Source of the DNA: Candidatus Latescibacterota bacterium
GTDB taxonomy: Bacteria; Latescibacterota; UBA2968; GCA-2709665
Assembly (NCBI GenBank): GCA_965226795.1
Contig: CBDDDZ010000004.1
Coordinates: 448,001 to 512,000 of the forward strand
Reading direction: 5' to 3'
Length of the DNA: 64,000 nucleotides
Under the pieces are notes generated by a model. That model saw only the letters and a program-made list of their open reading frames with translations, had not been told where the DNA came from and made no database searches. The position numbers and the translations under genes are program-made. This document shows positions 1-64,000 of this stretch, piece by piece (the first letter of the stretch is position 1; the number at the start of each line of letters is the position of its first letter).

Positions 1-1
1 C

Positions 2-718
2 CACTTTATCTTCCAGAGGGCCGTGGAGGGATGGGCCGCCACGGGTACGCCGCTGGCCTATTACGGTTATAACCCCCACAGTTCGTTTGCCCACGCCCCC
101 TTTTCGGCGGGCCGGAGGTTTCACAGCGATATCAGATGGCTGCACAGGCACGGCTTCGTGGGCGCCGAGTTTCAGGGTGAGGGGACGCTGTGGGGATTCT
201 ATGGGCTGAACCACGTCGTGCAAGCCCGGACGATGTGGGACGTCGACGTGGATTTCGACGGACTTCAGAAGGACTATTTCCGCTGTCTGTTCGGCGCCGC
301 GGCCGAACCCGTGAAGGCGCTGCACGAGGCGTTCGAGCGGGCGGTGGTGGAACACGAACCCATGATGAAGGGCCTCGGCGCATTTCTTTCGCCGGAGGTG
401 ATCGCCAGGGGAAGAGATCTGATTCGCGAGGGTCGCGACGCGGAGACGTCTGATGACGTCCAGGGCCGCCTGAACGTCCTGGCCGCCCAGGTTGAATATG
501 GGGACCGGCTGATGGGCGCCAGACGAACCGCGGAGACGTACCACCTGACTCGGGAAAGGGACCATTTGAAGCGGCTGGTCCGCGAACGGGACGCGATTAT
601 AAGCTACATCGAAGCGAATCCCGTGGACGGCGCCTATCACCTGGGCGGTATCGGAGGGGAACGAGGCAATATAAACGGGTTCCTGCAGGGGCATCTGTGG
701 GGAATCGACAAGATTTGA
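2..718 (+). CDS. 5'-truncated hypothetical protein, DUF4838/glycoside-hydrolase-like C-terminal part
   Basis: Frame is open from base 2 to TGA at 716-718. W-G-x-Y-G-L-N-H...W-D-V-D...D-Y-F-x-x-L-F-G-A-A-A pattern resembles DUF4838-type proteins. Confidence 0.5.
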   Translation, partial: HFIFQRAVEGWAATGTPLAYYGYNPHSSFAHAPFSAGRRFHSDIRWLHRHGFVGAEFQGEGTLWGFYGLNHVVQARTMWDVDVDFDGLQKDYFRCLFGAAAEPVKALHEAFERAVVEHEPMMKGLGAFLSPEVIARGRDLIREGRDAETSDDVQGRLNVLAAQVEYGDRLMGARRTAETYHLTRERDHLKRLVRERDAIISYIEANPVDGAYHLGGIGGERGNINGFLQGHLWGIDKI

Positions 719-764
719 GCAGCCTGATAGGCTGTGATGTAAACATCGAACGAGAGCTTGTAAG

Positions 765-951
765 GGTGGAGCGGACATTCTTGTCTGCTCACATACATCA
801 AACCGGAACCTCGGAATCCTGCGTCCCGGCACGCCACGACCCGCCGCCGTCTCCCCCACTGGCAAGACGACGGCGCTATCTATCGGATTACTTCTGTCTG
901 CATTCCGGCAGAAGGACGATTAGAAGGGCAGACAGGAATGTCTACCCCACC
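765..951. repeat. REP-bounded MITE/REPIN-like element, copy 1
   Basis: GGTGGAGCGGACATTCTTGTCTGCTC (765-790) and GGGCAGACAGGAATGTCTACCCCACC (926-951) are inverted repeats (21/26). The internal ~120 bp recurs at 21455-21573. Confidence 0.75.
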
Positions 952-1042
952 TTCACACACGCTTCCGTCACGTCTCGACAAGCCATTGTGCGGCGGTGGA
1001 GCTGATTGATTGGCGAATAAAGCAGCTAACCGTGACAATTCA

Positions 1043-3045
1043 GTAGAGTCGAGATGTGGCGCGGTGGTTTAGGAGGGGCCTATCTGTTTCCGCCCCTTTC
1101 GTCTGGCGGTGCCTCAATAGCCTCTCCGTGCTCTGTTTCCACATCCCGCTCATCGAACCGGACTTGCGGATTTCCCGCATCCGGCTCTCGGACTAAGGAT
1201 TCATGCGTTCGCCCACGGAAAGTTGCGTGTCTGCACTTCCAGCCGGGTCAGGCCCAGGGTATCGTAGAGGACCTCGTCAGGGAAGCGTGATGTTCCCTTT
1301 CCCGGTATCTTGTGCTTGTTACACAACCACCAGCGGAGCCGTTTCCGGGTGTGGGCATCCACACTCCGGTAGGCTTTGCTTACCGGTCCAAGACGGAAAT
1401 AGTTGCCCCAGCCGACCAGCTTTCGGTTCAGGTGGGCAATCCGTTCTTGAAGGTCTTTCAGCAACCACCGTCGCGCTGTGGCCTCGCTGATGGCCCGACA
1501 GATGTGCCGGATAGCCTTCTTTGACGGGCGCGTGCCGATGTAGGCCCTGCCCGTCTTTGGCGAGTAGCAGCGTGTGATGGTGTAACCCAGAAAGTCAAAT
1601 CGTCCTTCTGGAAGGGTGCATACGCTCGTCTTCGTCTCATTGATGGTCAACTTGAGCGCTTTCATGATGGATCGCATCGCTCGCATCGCTTCGGGCGCAC
1701 TGCCGCGGCAGCAGATCACATAATCGTCCGCGTAGTTGACAATATGAGCGTTCAGGCGCTGCTGATGTCCCAGAAGCTGCCATCCCAGAATGAACCGGCG
1801 CATATACAGGTTCGCCATCATCGGGGAGATGGGGGCGCCTTGTGGTATCCCCCTTCCCTGATCCTTGTTCGGCGTTGTTCGCCGTTTCCGTCCCCGCGCG
1901 TCGGTCTCTTCAACCGGGGCGGTCAGCCACATCTTGATCAGACTCAGCATCTTCCCGTCTGAGATGCGCCGCGCCACCGATTTCATCAGCTCGGCGTGAG
2001 GGATCGTGTCGAAGTAGCCGCTCAAGTCGGCGTCGATGACCTGCGTATGGCCCCTGTTCACCAGGGCGTGGACCGCCCTGATGGCGTCGTGCGCGCTCCG
2101 ATTCGGGCGGTAGGCATACTGCTGTGCTGGCAGGTCCGCTTCAAAGATTGGCTCCATTACCAACATCGCTGCCCTTTGCACCACCCGGTCCTTCACCGTC
2201 GGTATCCCCAGCGGTCTTTGCTTGCCGTCACCCTTGGGGATGCAGACCCGACGAATCGGATCCGCTCGATACGATTTGCTCCTCACGGCTTCCGCCAGTT
2301 CGCCTAACCACTGGTCCCGTCCGTATGACTCGATATCCTCAAAGGTCTGTCCGTCCACGCCCGCCGCACCGCCGTTGGCCTTGCAGCTGCGGTAGGCATA
2401 AAGCAGGATGTCCTCGCGATACACCTTGTCATACAGCGCATAGAATCGGTAATCGGGCGATTCCTTCGCTTTGGCATGCAACGTCCTCTGCAGCTTCCGA
2501 ACCTTTTCCGGAGGTCTTAGGCCCATGCCACTCTCCCGGCTCTCGCTCCTTTGACGTTGCCCTTGAACCAAGGCCCCTTCCCTCCACCGGCATTACCCGG
2601 CTTCACAGGTACTACGGGCCTCTCCGCCACCCCTCCCGGCCCGGCCCTCGCGGGTTGCCGGTTGGTGACCATCCACCACCGCTGGGGCTTCCCGCGTTGC
2701 GTCGGATCTCCTTGTATACATGCCGTCGCCATTACCCCGGCGGGACCGTTGGGTGCAAGCGTTGCTCCCTTCCCCAACGACGGCGGCCTTCCCCGAAATT
2801 CAGGCGGGTCGGCTCCCGCATTACCTTTTTCGAGGCCTGCTCAGCGTTCACTCACGTTACGGCCTGCATACTCGCCGAGTCGCCTTGCGACCCTCTACAC
2901 CGGAGGCTTCGGCGATTTCGTTTCCTACGTCACCGCTCCGATTGCTACCGACCTGCCTGCCGAGCATCCGGCGCAGGCAGGCTGCAGCAACATTTGTCGG
3001 GTGGGACTCTCACCCACTGGAGTTCCGCGCCTTTTCACGGCGCAC
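1043..3045 (-). mobile_element. Group II intron (IIB-like ribozyme, RT without endonuclease domain)
   Basis: Minus strand begins GTGCG at 3045. Domain V GAGCCGGATGCGGGAAATCCGCAAGTCCGGTTC lies at ~1155-1187. Domain VI ends CTCGACTCTAC at 1043. EBS1 loop UGAAUU (2797-2802) is complementary to the 5' exon end AAUUCA. Confidence 0.93.
1201..2526 (-). CDS. ltrA: Group II intron reverse transcriptase/maturase
   Basis: AAGVDG, RPLGIPTVKDRVVQ, DADLSGYFDTI, GIPQGAPISP, YADD, FDFLG and maturase GWGNYF motifs; no C-terminal HNH. ATG 2526 preferred over 2571. Confidence 0.95.
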   Translation of the reverse strand: MGLRPPEKVRKLQRTLHAKAKESPDYRFYALYDKVYREDILLYAYRSCKANGGAAGVDGQTFEDIESYGRDQWLGELAEAVRSKSYRADPIRRVCIPKGDGKQRPLGIPTVKDRVVQRAAMLVMEPIFEADLPAQQYAYRPNRSAHDAIRAVHALVNRGHTQVIDADLSGYFDTIPHAELMKSVARRISDGKMLSLIKMWLTAPVEETDARGRKRRTTPNKDQGRGIPQGAPISPMMANLYMRRFILGWQLLGHQQRLNAHIVNYADDYVICCRGSAPEAMRAMRSIMKALKLTINETKTSVCTLPEGRFDFLGYTITRCYSPKTGRAYIGTRPSKKAIRHICRAISEATARRWLLKDLQERIAHLNRKLVGWGNYFRLGPVSKAYRSVDAHTRKRLRWWLCNKHKIPGKGTSRFPDEVLYDTLGLTRLEVQTRNFPWANA

Positions 3046-3059
3046 TGAATTGATCAGGT

Positions 3060-3128
3060 CAGGTGACGCCTGCCAGCCGCGCACTCACAAGCCGGTTCAG
3101 GCTCACGCCCTGTTCCGCCGCTTTTATC
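3060..3128 (-). pseudogene. HicB-like antitoxin C-terminal (RHH) remnant
   Basis: Minus strand reads IKAAEQGVSLNRLVSARLAGVT*, matching the typical HicB tail. No N-terminal part is present. Confidence 0.55.
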
Positions 3129-3150
3129 CCTCTGCAAAAAAGGTACCTGC

Positions 3151-4638
3151 ATGGAACAGCCGATACTGATTCTGCGCACGGGCGGCGATCCGTCGGAAGG
3201 CCTCTGTGCCGAGGTGCTCCGGTGCGAGGGTTTTCCCTGGCTTGAAGAGCGGCCCGCTGGCGAATTCGACGGTGTATCGCCGGGCGAAAGCGTGGTGATT
3301 CTGGCTGGATCGGGCGTCAGCCGAACCACCGCCGAGCGGCTGGCAGGGGCTGTTTCCGAGGGTGTCTCTCTGATCGCGACGGCGCCGGACCCGGCCCTCG
3401 CAGCCGCGTTAGGCGTCACCATCTCCGAGCCCTTTACGGATGCCCACCTGTCCGTCACCCGGTTGGAGGCCTGGGAACACGGGGAGGTGCCGCTGCTTTG
3501 TCCCGACGACACCGCGCGTCCCCTTCATGGGGGACAGGAAGTGGCGGCGCTGCGGACGGTTGACGGCGAGCAATGCGGACCGGGAATCGTGTCCGCCCGT
3601 TTGGGTGAGGGGACGGCCTGGATTTACGGATATGACCTTTGCCGAACCGTCGCCACGCTGCGTCACGGCACGGGAGACGTGCGCGAAAGGCCGGCGAAGG
3701 ATATGGGCCCGCTCACGGGGCCCCGGCATATTTACGGTTTCTTCGACCTTTCCGACAAGCTGCCCCGGGACGTGCCGGTATGCGACCTTCACCAGGATAT
3801 TCTCCGGACGCTTGTCCTGTCCGCGCTCTCCGATACCGTTCTTCCACGACTATGGCACTTTCCGGACGGCGCCCCGGCGCTCTGGTTCGTGAAAGGGGAC
3901 GGATGCGGAGAGTCCGGCGCCGACGTTGAGGTGGAAGTCGTGGAGGAATACGGCGCCTATCTGACCTTCAACCGGCCGCCCGTGAGCCAGTACAGCGGGG
4001 ACCTCATGAGAGATTGGCACGAACGCGGACACGGCATCACCATAGAAGCGAGCCTGGACGACGTCACCCGGCCCACCGTCGAGCACTCGGGCAAGATGCT
4101 CAGGCGGTCACGCACCGCGGAGGACCTGAACGATAACGCACTGCCCGATATTCGCGCCAACCTCGAGGCGCATCGTGACAGCTTTGTACGCGACACCGGC
4201 CTGGATATGGACACGATTTGCATCCACGGATGCCAGATCGCCAATTTCCACCCGAGCTACGTCGCCATGCCCCAGGACCATCCCCGGGCGTCCCGCCTGG
4301 CGCTGGAAATAGGTCTCGAGGGCGCCCGCTCGGCGGGATGCCGGTTCGAAAACCAGGAGCGGTGGTCCCGGTTCTCCAGGGCCCGGGCGGACGTGCGGCT
4401 TGTGGATCGGTGGAATGAGGGCGGGGCCGTTTTTCTGAAGATAGTCTCCCCCGGGGATCTGCATGGGCTCACGCTGCTGCTGCCCGATCCCGTTACCGGG
4501 GTCCGCGCCGCCGAGACGGGCGAGCCCTTGGAAATTCGCGACACCGTTCTCGAGGGGCGGAAACAGCGCCGGGTATGTCTGGATCTCGCCGCCGGTACGC
4601 CATACACACTGCGGATGTTGCATGCTGAAAAAAGTTGA
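3151..4638 (+). CDS. Hypothetical protein (GATase-like N-terminus plus polysaccharide-deacetylase-like barrel)
   Basis: 495-aa ORF; LPRLWHFPDG, GDG, W-x-E-R-G-H and NFHP motifs. Confidence 0.5.
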   Translation: MEQPILILRTGGDPSEGLCAEVLRCEGFPWLEERPAGEFDGVSPGESVVILAGSGVSRTTAERLAGAVSEGVSLIATAPDPALAAALGVTISEPFTDAHLSVTRLEAWEHGEVPLLCPDDTARPLHGGQEVAALRTVDGEQCGPGIVSARLGEGTAWIYGYDLCRTVATLRHGTGDVRERPAKDMGPLTGPRHIYGFFDLSDKLPRDVPVCDLHQDILRTLVLSALSDTVLPRLWHFPDGAPALWFVKGDGCGESGADVEVEVVEEYGAYLTFNRPPVSQYSGDLMRDWHERGHGITIEASLDDVTRPTVEHSGKMLRRSRTAEDLNDNALPDIRANLEAHRDSFVRDTGLDMDTICIHGCQIANFHPSYVAMPQDHPRASRLALEIGLEGARSAGCRFENQERWSRFSRARADVRLVDRWNEGGAVFLKIVSPGDLHGLTLLLPDPVTGVRAAETGEPLEIRDTVLEGRKQRRVCLDLAAGTPYTLRMLHAEKS

Positions 4639-4706
4639 ATGGACCGTGCGCGTGGATGCACGGCCGTCGAAACACCCATGAAAAGTTCAACCATAGGACG
4701 AATCCA

Positions 4707-5674
4707 ATGAACAGTCAGATGTGGGACCCCGTGCAGGAAGAGGTACGTCGAAAGCTCGGCGCCATTGTATTCTCGGATCATCCACACCAAATGGGAGACC
4801 AGGACTTTCCATTTCCGGCCCTGACCCTGGAGGAAAGACTCCGGTTCGAGTTGTTCGGCTATACGATCGTGGACGATCTGTTTACCGAAGGTGAGCTTGG
4901 ATCGATCGAGGCCGCGGCGAATACGGCCAGGGAAGAAATCCTCGCGTCCCTGGGCGACCGCCCGTTTCAGCGACCGCCTCCCCGAAGAAATACAACGACT
5001 TCAAAGAGGGTGCGATCTGGTGGGGGCATCGGACGGTATCGGAGTCGGGCGAACTTTATCTCCACCGCTTGATCATCGAGAGCGTACTTGGACTGGACCC
5101 GGCTTTTCTGAACGTCCTGTCGAAGCCCCGCTTACAGGGTATTGCCACGGAATTGCTCGGAGGGACATTCCGATTCCTGTCGCTCGCCGTGCGCTTCAAT
5201 CGGCGTTCCGACCACCCCGATCTCGGCTGGCATGGCGGCGTTGGCCGGTTCAAGGACCGTGTGGCTTACAAGAACGGCTGGTTTCACACGCCCATTCTCG
5301 GGATGATCATCTTCCTCACGGACATCGGGCCGGAAGACGGCGGAACGGGGTTCTTTGCCGGAAGCCACCATCTGGACCTGCCCTACGATACAATGAAACA
5401 GTACATCACGGACTGTCCGGATTCGGAATTTTTCCATCAGGTCGAGGGCAGGCGCGGTTCGGCGCTGTTTTTTGCCGATGGTCCGCTGATGCACCGGACC
5501 ATCCCGATTCAAAGCGATAGGGAACGCCTCATCATGCTCTCGCGCCTGGTCCATTCGGACTATGAAATCGGCCAGACGGAGCCGACCGGCAGCGTTGAGC
5601 ACGTGCCGCCCGATCTCATGCCCATGTTCTACGGACGCGCCTTCATGCCGAGGTATCGACCCGCGGGGCGATAG
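4707..5674 (+). pseudogene. Phytanoyl-CoA dioxygenase (PhyH) family, split by one frameshift near 4955-4975
   Basis: N-terminal FELFGYTIVDDLF lies in one frame. WHGG, FLTDIGPEDGGT..FAGSH and MHR motifs lie in the -1 frame, which is open from ~4960. Confidence 0.7.
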
Positions 5675-5809
5675 TTTCGATGACGGCAGATAAATCCCGC
5701 TTGCCGGCGTGGGTTGCGGTCGGACCGCCGTTGCCTGCGAACCAAACCGCGCGGGGAAAAAAACGCAGCGTCGAGGCATTTCACCCGACCTGGGTCACGG
5801 AGAAGATGG

Positions 5810-7825
5810 ATGAAACGGACGATTCGCAGGACAGCGTTGTTGAATCTGGAGAAGGTGAGTTATTCGCGCGACCACGTGGCGCGGGTCAGCCGAGAGGGAT
5901 TTACGGATATCGGCGTTGCGCTGAAAACAGGCGAAAGGAAATTCACCGGCCAGGGATTCGACTGGAAACAGGTGTGTCAATTTGGCGGGTGGGCATATGA
6001 ATTCGGCCTGGGGATGACCGTTTTTACCGGGTATATGAAGTACCGGGAGCCGCTTCTGCGGGACCATCCGGAACGGGCTATGGTGTGCGTCGGCGGCTCG
6101 GGGACCTCCCTCGACAGCGACAACCTCGTGCGAACGAAGTGGCTGTGCCCGTTTCGGCCGGAGAACAAGGCAGAATACCTCGATCTCTTGAGCAAAGTGA
6201 TCGGGCTGCCGGCACTGCGGGAGATCCACCTCAACGATGAGGCCGCCATCGGATTCGCGAACGGCGACATCGGTTGCTACTGCGACTATTGCGTTTCCGA
6301 ATACCAACGGGAATACGGGACACCGCCCCCTGCCGACTTCGACTGGGAGTCGGAGGCGTGGTGGGCCTGGATACAGCGCAGAATGGCGCGGTGGACCGAG
6401 GTCCATGCCTGGTTCCGTGCCCAAATCAAAAAAGAGCGCCCCGACGTCATGGTCGGCATTCAATATTCCCCGGTGGTCGTGTCTTTTAACGAGAATATCT
6501 GGCGGGCGGGGATCGATCTCTCGCAGGACGCCCTGGCTCAGGACGTGCTCTGTACGGATCCCTATCACCACAACCACACGTCGCATTTCACCTACCGGCC
6601 CGCGCGCCGGATCCTGACCGAGGCGACCCGGACGCTCGCCGGCGCCACGGTCGGGCGTTCGTTGAATATTTACCCGCAGGCATTCAGACCGCCCCTGGGC
6701 GGCCCGGAGTTGACCCGCCGCGACGGCTTCATGGCCGGCGCGGTTCCCTACGCGCTCGGCGCGGACAACATTACGCCGTATTCCAATGATCTGGCGCGTA
6801 TCATACCCGGTTTTCTGGACGGGTTCCACGAGGCGGGGAGGCTCATTCCCTATTTCGAGAAGACAAGACCCTATGCGTATGCCACTGTAATCAACCCCAC
6901 TCAGACGGAGGTATACGGGAATCCGGAAACCGGTTGGGGCCGGAAGGCGCTGGCGATCTGGCCCGACGTCATGAACCAGGTGGGGCTGCCGTGGCGCTGG
7001 TTTTTCGACGGTCGCCTCGCGGATGCCGGGGAGGCGCTGCAAGGGCCGTCGATCCTGCCGGATACCCACTGTCTGACAGGCGAGCAAAGGGCGGTACTGA
7101 AGGCGCATGTCGAATCTGGCAGGGGTTTGCTATGGGTGGGACGGACCCCGAACCGCGATTGGCCTGGATATGGGCCGTGTCCTCCGCCGGAAGGGGAAAC
7201 CACCGACGGCGCGGAGATGCGGCCCGTGCGAACGGACCATCCTTTTCTGGAGGGCATTTCGCTTCCCGTAATGCTGCAATCGGTGTTTTCCGAGCCGGCT
7301 ATCGACGGGGAGACGGTCGGCGAAATCGAGGGGAAACCGGCACTGGTCGTGAACGAGGAAAGCGGCGGGCGCCAGGTCTGGCTGGCGGGGGTTCCGGCGT
7401 TCAACTATCTGACGCCGGGAGATCACGGCGGTTTCCGGACGCCCACGCACGGTATACCGCTTCTGCGGAATATCCTGAAATGGCTTGCGAAAGATGAGCC
7501 GGTTGCCCGCCTCTGGCCGTACCCGCCGGAGAACGCCTACCGCGACCTGCGACCGTGGGACCGCCGTGACGTGCCCACGATGGAGTTGTTTCCGATGATC
7601 GGAGACGGCTGCCTGGTCTGTCTGATCTTCAACTACGTGGGCCTGGAGTACCGGACAAATCTGGTGATGCGTGCGCCGGAAGGCGCGGAGATCGCGTCCC
7701 TGGTCGATGTTTACGCGGGTACCGACGAGCTACCCTCTTCTCTGGTCCGCGGCCGGGAGGTCACGCTGCCAATCAGAATGTCGAATGAAACGGAGTTCCT
7801 GGCGGTGGAGATGACGTGGCGATAG
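5810..7825 (+). CDS. GH42/beta-galactosidase-like hydrolase with GATase-like trimerisation domain (paralog 1)
   Basis: CPF...NDEA...CYCxxC motif. RBS GGAG before ATG 5810. Similar to 49818 and 57936 ORFs. Confidence 0.7.
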   Translation: MKRTIRRTALLNLEKVSYSRDHVARVSREGFTDIGVALKTGERKFTGQGFDWKQVCQFGGWAYEFGLGMTVFTGYMKYREPLLRDHPERAMVCVGGSGTSLDSDNLVRTKWLCPFRPENKAEYLDLLSKVIGLPALREIHLNDEAAIGFANGDIGCYCDYCVSEYQREYGTPPPADFDWESEAWWAWIQRRMARWTEVHAWFRAQIKKERPDVMVGIQYSPVVVSFNENIWRAGIDLSQDALAQDVLCTDPYHHNHTSHFTYRPARRILTEATRTLAGATVGRSLNIYPQAFRPPLGGPELTRRDGFMAGAVPYALGADNITPYSNDLARIIPGFLDGFHEAGRLIPYFEKTRPYAYATVINPTQTEVYGNPETGWGRKALAIWPDVMNQVGLPWRWFFDGRLADAGEALQGPSILPDTHCLTGEQRAVLKAHVESGRGLLWVGRTPNRDWPGYGPCPPPEGETTDGAEMRPVRTDHPFLEGISLPVMLQSVFSEPAIDGETVGEIEGKPALVVNEESGGRQVWLAGVPAFNYLTPGDHGGFRTPTHGIPLLRNILKWLAKDEPVARLWPYPPENAYRDLRPWDRRDVPTMELFPMIGDGCLVCLIFNYVGLEYRTNLVMRAPEGAEIASLVDVYAGTDELPSSLVRGREVTLPIRMSNETEFLAVEMTWR

Positions 7826-7911
7826 CCTCCCTGGTCCGTGCCGCGCAGCGAGAATTGCCGGCGGCGACAAAATGTAATTTGTAGCGTGTTTTTAATCGGG
7901 GACGCGGTTTG

Positions 7912-9015
7912 ATGATCGAGGTCGTTGACAGCGGCATCCTTTCCCGGCAGCCGGGGCGCGGGGCGTACATGCCAGCCATCACCCCGCTGTCTGACGGGAG
8001 CCTGATCGCCTGCCAGCACGTGGGCGCACAGCTGGGTTCCCCTGACAACCATATCGAAGTCCTTCGCTCCACCGACGGGGCCGCGACCTGGGTGAACGAG
8101 GGCGGCATCCACGGTGGCGGACCCCCGGAAGATGGATGGACCTACAGGAGTCCCCATATCAGCGAAGCGCCCGGCAACAGGCTGGTGATGACCGCGACGC
8201 GCTTCGAAATGCGGTCCGGCAAGCTGTTCGATCCGAACTCGGAGGTGCTGCAGCGACCGGAGATGCTGTTGTTCTGGTCGGAAGACGCGGGGCGCACCTG
8301 GTCGGCGCCCCAGGTCGTCCACGTGGACCTGCCTCCCGAGAAATACACGTGTAACGGCGCCGGGGTGCTGCTTCAACTCGCTCCGGACCGGTGGATGTAC
8401 CCCGTGGAGACCTGGAAGCCGGAGGGGTTTGCGGGACCGCCCGATCAGAAGGCGGCGGCGGTGTTTTCGTCGGACCAGGGACGAACGTGGGGGGCGTTTA
8501 CCGTGGTGGCCGACGACCCTTCGGGGGCGTTGCTCTGGTGGGACCAGATGTGTACGTTGCTGCCGGACGGGAGAATCTATACGATGCTCTGGACCCACCG
8601 TTACGGTACCTCCGAGGACCTGCTCAACCACTGGACCGTCTCCGATGACGGCGGGCGCACGTGGTCGAATCCCCGGCCCACCAACCTGCGCGGACAGGTC
8701 TGCACGCCCATCGCGCTGGCCGACGGACGGGTGGCGGCCATCTATAATTTCCGCCACGACCCGCAGGGCATCCGCGTGGCCCTCAGCGACGATTTGGAAA
8801 CATTTGACGTGGAGGGCCAGGTCGTGGTCTTTGACGCGGGGGCGGAGGCAACCCTGGGGGAACCTGAAACGGACAATTTTCTGGCCGAACACATGCAGAT
8901 CGCTTTCGGCAAGCCTGGTGGAATCCGCCTGGCCGACGGGAATCTGATGACGTATTTCTGGTGTACGGTCGGAGGCGTCACGCACACGCGCTGGGCACGG
9001 CTCAGGGTCAATTAG
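7912..9015 (+). CDS. Sialidase/BNR (Asp-box) repeat protein
   Basis: Asp-boxes STDGAATW, SEDAGRTW, SSDQGRTW, SDDGGRTW. Confidence 0.85.
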   Translation: MIEVVDSGILSRQPGRGAYMPAITPLSDGSLIACQHVGAQLGSPDNHIEVLRSTDGAATWVNEGGIHGGGPPEDGWTYRSPHISEAPGNRLVMTATRFEMRSGKLFDPNSEVLQRPEMLLFWSEDAGRTWSAPQVVHVDLPPEKYTCNGAGVLLQLAPDRWMYPVETWKPEGFAGPPDQKAAAVFSSDQGRTWGAFTVVADDPSGALLWWDQMCTLLPDGRIYTMLWTHRYGTSEDLLNHWTVSDDGGRTWSNPRPTNLRGQVCTPIALADGRVAAIYNFRHDPQGIRVALSDDLETFDVEGQVVVFDAGAEATLGEPETDNFLAEHMQIAFGKPGGIRLADGNLMTYFWCTVGGVTHTRWARLRVN

Positions 9016-9060
9016 GGGTTTACGCACCTCGGTCTTCGCCCACGTTTCGCTACCCTTCGC

Positions 9061-9082
9061 CGACCCTTCGACAGGCTCAGGG
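9061..9082. repeat. REP-like short repeat
   Basis: CGACCCTTCGACAGGCTCAGGG, 21/22 identical to 47243-47264. Confidence 0.6.
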
Positions 9083-9169
9083 CGCCGGCTCAGGAAGCGG
9101 CTCGGGATCCTGGCAATAATTCCACGCGAAATCCGCGCTTGAGACAACTGAATACGGGAGATTGAGAAT

Positions 9170-10249
9170 ATGAATGGCATCGATCAGGCTGAAACCCGCG
9201 TGGCTGCCGACGTGCTGGAAACATTCGTGCGCGACATGTTCCTGGCTGCCGGCGTGCCCGGCGGGGATGCGGAAACGATTGCCCGAACGATTCTCAGCCA
9301 GGAAATCCGCGGCAATACAACCCACGGGCTCCGGCTTGCCCATTTCAATCTTCGGGGGCTGGACGATGGTACGATCCGCGCCAATCCGGATCAGCCGGTC
9401 CTGAGCGATCGGGGCATGACCGCGGTCATCGAGGGAGACCACGGCGTTGGCATTGTCGGTTGCATGAAGGCGATGCGGCTGGCGATCCGGAAGGCCCGGG
9501 AGGGTGGCATCGGGATCGCTCTGATCGTACGTAACAACCATTTTCTCGCTGCGGTACCGTATTGCCTGGAAGCGGCCAACGCCGGCATGATCGGCATTGC
9601 GTTCTCGAACACCAAGGGTTCCATGGGATATCCGGGCGCCCGCGGCTCGGTCATCGGCAACACGCCAATGGGGTTCGGCATACCCACTGCCGGCGGTTTT
9701 CCGATCCTGTTCGACGCATGCATGACCGCCTCCGGGGGCAGGATGAGGCAGTGGATTCGAGAGGGCAGACGGATTCCGCGGGATATACGGGGGTTCGACC
9801 GGGACGGCAGGCCCACCGACGATCCACAGGCCGTAATCGGCGGTGGTACAACACTGCCCATTGGTGTCCACAAGGGCGCGGGTCTGGCCATTCTCGTGGA
9901 GGTGCTGACGGGCGTGCTGGGCGGCGCCGCTTTTCTGAGTGATATCACGCCCCGCGATCAGGCGGACAGAACGGACAAGACCCACGCGGTCAGCCACTGT
10001 TGCATCGCCATCGCCATTGAGGCGTTCATGCCCGTGGCGGAGTTCGAAGCGCGTATGGCGGACTTCATTGCCGATCTCAAGGACAATCCCCTGGACGGTG
10101 AGTCCGATGAGATCAGGTTGCCCGGCGAACGAATGGAGCGAACCAGGCGGGAATGCGAGATTCACGGAGTCCCCCTGGAACCGGATGTGCAGGACGAACT
10201 GGAGGCGTGGGCAGAACGACTGGGCGTGCGTTTTCCGGATACATTATAG
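9170..10249 (+). CDS. Ldh_2 family oxidoreductase (malate/L-lactate/ureidoglycolate dehydrogenase type)
   Basis: RGxxTHG, NNH, GNTP, HKGAGL and RLPGE motifs. Confidence 0.9.
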   Translation: MNGIDQAETRVAADVLETFVRDMFLAAGVPGGDAETIARTILSQEIRGNTTHGLRLAHFNLRGLDDGTIRANPDQPVLSDRGMTAVIEGDHGVGIVGCMKAMRLAIRKAREGGIGIALIVRNNHFLAAVPYCLEAANAGMIGIAFSNTKGSMGYPGARGSVIGNTPMGFGIPTAGGFPILFDACMTASGGRMRQWIREGRRIPRDIRGFDRDGRPTDDPQAVIGGGTTLPIGVHKGAGLAILVEVLTGVLGGAAFLSDITPRDQADRTDKTHAVSHCCIAIAIEAFMPVAEFEARMADFIADLKDNPLDGESDEIRLPGERMERTRRECEIHGVPLEPDVQDELEAWAERLGVRFPDTL

Positions 10250-10276
10250 CACGCAGCCGAGACGATGCTAGGGGAT

Positions 10277-10774
10277 ATGGACGACAGATACCGGATTCGC
10301 GCCGCAACCGGAGACGATCTGGACCGGATTGGGGAAATCATCCGCCAGGCGTGGGAGCCGATTTTCGGACTGCACGAAGAGAAATGGGGCGAGGAACTGT
10401 TCGAAGTGCTCTATGCGAACTGGCCCGAGAACATCAAGGCCAGTGTGGGACGCCATCTGGCGGAACACCCGGACTGGGCGTTCGTCGTGGCGTCGCGCGA
10501 GACCGGCGAGGTGGTGGCGTTCATCACCTACCTGATGGATCGGAAAAGAGGGATTGGAATCGTCGGCCTTAACGCCGTCTCGGCAGGGTTGCAGGGACAG
10601 GGTATCGGGACGAAGATGTACACCTTCGTCATGAATCGATTCCGGGAAGCGGGGCTTAAATACGCCCAGGTGCGAACCGGATTGAACGACGCGCAGACCG
10701 GCGCCCGGAGGGCCTACGAGAAGGCAGGCTTCAACATCGAGCGCAAAGAGATCACGTACTACGCGTATCTGTGA
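10277..10774 (+). CDS. GNAT family N-acetyltransferase
   Basis: AV...QGQGIG acetyl-CoA motif and ARRAYEKAGF. Confidence 0.9.
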   Translation: MDDRYRIRAATGDDLDRIGEIIRQAWEPIFGLHEEKWGEELFEVLYANWPENIKASVGRHLAEHPDWAFVVASRETGEVVAFITYLMDRKRGIGIVGLNAVSAGLQGQGIGTKMYTFVMNRFREAGLKYAQVRTGLNDAQTGARRAYEKAGFNIERKEITYYAYL

Positions 10775-10849
10775 TAGGGTAGCGATCAGACTTGCCAGGG
10801 GAACCTCCGGTCATCATTGATTCAGAGCGCTCATAGAAAGGGGGCGGGA

Positions 10850-11917
10850 TTGGAAAAGTACACCTTTCGGGGAGGCCCGGCCGAAGCGGGATGGGCGCAG
10901 GGTGCGCTCAATCCCGAATATGCCCAGCGGGAGTTGGAGCGAAGGTTGAAACCGCCCCAGAACTTCGAGGAGAGCTACTTCCGTGAGAACATGTCCTTCA
11001 TGAGGAGGGAATTCCCGGAACTGGTGGCGCAGATGGAGGCGTACGGCGAGGCTGCGGGGATTGAAGACTTCGATCATACGTATCTGCTGCACGTCTACTT
11101 TACGGCCGCCGACCTGGACGGATGCTCGGCGCTGGGCATAATGCTGAAGGACGACGGTCCGGCAATGGTGAGGACCTACGATACGAGTTCGGTCAGCAGG
11201 GTTGAAGATTTCGTGAAGGATAAAATCCTGATGAGCCTTCCGGACTGCAGGCCGCGCGGGCTGGTCGGCATCGGAGAGCGATTCGGTATTACGGTCGGCA
11301 CGGCGATCAACGACGCCGGTCTGCTGTTGGGCTGCGCGTCGGGCCACCGGAAATTCAATCCGGGTACCAACCCGGAACACGTCAATCTCTATTTCACCAC
11401 TCACCTGCTCGCCCAGTATTGCTCCGACTGCGACGACGTGCGGCACTTCCTCAGTCAGTACCGGATCTCGGGCATCAAGGGGCTCACGGGCGTCGCCGTG
11501 GACGCTGCCGGAGATATGGTGGGATTCGAACTGGAATCGGAGAATATCGCCCTTCGGGAACCTGAAGACGGGATGGTGATCGAGACCAACCACTGGCAGG
11601 ACCCGGACCTTCAGCGCCCGTCCCGCGAGGCCGATCCGGATTGGTGGACGAGCACATCGTATTACAACTCTCAGAACCGGATCCAGTACGCGGCCTGCCA
11701 CCGCGACCAGTTCCAAACGATGCGAACCGTGGATGAACTGGTGGATTTCTCATTCGACGTGCACGCGCCGGGAAGGCTCCTGCAAGCGCCGGAAACCAAT
11801 ATCGGAAACTGGTTCACGACTCACGGGAGCTTTATGACGTCGCGGGACCGGAAGATACGCGTCCACCGGTATCCGCTGGAGAAGGAACAATTCACGGAAA
11901 TGGCGTACGGCGAGTGA
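10850..11917 (+). CDS. C45 family Ntn-hydrolase/acyltransferase (AAT-like), paralog 1
   Basis: GCSA putative autocleavage Cys, INDAGL and TNH motifs. Start uncertain (TTG 10817 or 10850). Confidence 0.75.
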   Translation: MEKYTFRGGPAEAGWAQGALNPEYAQRELERRLKPPQNFEESYFRENMSFMRREFPELVAQMEAYGEAAGIEDFDHTYLLHVYFTAADLDGCSALGIMLKDDGPAMVRTYDTSSVSRVEDFVKDKILMSLPDCRPRGLVGIGERFGITVGTAINDAGLLLGCASGHRKFNPGTNPEHVNLYFTTHLLAQYCSDCDDVRHFLSQYRISGIKGLTGVAVDAAGDMVGFELESENIALREPEDGMVIETNHWQDPDLQRPSREADPDWWTSTSYYNSQNRIQYAACHRDQFQTMRTVDELVDFSFDVHAPGRLLQAPETNIGNWFTTHGSFMTSRDRKIRVHRYPLEKEQFTEMAYGE

Positions 11918-12097
11918 AACGGATGCAGGCCACCCATAAGAAGCACTCGCCACGTTTGGTTGCGGCCTGCTGGTTCGATTGGCAAACAGACCCGGCTAAC
12001 CGGGAGGAGAAACGAATATGAAGGAGAATACGGAAATGGCGGATAATCCGGACCGGATGAACACGGACCCGGGCAGCGGCAGACGGGTTTCCTGCTC

Positions 12098-13549
12098 ATG
12101 GACGGAGTCGAGTCCGTTTATCACGTGGCTCAGGCCGTGTGTGAGGCCGAAAAGCATCCCCTCAACCCCGTACTTCCGGTGGGCGACTCGCACGAGTGGG
12201 ATTCGACGCACTGCGCGCCATGGTCGTCGCCCTCCGTTATCTACGACGACGAGGACAAACTCTTCAAGGCCTGGTACGCGGGTTCGGACATCGCGCCCTC
12301 GCGATGGTGGGCAACCGGTTACGCGTTCAGCGAGGACGGCGTCAACTGGCACAAACCCGAGCTGGGCTTGTACGAGTACAACGGGAGCAAGAAAAACAAC
12401 ATCGTCATGGACGGGCGAGGGCCGATCATCAAAGACGACACCGAGCCGGACCCGAACAAGCGATTCAAGGGGATCAAGCGCAGCTTCGGCGGACAGGCGG
12501 TCTATGCGCGCAAGGGCGCCCGGGCCAACTACTCGTCCGACGGGATCCACTGGACCGAGGGTCCGAATATCGACCTGCCCGAGTGGTTTCGGGGCCCACC
12601 CGATATCGGCGTACTCGTCCGCGACGACCAGGACCCCGATCCCTCTCGGCGGTACAAGACCGTTTTCCAGGAGATGGTGCCGTTCGACAAGCCGGATATC
12701 AAGTGCCATGCCGATCGGTACCGCGGCCTCGGGCGCGCCAAGATTCTGGCGTACGGGCCGGATATCGAGCACTTTCGACGGGCGGAAGAAAACCCCCTCA
12801 TCTCCCCCGCCGACGGCCTCGAGTACGAGGACCATCACATCATGATGTCGCCGTACGGGGGCGCGTGGATCATCTGCTACGAGTACGGTTGGTACGTGCC
12901 GAGCCGCTACGGCTGCTACGGGATGTACGCGGCCGACATCCGTCTGGCCGTGAGCGGGGACGGACTCAATTTCCACCGTGCGAATCCCCATCAGAAGGTA
13001 ATCAGTCGCGGCGCGCACGGCGAGTGGGACGGGGGGCTGCTCATCATTACGGATAAGCCGGTCGTCAAGGACGGGACCATCTACATGTTCTATGGCGGAT
13101 CGGGCGAAGAATTCACGAGTTGGCCGCCGGAAAACGAGGTCCCCGAATTCATCCATGAAATGGGCAGCGGGAGCGCGCGCATGGCGCGGATGGGCCTGGC
13201 CACGCTCCGCGAGGACGGGTTCACCTGCCTGGAGACGCCGGACCGCGAGACGCCCGGACACGCGACGACCACGCCGCTGGCATTGACCGACCGTTCGACC
13301 ACGCTGACGGTCAACGTCGGAGACGTTCGACAGAACCGAAACTGGGTAGAGGTCGAGGTCATTGACGCTGATTCCGGCGAGCCGATTCCGGGATATGGAT
13401 GCGAGGACTGCGACGACATCTACGTCGACGGACTGCGGCGCCCCGTGGAATGGGGCGGGAAACGTCTTGCCGACATCGGTAGAACCCGGTTCAAACTGCG
13501 ATTCCGGCTGTATGGCGCGGCGCGGCTCTACGGATACAAATTCGTCTGA
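12098..13549 (+). CDS. Five-bladed beta-propeller glycoside hydrolase-like protein
   Basis: KHPLNPVL, SEDGVNWHKP, SSDGIHW and LREDGF motifs. Confidence 0.75.
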   Translation: MDGVESVYHVAQAVCEAEKHPLNPVLPVGDSHEWDSTHCAPWSSPSVIYDDEDKLFKAWYAGSDIAPSRWWATGYAFSEDGVNWHKPELGLYEYNGSKKNNIVMDGRGPIIKDDTEPDPNKRFKGIKRSFGGQAVYARKGARANYSSDGIHWTEGPNIDLPEWFRGPPDIGVLVRDDQDPDPSRRYKTVFQEMVPFDKPDIKCHADRYRGLGRAKILAYGPDIEHFRRAEENPLISPADGLEYEDHHIMMSPYGGAWIICYEYGWYVPSRYGCYGMYAADIRLAVSGDGLNFHRANPHQKVISRGAHGEWDGGLLIITDKPVVKDGTIYMFYGGSGEEFTSWPPENEVPEFIHEMGSGSARMARMGLATLREDGFTCLETPDRETPGHATTTPLALTDRSTTLTVNVGDVRQNRNWVEVEVIDADSGEPIPGYGCEDCDDIYVDGLRRPVEWGGKRLADIGRTRFKLRFRLYGAARLYGYKFV

Positions 13550-13578
13550 GGGATACCGCCGACGGTGTAAGGATTCTC

Positions 13579-15408
13579 ATGGATGAGCAACCGAGGTGCG
13601 ACGTTATTGTTGCCAGGGACGTGATGGTCCCCATGCGGGACGGCGTGCGCCTGGCAACGGACATCTACTTCCCCGGGAAGTTCGCGCGCGAACGAACCGG
13701 GACCTTCCCTGCCGTCCTGAACAGGACGCCGTACAATAAGACCGGCGGTGCGAACACGGCGAGTTTTTTCGCGCGTCACGGCTATATGTCCGTCGTACAG
13801 GACTGCCGGGGACGCTATGGTTCCGAAGGCGTGTTCTTTCCGTTCAGAGACGATCCGGAGGACGGATACGACACCATCCAGTGGATTGCCGATCATCCCT
13901 CGTGCAACGGAAAAGTGGGAATGCACGGGTGTTCTTACGATGCATGGGTGCAGTTCCACGCGGCCACCCGGAACCCCCCGGCGCTGGCCACGATGATCCC
14001 GTTTGAAGGACCCATCAACGCCTACCATTACAGCATGCGGGAGGGCGGCGCCCTGCATCTGGGGCTTCTGAACTGGGCGGTCCGGATGTCGACCACGGGC
14101 CACGAGGCGCAGGCGAACCCGGCGATCGCCGAGGCCATACGGCCGATGTCCGCCGACGGACGGCAATTCCTGGAGTGGGCTTCCCGCATACCGTGGAGGC
14201 GCGGTCAGACCCCTCTGGCGATCGTGCCCCAGTACGAAGACGCGGTCTTCCAGCTATATTTCGAGAATAACGACTATACCGAATTCTGGCGGCAGCCGGG
14301 ATTCGCCATGGACGAGTACTTCGATTCGTTTCCCGATATGCCCATCCTCTGGATGGCGGGCTGGTTCGACTGGTATCCCAGGACCATCATCGACGGATTT
14401 CAAAAGATGGTAAGCATGGACCGGAAGCACCAGCACCTGCTCGTGGGTCCCTGGACGCACGGCAACTGCGAACCGTCCTGCGGCGACGTGCACTTCGGGC
14501 CGGAGGGCGGTCTCCATTTCCAACAGGATTTTCTTCAGCTCTACCTTCAGTGGTTCAACCGGTGGCTCAAGGAGGACGACGCGGTAGACGTGGGCAGCGC
14601 CGTGCGGATGTTCCGGATGGGCGGCGGGGACGGCGGCCGCGACCGGGATGGACTCCTGAAGCACGGCGGGAAGTGGTTCAGCGTGGATGGCTGGCCGCCG
14701 GAGGGCTCGCGTGCGACACCGTACTATCTCCACGAAAACGGGATCCTGTCGGCCGAAGCGCCCTCCTTGGAAGACGCATCCACGACGTACACCTACGACC
14801 CGCGCAACACGGTGTCCAGCAACGGCCGCTGCATCGTCCCCTACGGTCCGATGAAGGAGGGGTGGTTCAAGGGGATGGGACCCCGCGACCAGATTGAAAT
14901 AGAGACCCTTCCCGGCCATGGTATTCCGGGCATGCCCATCGCCTCGCGGCCGGATGTGCTGGTCTTTCAAACCTCGCCATTGAACGCGGATGTTTCTATC
15001 GCGGGGAACATCAGGGGGATCCTCTGGATATCTTCGGACGCGCCGGATACCGATTTCTTTTTGAAGCTTCTCGACGTACATTCGTCCAGCCCTGATTATC
15101 CGAACGGATACGCCTTACCGGTTTCCGAGGGTATCCTGCGGGTGCGATACAGGGACAGCTTCGAACAACCGTGTCCGATGGAACCCGACACCGTGTATCC
15201 CATTGAGATCGACATGCAGCCGTCCGCGAACCTCTTCAAGGCCGGCCATCGCATCCGTCTGGACATCTGCAGCAGCAACTTTCCCAACTACGACATCAAC
15301 CGGAACACGGGCGATCCGGACGACAGAAACTGGCGCATCGCGCGGAACACGGTCTATCACGAGGCCGGGCGCGGTTCGTACGTTCAACTGCCCATCTGGA
15401 CGGCGTGA
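13579..15408 (+). CDS. CocE/NonD family hydrolase
   Basis: MRDGVRLATD, RTPY, GCSYDA nucleophile motif, GPWTH and C-terminal PepX_C GHRIRLDI. Confidence 0.92.
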   Translation: MDEQPRCDVIVARDVMVPMRDGVRLATDIYFPGKFARERTGTFPAVLNRTPYNKTGGANTASFFARHGYMSVVQDCRGRYGSEGVFFPFRDDPEDGYDTIQWIADHPSCNGKVGMHGCSYDAWVQFHAATRNPPALATMIPFEGPINAYHYSMREGGALHLGLLNWAVRMSTTGHEAQANPAIAEAIRPMSADGRQFLEWASRIPWRRGQTPLAIVPQYEDAVFQLYFENNDYTEFWRQPGFAMDEYFDSFPDMPILWMAGWFDWYPRTIIDGFQKMVSMDRKHQHLLVGPWTHGNCEPSCGDVHFGPEGGLHFQQDFLQLYLQWFNRWLKEDDAVDVGSAVRMFRMGGGDGGRDRDGLLKHGGKWFSVDGWPPEGSRATPYYLHENGILSAEAPSLEDASTTYTYDPRNTVSSNGRCIVPYGPMKEGWFKGMGPRDQIEIETLPGHGIPGMPIASRPDVLVFQTSPLNADVSIAGNIRGILWISSDAPDTDFFLKLLDVHSSSPDYPNGYALPVSEGILRVRYRDSFEQPCPMEPDTVYPIEIDMQPSANLFKAGHRIRLDICSSNFPNYDINRNTGDPDDRNWRIARNTVYHEAGRGSYVQLPIWTA

Positions 15409-15520
15409 TGGATCGCCTCGTCCGCCAGGGGAAACCCTGGCAAAAGCCGGGCAAAGGGCAGAAGCCCGGAGACCAGGCGTTTCACGCGGAAATGCCGGAC
15501 GAAAGGACACCGCTCGGCCG

Positions 15521-16597
15521 ATGGAGGATAAATTGGGATCCGAGAGGACAGATTCTACCCCGGAGACTCGTGGAATTGCGGGCAGAAAGCTGCTCTGCCT
15601 GGATATTCCGGAAGAACCCATCGTGGTGTCGGGCTTCGCCTGGCTGGATCGGGAGCGACGGTTCTGCCGGCTGCCGGTCGACGCTTTGCCAGACGTGAGC
15701 GAGGCCGTCCGGAGACTGGCTTGGTGCGCCTCGGGCGGGATGGCTCGTTTCAGGACGGATTCCGGCACGATCGCCATCCGGGTGGAGTTGGCGGAAGTCG
15801 TCGACATGCCGCACATGCCGCGATCCGGAAATTCCGGGTTCGACATTTATGAGGGAGTCGGAACGGAGAAGCGGTTCATAAACGCCGCCAGACCCCCCAT
15901 GAATGAACAGGTATACGAAACGCTCCTGGTCGATGGACCGGACAGCGGCATGCGGGAGTGGACGCTGAATTTTCCGGTTTACAACGGCGTCAACCGGGTT
16001 GTTGTCGGACTGGACCCTTGCGCGAAAATCGACCCTCCCTCGCGATTCACGGTTGAGAAGCCGCTTCTCTTCTACGGATCTTCAATCACGCACGGAGGCT
16101 GCGCGTCCCGGCCGGGGAACACGTACCCCCACGTCCTGGCGCGTTGGCTGGATGCGAACCTGGTCAACTTCGGATTCAGTGGAAGCGCACGGGGGGAACC
16201 GGCCATGGCCCGTCTGGTCGCAACGGTGGACATGAGCGTGTTTGTGATGGATTACGACCACAATGCGCCGACGGCCGAGCATCTGGAGCAGACACACGAG
16301 GCGTTCTTCCGGATTGTGAGGGAGGCCCGTCCCGAGCTTCCCGTTATAATCGTCTCGAGTCCCTCAATCAATGCCAATCCGTCACGCTGGGCGGAGAGGC
16401 GAGAGATCGTTCGAAGGACATATCTGAATGCCGTGAGTCGGGGTGACACCAGGGTCTGGTTTGTGGATGGAGAGACCCTATTCGGCACAACCGATCGGGA
16501 CGGCTGTACCGTCGACGGGGTTCACCCGAACGACCTGGGATTCCTGCGCATGGCCAAAGCGATTCGTCCGCCGGTCGAGGCCGCCTGCCTTGCATAA
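15521..16597 (+). CDS. SGNH/GDSL hydrolase with N-terminal GxDLY domain
   Basis: GFDIY, YGSSITHG, GFSG and DGVHPNDLG motifs. Confidence 0.9.
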   Translation: MEDKLGSERTDSTPETRGIAGRKLLCLDIPEEPIVVSGFAWLDRERRFCRLPVDALPDVSEAVRRLAWCASGGMARFRTDSGTIAIRVELAEVVDMPHMPRSGNSGFDIYEGVGTEKRFINAARPPMNEQVYETLLVDGPDSGMREWTLNFPVYNGVNRVVVGLDPCAKIDPPSRFTVEKPLLFYGSSITHGGCASRPGNTYPHVLARWLDANLVNFGFSGSARGEPAMARLVATVDMSVFVMDYDHNAPTAEHLEQTHEAFFRIVREARPELPVIIVSSPSINANPSRWAERREIVRRTYLNAVSRGDTRVWFVDGETLFGTTDRDGCTVDGVHPNDLGFLRMAKAIRPPVEAACLA

Positions 16598-16674
16598 CGT
16601 ACCGGGCGGACCTGATCTGGAATTGGGAGTCGGAAATCAGGAAGAAAAAAGATCCACGACACAAGGAGGCTTAT

Positions 16675-17739
16675 ATGAAGACGCGTATTTTTCGCGGCAG
16701 TCCCGCGGAAATCGGAAAGGCACAGGGCACGATGGACCCGGAAGCCGCGCGGGACTATCTGAAGTTCTGGCAGGCCCGCCCGCACGATTTCCGGAATTCC
16801 TACTTTCGCAAAAATATGGCGTTCATGCGGCGGGAATTCCCCGATATGATCGAGCAGATCGAGGCGTTCGGTGAGGCGGCCGGAATGGCCTCTTTCGACC
16901 ACGCGTACTATGGCCATATACTCTGGACGGGACCCGCGGGGGATGCCTGCTCCACCCTGGGAATCCTGCTGGAAGACGACGGACCCGCGATGTTGTCCAC
17001 CAACGATGGAGGGACGGACACAGTGCCCGGGACCGTATCGAGTACCGTGGTTTCCACATTTCCGGACACGAAACCCCATGGGATGATGGGGTTGGGCACC
17101 GCGCGACACGTCACCCTCGGGGCGGCCGTGAACGATTCCGGCCTGGCCGTGGGCGCCAACTCCGGGCACCGGAAGTTCAATTTCGTCTCCAATCCCGAAC
17201 ACCTGAACCTCTATTTTGTCGTTCACCTGCTCGCCCAGCACTGCGGCGACTGCGATGACGTCCGCCATTTCGTGGACCAGTACCGTCTTTCCGGACAAAA
17301 GGGGATGAATCTGGTCACCGTCGACGCCTTGGGGAATATGCTGGGCCTGGAACTGGAGTCGGAGAATGTCGCCATTTCAGAGGCGCAGGACGGTATGCTC
17401 CTGGAGGTGAACCACTGGCGGCATCCCAGGCTCCGGAAGCCGTCGCGCGAGGCGAACCCCGATTTCTGGGACGGGCCATACTATTACAACTCCCAGGCCC
17501 GCGTCATGTATTTCGAGCACTATCGAAACGTGTTCGCGCGGATGAAGACCATGCAGGAACTGGTCGACTTCTCGTTCGACGTCCACGCGCCGGGGCGCAT
17601 CCTGCAGATGCAGGGGCTGAACGTGGGCGATCTGATCTCCTGCCAGGTGATGTTCGCAACCACGAGAGATCGACGCATGCGGCTCTACCTGCATCCTATC
17701 GAAAAAGACAATTACGAGGAGTTTCAATTTCCCACTTGA
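16675..17739 (+). CDS. C45 family Ntn-hydrolase/acyltransferase, paralog 2
   Basis: ACST Cys motif; long blocks shared with the 10850 ORF (SGHRKFN, NPEHxNLYF, FSFDVHAPGR). Confidence 0.75.
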   Translation: MKTRIFRGSPAEIGKAQGTMDPEAARDYLKFWQARPHDFRNSYFRKNMAFMRREFPDMIEQIEAFGEAAGMASFDHAYYGHILWTGPAGDACSTLGILLEDDGPAMLSTNDGGTDTVPGTVSSTVVSTFPDTKPHGMMGLGTARHVTLGAAVNDSGLAVGANSGHRKFNFVSNPEHLNLYFVVHLLAQHCGDCDDVRHFVDQYRLSGQKGMNLVTVDALGNMLGLELESENVAISEAQDGMLLEVNHWRHPRLRKPSREANPDFWDGPYYYNSQARVMYFEHYRNVFARMKTMQELVDFSFDVHAPGRILQMQGLNVGDLISCQVMFATTRDRRMRLYLHPIEKDNYEEFQFPT

Positions 17740-18050
17740 CCATAGGGTGGCAGGGTAATCGCGAAAAGCGACCTCCATGGGCTTCCGTAGCCTGAGGTGT
17801 CGCATTTTGCGACAGAAAATGGCGCCCCGAATGAAGATGCCTGTTGCGATACGGAAGCGAATATTGTAGACTTTGGAGTAAACTCATCGATTCACAGATG
17901 AGCTTCGGTGGCAGGCATTCGTCGTCGTCCTTGAGGCGCGGCTTTTTACACGTTTGTCCTTCTGGTTTGCACGACATTGTCCGACAAGCCGGGGGACGTA
18001 TCGAAAAGGAGCAGGATTTGAGCCCCATTGCGACAATTCCGTACCCGTAC

Positions 18051-18938
18051 GTGAAGGTAACGAACCTGAAGTTCTTCTCACGTATGGTCCCCATTCTCAT
18101 CCTCGCCCTCGGTATCCTTGCGCCCAGGGCCGCCTTCGCGGGCGCGTGGACGTTGGAAAAGGGCCAGGTTTGGAGTAAGATCACCGGGTTGTACCAGGCC
18201 ACCGACAAACACTACGGCCAGAATGGAGACGCGAGCAAGTTCGCCGCCGATTACACATCCCAGGAGGTGTATTTCGACGTGTTCTACGGCGTGACGAAAC
18301 GCTTCGACGTCGGCGTGCAGTTCGCCGCCATAAACAGGAAGTTTGAGAATTTCACTGCGGATACGCACAGAAGCATGTTCGGGTATCGCGCCAAGGAGTC
18401 AGGTCTGGGCGATATTCGCGGCTTCGCCAAGATCAACCTCGTGCACGAACCTGTCGTGGGCACCCTGAAACTCGGAATCAAAACCCCGTCCGGTGAATTC
18501 CGCGCCGCGCCCGAGGCCATGTCCGCCAGCGACGGTCAGTGGGATTTCGAAGTAATCGCGCAAATCGGCCGTTCCTACTGGCCGACCCCGGTCTACGCCA
18601 ATATCGATCTGGGGTATCGCCTCCGGGAGACGAACGATACCATCCACCACAACCCGGACGACGAGTTGATCTACAACGCCGAGGTCGGCGGCAGTCCCAT
18701 CGAGATGCTGAATCTCGCCCTCAAACTGGAAGGTATCTCGAGCGCCGGCAGGCGCATCACCTATCTGATACCCACGGTCCACGTGAGTCTTCCTCAAGGC
18801 CTGGGCATCGAAGCCGCGGCGCGTGTGTCCGTGCTCGGACGCGCCGACCCGTCGGTGGGTCCTCCGCCACATACTTATTTCGCCGGCTCCACGTGGATGC
18901 TGGGGATCTCCTATACCGGAAACCTGATGATGCGCTAG
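18051..18938 (+). CDS. Signal-peptide-bearing outer-membrane beta-barrel-like protein
   Basis: Signal peptide ending AFA-GAWT, SGLGDI motif, amphipathic strands. Start uncertain. Confidence 0.55.
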   Translation: MKVTNLKFFSRMVPILILALGILAPRAAFAGAWTLEKGQVWSKITGLYQATDKHYGQNGDASKFAADYTSQEVYFDVFYGVTKRFDVGVQFAAINRKFENFTADTHRSMFGYRAKESGLGDIRGFAKINLVHEPVVGTLKLGIKTPSGEFRAAPEAMSASDGQWDFEVIAQIGRSYWPTPVYANIDLGYRLRETNDTIHHNPDDELIYNAEVGGSPIEMLNLALKLEGISSAGRRITYLIPTVHVSLPQGLGIEAAARVSVLGRADPSVGPPPHTYFAGSTWMLGISYTGNLMMR

Positions 18939-18993
18939 CCGCACCATTGGGGGAACCCGCCGTCGTCTATGTAGCGACAAGAAGAACACGAAA

Positions 18994-19030
18994 CAGAGGG
19001 GAAGGGGCGATCGCCCCTTCCCCTGTTTTT
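18994..19030 (+). terminator. Intrinsic terminator
   Basis: GGGGAAGGGGCGATCGCCCCTTCCCC hairpin followed by TGTTTTT. Confidence 0.8.
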
Positions 19031-19263
19031 CAACTCTCGAATTCAAGCCGCAACAAACGAAACGAAGCCGGATTAAACGAGGATCCGGAACTGTTAAGCC
19101 TTGATTCGTCAAAGACGCCGGCCCGCCGACCTTTAAGTCTTCACTTCGCCATCATTAACCCACCGGGGGCGTCGCCGCCTCCGATCGGAGACTTCTGTAG
19201 CCTTAACGCCAGTGTCTGCATCCTGTGCATTCTAGAACGTGCGGCCTTAACGTCACCGGGATT

Positions 19264-19668
19264 TCAGACAAAGGGATCGACGAGTTCTACACCGCTGGCT
19301 TCGAAATCGCGACGATTTCGGGTCGCCAGGAGTAATCCGTTAGTCAGAGCGGTGGCGGCAATGAGGCTGTCTTTGATCGGCATCGGCTTTCCGAGAAAAC
19401 GGAGATGCGCCAGCAGTTCGGCCCAGCGCAATCCCGTCTCGGCATCCCACGGGACACAGTGAATGCGACGGGCGACATCGTCGAACCAACGCTCGAGCGC
19501 GCGACGCCGACGCCCCGGTGGCAGCATAAGGATCCCGAAGCGGATTTCTCCCAGGATCCCAGGATCGACGGCCAGGTCGCGTTCGGTCCGCGCCAACCAT
19601 TCGATCACCTTCGGATCCGGCCTCGGCTGGGTCGCTTCGCACAGTACGTTGGCATCCACGAGATACAT
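19264..19668 (-). CDS. vapC: VapC family PIN toxin
   Basis: YLVDANV...GEI...DSLIAATA...TRNRRDF. Confidence 0.92.
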   Translation of the reverse strand: MYLVDANVLCEATQPRPDPKVIEWLARTERDLAVDPGILGEIRFGILMLPPGRRRRALERWFDDVARRIHCVPWDAETGLRWAELLAHLRFLGKPMPIKDSLIAATALTNGLLLATRNRRDFEASGVELVDPFV

Positions 19669-19910
19669 CACGGCGGCCATCCAAGGGAGTCAGTAGACTC
19701 CGATTCGATCGGCACGAACCAGCCTTTTTCAGGACACGCCAGGAGTGTATTCAACAGCCCGTGGTTCTTTGGGGGGTCGACAATGACCAGGCGATATTCG
19801 CCTTTGTCCACCCGTTCAATTGCAAACGATTGGCCAGGTTCGAGCTTGTCCTGATGGCGAAACTCGGCCGGAATGACTATCTGACCCTTGGACGAGAGGA
19901 CTGTCTTCAT
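19668..19910 (-). CDS. AbrB/MazE/SpoVT antitoxin
   Basis: SSKGQIVIPAEFR motif; its stop codon overlaps the vapC start. Confidence 0.9.
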   Translation of the reverse strand: MKTVLSSKGQIVIPAEFRHQDKLEPGQSFAIERVDKGEYRLVIVDPPKNHGLLNTLLACPEKGWFVPIESESTDSLGWPP

Positions 19911-20249
19911 AGGAAGTAAGATAACGTCTTACACAGTAACTGTCAATACCCGACTTGCGTGGTCTGTCCTGGCAGTCTGATGCGCCATATCGGACAACCG
20001 TGGTTCCGATAACCACACGTATGATCGGTGAATCTACGAATAGATCTGGCTATCGGGCCCTTTGCTCTACCGGGAAGGTGCTTTATTGAAAATATAGCGC
20101 CCCCAATCGTCAACGGAATGGTCCGACAACCGAAAGGTTCGCCCTTTACTTTATTCACTAACCAGGGTATTTTCTCCCCGCGGGAAGTGGGTGACGGGCC
20201 GTGCAATTGATAGTTCGAAGCACGGAATGGCCGGAGAAGGGACGCAGGG

Positions 20250-21335
20250 TTGACGAAGATCCGAAGGATGATTGGACTTTGCGGGTTTGTTCTTGTGAGC
20301 ACGGCGGTACAGACTGAGGCTCAGACCCCGGCTTCAAAGGTGTCGCCCGTGACGGAAAGACACCGCGGAGTCTGTTTCGTGGCCGGGCCGGGCCGTCCCG
20401 TGGAGGAGGCTTTCGACCGCCTGGCTGCGCTGAACGTGAACTGGATTTCTCAGACGCCGTTCGGGTGGCAGCGGGGCATCGACGCCCCGGAGGTGATCCT
20501 GGCGACTTCCGGACGGGTCTGGTGGGGGGAATCGGACGAAGGATTGGTGGAGACGACCCGGCGGGCGCGGCAGCGGGGTCTCCGGACCGTACTGAAGCCT
20601 CACGTCTGGATCCGGGACCGCAGCGATGGGAGGTGGCGCGGCAATATTGATTTTTCGACCCAGACCGAATGGGACCGGTGGTGGGCGAGCTATCGGCGGT
20701 TCATCCTCCATTACGCCGAACTGGCGGAGACAACCGGGATGGAAGCGCTGTGTGTCGGGACGGAACTTCGCAGCACCGTTTTGAACCGACCCGACGCGTG
20801 GCGCAGGCTGATTGCAGACGTACGGGCGGTGTACAGAGGCGAACTGACCTATTCGGCGAACTGGTACCGGGAGTTCGAGGAGGTACCTTTCTGGGACGCG
20901 CTCGACTATATCGGTATCCAGGTCTATTTCCCGCTGGCGGACAGCAACGGCAGCAGCCTGACGCTCGACGATTTAAAGGCGGCGTGGGCGCCACACGTCA
21001 AGCGGATCGAGGCAGTACAGCAGCAGGTGGGAAAGCCGGTGCTATTTACGGAGGTGGGCTACCGGAGTACCGCGGATTCGGCCGTGGAGCCATGGATTTG
21101 GCGGTCGGGGGCGCCGGTGGACCTTGAACTGCAGGCGACCTGTTACGAGGCGATGTTCCGGACTTTCTGGCACCGCCCCTGGTTTGCGGGCACCCACATC
21201 TGGAAGTGGTTCCCCGAGGGAAGCATCCAATTTGGAGGTCGGCGCGCACTGCGGCGCGAACGGGGGTTTACGCCACAGGGAAAGCCGGCGGAAAAGGTGC
21301 TGGCCCGGTGGTACAGGGGGGCCGGGGTTGAGTGA
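20250..21335 (+). CDS. Secreted glycoside hydrolase family 113-like protein
   Basis: LKPH, WRG, GTEL, YSANW, FTEVGYRS and FTPQGKPAE motifs. Confidence 0.85.
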   Translation: MTKIRRMIGLCGFVLVSTAVQTEAQTPASKVSPVTERHRGVCFVAGPGRPVEEAFDRLAALNVNWISQTPFGWQRGIDAPEVILATSGRVWWGESDEGLVETTRRARQRGLRTVLKPHVWIRDRSDGRWRGNIDFSTQTEWDRWWASYRRFILHYAELAETTGMEALCVGTELRSTVLNRPDAWRRLIADVRAVYRGELTYSANWYREFEEVPFWDALDYIGIQVYFPLADSNGSSLTLDDLKAAWAPHVKRIEAVQQQVGKPVLFTEVGYRSTADSAVEPWIWRSGAPVDLELQATCYEAMFRTFWHRPWFAGTHIWKWFPEGSIQFGGRRALRRERGFTPQGKPAEKVLARWYRGAGVE

Positions 21336-21454
21336 AGGCAGTTCTTCCGGCATGTCGGCAAATCTGACGTGAATCGGGAAGTGGAAGCAGAGACAGGCGT
21401 TTTATCCCCGATGGTCGATGCGCTAAAGCGATACCTCGATCAAAAGCTTCAAAA

Positions 21455-21620
21455 GGTGGAGCAGACATTCTTGTCTGCTCACATACATCAAACCCAAACC
21501 TCAGAATCCTGTGTCCGGGCAAGCCACGACTCGCCGCCGTCTCCCCCACTGGAAAAAGGACGGCGCTATCTATTGAATCACCTTTCGCCTTGGATGTGGA
21601 CCGACCGATCCAACCCCACC
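21455..21620. repeat. REP-bounded MITE/REPIN-like element, copy 2 (right end degenerate)
   Basis: ~120 bp highly similar to 765-883; ends in CCCCACC at 21620. Confidence 0.7.
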
Positions 21621-21824
21621 ATCTGATACCTCTACTCTGACGGAAAACGGAATCGGGTTTCTGGCATCCTGTGCCTCCTTTTCCAAAGAGTAAAGGCACC
21701 CACCCAACCGCGTCAGGGCCGCGCACCGTCTGCAGCATTCAAACGCTCAATGCGACAGTGGCCCAACCTACCCGAAACGTGAAGCTACGGCAACACGCCT
21801 GTAGCCGATAGCCGATATCGGAAG

Positions 21825-23441
21825 TTGGCTACTGCCCTCTTGGATAAGGACGCAGTCCTGCGGATGAAAACCCGGCTCGACGCGGCGGGGGTGACCAACC
21901 AGGACGCGGCGTTGCGCCAGGCGTCCGGTGAGGCCTTTTACAACGCTTCGCCCTTCAGGCTCCGCGATCTGACATCCCGCGCCAGACAGCAGCAGTTGAA
22001 GGCCGACTTCGAGGCGTATCTCGACGGGTTCTCGCCAAATGTGCTGGAAGTCCTCGAGAGGTTCAAGTTTCGCAATCAGATTCCTGAGTTGGTGGAGAAC
22101 GATTTGCTCGGGTTTCTTCTTGAGAAATTCCTTGATCCTTCGATCAAACTCAGCCCCAAACCGGTGTTGAACGCTGATGGATCCGTGCGTCTGGAGGCGC
22201 TCGACAACCACGGAATGGGCACTGTGTTCGAAGAACTGATCCGCCGTTTCAACGAGGAAAACAACGAGGAGGCCGGCGAGCACTTCACGCCTCGCGACGT
22301 CGTACAGCTCATGGCGCGGCTGATTTTCATACCGGTTGCCGACGAGGTCAAATCGGGCATATGGGAGTCCCGTTTCATCGTGGAACATGACGACGACCCG
22401 GAACACTCCCTAATTACCCGTTCCAGCGACGGACAGATGATGTTCCTGGCCAATATGCTGAGCAAGATGAAACAGGACACCCCTCTAGGCAGCCGCATCG
22501 CCGAAGTCCACAACGGCAGTTCACTCTTCACCGGAGACGCCGGACAGGGCGAGAGCAACATCCGTCGATGGATCATCGAGAACGATTGGCTCGAGGCTAT
22601 TGTCGCGCTGCCGCTCAACGTGTTCTACAACACGGGCATCGCCACCTACATCTGGGTGTTGACGAACCGCAAACCCGCGCATCGCCGGGGCAAGGTGCAA
22701 CTCATCGACGCAACGCAATGGTCCAAACCGCCACGAAAGAATCTAGGAAACAAGAACTGCGAACTTTCAGACGAGGATGTCGAGCGGATCTGCAATTCCT
22801 TTCTCACCTTCGAGGAGAACGAGCAGTCTAAGATCTTCCCCACCGACGCCTTCGGCTACTGGAAGGTCACGGTTGACCGGCCCTTACGGCTCAGCGTAGA
22901 CCTGTCGCCGGACCCTCGCGAGCGCTTCCGGACCGTCTGTTGCGATGCAAAGGAAGAGTCGCTTGCAGACGTCATCGATCGTGCGGCGGAAGCCGTAGGC
23001 GCAGGTCCTCACCGCAACTTCAACCAGTTCCTGGACGTCGTGGCAATGTACGCCCCTGAGTGCGGCGTTAAACTGACTACCGGACGAAAAAAGCTGCTTC
23101 AGACTGCCCTGGCATCCCGCGAAAAGGCCGCCGAGCCCGTCATAAAGAAAATCCATCGTCCGGGAAACGTCGAACCCGACAGCGAACTTCGCGACACCGA
23201 GCAAGTGCCTCTGCTCGAAGAAGGCGGCATCGAGAGCTTCCTGTGTCGCGAGGTGTTGCCCTACGCATCGGATGCCTGGTACGACCCCGCCAGCGTCAAG
23301 GTCGCATACGAAATCAGCTTCACGCGGTACTTCTACGAGCCGCAACCGATGCGCACACTTGAAGAAATAAGGGCCGACATTCTGGCGCGGGAACGGGAAA
23401 CCGAGGGATTGCTGGGAGAAATTCTCAGCGGGCAGAACTAA
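21825..23441 (+). pseudogene. hsdM: Type I R-M methyltransferase HsdM with N-terminal and internal in-frame deletions
   Basis: GTVFEELIRRF, GEHFTPRD, HNGSSLFTG and FYNTGI are present. The SAM-binding DxACGTGG and catalytic NPPY motifs are absent. Confidence 0.85.
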
Positions 23442-23470
23442 AGGGCTCCGTTGTTGAACGCAGCCCTTTA
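23439..23470 (+). terminator. Hairpin directly after hsdM
   Basis: TAAAGGGCT...AGCCCTTTA perfect 9-bp inverted repeat plus an inner CGTT/AACG stem. Confidence 0.5.
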
Positions 23471-23629
23471 CATGGAAACCCTTGTTTCCCATATTAGACG
23501 CAGACTTTAACAAGGCCGCGGTCATGGGGACACGTTGAACGTAGGCTTTACTATGGGTTCGAGAAACGCGTATATGACGGGGCTGCTTTACCCATCCGAC
23601 ACTTGGTACGATCTGCCGAGCAGCGAACG

Positions 23630-23849
23630 TCGAGTCTTGGAATCTCTCCACGAACGCGCGATGTTTTCGCTCGGCGACGTTCGGGAGTTGACCGGGAGGA
23701 CGTACACGGCAGCCAACAATCTCGTCAACCGATTGTTGGCGATCAGCGGCATCTCACACGAGTTCTCCGGCCAGGCGCGCAAACGCAGATTCATATGCGG
23801 GAGCTACATTAGTCTGTTCCACGAGTCTGGATCGAATGGTGATGGATAA
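23630..23849 (+). pseudogene. Fic-family protein C-terminal HTH remnant
   Basis: RVLESL...ELTGRTYTAANNLV...EFSGQARKRRF...SYISLF resembles Fic protein C-termini. No Fic catalytic motif. Confidence 0.6.
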
Positions 23850-23944
23850 ATCCGTCCTCCAAATGTGTCTCGAGTATGTGGATCCAAAATGTGCAGTTGT
23901 GGAATTATTGACAGAAGTTCGACGAATCGAAAGGGGATTTGCCC

Positions 23945-26044
23945 ATGAAAGCAACTGAGGCCAATCTACTGGCATTTCTCAGGAAATCACCTCAGTTTAA
24001 CATTCCTATATTTCAACGCACTTACTCCTGGACCGAGTCCCAATGTAGCCAGCTATGGGATGACATCTTGCGGGCTGGAGACGACGAGAATATACCTGCA
24101 CATTTCGTCGGATCCATTGTCTATATAGAAAAAGGCCTCTACCAGGTTTCCAGCCAATCGCCGCTATTGGTGATCGATGGACAACAACGCCTCACTACGG
24201 TCACACTAATTATTGAGGCGTTGGCACGACATTTGGAAGATCGCGAGCCGATCAAAGGCTTCTCAGCCAGGAAGCTTCGAAATTACTATTTGCTCAATCA
24301 AGATGAAGACGGCGATCAACGTTACAAATTGCTGCTAACTCAAACTGACGAGCAGACGCTCCTTGCGATAGTTGATCAAATAGAACTGCCCAAGCCCTGC
24401 TCCTTACGCCTCAAAGAGAATTTCCGCTTCTTCGAAACGAAGGTCAAGGACCTCGGCGAAAATGTCGTGCCGCTTTGCAATGGATTAGCGAAGCTCATAC
24501 TTGTAGACATATCGTTAAGCCGCGACCACGACAACCCACAGTTGATATTTGAGAGCATGAATTCGACCGGTCTAGAATTAAGTCAGGCAGATTTGATACG
24601 TAACTTCGTGCTAATGGGCTTGGAACGTACCGAACAGGAGAGACTCTATAAAGAATACTGGCGACCCATGGAACTCGCCTTTGGTCAAGATGCCTACAGC
24701 AGGCATTTTGATGGCTTTATGCGGCACTATTTGACCATCAAGACCGGGGACATCCCCAAGATCGGCAAGGTATACGAAGAGTTCAAATTATTCGCGAGAA
24801 GGCAGGAACACATTGGGATTGATTCACTGCTTGCAGATTTGCATAAGTTCGCTAACTATTACTGTGCGATGGCACTCGGAAACGAGGGTGAGCGGCGTCT
24901 TGCGGACGCCTTCCGCGACCTCCAGCACCTCCGAGTGGACGTTGCCTATCCGCTTCTTTTAGAACTATATGACGATTATTCTAGTTGCGAACTCTCGCTC
25001 GACGACTTCGACGAGGCCGTTCGTTATATAGAAAGCTACGTATTTCGAAGAGCTGTCTGTTCCATCCCAACCAACTCGCTCAACAAAACCTTTGCCACGT
25101 TTGGCCGCTCACTGAAAAAGGATCGATATTTGGAGAGCATGCTTGCACATTTTCAGCAGTTGCCGTCCTACCGACGGTTCCCCAATGACGACGAGTTTTC
25201 GCGTGAAATCAAGGTGCGAAACCTATACAACAATCGAACCAGCTATTGGTTGCGTAGACTTGAGAACTACGACAGGAAGGAACCCGTACCTGTCGACGAA
25301 TACACGGTGGAGCATATCTTGCCTCAGAACGAAAATCTGTCAACGGCATGGCAGGTCGCGATGGGGGACGATTGGCGAAGCGTACAAGAGAATTGGGTGC
25401 ATACGCTTGGGAATCTGACGCTCACAGGCTACAACGCTGAATACAGCGATCGACCATTTGCAGAGAAACGCGACATGAAGGGCGGATTTCGACAAAGCCC
25501 GCTTCGGCTGAATGAGGGCCTAGGCGAGTTGGATACATGGGACGAGGATGCGATCCGTGATCGCGCCGAGCGTCTGGCAAACAAGGCTGTGGAGGTTTGG
25601 AAGGGACCGTCCCTAAAGATCGAAGTTCTTCGAGACTACTCGCCTGACGCTGGCGCGGGAACAAAGAGCTATACCATAGAAGACCATCCCAACCTGCATG
25701 AGGGAAGTTCCACTCGAATTCTCTTCGAGGAATTCAGAAGGGAAGTACTCGCAATTGATCCGTGCGTCTCAGAAGAGTTTTTAAAGCTCTATGTTGCATA
25801 TAAGGCCGAGACAAACTTCGTTGATGTCGTTCCCCAGACCTCACGAATGAGATTGGCCCTGAATATGAAATTCCACGAACTGCATGACCCAAAGGGAATG
25901 GCAAATGACGTGACTAATCTTGGTCGGTGGGGCAACGGTGATGTGGAAACGATGATTTCCAGCATTGACGAACTGCCCTATGTGATGGGCCTCGTGCGTC
26001 AGGCTTTTGAAAGGCAAATGGGCGACGGCGGGACACTGGATTGA
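23945..26044 (+). CDS. GmrSD-like endonuclease (DUF262 + DUF1524) with C-terminal DUF5655-like domain
   Basis: IPIFQRTYSW, IDGQQRLTT, IFESMNSTG, EHILPQ, LGNLTL, then KLYVAYK...GRWGNGD. Confidence 0.92.
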   Translation: MKATEANLLAFLRKSPQFNIPIFQRTYSWTESQCSQLWDDILRAGDDENIPAHFVGSIVYIEKGLYQVSSQSPLLVIDGQQRLTTVTLIIEALARHLEDREPIKGFSARKLRNYYLLNQDEDGDQRYKLLLTQTDEQTLLAIVDQIELPKPCSLRLKENFRFFETKVKDLGENVVPLCNGLAKLILVDISLSRDHDNPQLIFESMNSTGLELSQADLIRNFVLMGLERTEQERLYKEYWRPMELAFGQDAYSRHFDGFMRHYLTIKTGDIPKIGKVYEEFKLFARRQEHIGIDSLLADLHKFANYYCAMALGNEGERRLADAFRDLQHLRVDVAYPLLLELYDDYSSCELSLDDFDEAVRYIESYVFRRAVCSIPTNSLNKTFATFGRSLKKDRYLESMLAHFQQLPSYRRFPNDDEFSREIKVRNLYNNRTSYWLRRLENYDRKEPVPVDEYTVEHILPQNENLSTAWQVAMGDDWRSVQENWVHTLGNLTLTGYNAEYSDRPFAEKRDMKGGFRQSPLRLNEGLGELDTWDEDAIRDRAERLANKAVEVWKGPSLKIEVLRDYSPDAGAGTKSYTIEDHPNLHEGSSTRILFEEFRREVLAIDPCVSEEFLKLYVAYKAETNFVDVVPQTSRMRLALNMKFHELHDPKGMANDVTNLGRWGNGDVETMISSIDELPYVMGLVRQAFERQMGDGGTLD

Positions 26045-26408
26045 CCGCTGATCTCAATCATTACCCTCTCTTCAGACCTTCTCCGGTCACATTGTTTGTG
26101 GGTACACCCCGAGCATCGGGACGTGTGGTAGCTAAGGACGTTCCGCAAGTTGTGACCACGGAAATTGGCAATACACTCGTCGCCGTCGGCACACTCTAAG
26201 GAAACGACATCGGTGTAAACTCTGGGAATTGTAGCGCTAACGCTCACAATCGGCGTATACGTGTCCGCAGAAGAATCGAGCCGTGATCTTGATCTGTCCA
26301 CGCGCAATACAAATTTAGGCATACGGTCGTTAACCGAAGATCGGTAGAATATAGGTTACCCTGGAAGATTAGTGTAGGATTGTCAAATTGACCACAGTGA
26401 GGTCAGCA

Positions 26409-26891
26409 ATGAACCTAAGGAAATGGTTTGCAGATTTTCATTTGGATAAGGTCAAGATAGGGCCAAGCTGGGCTTCGGTCGAAATCACCTTTGAAGAGAG
26501 TGATCGAGATGCTGCTTGGGAGTTATACGTAGAGATGCTAACGAGAATTGTAACTCAGCCGTTGCCATCCGAATCAGGCGACGAAAAAACGGCTTTGGAA
26601 AGTGTGTACGCGCTTTTTGGGATTACGAGAGAAATTCTGCGCCGCCGTGGGCGCGCGACGATGCAGTTCAGCAAGATTGCAATACCTGTTCTTAACCAAA
26701 TCGTACGACCCTTTACCGCAAAGTGGCATAAGGAAAGTATCGCGGGTGCCTTTGCCTGCGAAACGAAACGAAGAGAATTTCGCAAGGAACTGGAAATCCT
26801 GCAGAGTGAATTACGAAACTATAACTCGATGTTGGCGAATATCGCAGAAGTGGAAGATCTTACTGATTTGGAACTGCAAGATCCCGAATAA
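26409..26891 (+). CDS. Conserved hypothetical alpha-helical protein
   Basis: AAWELYVEMLTRI...ALESVYALF...LNQIVRPFTAKWH; first gene of the cassette. Confidence 0.7.
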   Translation: MNLRKWFADFHLDKVKIGPSWASVEITFEESDRDAAWELYVEMLTRIVTQPLPSESGDEKTALESVYALFGITREILRRRGRATMQFSKIAIPVLNQIVRPFTAKWHKESIAGAFACETKRREFRKELEILQSELRNYNSMLANIAEVEDLTDLELQDPE

Positions 26892-26921
26892 CAAAAAACA
26901 TGCTACGAGGGAATCGATATA

Positions 26922-27398
26922 ATGGCCGATGAAACGAAAAACGTCTTTATTAGCCACATCCACGAAGACGATGATGGTCTGGGCAAGCTGAAGAGTCTGT
27001 TGAAGGACAATGGAATGACTATTAGGGACTATTCAATAAACAAAGATAACCCGAACAATGCCCATTCGGAAAGTTACATCAAGTCGGAGATTCTTGCACC
27101 CCGTATACGGCGATCAAGTACGTTGGCCGTTTACGTCTCGCCGGAGACTAAAGATAGTCCCTGGGTAGACTGGGAAGTTGAGTATGCACATAAACATGAC
27201 AAACGCATTGTAGGTGTGTGGGCCCACGGTGAATCCGGTTGCGATGTTCCAGACGCACTGGAGAAATACGCCGACGCTATAGTTGGTTGGACGGGTAATC
27301 GCATCATCGATGCCATAAACGGAAAAATTGATGGTTGGGAAAACCCTGACGGCACAACTAGATCTCCTCGGAATATCGAGCGATATAGTTGTGGATAG
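26922..27398 (+). CDS. TIR domain protein (ThsB/DUF1863/MTH538-like)
   Basis: VFISH, DYS, SPET..SPWVDWEVEYA; the conserved TIR Glu is retained. Confidence 0.88.
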   Translation: MADETKNVFISHIHEDDDGLGKLKSLLKDNGMTIRDYSINKDNPNNAHSESYIKSEILAPRIRRSSTLAVYVSPETKDSPWVDWEVEYAHKHDKRIVGVWAHGESGCDVPDALEKYADAIVGWTGNRIIDAINGKIDGWENPDGTTRSPRNIERYSCG

Positions 27399-28017
27399 AA
27401 TCGAAAGTCCAAGGCTGTTCTCATATGTAGTCGCTCGCGATTACGGATTTGCGCCTAATCCTTTTTTTGGTTTCTGTACTTTAGCCACATGCAAACCCAA
27501 GATTCGACAGACAGCTTCCACAGGGGACTGGATCATAGGAACCGGTAGCAGCAAATACGGGAGACAGGGATTCCTAATTTTCGCCATGCGCGTAACCGAA
27601 ACAATGACATTTAATGAGTATTGGGACGACGACAGGTTTCGGCGGAAAAAACCAAACATGATGGGGAGCATGAAACAAGCTTTCGGCGACAACATCTACT
27701 TTAAGGATGATGTCGGTCGTTGGCACCAGGAGAATTCTCATCATAGCTATGATACCGGATTAAATAACCCTCACAATATTCGAAACGACACAAAAGCGGA
27801 CAGGGTTCTATGCAGTACAGACTACGCATTCTGGGGAGGATCTGGACCTAAAATACCCGAAGAATTCAGGAACTTTCGTGGTAAAGACATTTGTTGTCCG
27901 ATGCAGGGGCATAAATGCCGGTTTCCAGACGATCTAGTTGACCGTTTTGTCGAATGGATAAGGTCTCTAAATCAAAATGGGTATTGTGACGCACCCATAG
28001 AGTGGGGGACAGCATGA
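27391..28017 (+). CDS. Nucleotide modification associated domain 2 (Nmad2) protein
   Basis: YVVARDYGFAPNPF..CTLATCKPKIR..GDWIIG..GDNIY; GTG overlaps the TIR stop by 8 bp. Confidence 0.85.
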   Translation: MDRIESPRLFSYVVARDYGFAPNPFFGFCTLATCKPKIRQTASTGDWIIGTGSSKYGRQGFLIFAMRVTETMTFNEYWDDDRFRRKKPNMMGSMKQAFGDNIYFKDDVGRWHQENSHHSYDTGLNNPHNIRNDTKADRVLCSTDYAFWGGSGPKIPEEFRNFRGKDICCPMQGHKCRFPDDLVDRFVEWIRSLNQNGYCDAPIEWGTA

Positions 28018-29195
28018 CCATCAGACCGTCTGTGTCTACGGTGGACGAACGTGACAAGTCAAAAATAGAGACAACGATGCTTCTATCCGACTATATGCAA
28101 CAGATCGCACCCACCGATAGATTACCTCGAGACAATCTGCAACCGGTCCTAATGGGTCTTTTTGGAGAGGTTGGCAGCATCATGGCAACGGCCAAGAAGG
28201 CTCACAGGGAACAAGAGGCATATGTCGGATTCAAGCAGGCCGTGGAGGAAGAATTCGGCGACGTTTTGTGGTATTTTACGACTTTGTGTCGACGTCTTGG
28301 GACAGGAGTTGACATCATCGTTTCCGAAACGACAGATCGATCTCGATACAGCAAGGTTGTTGCCGCAAGCGATCTTTTGGATGGCCCGGTTTCTCACATT
28401 TCCTCTGTAGGTGAACTGCATGACCTTGACAAGACGCTACTGAATCTCGGAGAAGCTACGGCCGCACTTCTTGGAATCGAGAGAATGGATGAAGGCACGA
28501 GAGATTCGCTGCGCGTGTTCTCGGATTGCTATTTGCAAGCACTTCAAGCTGCCGGTGTGAGCTTTTCCAAGATAGCTCGTTTGAACATCAAGAAAGCTCG
28601 TGAGCGTTTTCTTGATCCCGATCCATCAAAATTACCAACATTCGATAGAAACTATCCCGATGAGGAGCGCCTTCCGGAGCATTTCGAGATCAAAATTATT
28701 CAACGAAAAAACGGACGAAGTTATATGCAGTGGAACGGTGTATTCATTGGCGATCCACTCACCGACAACATTACGTACCCGGACGGCTACCGATTCCATG
28801 ATGTGTTTCATCTTGCTAATGCCGCCATCCTTCACTGGTCTCCTACGTTTCGCGGCCTAATAAAGCGTAAACGCAAGAGCAACAGGAAGGTCGATGAAGC
28901 CCAGGATGGCGGCAGGGCGATCGTCGTTGAAGAAGGACTTAGTGCGTGGATATTTTCGTGCGCCAAAGATCTCGATTTTTTTTGTGATCAGAATACCGTC
29001 TCCTTTGATTTGTTGAAAACCTTGCAGCAGTTCGTTCGGGGATATGAAGTCCAAGAATGTCCGCTCAGACTTTGGGAAATGGCTATCTTGGAGGGCTACA
29101 GAGTATTTAGGCAAGTTCTGAAGAACGATGGCGGGATCGTAATTGGAGATCGTAAATCCCGTACTATAAAGTATCGTCCAATTCGTGGAGATTAG
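28014..29195 (+). CDS. MazG-like NTP pyrophosphohydrolase with MazG_C domain
   Basis: GLFGEVGS...EEFGDVLWY (MazG); DGYRFHDVFH and DEAQDGGRA (MazG_C); ATGA overlap with Nmad2. Confidence 0.88.
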   Translation: MTIRPSVSTVDERDKSKIETTMLLSDYMQQIAPTDRLPRDNLQPVLMGLFGEVGSIMATAKKAHREQEAYVGFKQAVEEEFGDVLWYFTTLCRRLGTGVDIIVSETTDRSRYSKVVAASDLLDGPVSHISSVGELHDLDKTLLNLGEATAALLGIERMDEGTRDSLRVFSDCYLQALQAAGVSFSKIARLNIKKARERFLDPDPSKLPTFDRNYPDEERLPEHFEIKIIQRKNGRSYMQWNGVFIGDPLTDNITYPDGYRFHDVFHLANAAILHWSPTFRGLIKRKRKSNRKVDEAQDGGRAIVVEEGLSAWIFSCAKDLDFFCDQNTVSFDLLKTLQQFVRGYEVQECPLRLWEMAILEGYRVFRQVLKNDGGIVIGDRKSRTIKYRPIRGD

Positions 29196-29198
29196 TCC

Positions 29199-29858
29199 GT
29201 GAAACTGATCCAGTTTTTGGATGCATTGAAGAACTTGAGCTTTGAGAATACATTTAATCCTTACTCAAATCGTTGTGCAGTCCACGATTTGGACGACGCA
29301 CCAGAGCGCCGCCTAAAATTGTTGCATTCTTTGCTTGAAGTGGCAACAGTACGGGAAATAGATTCTATATGGATCGGACGTGATCTTGGCTATCGTGGCG
29401 GTAGGCGAACAGGGCTTGCCTTAACGGACGATGTGCATATAGGCGAATACGCCGCGCGATGGGGATTATCCGTTCAACGGCTAACGAAAGGCGAAATTGC
29501 TGCCGAGCGGACAGCCGCTGCTATCTGGAGCGTACTCTCACAGATTAACCTATCTGTTTTTCTATGGAATGTCTTCCCATTGCACCCGCATGAACCCGGT
29601 AATCCTTTCAGCAATCGATCTCATAACTCTATCGAACGCAGGACAGGGGAAGAGCTACTTTCTCAGCTTATTCTCCTTCTGAAACCGCACCGACTGATTG
29701 CAATCGGCAATGATGCGGCACGAACAGTGCGTCGCTTAAGCGACAACCTGGAGTTCATTCAGGTACGCCATCCCAGCTATGGCGGAAAATCACGGTTCTT
29801 AGCTCAAATGTGCGACGCGTACAATCTGCAATCAGGAATCTTTCAAGGTTCGTTATAA
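29199..29858 (+). CDS. Uracil-DNA glycosylase superfamily protein
   Basis: GRDLGYRGGRRTG, WNVFPLHPH, NR and RHPSYGG motifs. Confidence 0.85.
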   Translation: MKLIQFLDALKNLSFENTFNPYSNRCAVHDLDDAPERRLKLLHSLLEVATVREIDSIWIGRDLGYRGGRRTGLALTDDVHIGEYAARWGLSVQRLTKGEIAAERTAAAIWSVLSQINLSVFLWNVFPLHPHEPGNPFSNRSHNSIERRTGEELLSQLILLLKPHRLIAIGNDAARTVRRLSDNLEFIQVRHPSYGGKSRFLAQMCDAYNLQSGIFQGSL

Positions 29859-29900
29859 TCAACTCCGTTGACTCCTTCTCAGAAGTTGCGAAGAGGAATA

Positions 29901-31310
29901 TTGGGGCTATTGGTGCATTCAAATCATAAATCCTACCCCACCTACATTCCCTCCGGCGTCGATTGGCTGGGCGATATGCCGGCGCATTGGAGGCAATTGC
30001 CAGGCAGAGCCTGTTATCATGAGAAGAAAGTGCCAAATACTGGTTTGCGAACAACTACCGTGCTTTCTTTGAGCTACGGCAAAATTGTAGTCAAACCCGT
30101 TGAGCAACTTCACGGGTTGATCCCTTCATCTTTCGAAACATACCAAGTAGTTGAACTAGGGGATATAGTCATCCGACCGACGGATTTACAGAATGACTGG
30201 AATAGCCTTCGTTTTGGCTTGAGTCGTTATCATGGAATCATTACTTCGGCCTACATGTGCTTCCGCACAAGAGGAATATTGTCGCGGGAATATGGGCACC
30301 TGCTACTCCATGCCTATGACCTCAAGAAAGTATTCTATGGCTTAGGATCTGGACTTCGGCAGAACCTGGATTGGAGCGATTTTAAGTACCTGCCTTGCCT
30401 TGTCCCACCCCTCCCCGAACAGACGGCCATCGTACGCTACCTCCACCACATCGACGATCGCATCCGTCGCTACGTCATCGGGAAGCAGAAACTCATCCAG
30501 CTGCTGGAGAAAGAGAAGCGGGCCGTTATCAACCGCGCCGTCACTCAAGGCCTCGACCCCACCGTTCGCCTGAAGCCTTCGGGTCTTGAGTGGCTGGGCG
30601 ACATCCCGGGACATTGGGCGGTGCGGCGCATACGAAACGCGGTCGAAATGAGGGTTAGTAACGTTGACAAACATATCAACGATAACGAATTGCCCATCCG
30701 TCTTTGCAATTACGTTGACGTCTATAGGAATGACCGAATCACCGAGAGCGTGACGTTTATGAGAGCTACAGCTACTGCGGATGAAATCGACCGCTTCCGA
30801 CTGGAACAGGGAGACGTTCTGATAACAAAAGACTCGGAAGTATGGAATGACATCGGCGTACCCGCATTAGTCGAATACACGGCAGCGGACTTGGTCTGCG
30901 GTTATCACCTGGCACTCTTGCGACCCCTGCGCGGGTTGCTCAATGGCGCATATCTCTGTCGGGCATTGCAGACACCGGCCGTGACGTACCAATTTCATAC
31001 AGGGGCAAATGGGGTAACTCGCTATGGCCTGTCACACCACGCGATAAAGTCGGCACTCTTACCCCTACCACCCGTCATTGAACAAATCGCTATTGTGCGC
31101 TATCTCGACAAGTCGATCGCCGACATCGATACCGCAATCAGCCGTGCTCGCCACCAAATTGAGTTTGTACAGGAATACCGTACTCGTCTCATCGCCGACG
31201 TGGTGACGGGCAAGCTGGACGTGCGTGGTGACGGGCAAGCTGGACGTGCGTGGGGCGGCGGCAAAGCTGCCAGACGAAGGGGGGGACACCGGAGGCGCTG
31301 GGCACCGTGA
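29901..31310 (+). CDS. hsdS: Type I R-M specificity subunit HsdS with frameshifted C-terminal tail
   Basis: SGVDWLGDMPAHW, PPLPEQTAI, LKPSGLEWLGDIP and LIADVVTGKLDVR; two target recognition domains. Confidence 0.9.
   Translation: MGLLVHSNHKSYPTYIPSGVDWLGDMPAHWRQLPGRACYHEKKVPNTGLRTTTVLSLSYGKIVVKPVEQLHGLIPSSFETYQVVELGDIVIRPTDLQNDWNSLRFGLSRYHGIITSAYMCFRTRGILSREYGHLLLHAYDLKKVFYGLGSGLRQNLDWSDFKYLPCLVPPLPEQTAIVRYLHHIDDRIRRYVIGKQKLIQLLEKEKRAVINRAVTQGLDPTVRLKPSGLEWLGDIPGHWAVRRIRNAVEMRVSNVDKHINDNELPIRLCNYVDVYRNDRITESVTFMRATATADEIDRFRLEQGDVLITKDSEVWNDIGVPALVEYTAADLVCGYHLALLRPLRGLLNGAYLCRALQTPAVTYQFHTGANGVTRYGLSHHAIKSALLPLPPVIEQIAIVRYLDKSIADIDTAISRARHQIEFVQEYRTRLIADVVTGKLDVRGDGQAGRAWGGGKAARRRGGHRRRWAP
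31200..31249 (+). repeat. Perfect 25-bp tandem duplication in the hsdS 3' end
   Basis: GTGGTGACGGGCAAGCTGGACGTGC x2. Confidence 0.95.
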
Positions 31311-31396
31311 AAACATAGAGTGGTTCCACCTCAAGAGCGAGCATTCCTCCGTGCCGACAACTCTGTACGACAACAAACAACCGACAGATTGACAAC

Positions 31397-34300
31397 ATGG
31401 ATGCCCGTTTAAAACAAATTCCACCGCCAAACACGTGGGAAGTTTTCGAAGACCTCTGTCATCAGCTATTCATAGCTGTTTGGCGCGACCCATATGCACA
31501 GAAGGTGGGAAGACGAGGCCAAGCTCAACAAGGAGTCGATATCTTTGGGTCGCCTAACGGGAACTATGAGATTTATCACGGCGTGCAGTGTAAATTGAAG
31601 GAGCACTCTCACAGCAGTAAACCGAGTATCGATGAACTCCAACGGGAAATATCCAAGGCTGACAGTTTTGAGCCAGCTTTGCATCACTGGATATTCGCAA
31701 CTACTGCCCCGGTTGACGCCACCCTACAACAAAAAGCACGACAAATCTCGGCAGTTCGAAAAGAAAGAGGGCTATTTACCGTCAGCGTGCTTGGTTGGGG
31801 TGACATCACGAATCTACTCTGTCAACACAAGCAAGTACTCTTGGAATTTTATCCCGAACAAGGATTTGACGTATCCCAACTTCTTGACAACATTCAAGCA
31901 ATGCCACATGCGTCGGAGGTTCGTGAATTACTAGATACCGTAAGGCGAATGGGCACACCCCGACATTCCGCTTTTCATCCACGTTCTATTTGGCGACCCA
32001 TAATTTTCGGTGGCGGCCGAGGCCTCGGACCAGCACTGATGGGTCGTTCGCTTGGGCCGCAAGACGCTGCTTCCTGTCCGGAGTTCCAGGAAGTGAACGC
32101 GGCGATCACTGAACTCAAGCGGGCTTACTCGGCGCGCATCGTCGGTGAACCCGGCACAGGAAAGTCGATTTGTGCATACCAAACAGCGCTTCATTTCGCC
32201 AAAAAGGGCTGGCACGTCCTTCGGCTGACCGACCCTCGTGTCGAGACAATAGAGTTGAAGGATGCTGACAATGAGCGGCGCACAATCTTCATTATCGACG
32301 ATGGCCACCTCACCAGCAATGCGGTCCTAAGGATCGCGGAAGACACGGCTGGTCCGCACCGACTGCTACTGTCAACCCATAATGCTGTAAAGCACGATAC
32401 ATCATCCCGTGGCGTGATCATCATTGATGCAGAACGTGCTGTTCGTAATATTGCGTCCGCGCTCTGCGATGATCCAGAACGCACGCTGACGGTAGTGCGC
32501 CGCATAGACAACACTGTGGGAAAATTACCGTCCGAAGTCTCCCTTGAGGATCGAATTCTCCAAGCGGAGCAGGATGCCAAGTACCCTTGGCAATTCTGTT
32601 TCATTGTTGGTGGTGGCTGGCGTCGATCTAAATTAGCCGTTACAGCCGCACGATCAGCCAATGCTGACGTAGCATTGGCCGGCATCGCTATTCACCAACT
32701 CGCCTCTCGCGATGCGCGCCCAAACCTAAATCAGCTAATATCTCTGTTAGGTGTCGCCGGGTTAGAGACTTCGGAAGTGGACGATTCCATCCGGTGGTTA
32801 ATAGACAATCGTTTAGTCATCGGCCCACACGACCTGCGGTGTCCTCACCAGCGATTTGCATCAGTCGCGCTCAAAGAAATACTTGAAGGACAGGACAACG
32901 ACGATTTGGAGCGAACTGGCAGCATGTTGAGACATATAATTGCCCACGTTGGGTACCCCATAGCAGGACTGTGGATTCTCTTGCAGGAACTTCGCATTGA
33001 CGGAGATTTTCGGCAGGGAAGATTTCTAATCCGCGAAGCATCATTGGAAACTCTCATGGAACGGTGCTGGCAAGCGACTAATCCGGAGGAGCGGACGTTT
33101 GCCAGCCTCGTTCTGAGGGAAATTGAATTCTACGCAACGGGTTGGCCACAAACACAATTGCAGGGCCGCGAACACATTCTCGGTCGTTGGATCTCTGATC
33201 CTGTAGAGCCAACCGGCTACGGTCTCGCGCGTCTTCTCCACGCGGTCTACAATAAGGACAGAGCATTTGCACGTGCATTGGTGGAAGCGTCAGAACCAAG
33301 AAAAGTGGCCGCGTCTGTCTCCTCAGTCACGCCCAATACGGCCTACAATTTGGGTGAAATCCTTGGCGCAATTCGACCTGATTCGGGTACTTCGTGGGGC
33401 CGGACCTTTTTGGACGGCTTGGATCGCTCGAGGCTTATTGCATTTGCGGCCGATTGGCCTGAATCAGAATCCGCATCGGGATTTACGAACTTTTGCCGCT
33501 CGATGACTTGCTCTGACGAGCCATTGGCGCTAGATATGTTCGAATCTTTCATTCCTATCGCACAGAAGCTATTGTCTCGAGATACCGTCTCAGCGTTTGG
33601 TGACCTTTTCCATATCGCACACCAGGTACTTCGGGTGTTGGACGTTCTTGGCATTTTTGTGGGCAAAACCGCACCAAAGTCTCGCCACCGCGAGTTGGCG
33701 CGTGAAATGATGCAAGGCGTTTCACCCTCACTTCTAGCTGATCAACTTTCGGCCAGCCAGCTCCGGCAGTTTCAGAACACGGGATTTCTGCTCACATTCA
33801 TGGCGAATGCGGTACCTGCAAAGTTTCGGGCTACTGTAGCTGCGATGGATTGGGCACGCATCGCAGAGACGATTGGCGATCACTGGAGAGATCTTCCGCA
33901 CGAACCAGAAGTCCTGTTTGGAATAGCCTATTGCGCCAGAAGCTGCCGCGAGAAAATCGCACAAGTTATCAATGACAATCTTCATCGGATCGAGGCATTT
34001 CCGCCCAGATTGGTCTTAGTCGCACCAAATGCCGCATATACGCATGCGGAGCACGGTGGTCTTATCCGACTAGCGAAATATGACCATGTGGATTGGCGGT
34101 TTGGCGTCGCGGTTTTAGAGTGCTTTTCCGAAGAGCGTCCAAACCTGTTAGAGGCCATTCTAAAGCCATCTGAGATCACTACTGGACGCGCATTTTCCCA
34201 AGTTCACCCCAGTTGGTACGATAAAGCTGGCGACTATGTTCAACTTCTAAGGGAAATTGCCCCACTGAGTCTTCAACGAATCCTTAACAATGTCGATGTA

Positions 34301-34468
34301 CGAGGCGCCGAAAAGGGTTGGACAGCATCGCTACGTTCTACGGCTGGGCCTCGAAGGACAGTGGCGTTGCTTGTTGAGTCGAGCCTCGAAAGGCAAGATG
34401 GGCTTGGGGCGCTGGCGAGGCGGGTACGTAAACGCTTCCCAAGAGCGTCTGTGCCGCGTGGTTCTTAG
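31397..34468 (+). CDS. PD-(D/E)xK nuclease + P-loop NTPase + helical domain (Avs/STAND-like defence protein)
   Basis: N-terminal FEDLC...GRRGQAQQGVDI...GVQCK; Walker A GEPGTGKS; Walker B IFIIDDGH; long helical C-terminus. Confidence 0.75.
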   Translation: MDARLKQIPPPNTWEVFEDLCHQLFIAVWRDPYAQKVGRRGQAQQGVDIFGSPNGNYEIYHGVQCKLKEHSHSSKPSIDELQREISKADSFEPALHHWIFATTAPVDATLQQKARQISAVRKERGLFTVSVLGWGDITNLLCQHKQVLLEFYPEQGFDVSQLLDNIQAMPHASEVRELLDTVRRMGTPRHSAFHPRSIWRPIIFGGGRGLGPALMGRSLGPQDAASCPEFQEVNAAITELKRAYSARIVGEPGTGKSICAYQTALHFAKKGWHVLRLTDPRVETIELKDADNERRTIFIIDDGHLTSNAVLRIAEDTAGPHRLLLSTHNAVKHDTSSRGVIIIDAERAVRNIASALCDDPERTLTVVRRIDNTVGKLPSEVSLEDRILQAEQDAKYPWQFCFIVGGGWRRSKLAVTAARSANADVALAGIAIHQLASRDARPNLNQLISLLGVAGLETSEVDDSIRWLIDNRLVIGPHDLRCPHQRFASVALKEILEGQDNDDLERTGSMLRHIIAHVGYPIAGLWILLQELRIDGDFRQGRFLIREASLETLMERCWQATNPEERTFASLVLREIEFYATGWPQTQLQGREHILGRWISDPVEPTGYGLARLLHAVYNKDRAFARALVEASEPRKVAASVSSVTPNTAYNLGEILGAIRPDSGTSWGRTFLDGLDRSRLIAFAADWPESESASGFTNFCRSMTCSDEPLALDMFESFIPIAQKLLSRDTVSAFGDLFHIAHQVLRVLDVLGIFVGKTAPKSRHRELAREMMQGVSPSLLADQLSASQLRQFQNTGFLLTFMANAVPAKFRATVAAMDWARIAETIGDHWRDLPHEPEVLFGIAYCARSCREKIAQVINDNLHRIEAFPPRLVLVAPNAAYTHAEHGGLIRLAKYDHVDWRFGVAVLECFSEERPNLLEAILKPSEITTGRAFSQVHPSWYDKAGDYVQLLREIAPLSLQRILNNVDVRGAEKGWTASLRSTAGPRRTVALLVESSLERQDGLGALARRVRKRFPRASVPRGS

Positions 34469-34804
34469 AACCTTATATCAAGGAGAACACAATGTGACCC
34501 CCTCTCAGAAATACCGTTGGGCGGCTCCTTCGCTAGCCCGAGAGGCCTTAAGCGTTCTACTTAACTGGAGCCTCCGTAAGGACCCTACTCGCATGGTCAA
34601 GGGATTAATTAATAGTGATATACTCTACTTGACGGGTACTTGACTGAGTCCGCGCCACAGATACGAATCGGTGTTCTATTTTTATCCGCAGAATCGACCC
34701 AATAACCACCGACACTACCGAATCAGGTCGTTAGCGAATTCTTCTGTCTGACAAGTCGGCGATGTTCGACGCGAGGAATGAAATTCGGGCAATGGAGAAA
34801 GGCA

Positions 34805-34942
34805 GTGATCCTGCTGATTGACGCCCTGAACGACCGGTGGATACGGTATGTATAGAGACCCCTGAATCCGTTTTACGTCCTGGTCGGCAAGAATGCGTCA
34901 GGTGGTGCAACGCTTTTTGTATGTGACTGTTTTCTTGCGTGA
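34805..34942 (+). pseudogene. AAA/ABC-type ATPase N-terminal remnant
   Basis: After GGAGAAAGG: VILLIDALNDRWIRYV*RPLNPFYVLVGKNASGGATLF, a decayed version of the LVGxNASGKT start of AAA_15/21 ATPases. Confidence 0.5.
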
Positions 34943-35022
34943 TCCGGTATCCGATCGCCCGCGACGCTTTCGGCACACTTCCAACCAACGCGCGCGCGCT
35001 GATATCCGGGCAGGCGGCTAAC

Positions 35023-35108
35023 CGGGAATTGTGCCTGAAAATAAATAATAGGCCCAAAAGCATAAATTTGGCACAATGCTGGCACAACTTATATATAAGT
35101 ATCTGTTT
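35023..35108 (+). repeat. Direct repeat copy 1 (AT-rich, ~85 bp)
   Basis: 44 bp identical to 38736-38779, followed by further similarity. Confidence 0.9.
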
Positions 35109-35627
35109 ATTTAGAATTTGCTGTTACAAAGTACAAATCTACAAGTGCAACAGTTGTAATTCATAATGTTAATAGTGGTCAGGGCATTTGCGGGTACGCG
35201 GGTGCTTTAATCCGCTCCCTTGTTGAATCTCGGTAGTCGAGCGACGTAGGAATGGGAGGTCGGAACTGTTCTACAATACAAAGCCAGGGCCCCTGCAAGA
35301 TTCCGGCGCACTCGTAAAGGTTCTTATCGATCAGGGTGCGCCAGAGCCTCACTGACGGTATTTCGCCGCACACCCGGTGGATACAGCCTCGTAAAGCAAC
35401 TGATCCGACGCGGATTACGGAGACCGATCGAGCAGGCGGCGCAGGGCAGATATCACGCCTTGTCGGCCAACGACATTCAAACCCAATCAACTTGGAAGTG
35501 AATTCAACCAACATAGAGGTGCGCGGGGCGGCGGCCCAATATCCAGAAAAAAGATGAAAATCAGTTCTTCTATGACACTGACGACAACAGAGATGGCTAT
35601 GGCTTGTCGAAAGACCAACAATCAAGA

Positions 35628-36650
35628 ATGGAGGCGAAAATGGCGCGAGCGTTCGTAGTCAAAGCAGTCGCCGACGGGTGGCCGATTTCCGGCGTTTTCG
35701 AGGAACTGCGATCCGGCAGAGCGAGGATTGGCTGGTCCGACCGGGACGATCTCGACCTTCGTCTTATACAGAAAGACCTCTCAAGGGGAACACCGCTGAA
35801 TAAGGATCAAAAAAACGCCAGGCGATGCTTGGGATTCCTTACCAGAGTTTCTCCAGACGACTATCTTATTTATCCCCATCAGCCAGAGAGAGGTCAGTTC
35901 TGTGTTGTCTTGGCCACAGGCGAATACGACTTTTCGGACAAGGAAGAGGGTCTCGACAAAGACTTCCGGTCATTTAGACCCTGCTCCCTTGTGACGACGG
36001 AGCCGGTAAACGTGCACGACGAGATCGTTTCTTCGCAACTCCGGCATCGACTCGGAAGACCGGGTCGGTTCTCCGAGATATACAACACCGGGCCGTTATC
36101 CGAATTCCTTGAGGATCTCCCAAATGCAGGACGGCTCCAAGACGACTCGAATCGGGCAAGTTTGCAGAGGATACACAACAAGCTTCGAAGGAAACTACCT
36201 GAAGTACTTCACGAGGAGTTCAGTAGAGCCGATTTATCCAGGAAGCTCTGTCGTGACCTTTTCGAGCGCATGGGTTACGTTCACGAAATTCGGGAGGGTC
36301 CCACCGAAGTTGGCTCCGATGTCGTCGTGACGCTGGGCGATCCCCTATTGCCTGATGAAGTCGAGATCCGAATCGGTATCCAAGTTTTCTCCTACGAAGG
36401 TAATGTCGAAGAGTGGGACCTTAGGGAAAAACTGGACCAGTTACTGCGCGGCTGGGAAGAGAACAGCCTCAAATACGGAGCTCTACTTACAACGGGACGC
36501 TGCGGTGATGAAGCTAGAGCATTACTGCTTAGACATAATCAAAATGAGAAGAATCGCCCGGTGCGTCTGATTGACGGTGACGACCTTGCCGATCTCTTCT
36601 TGCGATACTTTCCACCTGCAACGGATCGAGCAAGCTACGACAGGGAATGA
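35628..36650 (+). CDS. Mrr-like restriction endonuclease
   Basis: N-terminal RIGWS domain; C-terminal LFERMGY...GSDVV...IGIQV...LLTTG...LIDGDDLADL. Confidence 0.75.
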   Translation: MEAKMARAFVVKAVADGWPISGVFEELRSGRARIGWSDRDDLDLRLIQKDLSRGTPLNKDQKNARRCLGFLTRVSPDDYLIYPHQPERGQFCVVLATGEYDFSDKEEGLDKDFRSFRPCSLVTTEPVNVHDEIVSSQLRHRLGRPGRFSEIYNTGPLSEFLEDLPNAGRLQDDSNRASLQRIHNKLRRKLPEVLHEEFSRADLSRKLCRDLFERMGYVHEIREGPTEVGSDVVVTLGDPLLPDEVEIRIGIQVFSYEGNVEEWDLREKLDQLLRGWEENSLKYGALLTTGRCGDEARALLLRHNQNEKNRPVRLIDGDDLADLFLRYFPPATDRASYDRE

Positions 36651-37108
36651 GCGGTACAAATGTTAAAGCAGAGCGGAGTGTTCTGGCGGTCTTGTCAGCA
36701 TGTCCGCTTGTGGAGCCCGTCGATCCTTAAAACATCATCGACAACGAATGTATTGTATATTTGATGCAAAACTCCATTGTGAACATATCGCTTTCGCACC
36801 GGTTCGCTATTTCTGAAGAGAATCGTGCAGTGGCCTCGCGCCCCATACTCGACACTTTGGCAGCGGGCGTTATCGTAGCCCGAGAATTCTGACGCGGCGC
36901 CCAAATACCTGAAATATGTACGCTGGAGGGTGTCCGCTTCATCACCGGATAAATTTCGATCTCGCAGTAAACGACGATTTCGATTTTGACAGATTCACTG
37001 GATTAAAACACGACACATTACAGAGGGCGCTGAAAGTGCTGCCAGATTAATCAGGCTGCATATCGTAAGGAACGATGTTAATACACTATTTGACAAACAA
37101 GAGGCCAT

Positions 37109-38761
37109 ATGACGGTTTCCGCGAATGAACTCCAAGCGTGGATGAACAACCGGGAAGATGAGCATCTTGAATTCAAAGAGGCAAAGACGAGGTTCGACTT
37201 TAAGACCTTGGTGAAGTACTGTCTTGCCCTCGCCAATGAACGCGGTGGAAGGATTATCTTGGGCGTTGCGGATAAACTGCCGCGAAGGGTTGTCGGTAGC
37301 ACGGCTTTTCGAAATCTCGAAAGGACAAAGGAAGACCTGATTGAGCGACTGCGGCTTCGTGTTGACGTCGAAGAGATTCAACACCCGGATGGTCGGGTTC
37401 TGGTCTTTCAGGTACCCTCCCGTCCGATCGGTGTGCCTATGCAGTATGAAGGCGCGTATTGGATGCGTGGTGGCGAGGCCCTTATTCCAATGACACCGGA
37501 TCAACTCCAACGCATTTTCGCCGAGGGGAGCCCCGATTTCTCGTCTGAAATTTGTGCGTCTGCCCAAATGGACGATCTCGATCCACTCGCCGTTGAGGTT
37601 CTGCGTCAACTCTGGCAGCGTAAGTCACCGGACCAGGATATCTCGACCCGCCCCGTAGAGCGACTCCTGGAAGATGCCGAGTTGGTCGTTGATGGCCAGG
37701 TGACGAACGCGGCGCTGATCCTGCTGGGCACGCGCAAAGCCTTGGGCAAATATCTCGCCCAGGCGGAACTTATCTTCGAGTACCGATCCAACGAAATTCC
37801 GGGTCCCGCGGCGGAGCGACATGAGTTCAGACAGGGCTTTCTCCCTGCGCTCGACGAGACCTGGCGACTTATCAACCAGCGAAATGACCTGCAACACTTT
37901 CAGCAAGGACTCTTTGTTTGGGATGTGCCCACTTTCAACGAGCGTGTGGTTCGCGAGGCCGTCTTGAACGCAGTCAGTCACCGTGATTATCGTCTCGGAG
38001 GATCCATCTTTATTCGCCAGTACCCTCGACGCATCGAGATCGTGAGCCCTGGCGGATTTCCAGCCGGAATCACCCCAGAGAATATCCTTAGGCAACAGAA
38101 TCCGCGCAATCGTCGTATCGCCGAAGTCCTTGGCAGATGCGGTTTGGTCGAACGGGCAGGGCAGGGATGTGACCTTATCTTTCGCGAGTGTATTCGGCAG
38201 AGTAAGCCGTTGCCCGATTTCTCCCTTACGGATGCACACTCCGTATGGCTCATGCTGGACGGAGACATCCAGGACCTGGAATTCCTGCGCTTTTTGGAGG
38301 AGATTGGTCGGGAACGAGTGGCCACATTCGGCCTTGACGATTTGCTGGTGGTCGATTTCGTCCACCGGGAGGAACGTGTTCCGGATAACCTCGAACCAAG
38401 AGTTGAGCATCTGCTGGACCAGGGGATCATCGAGCGCATGGGACGCGGGCGGGGCGTGCGGCTACTGCTTTCACGGCGGTTCTACCGCCACATCGGTAAG
38501 CCAGGGGTCTACACGCGCAAGCGGGGATTGGACCGCGAGACTAACAAGGAACTGCTACTGAAGCACATTCAAGAAAACCGGAAGGAAGGGAGTCCATTGA
38601 AGGAACTCGTTCAGGTGTTGCCAGCTCTTTCTTACGTCCAAGTTCAGAAATTACTCCAAGCCTTGAGAATTGGGGGGCAGATCCACAAAGTCGGAAACAC
38701 TAGCGCAGCTCGCTGGTATCCAGGCAGAACTCCTTCGGGAATTGTGCCTGAAAATAAATAA
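37109..38761 (+). CDS. AlbA_2 (Schlafen-like) + HATPase_c_4 + wHTH protein
   Basis: LEFKEA, ALANERGG.IILGV, REAVLNAVSHRDY, SPGG, RNRRIA and ERAGQG motifs. Confidence 0.9.
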   Translation: MTVSANELQAWMNNREDEHLEFKEAKTRFDFKTLVKYCLALANERGGRIILGVADKLPRRVVGSTAFRNLERTKEDLIERLRLRVDVEEIQHPDGRVLVFQVPSRPIGVPMQYEGAYWMRGGEALIPMTPDQLQRIFAEGSPDFSSEICASAQMDDLDPLAVEVLRQLWQRKSPDQDISTRPVERLLEDAELVVDGQVTNAALILLGTRKALGKYLAQAELIFEYRSNEIPGPAAERHEFRQGFLPALDETWRLINQRNDLQHFQQGLFVWDVPTFNERVVREAVLNAVSHRDYRLGGSIFIRQYPRRIEIVSPGGFPAGITPENILRQQNPRNRRIAEVLGRCGLVERAGQGCDLIFRECIRQSKPLPDFSLTDAHSVWLMLDGDIQDLEFLRFLEEIGRERVATFGLDDLLVVDFVHREERVPDNLEPRVEHLLDQGIIERMGRGRGVRLLLSRRFYRHIGKPGVYTRKRGLDRETNKELLLKHIQENRKEGSPLKELVQVLPALSYVQVQKLLQALRIGGQIHKVGNTSAARWYPGRTPSGIVPENK

Positions 38762-38822
38762 TAGGCCCAAAAGCATAAACTTGGCACAAGTTTGGCATAA
38801 TTTATTTTATAAGTATCTGTTT
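38736..38822 (+). repeat. Direct repeat copy 2
   Basis: Overlaps the AlbA gene stop; matches 35023-35108. Confidence 0.9.
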
Positions 38823-39231
38823 TTTTGTGCTTTATTACTATATTTTTTCTTGACAAAGCATAAATCTTCAAGCAAAAAAGTCATAATTCATATGTTCGGT
38901 GGACAGATCCTCCGCGGATGATGAAGAACGTGCTCGTTGCAGCCCAACCGCGATCGCCGCACCACCTGGCATGCGGCCCGATCTTGGAGGTTGTCAGGCG
39001 CCGGAGCCTGGATTTCCATTGGCCGCTAATTGATCGAGAATCGTCGGAACGACACCCGAATTCTATAACCCATTAATTTTATTGCATTTGTTTAATTGAC
39101 GGGTAATTGACTGGAAACGCCTCATGACCACCGCCGTCCGTGCCCTTCTCATCTCGAACGTGAGTGCGGGCGAGACCGATGAACACGAGGCGGAGTGTCT
39201 CTACGGTAAGTCCCTAACTTCAGTCTGAGCC

Positions 39232-40521
39232 ATGCCAAGCCGACGGACAAGAATAAGCTTGCAACCCGATGTCCTGCAGTGGGCACGAGAACGTACTCGC
39301 GTCAGCCGCGACGAACTTGCTCGCAAGATGCACTTCCCGAATCTGGTCAAGGTGGACCGCGTCGGGGTAAGGGCCGGATAGACACATTGAGAGAGCGTAG
39401 AGTGGGAGGAAACCGGCAACATCAGTGTTGCCCAGGCAGACAGGCTCGCGGAACGCACACATACGCCCCTTGGATTGCTGTACCTTTCAAAGCCGCCCGA
39501 AGACTGACCAATCTGCCCGCATTCGCGAGGCCATGGATACCTGACTTCGTGAGTACGGGCGAGAACGAGAACCAAAATGCAGGTCGACCCATACGGAAGC
39601 CCCTCCGCTACGTCCGAGCCCTGACCTGCTGGAAACGGTTTATGCCATGCAGCGGCGACAGGACTGGATGCGAGAAGAACTGATCAGGAACGGCGCAGAT
39701 CCGCTGCAGTTCGTCGGCGCATACGACCTTGCGCAGAATCACGTGCAGGTGGCGAGCGCAATGCGGAACGTGCTGGGCATTTCAATTGGCTGGGCGGCAA
39801 GCCTGGACTCCTGGACTGCCGCGCTCAGATTCCTACGGAACAGATTGGACATGGCCGGCGTACTCGTGGTCTTCAACGGGGTCGTTGGCAACAGTACCAG
39901 CCGAAAGCTCAACACCGACGAGTTTCAAGGCTTCGCCCTGGTGGATGAATACGCTCCATTGATATTTGTTAACAACGCAGATTACATAGCGGCCAAGATG
40001 TTCACGCTTGCCCACGAACTGGCCCACGTATGCGTCGGAGAGTCGGGTGTATCCCACTTTGAGAGGTTGCAACCTTCACAGAATGCTACGGAGCGATTCT
40101 GTGATCAGGCGGCAGCGGAGTTTCTGGTGCCGGAGTCCAGTTTTCGGGATTTGTGGAATCTTGTGGGCCGCAATACCTTGGGGCCGACAAGTGTTCCTTT
40201 TGAGTCGATTGCGCGTCAATTCAAGGTAAGTGCAATCGTAGCGGCCCGGCGAGCCCTGGACCTGGACCTGATTGACCTCGAGACCTTTTTCGCCTTCTAT
40301 GAAAACCACAAGGCAACAAGGAGGTTCCAATCAACCCACAACCGTACGGTGGCGGTAACTTCTGGAGTACTCAGAGGTGGCGCATAGGCCCTCGGTTCGC
40401 GTCTGCGGTCTGCCGTGCGACAAAAGAAGAACGCCTGACATATAGGGAAGCGTGCTCTCTTACCGGGCTGAGCGGCGAGTCCCTTGAAAACATGGCCGTC
40501 AAGTTGGATATTCCACTATGA
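39232..40521 (+). pseudogene. XRE-HTH + ImmA/IrrE metallopeptidase, disrupted
   Basis: PDVLQWARER, EWEETG, PSPDLLET, FTLAHELAH and GGNFW..RIGPRFA fragments are spread over several frames with stops. Confidence 0.85.
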
Positions 40522-41042
40522 CGAGTCAGAACCGAACAAAGCTCCTGGATGCTGATGCCCTGATAGCTGCACACCGCAACTTTTACGCGCCGGATATATG
40601 TCCAGGATTCTGGGACTGCATTAACCATCACATTGCAAGTGGACGACTGCTTATCATTGACCGGGTACTTAACGAAATCAAATATCCACCGGATTTGGTC
40701 GCGTGGGTGCGACGACTTCCGCAACACGCACTTGTATCCACTTCGGCACATGCCGTTGCTGACGCCTACGCAGCCATAATGGATTGGGTACAGAACAATT
40801 CGCAGTTTACGCAGTCGGCCAAGGGTGAATTTGCCGATAGGGCCGATGGATGGCTTGTCGCATATTCGACGTTGAATGATACTTGCGTTGTTACCAACGA
40901 AGCGTTCGATCCCAATGTTCGGAAAAATGTGAAGCTCCCCAACGTCTGCGAGCAATTCGGAGTCAATTATCAAGATACATATGCGATGCTTCGCTGGCTG
41001 GAAGCGCATTTTGACCACCGACACTGGGAGCCTCCTGCTTGA
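40518..41042 (+). CDS. DUF4411 family PIN-like protein
   Basis: LLDADALI...FY..DICPGFW...ADGWLVAY...VVTNE...KLPNVC; ATGA overlap with the ImmA gene, its usual partner. Confidence 0.85.
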   Translation: MTSQNRTKLLDADALIAAHRNFYAPDICPGFWDCINHHIASGRLLIIDRVLNEIKYPPDLVAWVRRLPQHALVSTSAHAVADAYAAIMDWVQNNSQFTQSAKGEFADRADGWLVAYSTLNDTCVVTNEAFDPNVRKNVKLPNVCEQFGVNYQDTYAMLRWLEAHFDHRHWEPPA

Positions 41043-41718
41043 ACACCGACATCTCCGAACACGGGCTTGAAAGCCTCATCTGCACGGCGTTAGCCGGCGA
41101 CCCGAACGCCACGACGCATCCGGGCAATGAAAAAGCCAGGGCACGGTACGAGCACAACCGCTTCAGTGTTACTCGGCAACTCCAATACAGCCGCGACAAT
41201 ACCCGGCTTGCTCGCGATTTGTGCCTGTTCATCAACGGCCTGCCGGTTGCCGCGTTCGAACTGAAGAACAGCCTGACCAAGCAGACGGTCGAGGATGCCA
41301 TTAAGCAGTATAATCGCGACCGAAGCAACGGCGAAAAGCTCTTCGAGTTCGGTCCCGTACCGACCTGCGGAGGCACCGGAAAGCCTGAGCCCGAGATTGA
41401 CCGCCTCAGCAACATATTGAAGACTTTTAACGAACTGTTCGGGAATATCGATTGGAAGGACGGGACAAGATCGGAAGGGTCATCGCCGAGGAGTTGCCTG
41501 CGAAGGTCGCCGCTGATAAGGCTTACCGGAACGCGATGGAAAACTCGGACAGGCAGAACGCACGGATCGAGCACGACAAGGCGCTCGAAAGGGCCGTGAC
41601 GGAACGATTAACCGACCACACCGAGCTATTCATGCAGTTCAGCGACAACGAGTCGTTCCGGAAATGGCTATCGGAGACCAACTTTCGTACTACCTACCGT
41701 CAAACAGCCAACGTTTGA
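41039..41718 (+). pseudogene. hsdR: Type I R-M HsdR remnant (N-terminal nuclease piece joined to extreme C-terminus)
   Basis: FSVTRQLQY, FINGLPVAAFELKN and EKLFEFG join directly to PVPT..KPEPEIDRLSNILKTFN, followed by a frameshift to NSDRQNARIEH. No helicase motifs. Confidence 0.88.
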
Positions 41719-41891
41719 AGGACCCACTGCCATTGGGCTGTGTATTATTCCGAGGCGCTGATGAGCCCTGAACGCCATACCGATGATGATCGGTCGATTC
41801 GCAGAATCGGTTCTATTGTGACGGCCCCTTTTCGCAACTGGGAACGGGCTCGTTTCTTGTTCCTCACGCAGGATTTCAGGCGGGTTGATTA

Positions 41892-44090
41892 ATGACAATA
41901 CAGGTCGAAGGCAGTGTTCGGGAAATGGCATCGGACCGCGGGCTGGTGAACGTCTGCGTTTCCAACGGGGAGCACATTATTCGGACGGATGCGGATGGGC
42001 GCTACGCCCTGGAGCTATCGCCGGGCGGGCATCGATTCATCTTCGTCACGGTTCCGGATGGCTACCGGCTCGGGGAGAATTTCTACCGGTCAACGCACGG
42101 ATGGTCCTGCGATCAACGCGGGGTCGATTTCGAACTCAAGCCGCTGCCGGATCGGGATCAGCGAACCTTCTCGATGGTCCATATCAGCGATACCCACGTC
42201 GTGTTGGACGAAGACCGGATTCAAGGCGAGGTGTTGTCTCAGGATCTGCGACAGCTCGTGCGGGAAGCAGCGCCGGACCTGCTCGTTGTGAGCGGGGACC
42301 TGACCGATTGGGGGACGCTGGCGGAACTCGAACAGTTTCGCCACGCCATCAATTCCGTTTCGACGCCGGTATTGCCCATGTTCGGCGGTCACGACGGAAA
42401 TCACGAGCGCTTTGGCGATCTGACTGTCGACGAGCTTGTCGCATTGAAACACCGGAGGGAATACGCGAAGATCGAGGAGATCCTGAAGCGGCGCGACGGT
42501 GAAACCTTCACCCGCAACTACGAACAGGTACTCGGTCCGCCATATTCCAGTTTCGATCGCGGGCGCTGGCATTTTGTCCTCTATCCGAACGAGGAAAATT
42601 TCTTCTCGCCACAGGACCGGAAGCGGAAGGAGGAATGGCTGCGGGCGGACCTGGCGCAGCAGCCCCGCGACCGTGAAATCGTCGTGTTCCTTCACAAGCC
42701 ACCGTCCATTCCATTCCTGAATTCGTTGCGCCGGTACCGGGTAAAGCTCGCTATGCACGGGCATTGGCACTCCAGCAAGGTGTTCACCCGGGACGGGGTT
42801 ATCGTCGCGACGGCGCCGCCGCTCTGTTTCGGTGGTCTGGATACACGGCCGCGGGGTTATCGTATCGTGGAATTTCGAGAGGAGGACTTCGCGTTCAGGC
42901 TCAGACCTCTCACACGGACTGCGAGCCCATCGCCACGCGAGGATAATGAGTCAATTTCGCTCGATAAGACCGGCAGGGACCTGCGGCTTCTCTGGACGCA
43001 TCAACTTCCCGTGGGGCTGCACCGGGCGTCGCCGGTCCGGTCCGGCGAGCGAATCCTGGTGAGCCTGGCCGACGAAGGTCATCCCGCGCAAAGTGGCGTG
43101 GCCTGCATTGACGCCCGAAGTGGCGCGCTTTCGTGGCGGATGTTTACGGAAACATCGGTGAAAAACAGCGTGGCCGTGACGCCTCCCGCGGAATCGGCAG
43201 AAGACGAGTCGGATTTGTGTGCGGCGGTGTCCGTTGCCGGTAGAGTGTATATCATTGAAACGGGCTCAGGTCGCATTCGCTGGCAGGCCGACCTGCCCGG
43301 TTTTCCGGAACGGTGGATCTATGCCTCTCCGGTGATTGACGGCGAGACGGTGTACGCCGGCGGCAAGGCCGGTATCGGCGCTTACGACCTCAATACCGGG
43401 GCCCAAAAGTGGTACGCTGAAATCGAAGGCGGCGACGGCTGGCCCTGCTACGCGAGCCCACAGGTCTGCGGCGACCTGCTCATTGTGCTCGTTCAGCGCC
43501 GGGGGTTGTTGGCGTTGGACAAGCGCAAAGGGACGGTGGTCTGGGAGCGCACCCTGGGCGTCGAAAATCCCTATGCTCGGCCGGCGGTGGACGGAGGACT
43601 GCTGGTCACCGGCAGCGACGCCCCCAGTCTTCACTGGTTTGAAGGGGACCCGGCGCACCTGGCCGTCCTGGGAGTCAATTCGGGCGAGTTGGTTTGGCGC
43701 CGGCCCGTGCTTCCGTCGAGGTATCCCACCGGTCTGGCGTTGCGGGGCGACCGGCTGTACGCGACAACGCCGGACGGCGAGGCATTGTGTTTCGACGTCC
43801 CATCGGGTGCGTTGCTGTGGCGCTTCCGGACGGACAATGATCTAATGGACATGGTTCCTGCGCGCCGCGGGGTTCGATCCATCCTTGCGGCGCCGGTCAT
43901 TTATAACGACTGTCTGCTCATCTGTGGTGGAGACGGTTGCCTTTACGTACTGAATGCGCGGACCGGCGCATGCATCAGCCGTGCGCCTTTCGGCTCCCCG
44001 ATCACGGCCGCTCCATGTCTGACGGAAGACGGGTTCTGCGTGGGTACCTATAACGGGCGGCTGTATTGTTTCGCTGAACATGAGGAATGA
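41892..44090 (+). CDS. Metallophosphoesterase + PQQ-like beta-propeller protein
   Basis: VSNG, DTH, GD, GGHD and GHWH motifs, then Trp-docking propeller repeats. Confidence 0.85.
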   Translation: MTIQVEGSVREMASDRGLVNVCVSNGEHIIRTDADGRYALELSPGGHRFIFVTVPDGYRLGENFYRSTHGWSCDQRGVDFELKPLPDRDQRTFSMVHISDTHVVLDEDRIQGEVLSQDLRQLVREAAPDLLVVSGDLTDWGTLAELEQFRHAINSVSTPVLPMFGGHDGNHERFGDLTVDELVALKHRREYAKIEEILKRRDGETFTRNYEQVLGPPYSSFDRGRWHFVLYPNEENFFSPQDRKRKEEWLRADLAQQPRDREIVVFLHKPPSIPFLNSLRRYRVKLAMHGHWHSSKVFTRDGVIVATAPPLCFGGLDTRPRGYRIVEFREEDFAFRLRPLTRTASPSPREDNESISLDKTGRDLRLLWTHQLPVGLHRASPVRSGERILVSLADEGHPAQSGVACIDARSGALSWRMFTETSVKNSVAVTPPAESAEDESDLCAAVSVAGRVYIIETGSGRIRWQADLPGFPERWIYASPVIDGETVYAGGKAGIGAYDLNTGAQKWYAEIEGGDGWPCYASPQVCGDLLIVLVQRRGLLALDKRKGTVVWERTLGVENPYARPAVDGGLLVTGSDAPSLHWFEGDPAHLAVLGVNSGELVWRRPVLPSRYPTGLALRGDRLYATTPDGEALCFDVPSGALLWRFRTDNDLMDMVPARRGVRSILAAPVIYNDCLLICGGDGCLYVLNARTGACISRAPFGSPITAAPCLTEDGFCVGTYNGRLYCFAEHEE

Positions 44091-44223
44091 GCAAAAGGGG
44101 GCACGCACCTCAATTACAAACTATTTTGGACTGGCCGGACAACAAATGCAGAACAGTTTCTTGTTGCACTGTGCCGTATTGCGGTATACTTTACGGTACG
44201 GTATCTGGTGATGGGAGACAGGC

Positions 44224-44517
44224 GTGCGGCGTTTCACCGATGAGCGTGGAAACGAGGTTCGGCTTACCGACGAGCGGCTCCGGCACCTGCTACGAAGGCA
44301 CCCTGAAATGGCCTTCCTGATGCACCGGTTCGACGAAACACTCGCCAGGCCCGATGCGGTGAGGTCCTCCAGGTCCAGCCCGACGGTCCAGCTCTACTAC
44401 CGGCTATACCCGGACCTGCGGGGCAGGAACCGCTATATTTGCCTCGTAGTGAAGAGGGGGACCAGCTACTCCTTCATCCTCACCGCCTATCTCGCCCGGA
44501 GAATCAAAGGAGATTGA
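44224..44517 (+). CDS. Putative RelE/BECR-fold toxin
   Basis: RLTDERLRH..RHPEM...LYYR...CLVVK...ILTAY; directly upstream of the DUF2283 gene. Confidence 0.65.
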   Translation: MRRFTDERGNEVRLTDERLRHLLRRHPEMAFLMHRFDETLARPDAVRSSRSSPTVQLYYRLYPDLRGRNRYICLVVKRGTSYSFILTAYLARRIKGD

Positions 44518-44519
44518 AG

Positions 44520-44945
44520 ATGGCCAGTAAGACGGTGTCTGTCTGGTACGACGACGAAGGGGACATGCTAGAGGTCTTGTGGGCGTTCAGGGAGGGGTAC
44601 TTCAGCCCCACCAACGACGAGCGCATCCTCAAGCGGCTGAGCGACGACGGAGAGGTGATCGGGTTCCTGATCCACGACATCAGCACGCTCAAGCAGCCGA
44701 GCCCCGTTGAGTTCGAGTTGGCGTCCGAGACCCCCGAAGATGATGTCGCCAACGTCACGGTCCGGCAGGCTGCCATTCGGTTGGGCGTCTCGGAACGCCG
44801 AGTGCGGAAGCTTGCCCGCGATGGCCGCGTTAGGGGGGCGACGAAGGCCGGAGGGGAGTGGCTGATTCCCACTCCTGTAGAGGTGATTCCGGGCAAGCGC
44901 GGCCCGGCTGGTGTCGCCGCGCGTATGGGTGTAATCGAGGACTGA
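44520..44945 (+). CDS. DUF2283 + HTH_17 putative antitoxin
   Basis: VWYDDEGDMLEV...GEVIGF then TVRQAAIRLGVSERRVR...WLIP. Confidence 0.7.
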   Translation: MASKTVSVWYDDEGDMLEVLWAFREGYFSPTNDERILKRLSDDGEVIGFLIHDISTLKQPSPVEFELASETPEDDVANVTVRQAAIRLGVSERRVRKLARDGRVRGATKAGGEWLIPTPVEVIPGKRGPAGVAARMGVIED

Positions 44946-45171
44946 CTGATCCGGATTCGTCTCATCAATGTAGCGGCAGACACACTCCCGGATCCGCACC
45001 AGGGTACACGATTACAGAATTCGGGTAAAAGTTCACGGCACGACCACCCATTCATGGAACAGGTGCAGCTAATTTCGGAAGTGTTTGTTTCGGATTTCTA
45101 GTTGGGTTTCGGGGCGAGGCTTCGGCTCGGGAATCGAAACGCTAGTTTCCACGCGAAACCTGGGAGGTACT

Positions 45172-46173
45172 ATGACGGCACCATTACAATCACAACCGTG
45201 GGCGAGACCGGATTCACCCATTTTCAGCAATTCGCCCCCGCCGCAGCCGTGGATGAAATGTAACATCTATTGTCCGCGTGTCATTTACGCCGAGGGTAAG
45301 TACCGGATGTGGTTTTCCGGTTCGGAGGTGCGTCCGACGCTGTACAGAACGTGTATCGGATACGCCGAATCGGACGACGGCCTCGCATGGACGCTCCACC
45401 CCGACAATCCGATTCTGACGGCCGACAGTCTTACATGGGGTCAGAGCCTGCATACCCCCAGAGTGCTGTACGACGAGGACGAGCAACATTACAAGATGTG
45501 GTTCCTGAGCACGACCCACGTGGAGTATCGAGACGACGGCATCCTCGCGAAGGATATCCGGAGCGACCTGGGTTACGCGACCAGCAGGGACGGAATCCGC
45601 TGGGATTTCTGGCCCGAGCCCCTGATCCGGGAATGCCGGGCGCCGTGCGTTCACAAGGAAGACGGCCGCTATCGTATGTGGCTCAACGCCAGGCCCAACC
45701 CCGATGACTCGTGGGAAACGGCCTATGCGTACGTCTACGAATACGCGTCGGAGGATGGGATTGCATGGACGCGGCGTGAACACCCTTCCGTTCAGGCAAC
45801 GGGCAACACGAAGTCGTGCGTTTATCCGGACGTTCATAAGATCAATGGGACCTGGTACATGTGGCATATAGGCCATCTGAAGGAGAAGGACGGTCCGATG
45901 AATATGGTCTACCACGAGATCTTCTGCGATACGTCGACAGATGGAATTAACTGGACGCTGAATCACGAGAACCCCGCGTTTGCCGCCTCCCGGGATCTGG
46001 AACGTTTCGACTGGAAGACGGTATCGACGCCGTGCGTGGTGGATATCGGTGACACGTTGCGGCTGTATTACGCGGGGTGCAACCTGAAGACGAATTTCAA
46101 TCTGTTCGAGGGTGGAGACAACGGCGAGGGGATGCATATCGCCGTGGCGACAATGGCCAAAGATCAATTGTAG
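45172..46173 (+). CDS. Five-bladed beta-propeller glycoside hydrolase-like protein
   Basis: Repeated YRMW / SxDGxxW blades; RBS GGAGG. Confidence 0.75.
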   Translation: MTAPLQSQPWARPDSPIFSNSPPPQPWMKCNIYCPRVIYAEGKYRMWFSGSEVRPTLYRTCIGYAESDDGLAWTLHPDNPILTADSLTWGQSLHTPRVLYDEDEQHYKMWFLSTTHVEYRDDGILAKDIRSDLGYATSRDGIRWDFWPEPLIRECRAPCVHKEDGRYRMWLNARPNPDDSWETAYAYVYEYASEDGIAWTRREHPSVQATGNTKSCVYPDVHKINGTWYMWHIGHLKEKDGPMNMVYHEIFCDTSTDGINWTLNHENPAFAASRDLERFDWKTVSTPCVVDIGDTLRLYYAGCNLKTNFNLFEGGDNGEGMHIAVATMAKDQL

Positions 46174-46233
46174 AGCCCATGGGGGTATTTCATATACCAA
46201 AGTGGAAGACCAGGCGGTGAAACAGGAGCCGGT

Positions 46234-47112
46234 ATGCCGCGCGCAATTGATTTGACATTGGAGGTTATGAAGGCCGACGATATCTTTCCCATACCGGACC
46301 GGAAGAGCCGGATGAAGTGGAACGGGCCCTGGTGGCACATGGCGGCGCTGTACGAGATGGGGGAATCCGTGCGTATTCCGGAATCGGCCGTCATCAAGGC
46401 GCTGGCACTGTTGAAGAATGGCGCCTGGCCCAGGTTCGTCATCAGACGCGAGGATGCGCCGCGACGCGATTCCGACCGGGCTAAAATGGACTGTTGCCAC
46501 TGTGAATTAGGCGTATTTTACATGATACTTGCGTCGTGCGGCTGCGATGTGGATGCCGTACTGCCCTGGATTCGAGAGTGGTTGCTCCAACACCAGTTGC
46601 CGGACGGCGGTTTGAATTGCTCGCCGGCGGCCTATCGCGAGTCAGGAAAAAGCTCCATCGTATCTACGCTGCCTCCGCTGGAAGCCATTCTGTTCTTCAC
46701 CAATCGAAGATACACGGATGCTGAAATGAAATTCCTGGATGAGGGCGCGCGGTACCTCATCGAACATCGACTGGTTTGCTCGAAGAAAGATGGCCGCGTC
46801 ATCAATGGTGCGTGGTTGAAGCCGCTCTTTCCCCGCTTCTTCGAATATGACATCCTGAGGGGGATGTACTTTCTGGTGGAGTGGTCCCGAAGAACCGGTA
46901 GGTCGCTTCCCGATGAGGTTATCAAGGATGGCCTTGACCGGCTCCGTTGCCATATCGGCCCATCCGGGGTTGTCATCGGAAGACATGTGAACGATAAAAA
47001 CGGCGGGTGGCATGGGTACACGTTCCCGCTTCTTGAGTCGGTCGGAGCCGTTGGGACGGTATCGCCATACCTGACGAAACAGTTGAACACGGTGCTCCAG
47101 GCGACTAGATAG
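46234..47112 (+). CDS. Hypothetical protein with prenyltransferase-like repeat
   Basis: QLPDGGLNC and FPRFFEYDILRG motifs. Confidence 0.6.
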   Translation: MPRAIDLTLEVMKADDIFPIPDRKSRMKWNGPWWHMAALYEMGESVRIPESAVIKALALLKNGAWPRFVIRREDAPRRDSDRAKMDCCHCELGVFYMILASCGCDVDAVLPWIREWLLQHQLPDGGLNCSPAAYRESGKSSIVSTLPPLEAILFFTNRRYTDAEMKFLDEGARYLIEHRLVCSKKDGRVINGAWLKPLFPRFFEYDILRGMYFLVEWSRRTGRSLPDEVIKDGLDRLRCHIGPSGVVIGRHVNDKNGGWHGYTFPLLESVGAVGTVSPYLTKQLNTVLQATR

Positions 47113-47159
47113 ACATCGGTTGAACCTGGGAAGGCACATGCCTGATGATCGGCTTCTCT

Positions 47160-47264
47160 GTCAATCTGAGCGCAGTCGAAAAGCGCGTACCGTAGCGCGG
47201 TCATTGAGCTTGTCGAAATGCCCGCGTTGCGCCACCCATCGGCGACCCTTCGACAAGCTCAGGG
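47160..47264. repeat. REP cluster (inverted pair)
   Basis: TGAGCTTGTCGAA (47205-47217) and TTCGACAAGCTCA (47249-47261) form a perfect inverted repeat; a related TGAGCGCAGTCGAA lies at ~47167. Confidence 0.7.
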
Positions 47265-47550
47265 AGCGACTCTGGGTGCAGGCTCCATTCCGAGGTTTCT
47301 GCCGAGCGATGTACATCTCATCTCTTCTTGTCGCCATCAATGCCTTTTGCACAATCCCAGGATTGCATCAATTTCAGTCTCTTCATGCGGCTTAATCACA
47401 TATTATCACGACAATCAAAGTCAATCACAAACCAACGGACGCGTTTCAACGATAATTCCACGGCGCCTTATAGAGACTTATGGTCTTGGTTGCTGCTGAG
47501 CCAACCGATGCCGCGCTAGGTAGATGACCCGAAACCGGGAGGCGCAACTC

Positions 47551-47907
47551 ATGATGGCGGCGCGATATATCTTCTTTACGGACAACGTCGAACGTATGGT
47601 TTCGTTCTATCGGGACCTGATGAAGATGACGGTCCTGATGCCTCCGGAAGTGATTGACCACGACCCCAAAGGCTGGGTTCGGTTGTGCAGCGGCGGGTTC
47701 GAGGTCGGCATCCATCGCGCCGGAAAACCCGGTTGCGCGGGGCGGAATCGGAACAAACTCGTCTTCATTGTCAAAGACGTCGGCGCAACCCGCGAGGAAC
47801 TTGGGAAAGCTGGAGTTCGTATTGGTAAGCACCACATCCTCTCGAAATTCGAATGCTGCAACTTCAAGGATCCAGACGGAAACACGCTGCAGATTGCGAA
47901 TCGGTGA
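47551..47907 (+). CDS. VOC/glyoxalase family protein
   Basis: FYRD...DPDGNTLQI. Confidence 0.8.
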   Translation: MMAARYIFFTDNVERMVSFYRDLMKMTVLMPPEVIDHDPKGWVRLCSGGFEVGIHRAGKPGCAGRNRNKLVFIVKDVGATREELGKAGVRIGKHHILSKFECCNFKDPDGNTLQIANR

Positions 47908-47948
47908 TGTCGGGGACCGTGTCAATCACGAAAAAAGAGGTGAATCCC

Positions 47949-48365
47949 GTGGAAGTCAGTAAGGTCATCCCCTTTTTCGCGGTGAAAGACATGGAGAAGT
48001 CATTGGCGTTCTACCTCAAAGGGCTGGGTTTCAGGATGGAGGGCAAGTGGGTAGACGAAGGCGTTATCAGGTGGTGCATGTTGCGCATCGGTAAGGCCGC
48101 GGTGATGCTCCAGGAATTCAGGACCGAAGGCCACGATTCACGGCAATTCAGCGAGAACAAAGGCGAAGGTGTTTCGCTGTTCTTTTTTTGCGACGACGCC
48201 GTCGGATACTACCGGGATATCAAGTCTCGTGGCATAGACGCCTCTGAGCCGTTTGTGGGCAACAGGATGTGGGTCACGTCCGTTTTGGACCCCGACGGGT
48301 ACAATTTATCCTTTGAAAGCGCCACGGACGTCCCGGAGGAGACGAAATTGTCGGATGTGGAGTGA
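47949..48365 (+). CDS. VOC/bleomycin-resistance family protein
   Basis: VKDMEKSLAFY..LGF...DPDGY. Start uncertain (47907 or 47949). Confidence 0.85.
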   Translation: MEVSKVIPFFAVKDMEKSLAFYLKGLGFRMEGKWVDEGVIRWCMLRIGKAAVMLQEFRTEGHDSRQFSENKGEGVSLFFFCDDAVGYYRDIKSRGIDASEPFVGNRMWVTSVLDPDGYNLSFESATDVPEETKLSDVE

Positions 48366-48447
48366 AAGCAGGTGGGTTTCCGATCGAACTGAGCGGTCAG
48401 AGCCGTCCCGAACGGAGCGAGAACCCGGTCAGCAGAGGGGGTGCTGC

Positions 48448-49686
48448 ATGACTGACGCGGAACTGGAAGCAAAAGCCAACCGAATTCAGGCGGTTGTCGA
48501 GGACAACGTGCTGCAGGCGCACGGAATGATTCCCATGCTGGTGCGCGCCGACGATTTCCAGTTGCCGTCAGCGGAGGACTACCGCGGCGCATACCGCCAC
48601 CGGCATCTCATGGGCAAGACGGAAGCGGAGATCGGGATGGCGCCAATGCACGTCTGGCGGGCATGGGAGAATACGCCTACCGACACCGCGTGGTATCTCG
48701 GAGCGATGAGCTACCGGTATCGATGTGATGGCGATTCCGACGTCCTGGCGATCTGCCGGCGTACGTTCGGGGCGTTAAAGTATATCCATGGACTCGGCGT
48801 TGAGAGGGGCGAACGAGGGTACATGTGCAAACCGTATGGGGGCGTGTACAGCAACCAGTCTTCGGGCGATCAGGTGCAGTGCATTCTGGTCGGTCTGGCC
48901 GCCTACCGTCCCATCGCGCCGCCCGAAGACCTCGCCTGTATAGACGAAATCCTCGTGGACATGGCCGAGTTCGACATCAAATGGGAGTACGTCTCCCCCC
49001 ACGGTTATTTCGGCTATACCTATGAATCACTGGTGAAATCCATTCTGGGCGAGAACTGGATCAATGCCAACTGGTCCTACGCCATCATACATACGCCCCT
49101 GCTCTACCTGGCCTGGCAGGCCACGGGTGATCCGAAATATCTCCGGGAAATCGAGCGATGGTACGAGGCCTGCGATACGGGCGTCAGGTTCGAACGCCCT
49201 ACGGGAAAGCTGACCGGCGGCATCGGCTGGCGCGCGCTTTACCTGCCGGCACTATTGATGTGCTTCGACCCGGCGAACCACGAATTGTGGCGAAGCCTGA
49301 TGCTGCAGACATACGACATGCTTCAAACCGGCGTGCTGGACAACGGCACGTCACCCTACCAGTGGACCTGTGACATGGAAAGCGGTGAACGCGAAATCCT
49401 GCCGGCGACACTGTGGGGGGCCGGCCCCGCCACGACCGGCAGGTCGGGCATCTTCGCCAGGGCATGCGTCGCCGCACAGCCGTGGTTTCGCGAGGAGGAT
49501 ATGGCGCCCACGGCACGGCACATTCTGGAAAATCTGGATCTCGATACGTTTCGGTTTGTCATGCCGATGGAAGAAAACCAACCGGTACCGCCGGAGTGGA
49601 AGGTCGAGACCCGGCTGCTGGACATGGACAGTCTTACAGGATGGTTGTGGGGTTATTGGGAAGGACGGTGGCGAGGGTACTGGTAA
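48448..49686 (+). CDS. Hypothetical alpha/alpha-toroid (six-hairpin glycosidase-like) protein
   Basis: Helical ORF with WEN..T..YL, SxDQ and AWQATGDPKY motifs. Confidence 0.5.
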   Translation: MTDAELEAKANRIQAVVEDNVLQAHGMIPMLVRADDFQLPSAEDYRGAYRHRHLMGKTEAEIGMAPMHVWRAWENTPTDTAWYLGAMSYRYRCDGDSDVLAICRRTFGALKYIHGLGVERGERGYMCKPYGGVYSNQSSGDQVQCILVGLAAYRPIAPPEDLACIDEILVDMAEFDIKWEYVSPHGYFGYTYESLVKSILGENWINANWSYAIIHTPLLYLAWQATGDPKYLREIERWYEACDTGVRFERPTGKLTGGIGWRALYLPALLMCFDPANHELWRSLMLQTYDMLQTGVLDNGTSPYQWTCDMESGEREILPATLWGAGPATTGRSGIFARACVAAQPWFREEDMAPTARHILENLDLDTFRFVMPMEENQPVPPEWKVETRLLDMDSLTGWLWGYWEGRWRGYW

Positions 49687-49817
49687 GCGATCGGCGGGTA
49701 GCCGGAATCTGCCCGGTCCCTAAGCCGGTCATCCCCCTCCCTGAGTATGAAATCTCACCAGCTGCAGGCAGACCTTCAGCACGAATTGGCTCATTGAATG
49801 TCACACGGGAGGATCTC

Positions 49818-51920
49818 ATGAAACAGCGGAAAATACAGCGGATCGCCTTCCTTCAGGACTACCGGAACCGGCCGGAATCCCTTGTGGACGAAATTCCGGA
49901 GGTGGCCGGCCTGGGTTACCACGAGGTGACGGTATCGGCCCGGATCGGGCACGAAGAGGCCGTCAAGGCGGTGGCAGGGAAGGCAGAGAAATACGGCCTC
50001 GAGTTCTCGACGTTTACCGGATTCATGAAATACGCTTATGAGCACCTGGCCGAGCATCCCGAGCAGAAGACCGTATTCAGCAAAGATGCGGACCACGAGG
50101 AGTTGGGAAACCTGCCGGCCGTGTGGGGATGTCCGTATAACGAGGTGTTTCAGAAGCGGTACCTCGATTTTCTGGAAAACCTGGGTGGGATTCCGAATCT
50201 CACGGAAGTCTGGGTGAACGACGAAGCGTATTTCGGCAGGGACGTGGATCTGCTGGCGTGTTACTGCCGGACCTGCCAGGCGGACTGGGAAAGGGAATAC
50301 GGGGGGCGGATCCCCATGCCGCCGTTCAGGGATCTTGAGGAAAAGGCGCGGCTCGTGACATGGCGGTTCGACCGGTGGAATGACGTACACGGAAAAATGA
50401 AAACAGCACTGAACCATGATCACCAGGTCCGGGCGGTATTTCAGAGCGGCCCGCAACCCTTCTGGGATATCAATCCATGGGTGTGCGGCATAGACATCGA
50501 CGGCATGGTCGAGGCCATAGACGGCCTGGCCGTGGATGCCTACTACACGTGCGTGTTGCCGGCGGTAGGCAGCGGGCTGTTCACGCCGCCCGAGATATTT
50601 CTGAGCGAGTGCTGTCGTTTTATCCAGGGGATGACGCTGGGAGAGGACAAGGTGAGCGTGATGCTGGCGCAGGGCATGTCTCATCCCGAATTCCACCGGC
50701 CGCTGGACGAACGTGACGGATGGTGGCAGGCCGTGGTTCCGCCCGCCCTTGGCGTGGATCGCGTGACGACGTATACGTACCGGCTCCAGCGTGTGTCGCC
50801 GATGCACCGGACCTTCCAGGACGCGTTTCGCCTGGACCCCTACTTCGAACGTACCGAACCCGTGGTCTCCGTTGCGGTGGTGGACAGCCTGGAAACGCAG
50901 TGTTACGACGAGTCGTTACCCGCCAGGGGCCGCGAGAACTGGCGCATGAGCCGGATGTTCTCCATCGGACAGATGGCCTCACATAACGGTCTGTCCCACG
51001 GGTACCTGCCCTCGTCGAAGCTGGCTCCGGAACATCTCGAACGGTATCCGGTGGTGGTGCTGCCCAATGTCTCCTGCCTGTCCTCCAGCCAGCGGGATGA
51101 GCTCCTGGCGTACGTGCGGGATGGCGGCACGCTGGTGGCGGCGGGAGAGACGGCCACCAGGGACGAGATGGGACGTCCGTCGAACGGATCGTTTCTCAGG
51201 GAGGCATTCGGGATTACGTCGTGTACACCCGCGGGGGGTTCCGGCATCTTCAAGGCTACCAGCGACCACGAGGCGTTCGAGAACCTTCCATGGCCGGACG
51301 AGAGGACGGCCTGGGACCCCTGGAAGGGCAATAACCACCCTGTCCTCGGGCTGGACCTGGCGGTCGAAGCGGAGGCGGACGGCACGGCCGATGTGCTGGC
51401 GGTCTTCGAGGAAGCAGGGGCCCTGGGACCGCGTCCGGCAATCACATTGAAGCGACTTGGGGCCGGCTGGGGCGTGTTCGTGGCGGGCATCCCGTCCCGG
51501 TGGATGGACCTGAGGCCTGCGGGTACCAATGTCCTGAGCTATTCGCGCCAGGTGGTGGCGCAACTGATCCTGTCGCTCGTAGACGATCGGCTGCCCGTCA
51601 GGTTAAAGGGATTTCCGCCGAGGGTGCCTTTGCAGGAGGTGAGGCCGTTGGATATCCGCTGGAAGCCGACCGTGGAGATCATGCCCTCTGTGGGCGAGGA
51701 CCTGATCCTGGTCACGGTGCCGTCGTATTTCAGGGAACCCGGCGCATTCCGGATCGAAGCCAGGTTGCCTGAGGGCAAACGATGCACAGAGGTCCGGGAA
51801 CTGGTGTCGGATCAGCCCGTTACCGAGACCGGACAGAGTGACGGTACCGTGGAAATCGACGTCAACCTGACCACCGAGGACTTTCTGAAGGTGTACGCAT
51901 TCTCGCTGACGCCGGTGTAA
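49818..51920 (+). CDS. GH42/beta-galactosidase-like hydrolase (paralog 2)
   Basis: CPY...NDEA...CYCRTC; VVVLPNVSCLS..YVRDGGTLV trimerisation domain; RBS GGAGG. Confidence 0.72.
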   Translation: MKQRKIQRIAFLQDYRNRPESLVDEIPEVAGLGYHEVTVSARIGHEEAVKAVAGKAEKYGLEFSTFTGFMKYAYEHLAEHPEQKTVFSKDADHEELGNLPAVWGCPYNEVFQKRYLDFLENLGGIPNLTEVWVNDEAYFGRDVDLLACYCRTCQADWEREYGGRIPMPPFRDLEEKARLVTWRFDRWNDVHGKMKTALNHDHQVRAVFQSGPQPFWDINPWVCGIDIDGMVEAIDGLAVDAYYTCVLPAVGSGLFTPPEIFLSECCRFIQGMTLGEDKVSVMLAQGMSHPEFHRPLDERDGWWQAVVPPALGVDRVTTYTYRLQRVSPMHRTFQDAFRLDPYFERTEPVVSVAVVDSLETQCYDESLPARGRENWRMSRMFSIGQMASHNGLSHGYLPSSKLAPEHLERYPVVVLPNVSCLSSSQRDELLAYVRDGGTLVAAGETATRDEMGRPSNGSFLREAFGITSCTPAGGSGIFKATSDHEAFENLPWPDERTAWDPWKGNNHPVLGLDLAVEAEADGTADVLAVFEEAGALGPRPAITLKRLGAGWGVFVAGIPSRWMDLRPAGTNVLSYSRQVVAQLILSLVDDRLPVRLKGFPPRVPLQEVRPLDIRWKPTVEIMPSVGEDLILVTVPSYFREPGAFRIEARLPEGKRCTEVRELVSDQPVTETGQSDGTVEIDVNLTTEDFLKVYAFSLTPV

Positions 51921-51975
51921 TCTCCCGGCCGACCGCACCCATCAGGGAATTGCGAAAAACACGCCACCCAAAAGA

Positions 51976-52410
51976 TCACGAACGCGAGTACCGCGACCGG
52001 ATGCAGGCGTCCACGCCGTATTTTCCCGAGCCGACCAGCAGAAACATCACCGCGATGGCCAGGTACAGAAGCGCCATCTCCTTTATGCCGAACGGATCAG
52101 CCGCGTGTACACCGAATGCGGCGACCATCATGGTAAATCCCATAAGGAACGTGCCTGGACGCGTCAGCAGTCCCAGCGCCAGCAACAGCCCGCCGCCAAA
52201 CTCCCCGAAGGCAGCCGCCCACGCAAAAAACTCGGGTAGCGGAAACCCCAGCTTTGCCGTGCCGGCCACGAGCCCGGCGGAAGGCGGGATCTTCCCGATC
52301 CCGTGTCCGAATGCTATACTCAGCCCGGAAATTACCCTCAGGATCGCCAACCCGATGTTGGCGTGTTCCGATTCGATTTTCGCTCCACCGAAAAGAAGTT
52401 CCCTGTTCAT
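51976..52410 (-). CDS. DoxX family membrane protein
   Basis: LRV..G...HG..K, EFGGGLLLALGLLTR and GSGKYGVD. Confidence 0.9.
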   Translation of the reverse strand: MNRELLFGGAKIESEHANIGLAILRVISGLSIAFGHGIGKIPPSAGLVAGTAKLGFPLPEFFAWAAAFGEFGGGLLLALGLLTRPGTFLMGFTMMVAAFGVHAADPFGIKEMALLYLAIAVMFLLVGSGKYGVDACIRSRYSRS

Positions 52411-52586
52411 ACACCGTCTCCCTCTTGTGGAATGAATTAATGCATTAGTGAATCAATTCTCAGCCTTGGACGATAGACAGGACGATCATTACGGGTACTC
52501 GCTGATCCTCGAAATCGGCAGCATGGCCTCGACGTAGCGACAATTGCATCTGAAACGCTAAACCGTACGGGCGCTAAAGTAGCCTT

Positions 52587-53334
52587 CTACTCGACGAGCG
52601 GATGAAAGTCGTCGCTCGTCATCGGTTCGTGCTCATTCCAACGCCCACTCATCTCGATCAGAACCCGCTGCTTCGACGGCGCAGGTAGCGGATTTACGCG
52701 TACCACCTTGGCGCGATAATCTCCAGACGACTCAGCCATCGCCTTTACCAGGTCCTCGACGAGATAGCGCGGCGCCCATCCGATCATATGGTAATCACGG
52801 GTTTGAAGTTGAACGGCGAAACCGGTGGCTGGATTGGTCAATTCGAGGGTCACGTAAAGCTGCTCGTCAGCTTCAAGGCGGTCGATCTGCTTCTGCGCTG
52901 ATTCATTGACGTGCCGCCAGCCGTGCAGAAAGAACCGGCAGACAAAACTTCCGTCTTCGTCTTCTTCGAGTTTTGGAAAGACCTCGTAGGCATCTGTCAC
53001 CCTGGAACCGCCGCTTGCCGACAGAATCTCAATGGGATCGGCGCTTTCACGCAGGTCGAGATAACTGAGATAATCGGCAAAGTCCGGTCTCGCCCGGTTG
53101 ATGACCCGGTTCTGGAAGAGCGGAAAGAGTCTCGGCGAATCGTACCGTATCTTCCAGGTTCGGAAACTCGAGAAGCTCCGAAAATCCTGCCTCTGCCTGT
53201 GCTCGTTTCGCCCCTTTGATGTAACGGAAACGATACAACGGACAATTGATATCAGCATCCAGTCGGCCGACCGGGAACCATTGCCCGCTCATCCCCTTGT
53301 CCTGCCACGATAGAAAAAGGATTCTCTTATTCAT
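52587..53334 (-). pseudogene. HIRAN-domain protein, frameshifted near 53145
   Basis: N-terminal LSWQD..WFPVGRL..YRFRY in one frame; LFPLFQNRV...FFLHGWRH...IGWAPRYL in another. Confidence 0.75.
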
Positions 53335-53763
53335 CTGTTTCAGTCCCGACTTCCGTTCCCGATCATACGATTGATGTAATCGAGATAGACGCGACTAAAC
53401 CCGTCCTCAATCTTCGAAACAAAATCCGCCTCGGCTTGCGTCGTCAATCGTGTTGCTCTTTGCACCCCATAAGGTTAACTTACGCTTAACACAATCTCGG
53501 CCGATGTGGCCCGGAATCGGCATATTCAACCTCGCTTGAGACCCCATTCAACCTTCCGAACATAATACCGAAAGCCAGCACCGCGAACGATTAGGATCGG
53601 TGTCGTGAGTTGCCTTCAAGTATCCTGATTGCTACTCTACAACCCGCCCGTTCCAAGTATAGTCTATTGCACGTTGAAAAGCAAGATCGGTCCAATCCCA
53701 TGCTCTTGTTGGGCACGGGCGGCCACTATTTGGCTATAGTCAGCAATGAAAGGAGAAAAGCGC

Positions 53764-54924
53764 ATGAAAATAACGGACGTGAAGGTCCTGCCGATCGATC
53801 GGTATCTCTTTGTCCAGGTTCTTACGGATGAGGGGATCGTGGGGCTGGGTGAATCGGGCGCATGGGGATACCTGGAGGCGTCGGGAGAGGTGGTCAAGAG
53901 CTTCAGGGAATACCTGATCGGCAAGGACCCCCTGCGAATCGAACACCACTGGCAGGTTCTGTACCGGTGCACACATTTTCGTGGTGCGGCGATAATGGGA
54001 GCGTTGAGCGCAATTGATATCGCTCTCTGGGATATCGCGGGCAAGTTTTTCGACGTGCCCGTCTACCAGCTTCTGGGTGGCAAATGCCGGGACAAAGCCC
54101 GTGTCTACGGGCACGTGATCGGCCGTACCAAAGAGGAACTTCTGAGAGGCTGCGTTCAGGCCAAGGCGGAGGGGTATACGGCCGTGGGACACCTGACGCC
54201 ATTTCTGGATGAGTCGCGAAACGTCCCGTATTTCAAAACCCACGTGGACAAGATTCAGGATGCCATTCAGACGGTGGCGGCCTACCGCGAGGCGGTCGGC
54301 GACGATGTGGATCTGTGTATCGAGATACACCGTCGGCTGGACCCGGCCGAGGCGATTGTGCTGGGCAGGGGCATTGAACCCTACCGCCCCTATTTTTTCG
54401 AGGATCCGATCCGTCCCGACAATCTTGACGCCATGGCCGAAGTCGCGCAGAAGATCGCGGTTCCGATTGCGACCGGGGAACGCATCCACACGATCTACGA
54501 ATTTGAAATGCTCCTGACGCGGAACGCGGTACAGTACGTGAGGCCGGATGTCTGTATGGCTGGCGGAATCACCCATTGCAAAAAGATCGCGGCGCTCGCC
54601 GAGGCGCACTACGTGGGGGTGGTGCCCCACAACCCGCTCAGTCCGGTGAGTACGGCCGCCTGCGTTCAACTCGCGGCTTGCATTCCCAATTTCGCACTGC
54701 AGGAGTACCCCAGGGGTGAAGGCGATCCGCCCAAGAGCGAAATCGTGTCCGGGGTTCTCACGCTTGAGGACGGATTTCTGATCATCCCGGATGCGCCCGG
54801 TATCGGCGTGGAACTCGTGGAAGACGCAATGGAGAGGTACCCATTTCTCTCGCACCGGCCCCTGCTGGACGAAGGAATGATGGTCACGAGACTACACGTG
54901 GACGGATCGGTTGTGGATCAGTAG
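53764..54924 (+). CDS. dgoD: Galactonate dehydratase-like mandelate racemase/enolase superfamily protein
   Basis: TDEGIVGLGE, IDIALWDIAGK, EDP, ATGER and PHNPL motifs. Exact substrate uncertain. Confidence 0.8.
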   Translation: MKITDVKVLPIDRYLFVQVLTDEGIVGLGESGAWGYLEASGEVVKSFREYLIGKDPLRIEHHWQVLYRCTHFRGAAIMGALSAIDIALWDIAGKFFDVPVYQLLGGKCRDKARVYGHVIGRTKEELLRGCVQAKAEGYTAVGHLTPFLDESRNVPYFKTHVDKIQDAIQTVAAYREAVGDDVDLCIEIHRRLDPAEAIVLGRGIEPYRPYFFEDPIRPDNLDAMAEVAQKIAVPIATGERIHTIYEFEMLLTRNAVQYVRPDVCMAGGITHCKKIAALAEAHYVGVVPHNPLSPVSTAACVQLAACIPNFALQEYPRGEGDPPKSEIVSGVLTLEDGFLIIPDAPGIGVELVEDAMERYPFLSHRPLLDEGMMVTRLHVDGSVVDQ

Positions 54925-55004
54925 AAAACATAACACCGGCCAATCGACAAACGGGTTGATCTCCGTCCCAAACGCTTGATTTCTGTACCACAGGAGGACT
55001 CGGT

Positions 55005-55799
55005 ATGCCTGCGCATATCAGTGACGAACAGTGGGCGCGGTTCGAGAAAGAAGGGTATCTTCGCCTCGGGAAGGTGATGGACGATGACGAACTGGCGGGC
55101 CTGCAGCAGCGCATCGACGACATCATGCTGGGCAACGTGAAAGTGTACGATCAGATGTACATGCAACTGGACAGCGAGACTGGCGACTACTCGGAGAAGC
55201 GGATCACAACGAAAGGGCACCAGGTCTCAACGTTGAACTATCGAAAGATCCAGGACCTGGAGTTCGATCCGCTGTTCCTGTCCTACATGCAGAAACCCCT
55301 GTTTCGTGAGATCTGCGCGAGGGCGTACGGTCCCGAGACGCCGATTTCGTGCTACCGCGCGATGTTTATCAACAAACCGGCCGGGAAGGGTACATACCTC
55401 CCCTGGCACCAGGACCGGTTCGGCCTCCTCAACACGGATCCAATCGCGACCTTGTGGACGGCGCTGGACCGGGTGTCGGTTGAAAACGGCTGCGTCGGGA
55501 TCGTACCCGGATCCCACCGTGGCACCTTCGAGCAGGACGATTCGGCCGGCTTCGCCTTTCTGACCGACGAGCAGGCCACCGCCGTCCTGGCCGGAGAAGC
55601 GCATGAATACCTGGAAATGGAGGCAGGGGAAACGGCCCTGTTGCACAACTGGCTGCTCCACGGATCGGGCGTGAACAAGACCAACACCTCCCGCCGCGCG
55701 TTCAGCGTTTGTTACATGGACGCCGCCACAAGATCCGACCGGGGGAACGCCTACTCCGTCATTTTCGGAGAGGGCGCCATGAGTCCCGCGAGTTTATAA
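55005..55799 (+). CDS. Phytanoyl-CoA dioxygenase (PhyH) family
   Basis: WHQD, ENGC..IVPGSH, LHGS..N...RRA. Confidence 0.9.
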   Translation: MPAHISDEQWARFEKEGYLRLGKVMDDDELAGLQQRIDDIMLGNVKVYDQMYMQLDSETGDYSEKRITTKGHQVSTLNYRKIQDLEFDPLFLSYMQKPLFREICARAYGPETPISCYRAMFINKPAGKGTYLPWHQDRFGLLNTDPIATLWTALDRVSVENGCVGIVPGSHRGTFEQDDSAGFAFLTDEQATAVLAGEAHEYLEMEAGETALLHNWLLHGSGVNKTNTSRRAFSVCYMDAATRSDRGNAYSVIFGEGAMSPASL

Positions 55800-55838
55800 A
55801 TCGTAACGCCAATTCTTCTTCCGTAGAGGATTTCACCA

Positions 55839-57854
55839 TTGGATACCGCAGCGGCGAGAGAGCGGAAACCTCCGGCTCCGGCGCCTGGCAATGAGACTGC
55901 CGCGCGGGACGGTCTGACGCCCCGTGCGTTCGGAATCGGCCTCGTCCTGTGCGGTCTGATGTGCCTGGGCCTGACCTACAATCGGATGATCACCCAGGGT
56001 TCCTTTCTGGGCGGCGCGTATTACATGGACCGGGGCGCGCTGTTCGTGTTGTTCCTCCTGGTCGTGGTCGCAAATCCGTTGCTGGGCGTGATCAAGAAAC
56101 GGTTTGTCCTCACGCGCGGCGAACTACTTGCCATTTACACCATGTTTCTCATTCTCCTGCCCGCCTGGGTGATGACCAAGCCGGTGATTCTCTATACGAC
56201 CGGCACGATCTACCACGCGACGCCTGAGTTGCGTCATATCGAGGCCGTGCCTCCTCACCTGCTCCCGTGGCTGGTGCCGCAGGGGGAAGGGACCGTCAGG
56301 GATCTCTACGAAGGCCTGCCGAAGGGAGGTTCGATTCCGTGGCTGGGTTGGGTTCTTCCGCTGTGGAGCTGGGGCTCGTTCCTGATCGTACTCTTCGTCG
56401 TACTGATTTGCATCGGCGTGCTGATGCGGAGGCAGTGGGAGGAGCACGAGCGGTTTGCGTTCCCCCTGATGCAGGTCCCGCTTGCGATGCTGGAGCCCGG
56501 AAAGGGCCGGATTGCGCCTGTGTTCCGCAGCCGGTTGCTGGCCGCCGGGTTCGGGATTCCGTCTCTGGTCGGCATGCTCCGGGGGCTGCGGTATTACTTT
56601 CCCAATATTCCAATTATCAACCTGGGAACACACGTTCGGATCTTCCGGCGCACGATGGTTCTGCCCTTCAAAATCCATTTCCTCGTCCTCGGGTATTCCT
56701 ATTTCATCAATTTGGACGTGAGTTTCAGCCTGTGGGTCATCAACCTGATTACCAAGATTGTACGGGGAGCGCTGGCGATGGTTGGCGCGGGACAGACCTG
56801 GGGGGTGTCGGGGGTCGTGGGACGTTACAGTTCTCAGGGGTCCGAATTCCTGGCGATGATGGGGATGGGGTATATTCTCGCGCTGGCCGCGTACAGCCTT
56901 TACGTGGCCAGGGGCCACCTGCGGCAGGTGTGGGCAAAGATCCGCGGCAGGGCGTCGCACCTGAAGGACTCGGATGAGATCATCCCCTACCGGTCGGCCG
57001 TGCTGGGTATTGTTCTGGGCGTGAGTTACCTTGGATTGTGGCTCTACCAGTCCGGGATTTCGCCGCCGCTGGTTTTGTTTCTGCTTATTACCAGTCTCAT
57101 TGTCTTTTTCGTGATGGCCCGGATTGTGAGTGAGACGGGTTTTGTTGCGACGTATTCACCCATCAATCCGTCTGAGTTCGTGGTGTGCGCGGTGGGATCC
57201 TCGGCGTTCAGTCCGGCGGGCCTGGCGACCCTGGGAATCAGTTACGTTTGGACGATGACGCGCAGAAACACACTGATGCCGCACGCTCTGGGCGCCCTGC
57301 GGCTGGCGCGTGAAATCGGAAGGAAGCGGGGGTTGGTCTGGGCGATGGGGGCGGCACTGGCCCTGGGGCTGGTCGCCACGGGCTACACGACGTTGAATCT
57401 GGGGTATACGCACGGCGGCGTGAACATCGACTACCCATGGTTCACCAACGTCAACGACGCCGCGTCTCCATTCGACGAGTTTATCGGACGGCGCCTTCTC
57501 GAACCCAGCCCCGTCTTCAAAATGGGTTTTCTCTATACGGCGTTGGGCACCGCGGTTGCCGCCGTCCTGATCCTGCTTCGGATGCGCCTGCCATGGTGGC
57601 CGTTTCATCCCGCCGCGCTTCCGCTAAGTACGGTTTGGTATATGGACTGGTTCGGATTCAGCGTTTTTCTGGCGTGGGGAATCAAGGCGCTCATTCTGCG
57701 GATTGGCGGGGCGGACCTCTACAGAAAAGCGCGTCCGTTCTTTATCGGGATGATTCTGGGAGAGGTCGTATGCTCGGGGGGATGGTCGGTGGCGAGCGCC
57801 TTTACAGGACGGCTCAAGACCTGGCCCTTTATGGGCTACTGGAGTTCATCGTGA
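55839..57854 (+). CDS. DUF6785/DUF6784-like polytopic membrane protein (putative transporter), paralog 1
   Basis: LTRGEL, RRQWEEHERFAFP, R..SETG, WWPFHP and PFFIGMILGE motifs. Confidence 0.8.
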   Translation: MDTAAARERKPPAPAPGNETAARDGLTPRAFGIGLVLCGLMCLGLTYNRMITQGSFLGGAYYMDRGALFVLFLLVVVANPLLGVIKKRFVLTRGELLAIYTMFLILLPAWVMTKPVILYTTGTIYHATPELRHIEAVPPHLLPWLVPQGEGTVRDLYEGLPKGGSIPWLGWVLPLWSWGSFLIVLFVVLICIGVLMRRQWEEHERFAFPLMQVPLAMLEPGKGRIAPVFRSRLLAAGFGIPSLVGMLRGLRYYFPNIPIINLGTHVRIFRRTMVLPFKIHFLVLGYSYFINLDVSFSLWVINLITKIVRGALAMVGAGQTWGVSGVVGRYSSQGSEFLAMMGMGYILALAAYSLYVARGHLRQVWAKIRGRASHLKDSDEIIPYRSAVLGIVLGVSYLGLWLYQSGISPPLVLFLLITSLIVFFVMARIVSETGFVATYSPINPSEFVVCAVGSSAFSPAGLATLGISYVWTMTRRNTLMPHALGALRLAREIGRKRGLVWAMGAALALGLVATGYTTLNLGYTHGGVNIDYPWFTNVNDAASPFDEFIGRRLLEPSPVFKMGFLYTALGTAVAAVLILLRMRLPWWPFHPAALPLSTVWYMDWFGFSVFLAWGIKALILRIGGADLYRKARPFFIGMILGEVVCSGGWSVASAFTGRLKTWPFMGYWSSS

Positions 57855-57935
57855 GTCACCCATGGGATGGACGCTGAATAGGTACGTCACGGGTCGATGG
57901 TTTATCATCAAGGTCTACAGTAGAGGGAGAACGTA

Positions 57936-59957
57936 ATGCCAGACCAGAACCGGACGCTCCGCCGGTCGGCACTGCTGCTTTTTCCGGATGCCGTGCTGAA
58001 CGAGGCCACGCTCGACCAGATTGTAATTGAAGGGTTTACCGACGTCGGCGCGGGCGTTGCGGTCACGCCAGCGATAAAACAACAGGGCTTTTCGCTGGAA
58101 CAGTCGGAGAGGCTTGCCCGGATGTGCGAGGAGCGCGGCCTGGGCATGATTGCCTTTACCGGATACATGAAGTATAACGAACACCTGGTGGCGGAAGAAC
58201 CCCACCGTCTGATGCAAATGGTCGGCGATGGCGAAGTGTTGGATCTGGACGGATTGCGGATCCGGTGGATGTGTCCTTTTCGCCCCGAGAACAAAACCCA
58301 CTACCTGTCCCTGCTGATGGAGATTTGCAAGTGGCGGGCGATTCGGGAAATCCACCTCAACGACGAAGCGTGTCTTGGATTCGGAGACGGAACAATCGGC
58401 TGTTACTGCGAGTTCTGCCAGGCTGAATTCCACAAACGGAACGGCGTCAACCCTCCACGGACTGCGAATTGGGAAGACCCTCTGTGGTATGCATGGCTGG
58501 AAGCCCGTTTTGACAATTGGGAGGCGGTGCACTCCGAATTTCGACAAGTAATCAAAGAGGTCAGGCCCGACGTGGCCGTGGGCATCCAGCACAGTCCGGC
58601 CATTCCCGAGCGCAATTACAATGCCTGGCAGACGGCCATCCGTCTCGCCCGCGACGCGCGTTCACAGGATGTTATCGCCACGGATCCCTATCATTTCAAT
58701 CACGACGACCTCATCCTGCACCGGCCTCACCGCAGGATCCTTTCGGAGACGACGAGAAGCCTGATGGGCGCGTGCATGGATCGGCAGGTGGATATCTATC
58801 CGCAGGGCTTCATGCCGCCAGCCCAGGCGGTGCCAATGGGCAGGCAGGACGGTCTGCTTGCCGGCGTGGTGCCGTTTGCGCTCGGAGCAGACCTGGTGAT
58901 GCCGTTTACGTACGAGCAGATGAAGATCATCCCGGGGTTTTTCGAGGCGTTCGATGAGTCCCGGCGACTCCTTCCGATGTTCGCGTCCCACCGACCTTAC
59001 AGCTTCGCCACGATGATGATGCCCCAGCAGTCCGAGATCACCGGCCACTACGATTCGAACTGGGGGCATCAAGGGTTAATCCGGATGGTCGACATGGTCT
59101 ACCGGACCGGCCTGCCGTGGCGTTGGTTCTGGGATCAGCGCCTGGACGACGTGGGCGGTCAGCTGAGGGGACCGGTGATCCTGCCCGAGGTGCATTGCCT
59201 CACGCAATCCCAACTCGATTGTGTCAACGCGGTTGCCGAACGCGGAGAAGGTCTCCTCTGGATCGGCAACAGGCCGGCCACCCCGTGGGCAGGTAGCGGT
59301 CCATGCAAGCTGCCTTGCGCGATCGACTCGGGGGTCTTTGAACTCGATCTCCTGGACAATCATCCGCTGACAAAGGGCCTGGAGCACCCTGTGATCCTCA
59401 GCACCCGCGTGAATGGTCCGTGTCCGGACGGACAGGTGTTGGGGACGGTGGATGGCCGGCCGGCACTCGTGCTGGTGGAGGATGGGGAGCGGCGGGAGGC
59501 CTGGATGGCGGGCATGCCGGCTGTAAACTACACGGGGACCGTACCCGGCAAGTCTTCGATCGAGGAGACGTCCAACGTGGAACTGCTGCGCAGGCTGATC
59601 CTCTGGATCGCGGGACGCAGGCCGTTGGCGCGGCTGAATCCCTTCCCGCCCGTGGACGACTACCGGTCGTTGCGTCCGAGCGACCGCCGGGCCGTGCCCA
59701 CCATTGAGATGCTGCCGATGGTGAGAGGCGGCGATTCCCTGTTGGCAATCGTCTTCCCATATACGCCGGTGAGATGTCAGACTGCGCTGGAGATCAGCCC
59801 GCCCGAAGGGAAGATCGTGCACGACATTGACGAGATCTGGTCAGGGAACAACTGGAATGACCGCGTCGTATCGGCGAAAGAGGGCGCGATACGCATACCG
59901 CTCGATGTTCCGGGCGATTGCGACCTCCTGGCTATTCACATACGGATGGAAGGTTAA
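57936..59957 (+). CDS. GH42/beta-galactosidase-like hydrolase (paralog 3)
   Basis: CPFRPENK, EIHLNDEA, CYCEFC, TDPYH and HRRILSE, shared with the 5810 ORF. Confidence 0.72.
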   Translation: MPDQNRTLRRSALLLFPDAVLNEATLDQIVIEGFTDVGAGVAVTPAIKQQGFSLEQSERLARMCEERGLGMIAFTGYMKYNEHLVAEEPHRLMQMVGDGEVLDLDGLRIRWMCPFRPENKTHYLSLLMEICKWRAIREIHLNDEACLGFGDGTIGCYCEFCQAEFHKRNGVNPPRTANWEDPLWYAWLEARFDNWEAVHSEFRQVIKEVRPDVAVGIQHSPAIPERNYNAWQTAIRLARDARSQDVIATDPYHFNHDDLILHRPHRRILSETTRSLMGACMDRQVDIYPQGFMPPAQAVPMGRQDGLLAGVVPFALGADLVMPFTYEQMKIIPGFFEAFDESRRLLPMFASHRPYSFATMMMPQQSEITGHYDSNWGHQGLIRMVDMVYRTGLPWRWFWDQRLDDVGGQLRGPVILPEVHCLTQSQLDCVNAVAERGEGLLWIGNRPATPWAGSGPCKLPCAIDSGVFELDLLDNHPLTKGLEHPVILSTRVNGPCPDGQVLGTVDGRPALVLVEDGERREAWMAGMPAVNYTGTVPGKSSIEETSNVELLRRLILWIAGRRPLARLNPFPPVDDYRSLRPSDRRAVPTIEMLPMVRGGDSLLAIVFPYTPVRCQTALEISPPEGKIVHDIDEIWSGNNWNDRVVSAKEGAIRIPLDVPGDCDLLAIHIRMEG

Positions 59958-59993
59958 ACGCTTCCACCGGACCATCTGGAGGCACAGGCCCAA

Positions 59994-61972
59994 TGGAGCC
60001 GAGAGCCCGGCCTGTGATGCAAGAAAACCGGGTATCCAATCCAGCGGCCGGCGATGGACTGTCGCTTCGCGCGTTGCTGATCGGGCTTGGTCTGTGCGCC
60101 CTTCTGGGTGTCTGGCTGACCTACAACCGGATGGTGGTCCAGGGTCCCTTTATGGGCTGGTATTTTCTGGACCGGGGCGTGCTGTTCCTCTTCTTCTGTC
60201 TGGTGGTGCTGCTGAACCCGTTGCTTGGCCTGCTGAAACGCCGTTACGCCCTGGGCCGGGGCGAGTTGCTGGCCATTTATGCCATGTTGCTGCTCCTGAT
60301 GCCGGCATGGTCGATGAGCAAGGCCTTGCTTGGGTTCATGACCGGCGTGACTTACTACGCCTCCCCTGAGATGCGTCACCTGGAGGCGGTGCTGCCCTAT
60401 TCGCTACCGTGGCTTTCGATCCTGGACGTCGAGCCGGTCAGGGGGCTGTACGAAGGATTGCCGAAGGGCGGTTCCGTCCCCTGGTGGGCGTGGGTGGTTC
60501 CCCTGTGGAGTTGGGGATCTTTCCTGGTCGCGCTATTTGTGGTTCTGGGTTGCCTGGCGGTGGTCTTGCGGAAGCAGTGGGAGGAGCATGAGCGTTTCGC
60601 CTTCCCGATCATGCAGGTACCCATGGCGATGGGCGAACGCGGAGAAGGTGTGATAGGACCGCTGTTCCGCAGCCGGATGATGTGGTCGGGATTCGCGATT
60701 CCGTTCGCCATCGGTTCGATGAATGCGCTTCACAGCCGTTTCCACACCCTGCCCAGGATGAGCCTGCGGTCGGTGATCTGGATCTTCAGGCGCGCGATAC
60801 CTCTGTCAATACGCCTTAACTTCGCCCTCCTGGGCTATGCCTATTTCGTGAACCTGGACGTGAGTCTCAGCATCTGGCTCCTGAATGTAATTTCGAAATG
60901 TATAAACGGCGTGATGGCAATGCTGGGTGCGGATCGATACGGCGTGTCGGGGATGGTGGGACGGCACAGCTCCCAGGGGTCGGAATTCCTGGCGTTTATG
61001 GGCATGGGGTATATGCTGGCGCTGGCCGGCTACAGCCTGTGGATTGCCCGGGACCATTTGAAGGACGTTTGGGCGAAGGCTTTGGGCCGCCCGTCCGACC
61101 TGGACGACTCGGAGGAAGTGATACCCTATCGTACGGCGGTGGCCTGTGTGTTGACGGGGACGCTGTATCTGGGATGCTGGCTCTACCAGGCGGGGCTGTC
61201 ACCGCCTGTAATCGCATTCCTGTTCATCGCCTGCTTTGTTGTCTTTCTCGTCCTTGCGCGGATCGTGAGCGAAACCGGCTATGCCGCGACCTATTCTCCG
61301 CTGAATCCATCCGAGTTTGTGGTTTGCGCGGTCGGTTCTTCAGCGTTCGGTCCCACGGGTCTGGTAACCGTAGGGATGAGTTACGTCTGGACGATGACCC
61401 GGTTGAATACCATCATGCCCCGTGCCTCGGCGGCGCTCAGGTTGGCTCGGGAAATGGGAAGGACGCAGGGATTGATCTGGGCGATGGGCGCGGCCCTTGC
61501 GGTGGGCCTGGTGGTCGCAAGCCATACGACCCTGGAACTGGGGTACGCGCACGGAGGGCGGAATCTCGACTATTGGTTGGGGGACGTAAACGACGCCGCC
61601 CTTCCGTTTGACGAATACGTGGGACGCCGCCTGTTGGATCCGAGCCCGGTCTTCTATCGAGGGTTTGTATACACGGGATTCGGCGTGGGCATCGCCGCGC
61701 TTCTGATGGTGCTGCGAACACGGCTGCCCTGGTGGCCCCTGCACCCCGTGGCCCTGCCGGTGAGCACGATCTGGATGACGGAGCACTATTATTTCAGCGT
61801 CTTTCTGGCATGGGGAATCAAGGCGCTGGTGATGAAGTTCGGCGGAGCGACTCTGTACAGGAGAACCAGGCCGTTCTTCATCGGGATCATCCTGGGAGAG
61901 GCGGTCTGCCTGGGGACGTGGAGCCTGATCGACTTTGCCACCGGAAAGGTGGGAAACATGTCCCTGCTGTAA
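59994..61972 (+). CDS. DUF6785/DUF6784-like polytopic membrane protein, paralog 2
   Basis: Collinear and highly similar to the 55839 ORF. Start 59994 or 60017. Confidence 0.8.
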
Positions 61973-62029
61973 TGAACGACAACCTGCCTGTCAATCAACG
62001 GATCACTTCATTCAAAAGGAGTCCTAATC

Positions 62030-62947
62030 ATGCTGACTCAGGAACAGATCGACTTCTACCGGGCCAACGGCTATCTGGGACTTGAGAACGTTCTCTCACA
62101 AGCGGAGGTCGGAGAACTTCGCCGGGTCACGGACGCGTTCGTTGACGCGTCTCGACAGGTCACCAGAACCGACCACGTATTCGACCTGGAACCAAGCCAT
62201 ACGCCTGAAAACCCGCAGTTGCGCCGTCTCATCGACCCGTCCAGGCAGCACGACGTGTACGCCCGCGGCCTGCGCCACGAAAAGATCCTCGACATCACCG
62301 CACAGCTCATCGGTCGCGGCATCCGGACAAACGGGGATAAGCTCAACATGAAATCCGCGGAGGTGGGCAGCCCGGTGGAATGGCATCAGGACTGGGCGTT
62401 CTACCCCCACACCAACGACGATCTTCTCGCCGTTGGCGTCGCGATAGACGACATGAACAGGGAAAACGGCTGCCTTCTGGTCATTCCTGGATCTCACCGG
62501 GGTCGCATCTACGACCACCACCTCAACGGCCGCTTTGCCGGCGCGGTCACAGAACCGGATTTCACTGGCGACGGCGCCGTACCGATCGAACTCAATGCCG
62601 GCGGCATCTCCATCCACCACGTCCGAATGTTGCATGGCTCAGCCCCGAATACGTCCGGCAAGCCTCGCCGTCTCCTCCTGTGTATGTATTGTGCCGTGGA
62701 TGCCTGGCCGCTGGTTCAGCCCATAAATAGCTGGGAGGATTTCAACGGCAAAATTCTCCGCGGTGAACCGACCCGCGAACCACGCCTGGTCGACGTTCCC
62801 GTCCGGGTACCGCTACCCCCTGCCGAGCGTCGTGGGTCCATTTATGAAATTCAGACCGTCCTCGAGTCGAGCAAGGTAACTCCCGGCGATGTCGGAACTC
62901 CGAGTAAAATCTCCTCGATTCTTTCAGGAGAAGACAAAGTTGCGTGA
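62030..62947 (+). CDS. Phytanoyl-CoA dioxygenase (PhyH) family
   Basis: WHQDW, ENGCLLVIPGSH and LHGSAPN; RBS AGGAG. Confidence 0.92.
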   Translation: MLTQEQIDFYRANGYLGLENVLSQAEVGELRRVTDAFVDASRQVTRTDHVFDLEPSHTPENPQLRRLIDPSRQHDVYARGLRHEKILDITAQLIGRGIRTNGDKLNMKSAEVGSPVEWHQDWAFYPHTNDDLLAVGVAIDDMNRENGCLLVIPGSHRGRIYDHHLNGRFAGAVTEPDFTGDGAVPIELNAGGISIHHVRMLHGSAPNTSGKPRRLLLCMYCAVDAWPLVQPINSWEDFNGKILRGEPTREPRLVDVPVRVPLPPAERRGSIYEIQTVLESSKVTPGDVGTPSKISSILSGEDKVA

Positions 62948-63911
62948 TTTTCCGTCAAAAAACGAGGTCACCATCTGTTTTGCCGTTACCTATCAGATGG
63001 CGGCCAGGTTTGAGAAGCGTGAGTCCGGTATCAGCCACTACCAGGCGTGGACGCCGGATGAGGTGGCCGAGCGAATCGGCGAGGTTGTCGTGTTCGTGGG
63101 TTACGGATTCTGGCGCAACGATCTGCTTGACCTCGCGCCTCGGCTCAGGTTGATCCAATCAATCGGCTCGGGGTACGACGTGTTTCCATTGGATGAGTTG
63201 AGGACACGGGGCATCCGGCTTACCAGTTCCCAGGGTGTGAACAGGAACGCCGTGAGTGAGCACGCGATGGCGCTTATTCTGGCGTTTGCCCGACACATCC
63301 ACACCGGACGGGACAACCAGCGCCGGCGCCACTGGCGCGGAATGATCTCGGACCTGTCGCGGCGAGAGGACGAACTGGGTGGAAAGACGATGCTGATCGT
63401 GGGGATGGGAGGTATCGGCTCCAGGCTGGCAGCGCTGGCCAGGGCGTTCGATATGCGCGTCCTTGCCACGAAGCGGGACCCGGCGACCGCCCTGGGACCG
63501 GCGGACGAAGTGCATACGCCGGACCGGCTGCGGGACCTGCTGCCGCAGGCGGACTACGTCGTCTTGACCTGTCCGCTGACGCCGGAGACGGAGAAGATTA
63601 TCGACGCAGAGGCCCTGTCTGCGATGAAGAGCTCTTCGTGTCTGATCAATGTGGCTCGGGGCAGGTGCGTTGATGAGCCGGCGCTGTTGGAAGCGGTACG
63701 CAGCGGGTCGATAGGGGGTGCCGGGATCGACCTTTTGTGGGACGAGCCGCTGCAGGAGGACTCGCCGTTTTGGGACGTAGAGAATGTGGTGATCACGCCC
63801 CACACCGCGGGCCAGACCCGGATGTACGAGGAGAATACAATCGATATTCTGTTGGAGAACCTGGAACGGCTGTGGCGTGGGGAGGTGGAACTGCGTAACC
63901 AGGTTCTGTAG
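62940..63911 (+). CDS. D-2-hydroxyacid dehydrogenase
   Basis: GMGGIG, INVARG, EPL and TPHTAG motifs; TTG 62940 follows AGGAG. Confidence 0.92.
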   Translation: MRDFPSKNEVTICFAVTYQMAARFEKRESGISHYQAWTPDEVAERIGEVVVFVGYGFWRNDLLDLAPRLRLIQSIGSGYDVFPLDELRTRGIRLTSSQGVNRNAVSEHAMALILAFARHIHTGRDNQRRRHWRGMISDLSRREDELGGKTMLIVGMGGIGSRLAALARAFDMRVLATKRDPATALGPADEVHTPDRLRDLLPQADYVVLTCPLTPETEKIIDAEALSAMKSSSCLINVARGRCVDEPALLEAVRSGSIGGAGIDLLWDEPLQEDSPFWDVENVVITPHTAGQTRMYEENTIDILLENLERLWRGEVELRNQVL

Positions 63912-64000
63912 ACGGGGGCCCTCACCCGCCCGGCTGTGGCGGGCAGGGCATGAATAATTGGATCTTGTGTACGGAGAATATGGGTATGGTGAGGTTAGAG

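What the first reader, a model, noticed from the sequence alone, without database searches (positions are those of the whole stretch)
26409..29858. Five-gene TIR - Nmad2 - MazG/MazG_C - UDG cassette: candidate uncharacterised anti-phage system acting on nucleotides or modified bases
Seen: five co-directional intact ORFs with operon-tight spacing (30-bp gap, 8-bp overlap, ATGA overlap, 3-bp gap). They are more AT-rich than the flanking catabolic genes and sit between hsdM and hsdS of a dead type I R-M locus. Motifs: unknown helical protein (AAWELYVE..RPFTAKWH); ThsB-like TIR with conserved WVDWE; Nmad2 (DYGFAPNP, CTLATCKP); MazG (EEFGDVLWY) fused to MazG_C (DGYRFHDVFH); UDG-fold protein (GYRGGRRTG, HPSYGG). 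Established: ThsB-type TIRs make NAD-derived signals for a partner effector; MazG hydrolyses non-canonical NTPs; UDG-fold enzymes excise bases; Nmad2 and MazG_C were defined computationally from predicted base-modification neighbourhoods. No ThsA-type effector (SIR2-SLOG, TM-Macro) and no obvious base-modifying transferase is present. Inference: a TIR-triggered or TIR-coupled system that destroys modified or normal dNTP pools and/or excises modified bases from phage DNA. I know of no experimental characterisation of this combination.
Basis: partly seen in the sequence, partly recalled or inferred. Interest (0 to 1): 0.88.

Follow-up and report, generated by a model that had tools for sequence, protein, structure and literature searches.

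The report
Modular TIR-Nmad2 phage-defence operon
Five intact genes form a mobile, probably anti-phage operon whose signalling enzyme and base-reader-like protein are shared with a validated E. coli defence system, and a conserved cysteine tail suggests a testable way in which those two proteins are linked.

Summary
The five ORFs are real and intact. The core is a TIR-Nmad2 pair: 78 of 78 close Nmad2 relatives have a TIR directly upstream. The same pair is in DS-4, a validated E. coli system (DefensePredictor), which also lists MazG/MazG-C/NMAD/UDG among unvalidated predicted domains. The scan found this cassette before (10 findings, at least 9 genomes).

Added here: (1) these TIRs end in a cysteine tail (99 of 100, versus 6 of 38 other TIRs). 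TIR-less Nmad2 often carry such a tail themselves, and the only Nmad2 lacking Cys34 is a fusion whose TIR part also lost the tail Cys. (2) UDG and HMUDK_hel never co-occur (26 versus 12 of 39 MazG loci) and swapped several times. (3) Gene 1 sits behind other TIRs elsewhere and tends to alternate with SLOG, like a Thoeris effector; it is not demonstrably ThsG/DUF6650. (4) The Nmad2 model is PUA/YTH-like (Z 7.7) and the MazG part resembles dimeric dUTPases (Z 11).

Best model (0.4): uracil-type nucleotide processing feeds a ligand to Nmad2, which activates the tethered TIR to signal to gene 1. Verdict: new variant of a known kind, chemistry untested.

The parts
26409..26891 (+). Gene 1: helical protein of an unnamed family (short form; relatives add an N-terminal hydrophobic helix or a patatin domain). 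Candidate Thoeris-type effector.
   Evidence: No Pfam/PADLOC/NCBIfam hit; 2954 homologues; TM and patatin forms; lies behind other TIR genes in Nmad2-free loci.
26922..27398 (+). Gene 2: ThsB-like TIR with catalytic Glu85, an HxH motif (His12, His14) and a C-terminal Cys157 tail
   Evidence: Pfam ThsB_TIR 9e-23, PADLOC ThsB 4e-65; Glu85, His12 and Cys157 in 67 of 67 aligned relatives.
27390..27392 (+). Codon for TIR Cys157, the conserved tail cysteine
   Evidence: 99 of 100 Nmad2-adjacent TIR ORFs have a Cys in the last 7 residues, against 6 of 38 other TIRs; not an overlap artefact.
27391..28017 (+). Gene 3: Nmad2; predicted PUA/YTH/EVE-like fold with invariant Cys34, Asp100, Asn101, Asp133; candidate sensor
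   Evidence: Pfam 1e-68; model pLDDT 96; best fold matches are YTH/ASCH/EVE-type, Z up to 7.7, rmsd 4.0, 139 aligned.
28014..29195 (+). Gene 4: all-alpha NTP pyrophosphohydrolase region (residues about 18-200) fused to MazG_C (HDxxH, KRK, EE motifs; activity unknown)
   Evidence: Pfam MazG_C 1e-79; profile hits iMazG 9e-8 and dCTP pyrophosphatase 1 2e-5; model matches dimeric dUTPases 5myd (Z 11.1, rmsd 3.4, 153 aligned) and 1w2y (Z 10.9, rmsd 4.5, 178 aligned).
29199..29858 (+). Gene 5: UDG-superfamily protein of an unassigned family
   Evidence: Pfam UDG 9e-6; invariant motifs across 36 sequences; only weak matches (E 0.25-0.3) to solved archaeal and Thermotoga UDGs.
23945..26044 (+). Context, not part of the cassette: GmrSD-DUF5655 modification-dependent nuclease
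   Evidence: Pfam, PADLOC.
21825..23441 (+). Context: internally deleted hsdM
   Evidence: About 110 residues missing relative to a paralogue on contig C5.
29868..31310 (+). Context: hsdS directly after the cassette
   Evidence: Pfam Methylase_S, PADLOC Specificity_I.

Best explanation
A Thoeris-like anti-phage signalling system with its own nucleotide-sensing front end. Step 1 (fold shown, substrate inferred): gene 4, a dimeric-dUTPase-like pyrophosphohydrolase, and gene 5, a UDG-fold glycosylase, process uracil-type nucleotides or bases (dU, 5-hydroxymethyl-dU or a derivative) that rise during infection. Step 2 (fold modelled, binding inferred): Nmad2 binds the product. Step 3 (covariation shown, chemistry inferred): Nmad2 holds the TIR through the TIR's C-terminal Cys157 and its own Cys34, by a shared metal site or a covalent bridge, so ligand binding switches the TIR on. 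Step 4 (catalytic Glu shown, product inferred from the family): the TIR turns NAD+ into an ADP-ribose-derived signal. Step 5 (gene context shown, role inferred): gene 1 receives the signal and arrests the cell; other loci use SLOG or two-helix membrane proteins in its place.
For: TIR is adjacent to Nmad2 in 78 of 78 close relatives, against 2 of 17 distant ones. TIR-Nmad2 and Nmad2-MazG-MazG_C fusions exist. The same pair is in validated DS-4. Cys tail: 99 of 100 versus 6 of 38, held in 12 of 12 clusters at 60% identity. A Cys tail on Nmad2 itself: 1 of 78 TIR-adjacent versus 6 of 14 TIR-less. The one parsed Nmad2 of 124 without Cys34 is the fusion P0145, whose TIR part has no tail Cys. Accessory enzymes centre on pyrimidine deoxynucleotides: UDG or HMUDK_hel, thymidylate synthase, thymidylate kinase, dCTP deaminase-like. 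42 of 46 full-context loci carry SLOG, gene 1 or a two-helix membrane protein; gene 1 and SLOG cluster2 co-occur in only 3 of 46 (p 0.007, kin not independent). Gene 1 relatives lie directly behind another TIR in 5 of 9 Nmad2-free loci and near one in 3 more. Nmad2 fold class; dUTPase-like fold.
Against: No ligand, signal or binding was measured or modelled. The Nmad2 fold match is below Z 8, and Foldseek gave no hit under E 0.001. Gene 1 has a separate TIR beside it in some loci (L020, L030, L077), so in the window it may be an orphan of another module, although no TIR remnant lies upstream of it. 4 of 46 loci lack any of the three effector candidates and 7 of 46 lack MazG_C. The tail Cys could instead pair inside the TIR with His12/His14. 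8 of 14 TIR-less Nmad2 scored no tail under my cut. MazG/UDG destroy uracil nucleotides while the DS-4 enzymes make them, which one ligand model does not easily cover. 80 of the loci were picked as best matches to this Nmad2, so the sample leans to close kin.
Confidence: 0.4

Rival explanations
1. Direct attack without a second messenger: the TIR works as a nucleotide N-glycosidase, so gene 4 (dNTP to dNMP), the TIR (dNMP to base) and gene 5 (base excision from DNA) starve or damage phages that use modified pyrimidines, like human DCTPP1, DNPH1 and SMUG1 (analogy recalled).
For: The DS-4 TIR was annotated by HHpred as a CMP/hmCMP hydrolase fold; gene 4's profile hits dCTP pyrophosphatase 1; a modification-dependent nuclease lies next door.
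Against: Gene 2's sequence matches are ThsB/TIR proteins. Effector-like genes accompany 42 of 46 loci. The DS-4 row seen is against lambda (unmodified DNA recalled). The core occurs without MazG in 7 of 46 loci.
Confidence: 0.2
2. Genes 4 and 5 are guards or dampers, not ligand makers: they keep the uracil-type trigger low in uninfected cells, and TIR-Nmad2 fires when infection overwhelms or inhibits them.
For: dUTPase-like and UDG folds are house-cleaning enzymes. The core also occurs alone (L029, L030, L090, L101). In type IV CBASS, deleting the glycosylase-like Cap11 raised toxicity and did not cut defence.
Against: UDG swaps with HMUDK_hel, whose phage relatives are group-transfer enzymes on DNA rather than repair enzymes, and MazG_C is not explained.
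Confidence: 0.17
3. Nucleobase-protein conjugation: the accessory enzymes and Nmad2 attach a pyrimidine to the TIR's tail cysteine and so prime it, as deazaguanylation primes the cyclase in type IV CBASS.
For: Invariant terminal Cys specific to this TIR clade. Clade 2 aGPT-Pplases form a C5-methylene intermediate that a thiol traps in vitro. Type IV CBASS gives a precedent, and TIR operons with cap9-11 exist.
Against: The thiol-trap data are for clade 2 phage enzymes, and I did not test that the HMUDK_hel genes here are of that clade. The window has UDG, with no such chemistry known to me. The Cys sits 0-6 residues from the end. No QueC/TGT genes were among the recurrent neighbours annotated.
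Confidence: 0.12
4. The window's copy is a four-gene module plus an orphan effector left from another TIR system, or the cassette has a non-defence role in nucleotide clean-up.
For: Gene 1 is within 5 kb in only 13 of 46 loci and pairs with other TIRs elsewhere; the host R-M locus is decayed.
Against: Gene 1 directly precedes the Cys-tailed TIR in at least nine other loci and is intact. Distribution is patchy: 5 of 41 relatives, 7 of 400 and 12 of 401 genomes of two other classes. The core is in a validated defence system.
Confidence: 0.11

Closest known systems
DS-4 (working name NTTI), E. coli; DefensePredictor, PMC13092281 (passages and supplementary tables S6, S7, S8, S11 seen)
   Same: Overlapping TIR-Nmad2 pair; its TIR also ends in Cys and shares the N-terminal and tail motifs by eye; its HMUDK_hel gene is the alternative to UDG in this family.
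   Different: DS-4 has thymidylate synthase, dNMP kinase and HMUDK_hel where the window has MazG-MazG_C and UDG, and it has no gene 1. The one phenotype row seen was lambda, -log(EOP) 0.93 with smaller plaques. I found no mechanism paper.
Predicted, unvalidated systems in DefensePredictor Fig. 6F (text and legend seen; figure not held)
   Same: MazG, MazG-C, NMAD and UDG are all named among the domains of eight predicted systems.
   Different: I could not see whether one of the eight has this gene order; the authors state that none of these domains is validated.
Thoeris types I-XI (Yirmiya et al., bioRxiv 10.64898/2025.12.03.692087; parts 1-4 of 8 read, supplements closed)
   Same: ThsB-like TIR with catalytic Glu next to an effector-like gene. 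Type VI ThsG also comes with and without N-terminal membrane helices.
   Different: No named effector family is met; gene 1 is not DUF6650 by Pfam or HHalign. Nmad2, MazG and UDG are extra; 'MazG' and 'glycosylase' do not occur in that paper's main text.
PUA-Cal-HAD (bioRxiv 10.64898/2026.01.15.699771; passages seen)
   Same: A PUA-like domain reads a modified nucleotide released during infection; TIR-fused and MazG-containing variants are described.
   Different: Ligand is m6-dAMP and the effector is a calcineurin-like phosphoesterase with HAD; 'NMAD' does not occur in its text.
Type IV CBASS deazaguanylation (bioRxiv 10.1101/2025.04.06.647259; passages seen)
   Same: Nucleobase-handling accessory enzymes, one glycosylase-like, regulate a signalling enzyme through its terminus.
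   Different: Different enzymes (QueC, TGT), a cyclase instead of a TIR, and an N-terminal site.

Membership tests
Thoeris (any type) | ThsB-like TIR with catalytic glutamate | tested here: met
   Pfam and PADLOC hits; Glu85 in 67 of 67.
Thoeris types I-III | Cognate SIR2-SLOG, Macro-TM or SLOG effector | tested here: not met
   None among the five genes; no LD_cluster2 or STALD match in the 96%-complete genome (the control genomes also gave no match, so genome-wide absence is not proven).
Thoeris (any type) | Phage-induced ADP-ribose-derived signal that activates the effector | not testable with these tools
   Needs lysate LC-MS and effector assays.
Type VI Thoeris | Effector carries DUF6650 (PF20355) | tested here: not met
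   No DUF6650 among the families listed for 29 family members (25 of 35 weak families shown); HHalign probability under 1%, within shuffled controls. Only an Atlas lead at 0.85.
DS-4 | Adjacent TIR-Nmad2 pair | tested here: met
DS-4 | Thymidylate synthase, dNMP kinase and HMUDK_hel genes | tested here: not met
   Not among the ORFs scanned in and around the cassette; MazG-MazG_C and UDG are there instead.
DefensePredictor Fig. 6F predicted system | MazG, MazG-C, NMAD and UDG in one operon | tested here: inconclusive
   All four domains are present, but the figure with the gene order is not held.
PUA-like modified-base readers (YTH, EVE, ASCH) | PUA-like fold in Nmad2 | tested here: inconclusive
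   Top rows are YTH, ASCH, VcaM4I, McrB-N and THYN1, but best Z is 7.7 (rmsd 4.0, 139 aligned) and Foldseek best E is 0.02.
All-alpha NTP pyrophosphohydrolases (MazG, dimeric dUTPase) | Helical fold with acidic metal ligands | tested here: met
   Glu52, Glu79, Glu80, Asp83 conserved; profile hit E 9e-8; Z 11.1 to 5myd. Substrate not tested.
Named UDG families 1-6 | Family-specific motifs and significant similarity to a solved member | tested here: inconclusive
   Pfam UDG just over cut-off; best solved match E 0.25; no structure model made.
Type IV CBASS-like conjugation systems | QueC (Cap9) and TGT (Cap10) genes | tested here: not met
   Not in the cassette or among the 30 neighbour representatives scanned.

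The most novel reading that the evidence does not exclude
TIR-Nmad2 is a two-part immune receptor joined by a cysteine bridge, in which the TIR's tail cysteine either completes a site in a modified-base reader or is itself modified with a pyrimidine. It reads a uracil-type nucleotide made by interchangeable enzyme sets and signals to an unnamed effector family (gene 1). That would be a Thoeris system triggered by nucleotide chemistry rather than by a phage protein.
Probability: 0.3. Interest if true: 0.85.

Novelty: new variant of a known kind. Interest (0 to 1): 0.6.

Why it matters
How most Thoeris TIRs sense infection is open (my knowledge), and I found no mechanism paper for DS-4. This family gives named residues to test: TIR Cys157 and Glu85, Nmad2 Cys34, gene 4 Glu79/Glu80/Asp83 and His262/Asp263, gene 5 His191. 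It also offers natural swap experiments (UDG versus HMUDK_hel; gene 1 versus SLOG). If the model holds it would define a nucleotide-sensing TIR receptor, a new effector family and possibly new pyrimidine chemistry in MazG_C. The gene set itself is not a new discovery.

Tried and rejected
Gene 1 as ThsG/DUF6650: similar layout by eye and an Atlas lead (0.85), but HHalign was under 1% and no better than shuffled or reversed controls; rejected as shown homology.

Tail Cys as a by-product of the overlapping Nmad2 start codon: both Cys codons are used (74 TGC, 25 TGT), all three frames occur, and only 18 of 97 overlap a candidate start; rejected.

UDG/HMUDK_hel exclusivity as a single split: the quick Nmad2 tree needs 8 changes, at least 4 forced by strong branches; labels are still clustered, so the Fisher p (3e-9) overstates.

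No solved relative of Nmad2 by sequence and no useful Atlas family. MazG_C got no fold match, but the search was filled by the N-terminal domain, so it is barely tested. No TIR-Nmad2 complex prediction is available, so binding is untested. No Nmad2 in 50,697 phage records. No promoter above chance.

Expression: one RNA run has scattered short contigs over the region at low depth, which does not show transcription; one run of unrecorded library type has a contig identical over 25969-29411 but may be the source sample.

Iyer 2013 and Burroughs 2015, the likely first descriptions, are not held; what I say of them is recalled or taken from citing text. The Thoeris preprint's supplements and Fig. 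1C (29 effector types) were not visible and may already list gene 1.
Full report
Observation. The five ORFs, their spacing and their low GC are as described. Pfam gives ThsB_TIR, Nmad2, MazG_C and UDG, and nothing for gene 1. PADLOC names only the TIR. The cassette lies in a defence island: a deleted hsdM, an intact GmrSD-DUF5655 gene, the cassette, hsdS, a nuclease-STAND gene, an Mrr-type nuclease and an hsdR remnant. The genome holds one ThsB-type TIR, and no SLOG cluster2 or STALD match was found.

Spread. Nmad2 is in 5 of 41 related genomes, 7 of 400 genomes of one other class and 12 of 401 of another, and on 18 of 72,556 plasmids. I collected 124 loci. Five short duplicates and one truncated locus were dropped, leaving 118, or 113 after merging at 90% identity. 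Eighty of them were the best matches to this Nmad2, so the set leans to close kin; 20 came from genome samples. Among loci with room upstream, 78 of 78 close Nmad2 (230 bits or more) have a TIR directly before them, against 2 of 17 distant ones. Natural TIR-Nmad2 and Nmad2-MazG-MazG_C fusions occur among 17 long representatives scanned.

Modules. In 46 loci with at least 2.5 kb on both sides, 39 have MazG_C; of these 26 have UDG, 12 have HMUDK_hel, none has both and 1 has neither. Across all 113 loci, 43 have UDG, 19 have HMUDK_hel and none has both. A quick tree needs at least four swaps, though labels are clustered. Other recurrent neighbours are thymidylate kinase, thymidylate synthase, dCTP deaminase-like and radical SAM genes. 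The shared theme is uracil/thymine deoxynucleotides. It is matched by gene 4's best fold hits, two dimeric dUTPases (Z 11.1 and 10.9), and by its profile hit to dCTP pyrophosphatase 1. MazG_C remains unassigned; DefensePredictor calls it a predicted nucleotide kinase.

Effector slot. 42 of the 46 loci carry SLOG cluster2 (26), gene 1 (13), a small two-helix membrane protein (5) or SLOG cluster3 (2); gene 1 and SLOG cluster2 meet in 3. Searched on its own, gene 1 lay directly behind a different TIR in 5 of 9 Nmad2-free loci (L128-L131, L135), near a TIR gene in 3 (L136, L138, L139) and with none seen in 1 (L134, short flank) (4 of 11 plasmid hits were opened). Its family has short, membrane-anchored and patatin-fused forms, which recalls type VI Thoeris ThsG, but homology to DUF6650 failed. 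I read it as an unnamed Thoeris-type effector; this rests on gene context only.

Cysteine tail. Of 100 TIR ORFs directly upstream of Nmad2 (not de-duplicated), 99 have a Cys within the last seven residues; the miss is half of a split gene whose other half has it. Other stand-alone TIRs in the same loci score 6 of 38 and non-TIR ORFs 56 of 848. The tail holds in 84 of 84 clusters at 90% identity and 12 of 12 at 60%, uses both codons and all three frames relative to Nmad2, and is present in the DS-4 TIR. Nmad2 proteins with a TIR neighbour almost never have a Cys tail of their own (1 of 78), while TIR-less ones often do (6 of 14). Nmad2 Cys34 is present in 123 of 124 parsed representatives (of 150); the exception is the TIR-Nmad2 fusion P0145, whose linker also lacks the tail Cys. 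This points to a Cys-mediated link between the two proteins, but it is one covariation event, and an intramolecular site with TIR His12/His14 is not excluded. A word search of earlier scan notes found no finding with all of these terms.

Nmad2 fold. The model is confident (pLDDT 96). Its best matches are YTH domains, ASCH, VcaM4I, McrB N-terminal domains and THYN1, at Z 5-7.7; Foldseek agrees weakly. The class is consistent, but the scores are below the level that excludes a common arrangement. That these are readers of modified bases is established knowledge; the ligand here is unknown.

Mechanism. The reading that covers most facts is sensor (Nmad2), signal enzyme (TIR) and effector (gene 1), fed by uracil-processing enzymes; I give it 0.4. 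Shown: gene order, modularity, conserved residues, fold classes. Inferred: ligand, complex, signal and killing. The DS-4 row against lambda suggests the trigger need not be modified phage DNA; a nucleotide released or made during infection, as in PUA-Cal-HAD, fits better. Rivals are direct destruction of modified pyrimidines (0.2), a guard role for genes 4-5 (0.17), nucleobase conjugation to the TIR tail (0.12) and an orphan or non-defence reading (0.11).

Novelty. The core is in validated DS-4 and the domain set is listed as predicted defence. The scan has reported this cassette in 10 findings from at least 9 genomes. Nine paper searches found no experimental study of the MazG-UDG form and no mechanism for DS-4; subscription papers, the two Aravind-group papers and preprint supplements were not visible. 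Papers seen: DefensePredictor (passages of both versions; supplementary table rows), Yirmiya 2025 (parts 1-4 of 8), PUA-Cal-HAD, Lee 2021 and the deazaguanylation preprint (passages); others as search listings only. Verdict: a new variant of a known kind, worth 0.6 because the Cys tail and the swap patterns make its mechanism directly testable.

Noticed in passing
window 23945-26044: Intact GmrSD-DUF5655 modification-dependent nuclease gene between hsdM and the cassette.
   Followed up: partly
window 31397-34468: 1023-aa protein with an N-terminal restriction-nuclease-like domain and a novel STAND NTPase, Avs-like in layout; only weak PADLOC hits.
   Followed up: no
window 35604-36650: Protein with a C-terminal Mrr-type nuclease domain, weakly matching PADLOC PDC-S02.
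   Followed up: no
window 37109-41042: Schlafen/AlbA_2-HATPase gene, then an IrrE-like metallopeptidase and a 174-aa ORF that looks PIN-like by recalled motif (the last not scanned).
   Followed up: no
window 41039-41599: hsdR remnant that joins two parts lying about 2 kb apart in a paralogue.
   Followed up: yes
window 29199-29858: The UDG has Lys197 where at least 90% of 41 relatives have Gln, just after the HPSYGG motif; effect unknown.
   Followed up: no
L100:2-2572, L105:7880-10534, L137:5830-8499: The gene 1 domain lies at the N-terminus of roughly 880-aa proteins beside TIR genes; the two scanned (L100, L105) are patatin-like with membrane helices.
   Followed up: partly
L057, L076, L078, L106, L118: dCTP-deaminase-like proteins with a hydrophobic C-terminal helix near TIR-Nmad2; in L076 and L106 paired with a radical SAM/SPASM gene.
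   Followed up: no
L007:4629-6818, L103:2727-4898: Metallophosphoesterase with a weak thymidylate-synthase-like hit next to Nmad2.
   Followed up: no
L018:3404-4132, L085:5564-6274: Nmad3 genes next to Nmad2; L085 also has a second, divergent Nmad2.
   Followed up: no
L026, L027, L028: TIR-less, divergent Nmad2 at a conserved spot between a 1,395-aa gene and a PALP-family gene in three genomes, which looks unlike a defence island.
   Followed up: no
L004:5136-7963, L006:6071-8965: The MazG-MazG_C gene is split by an inserted stretch in two relatives.
   Followed up: no
window 55839-61972: Two DUF6785-DUF6784 paralogues flank a GHL10 glycoside-hydrolase-like gene.
   Followed up: no
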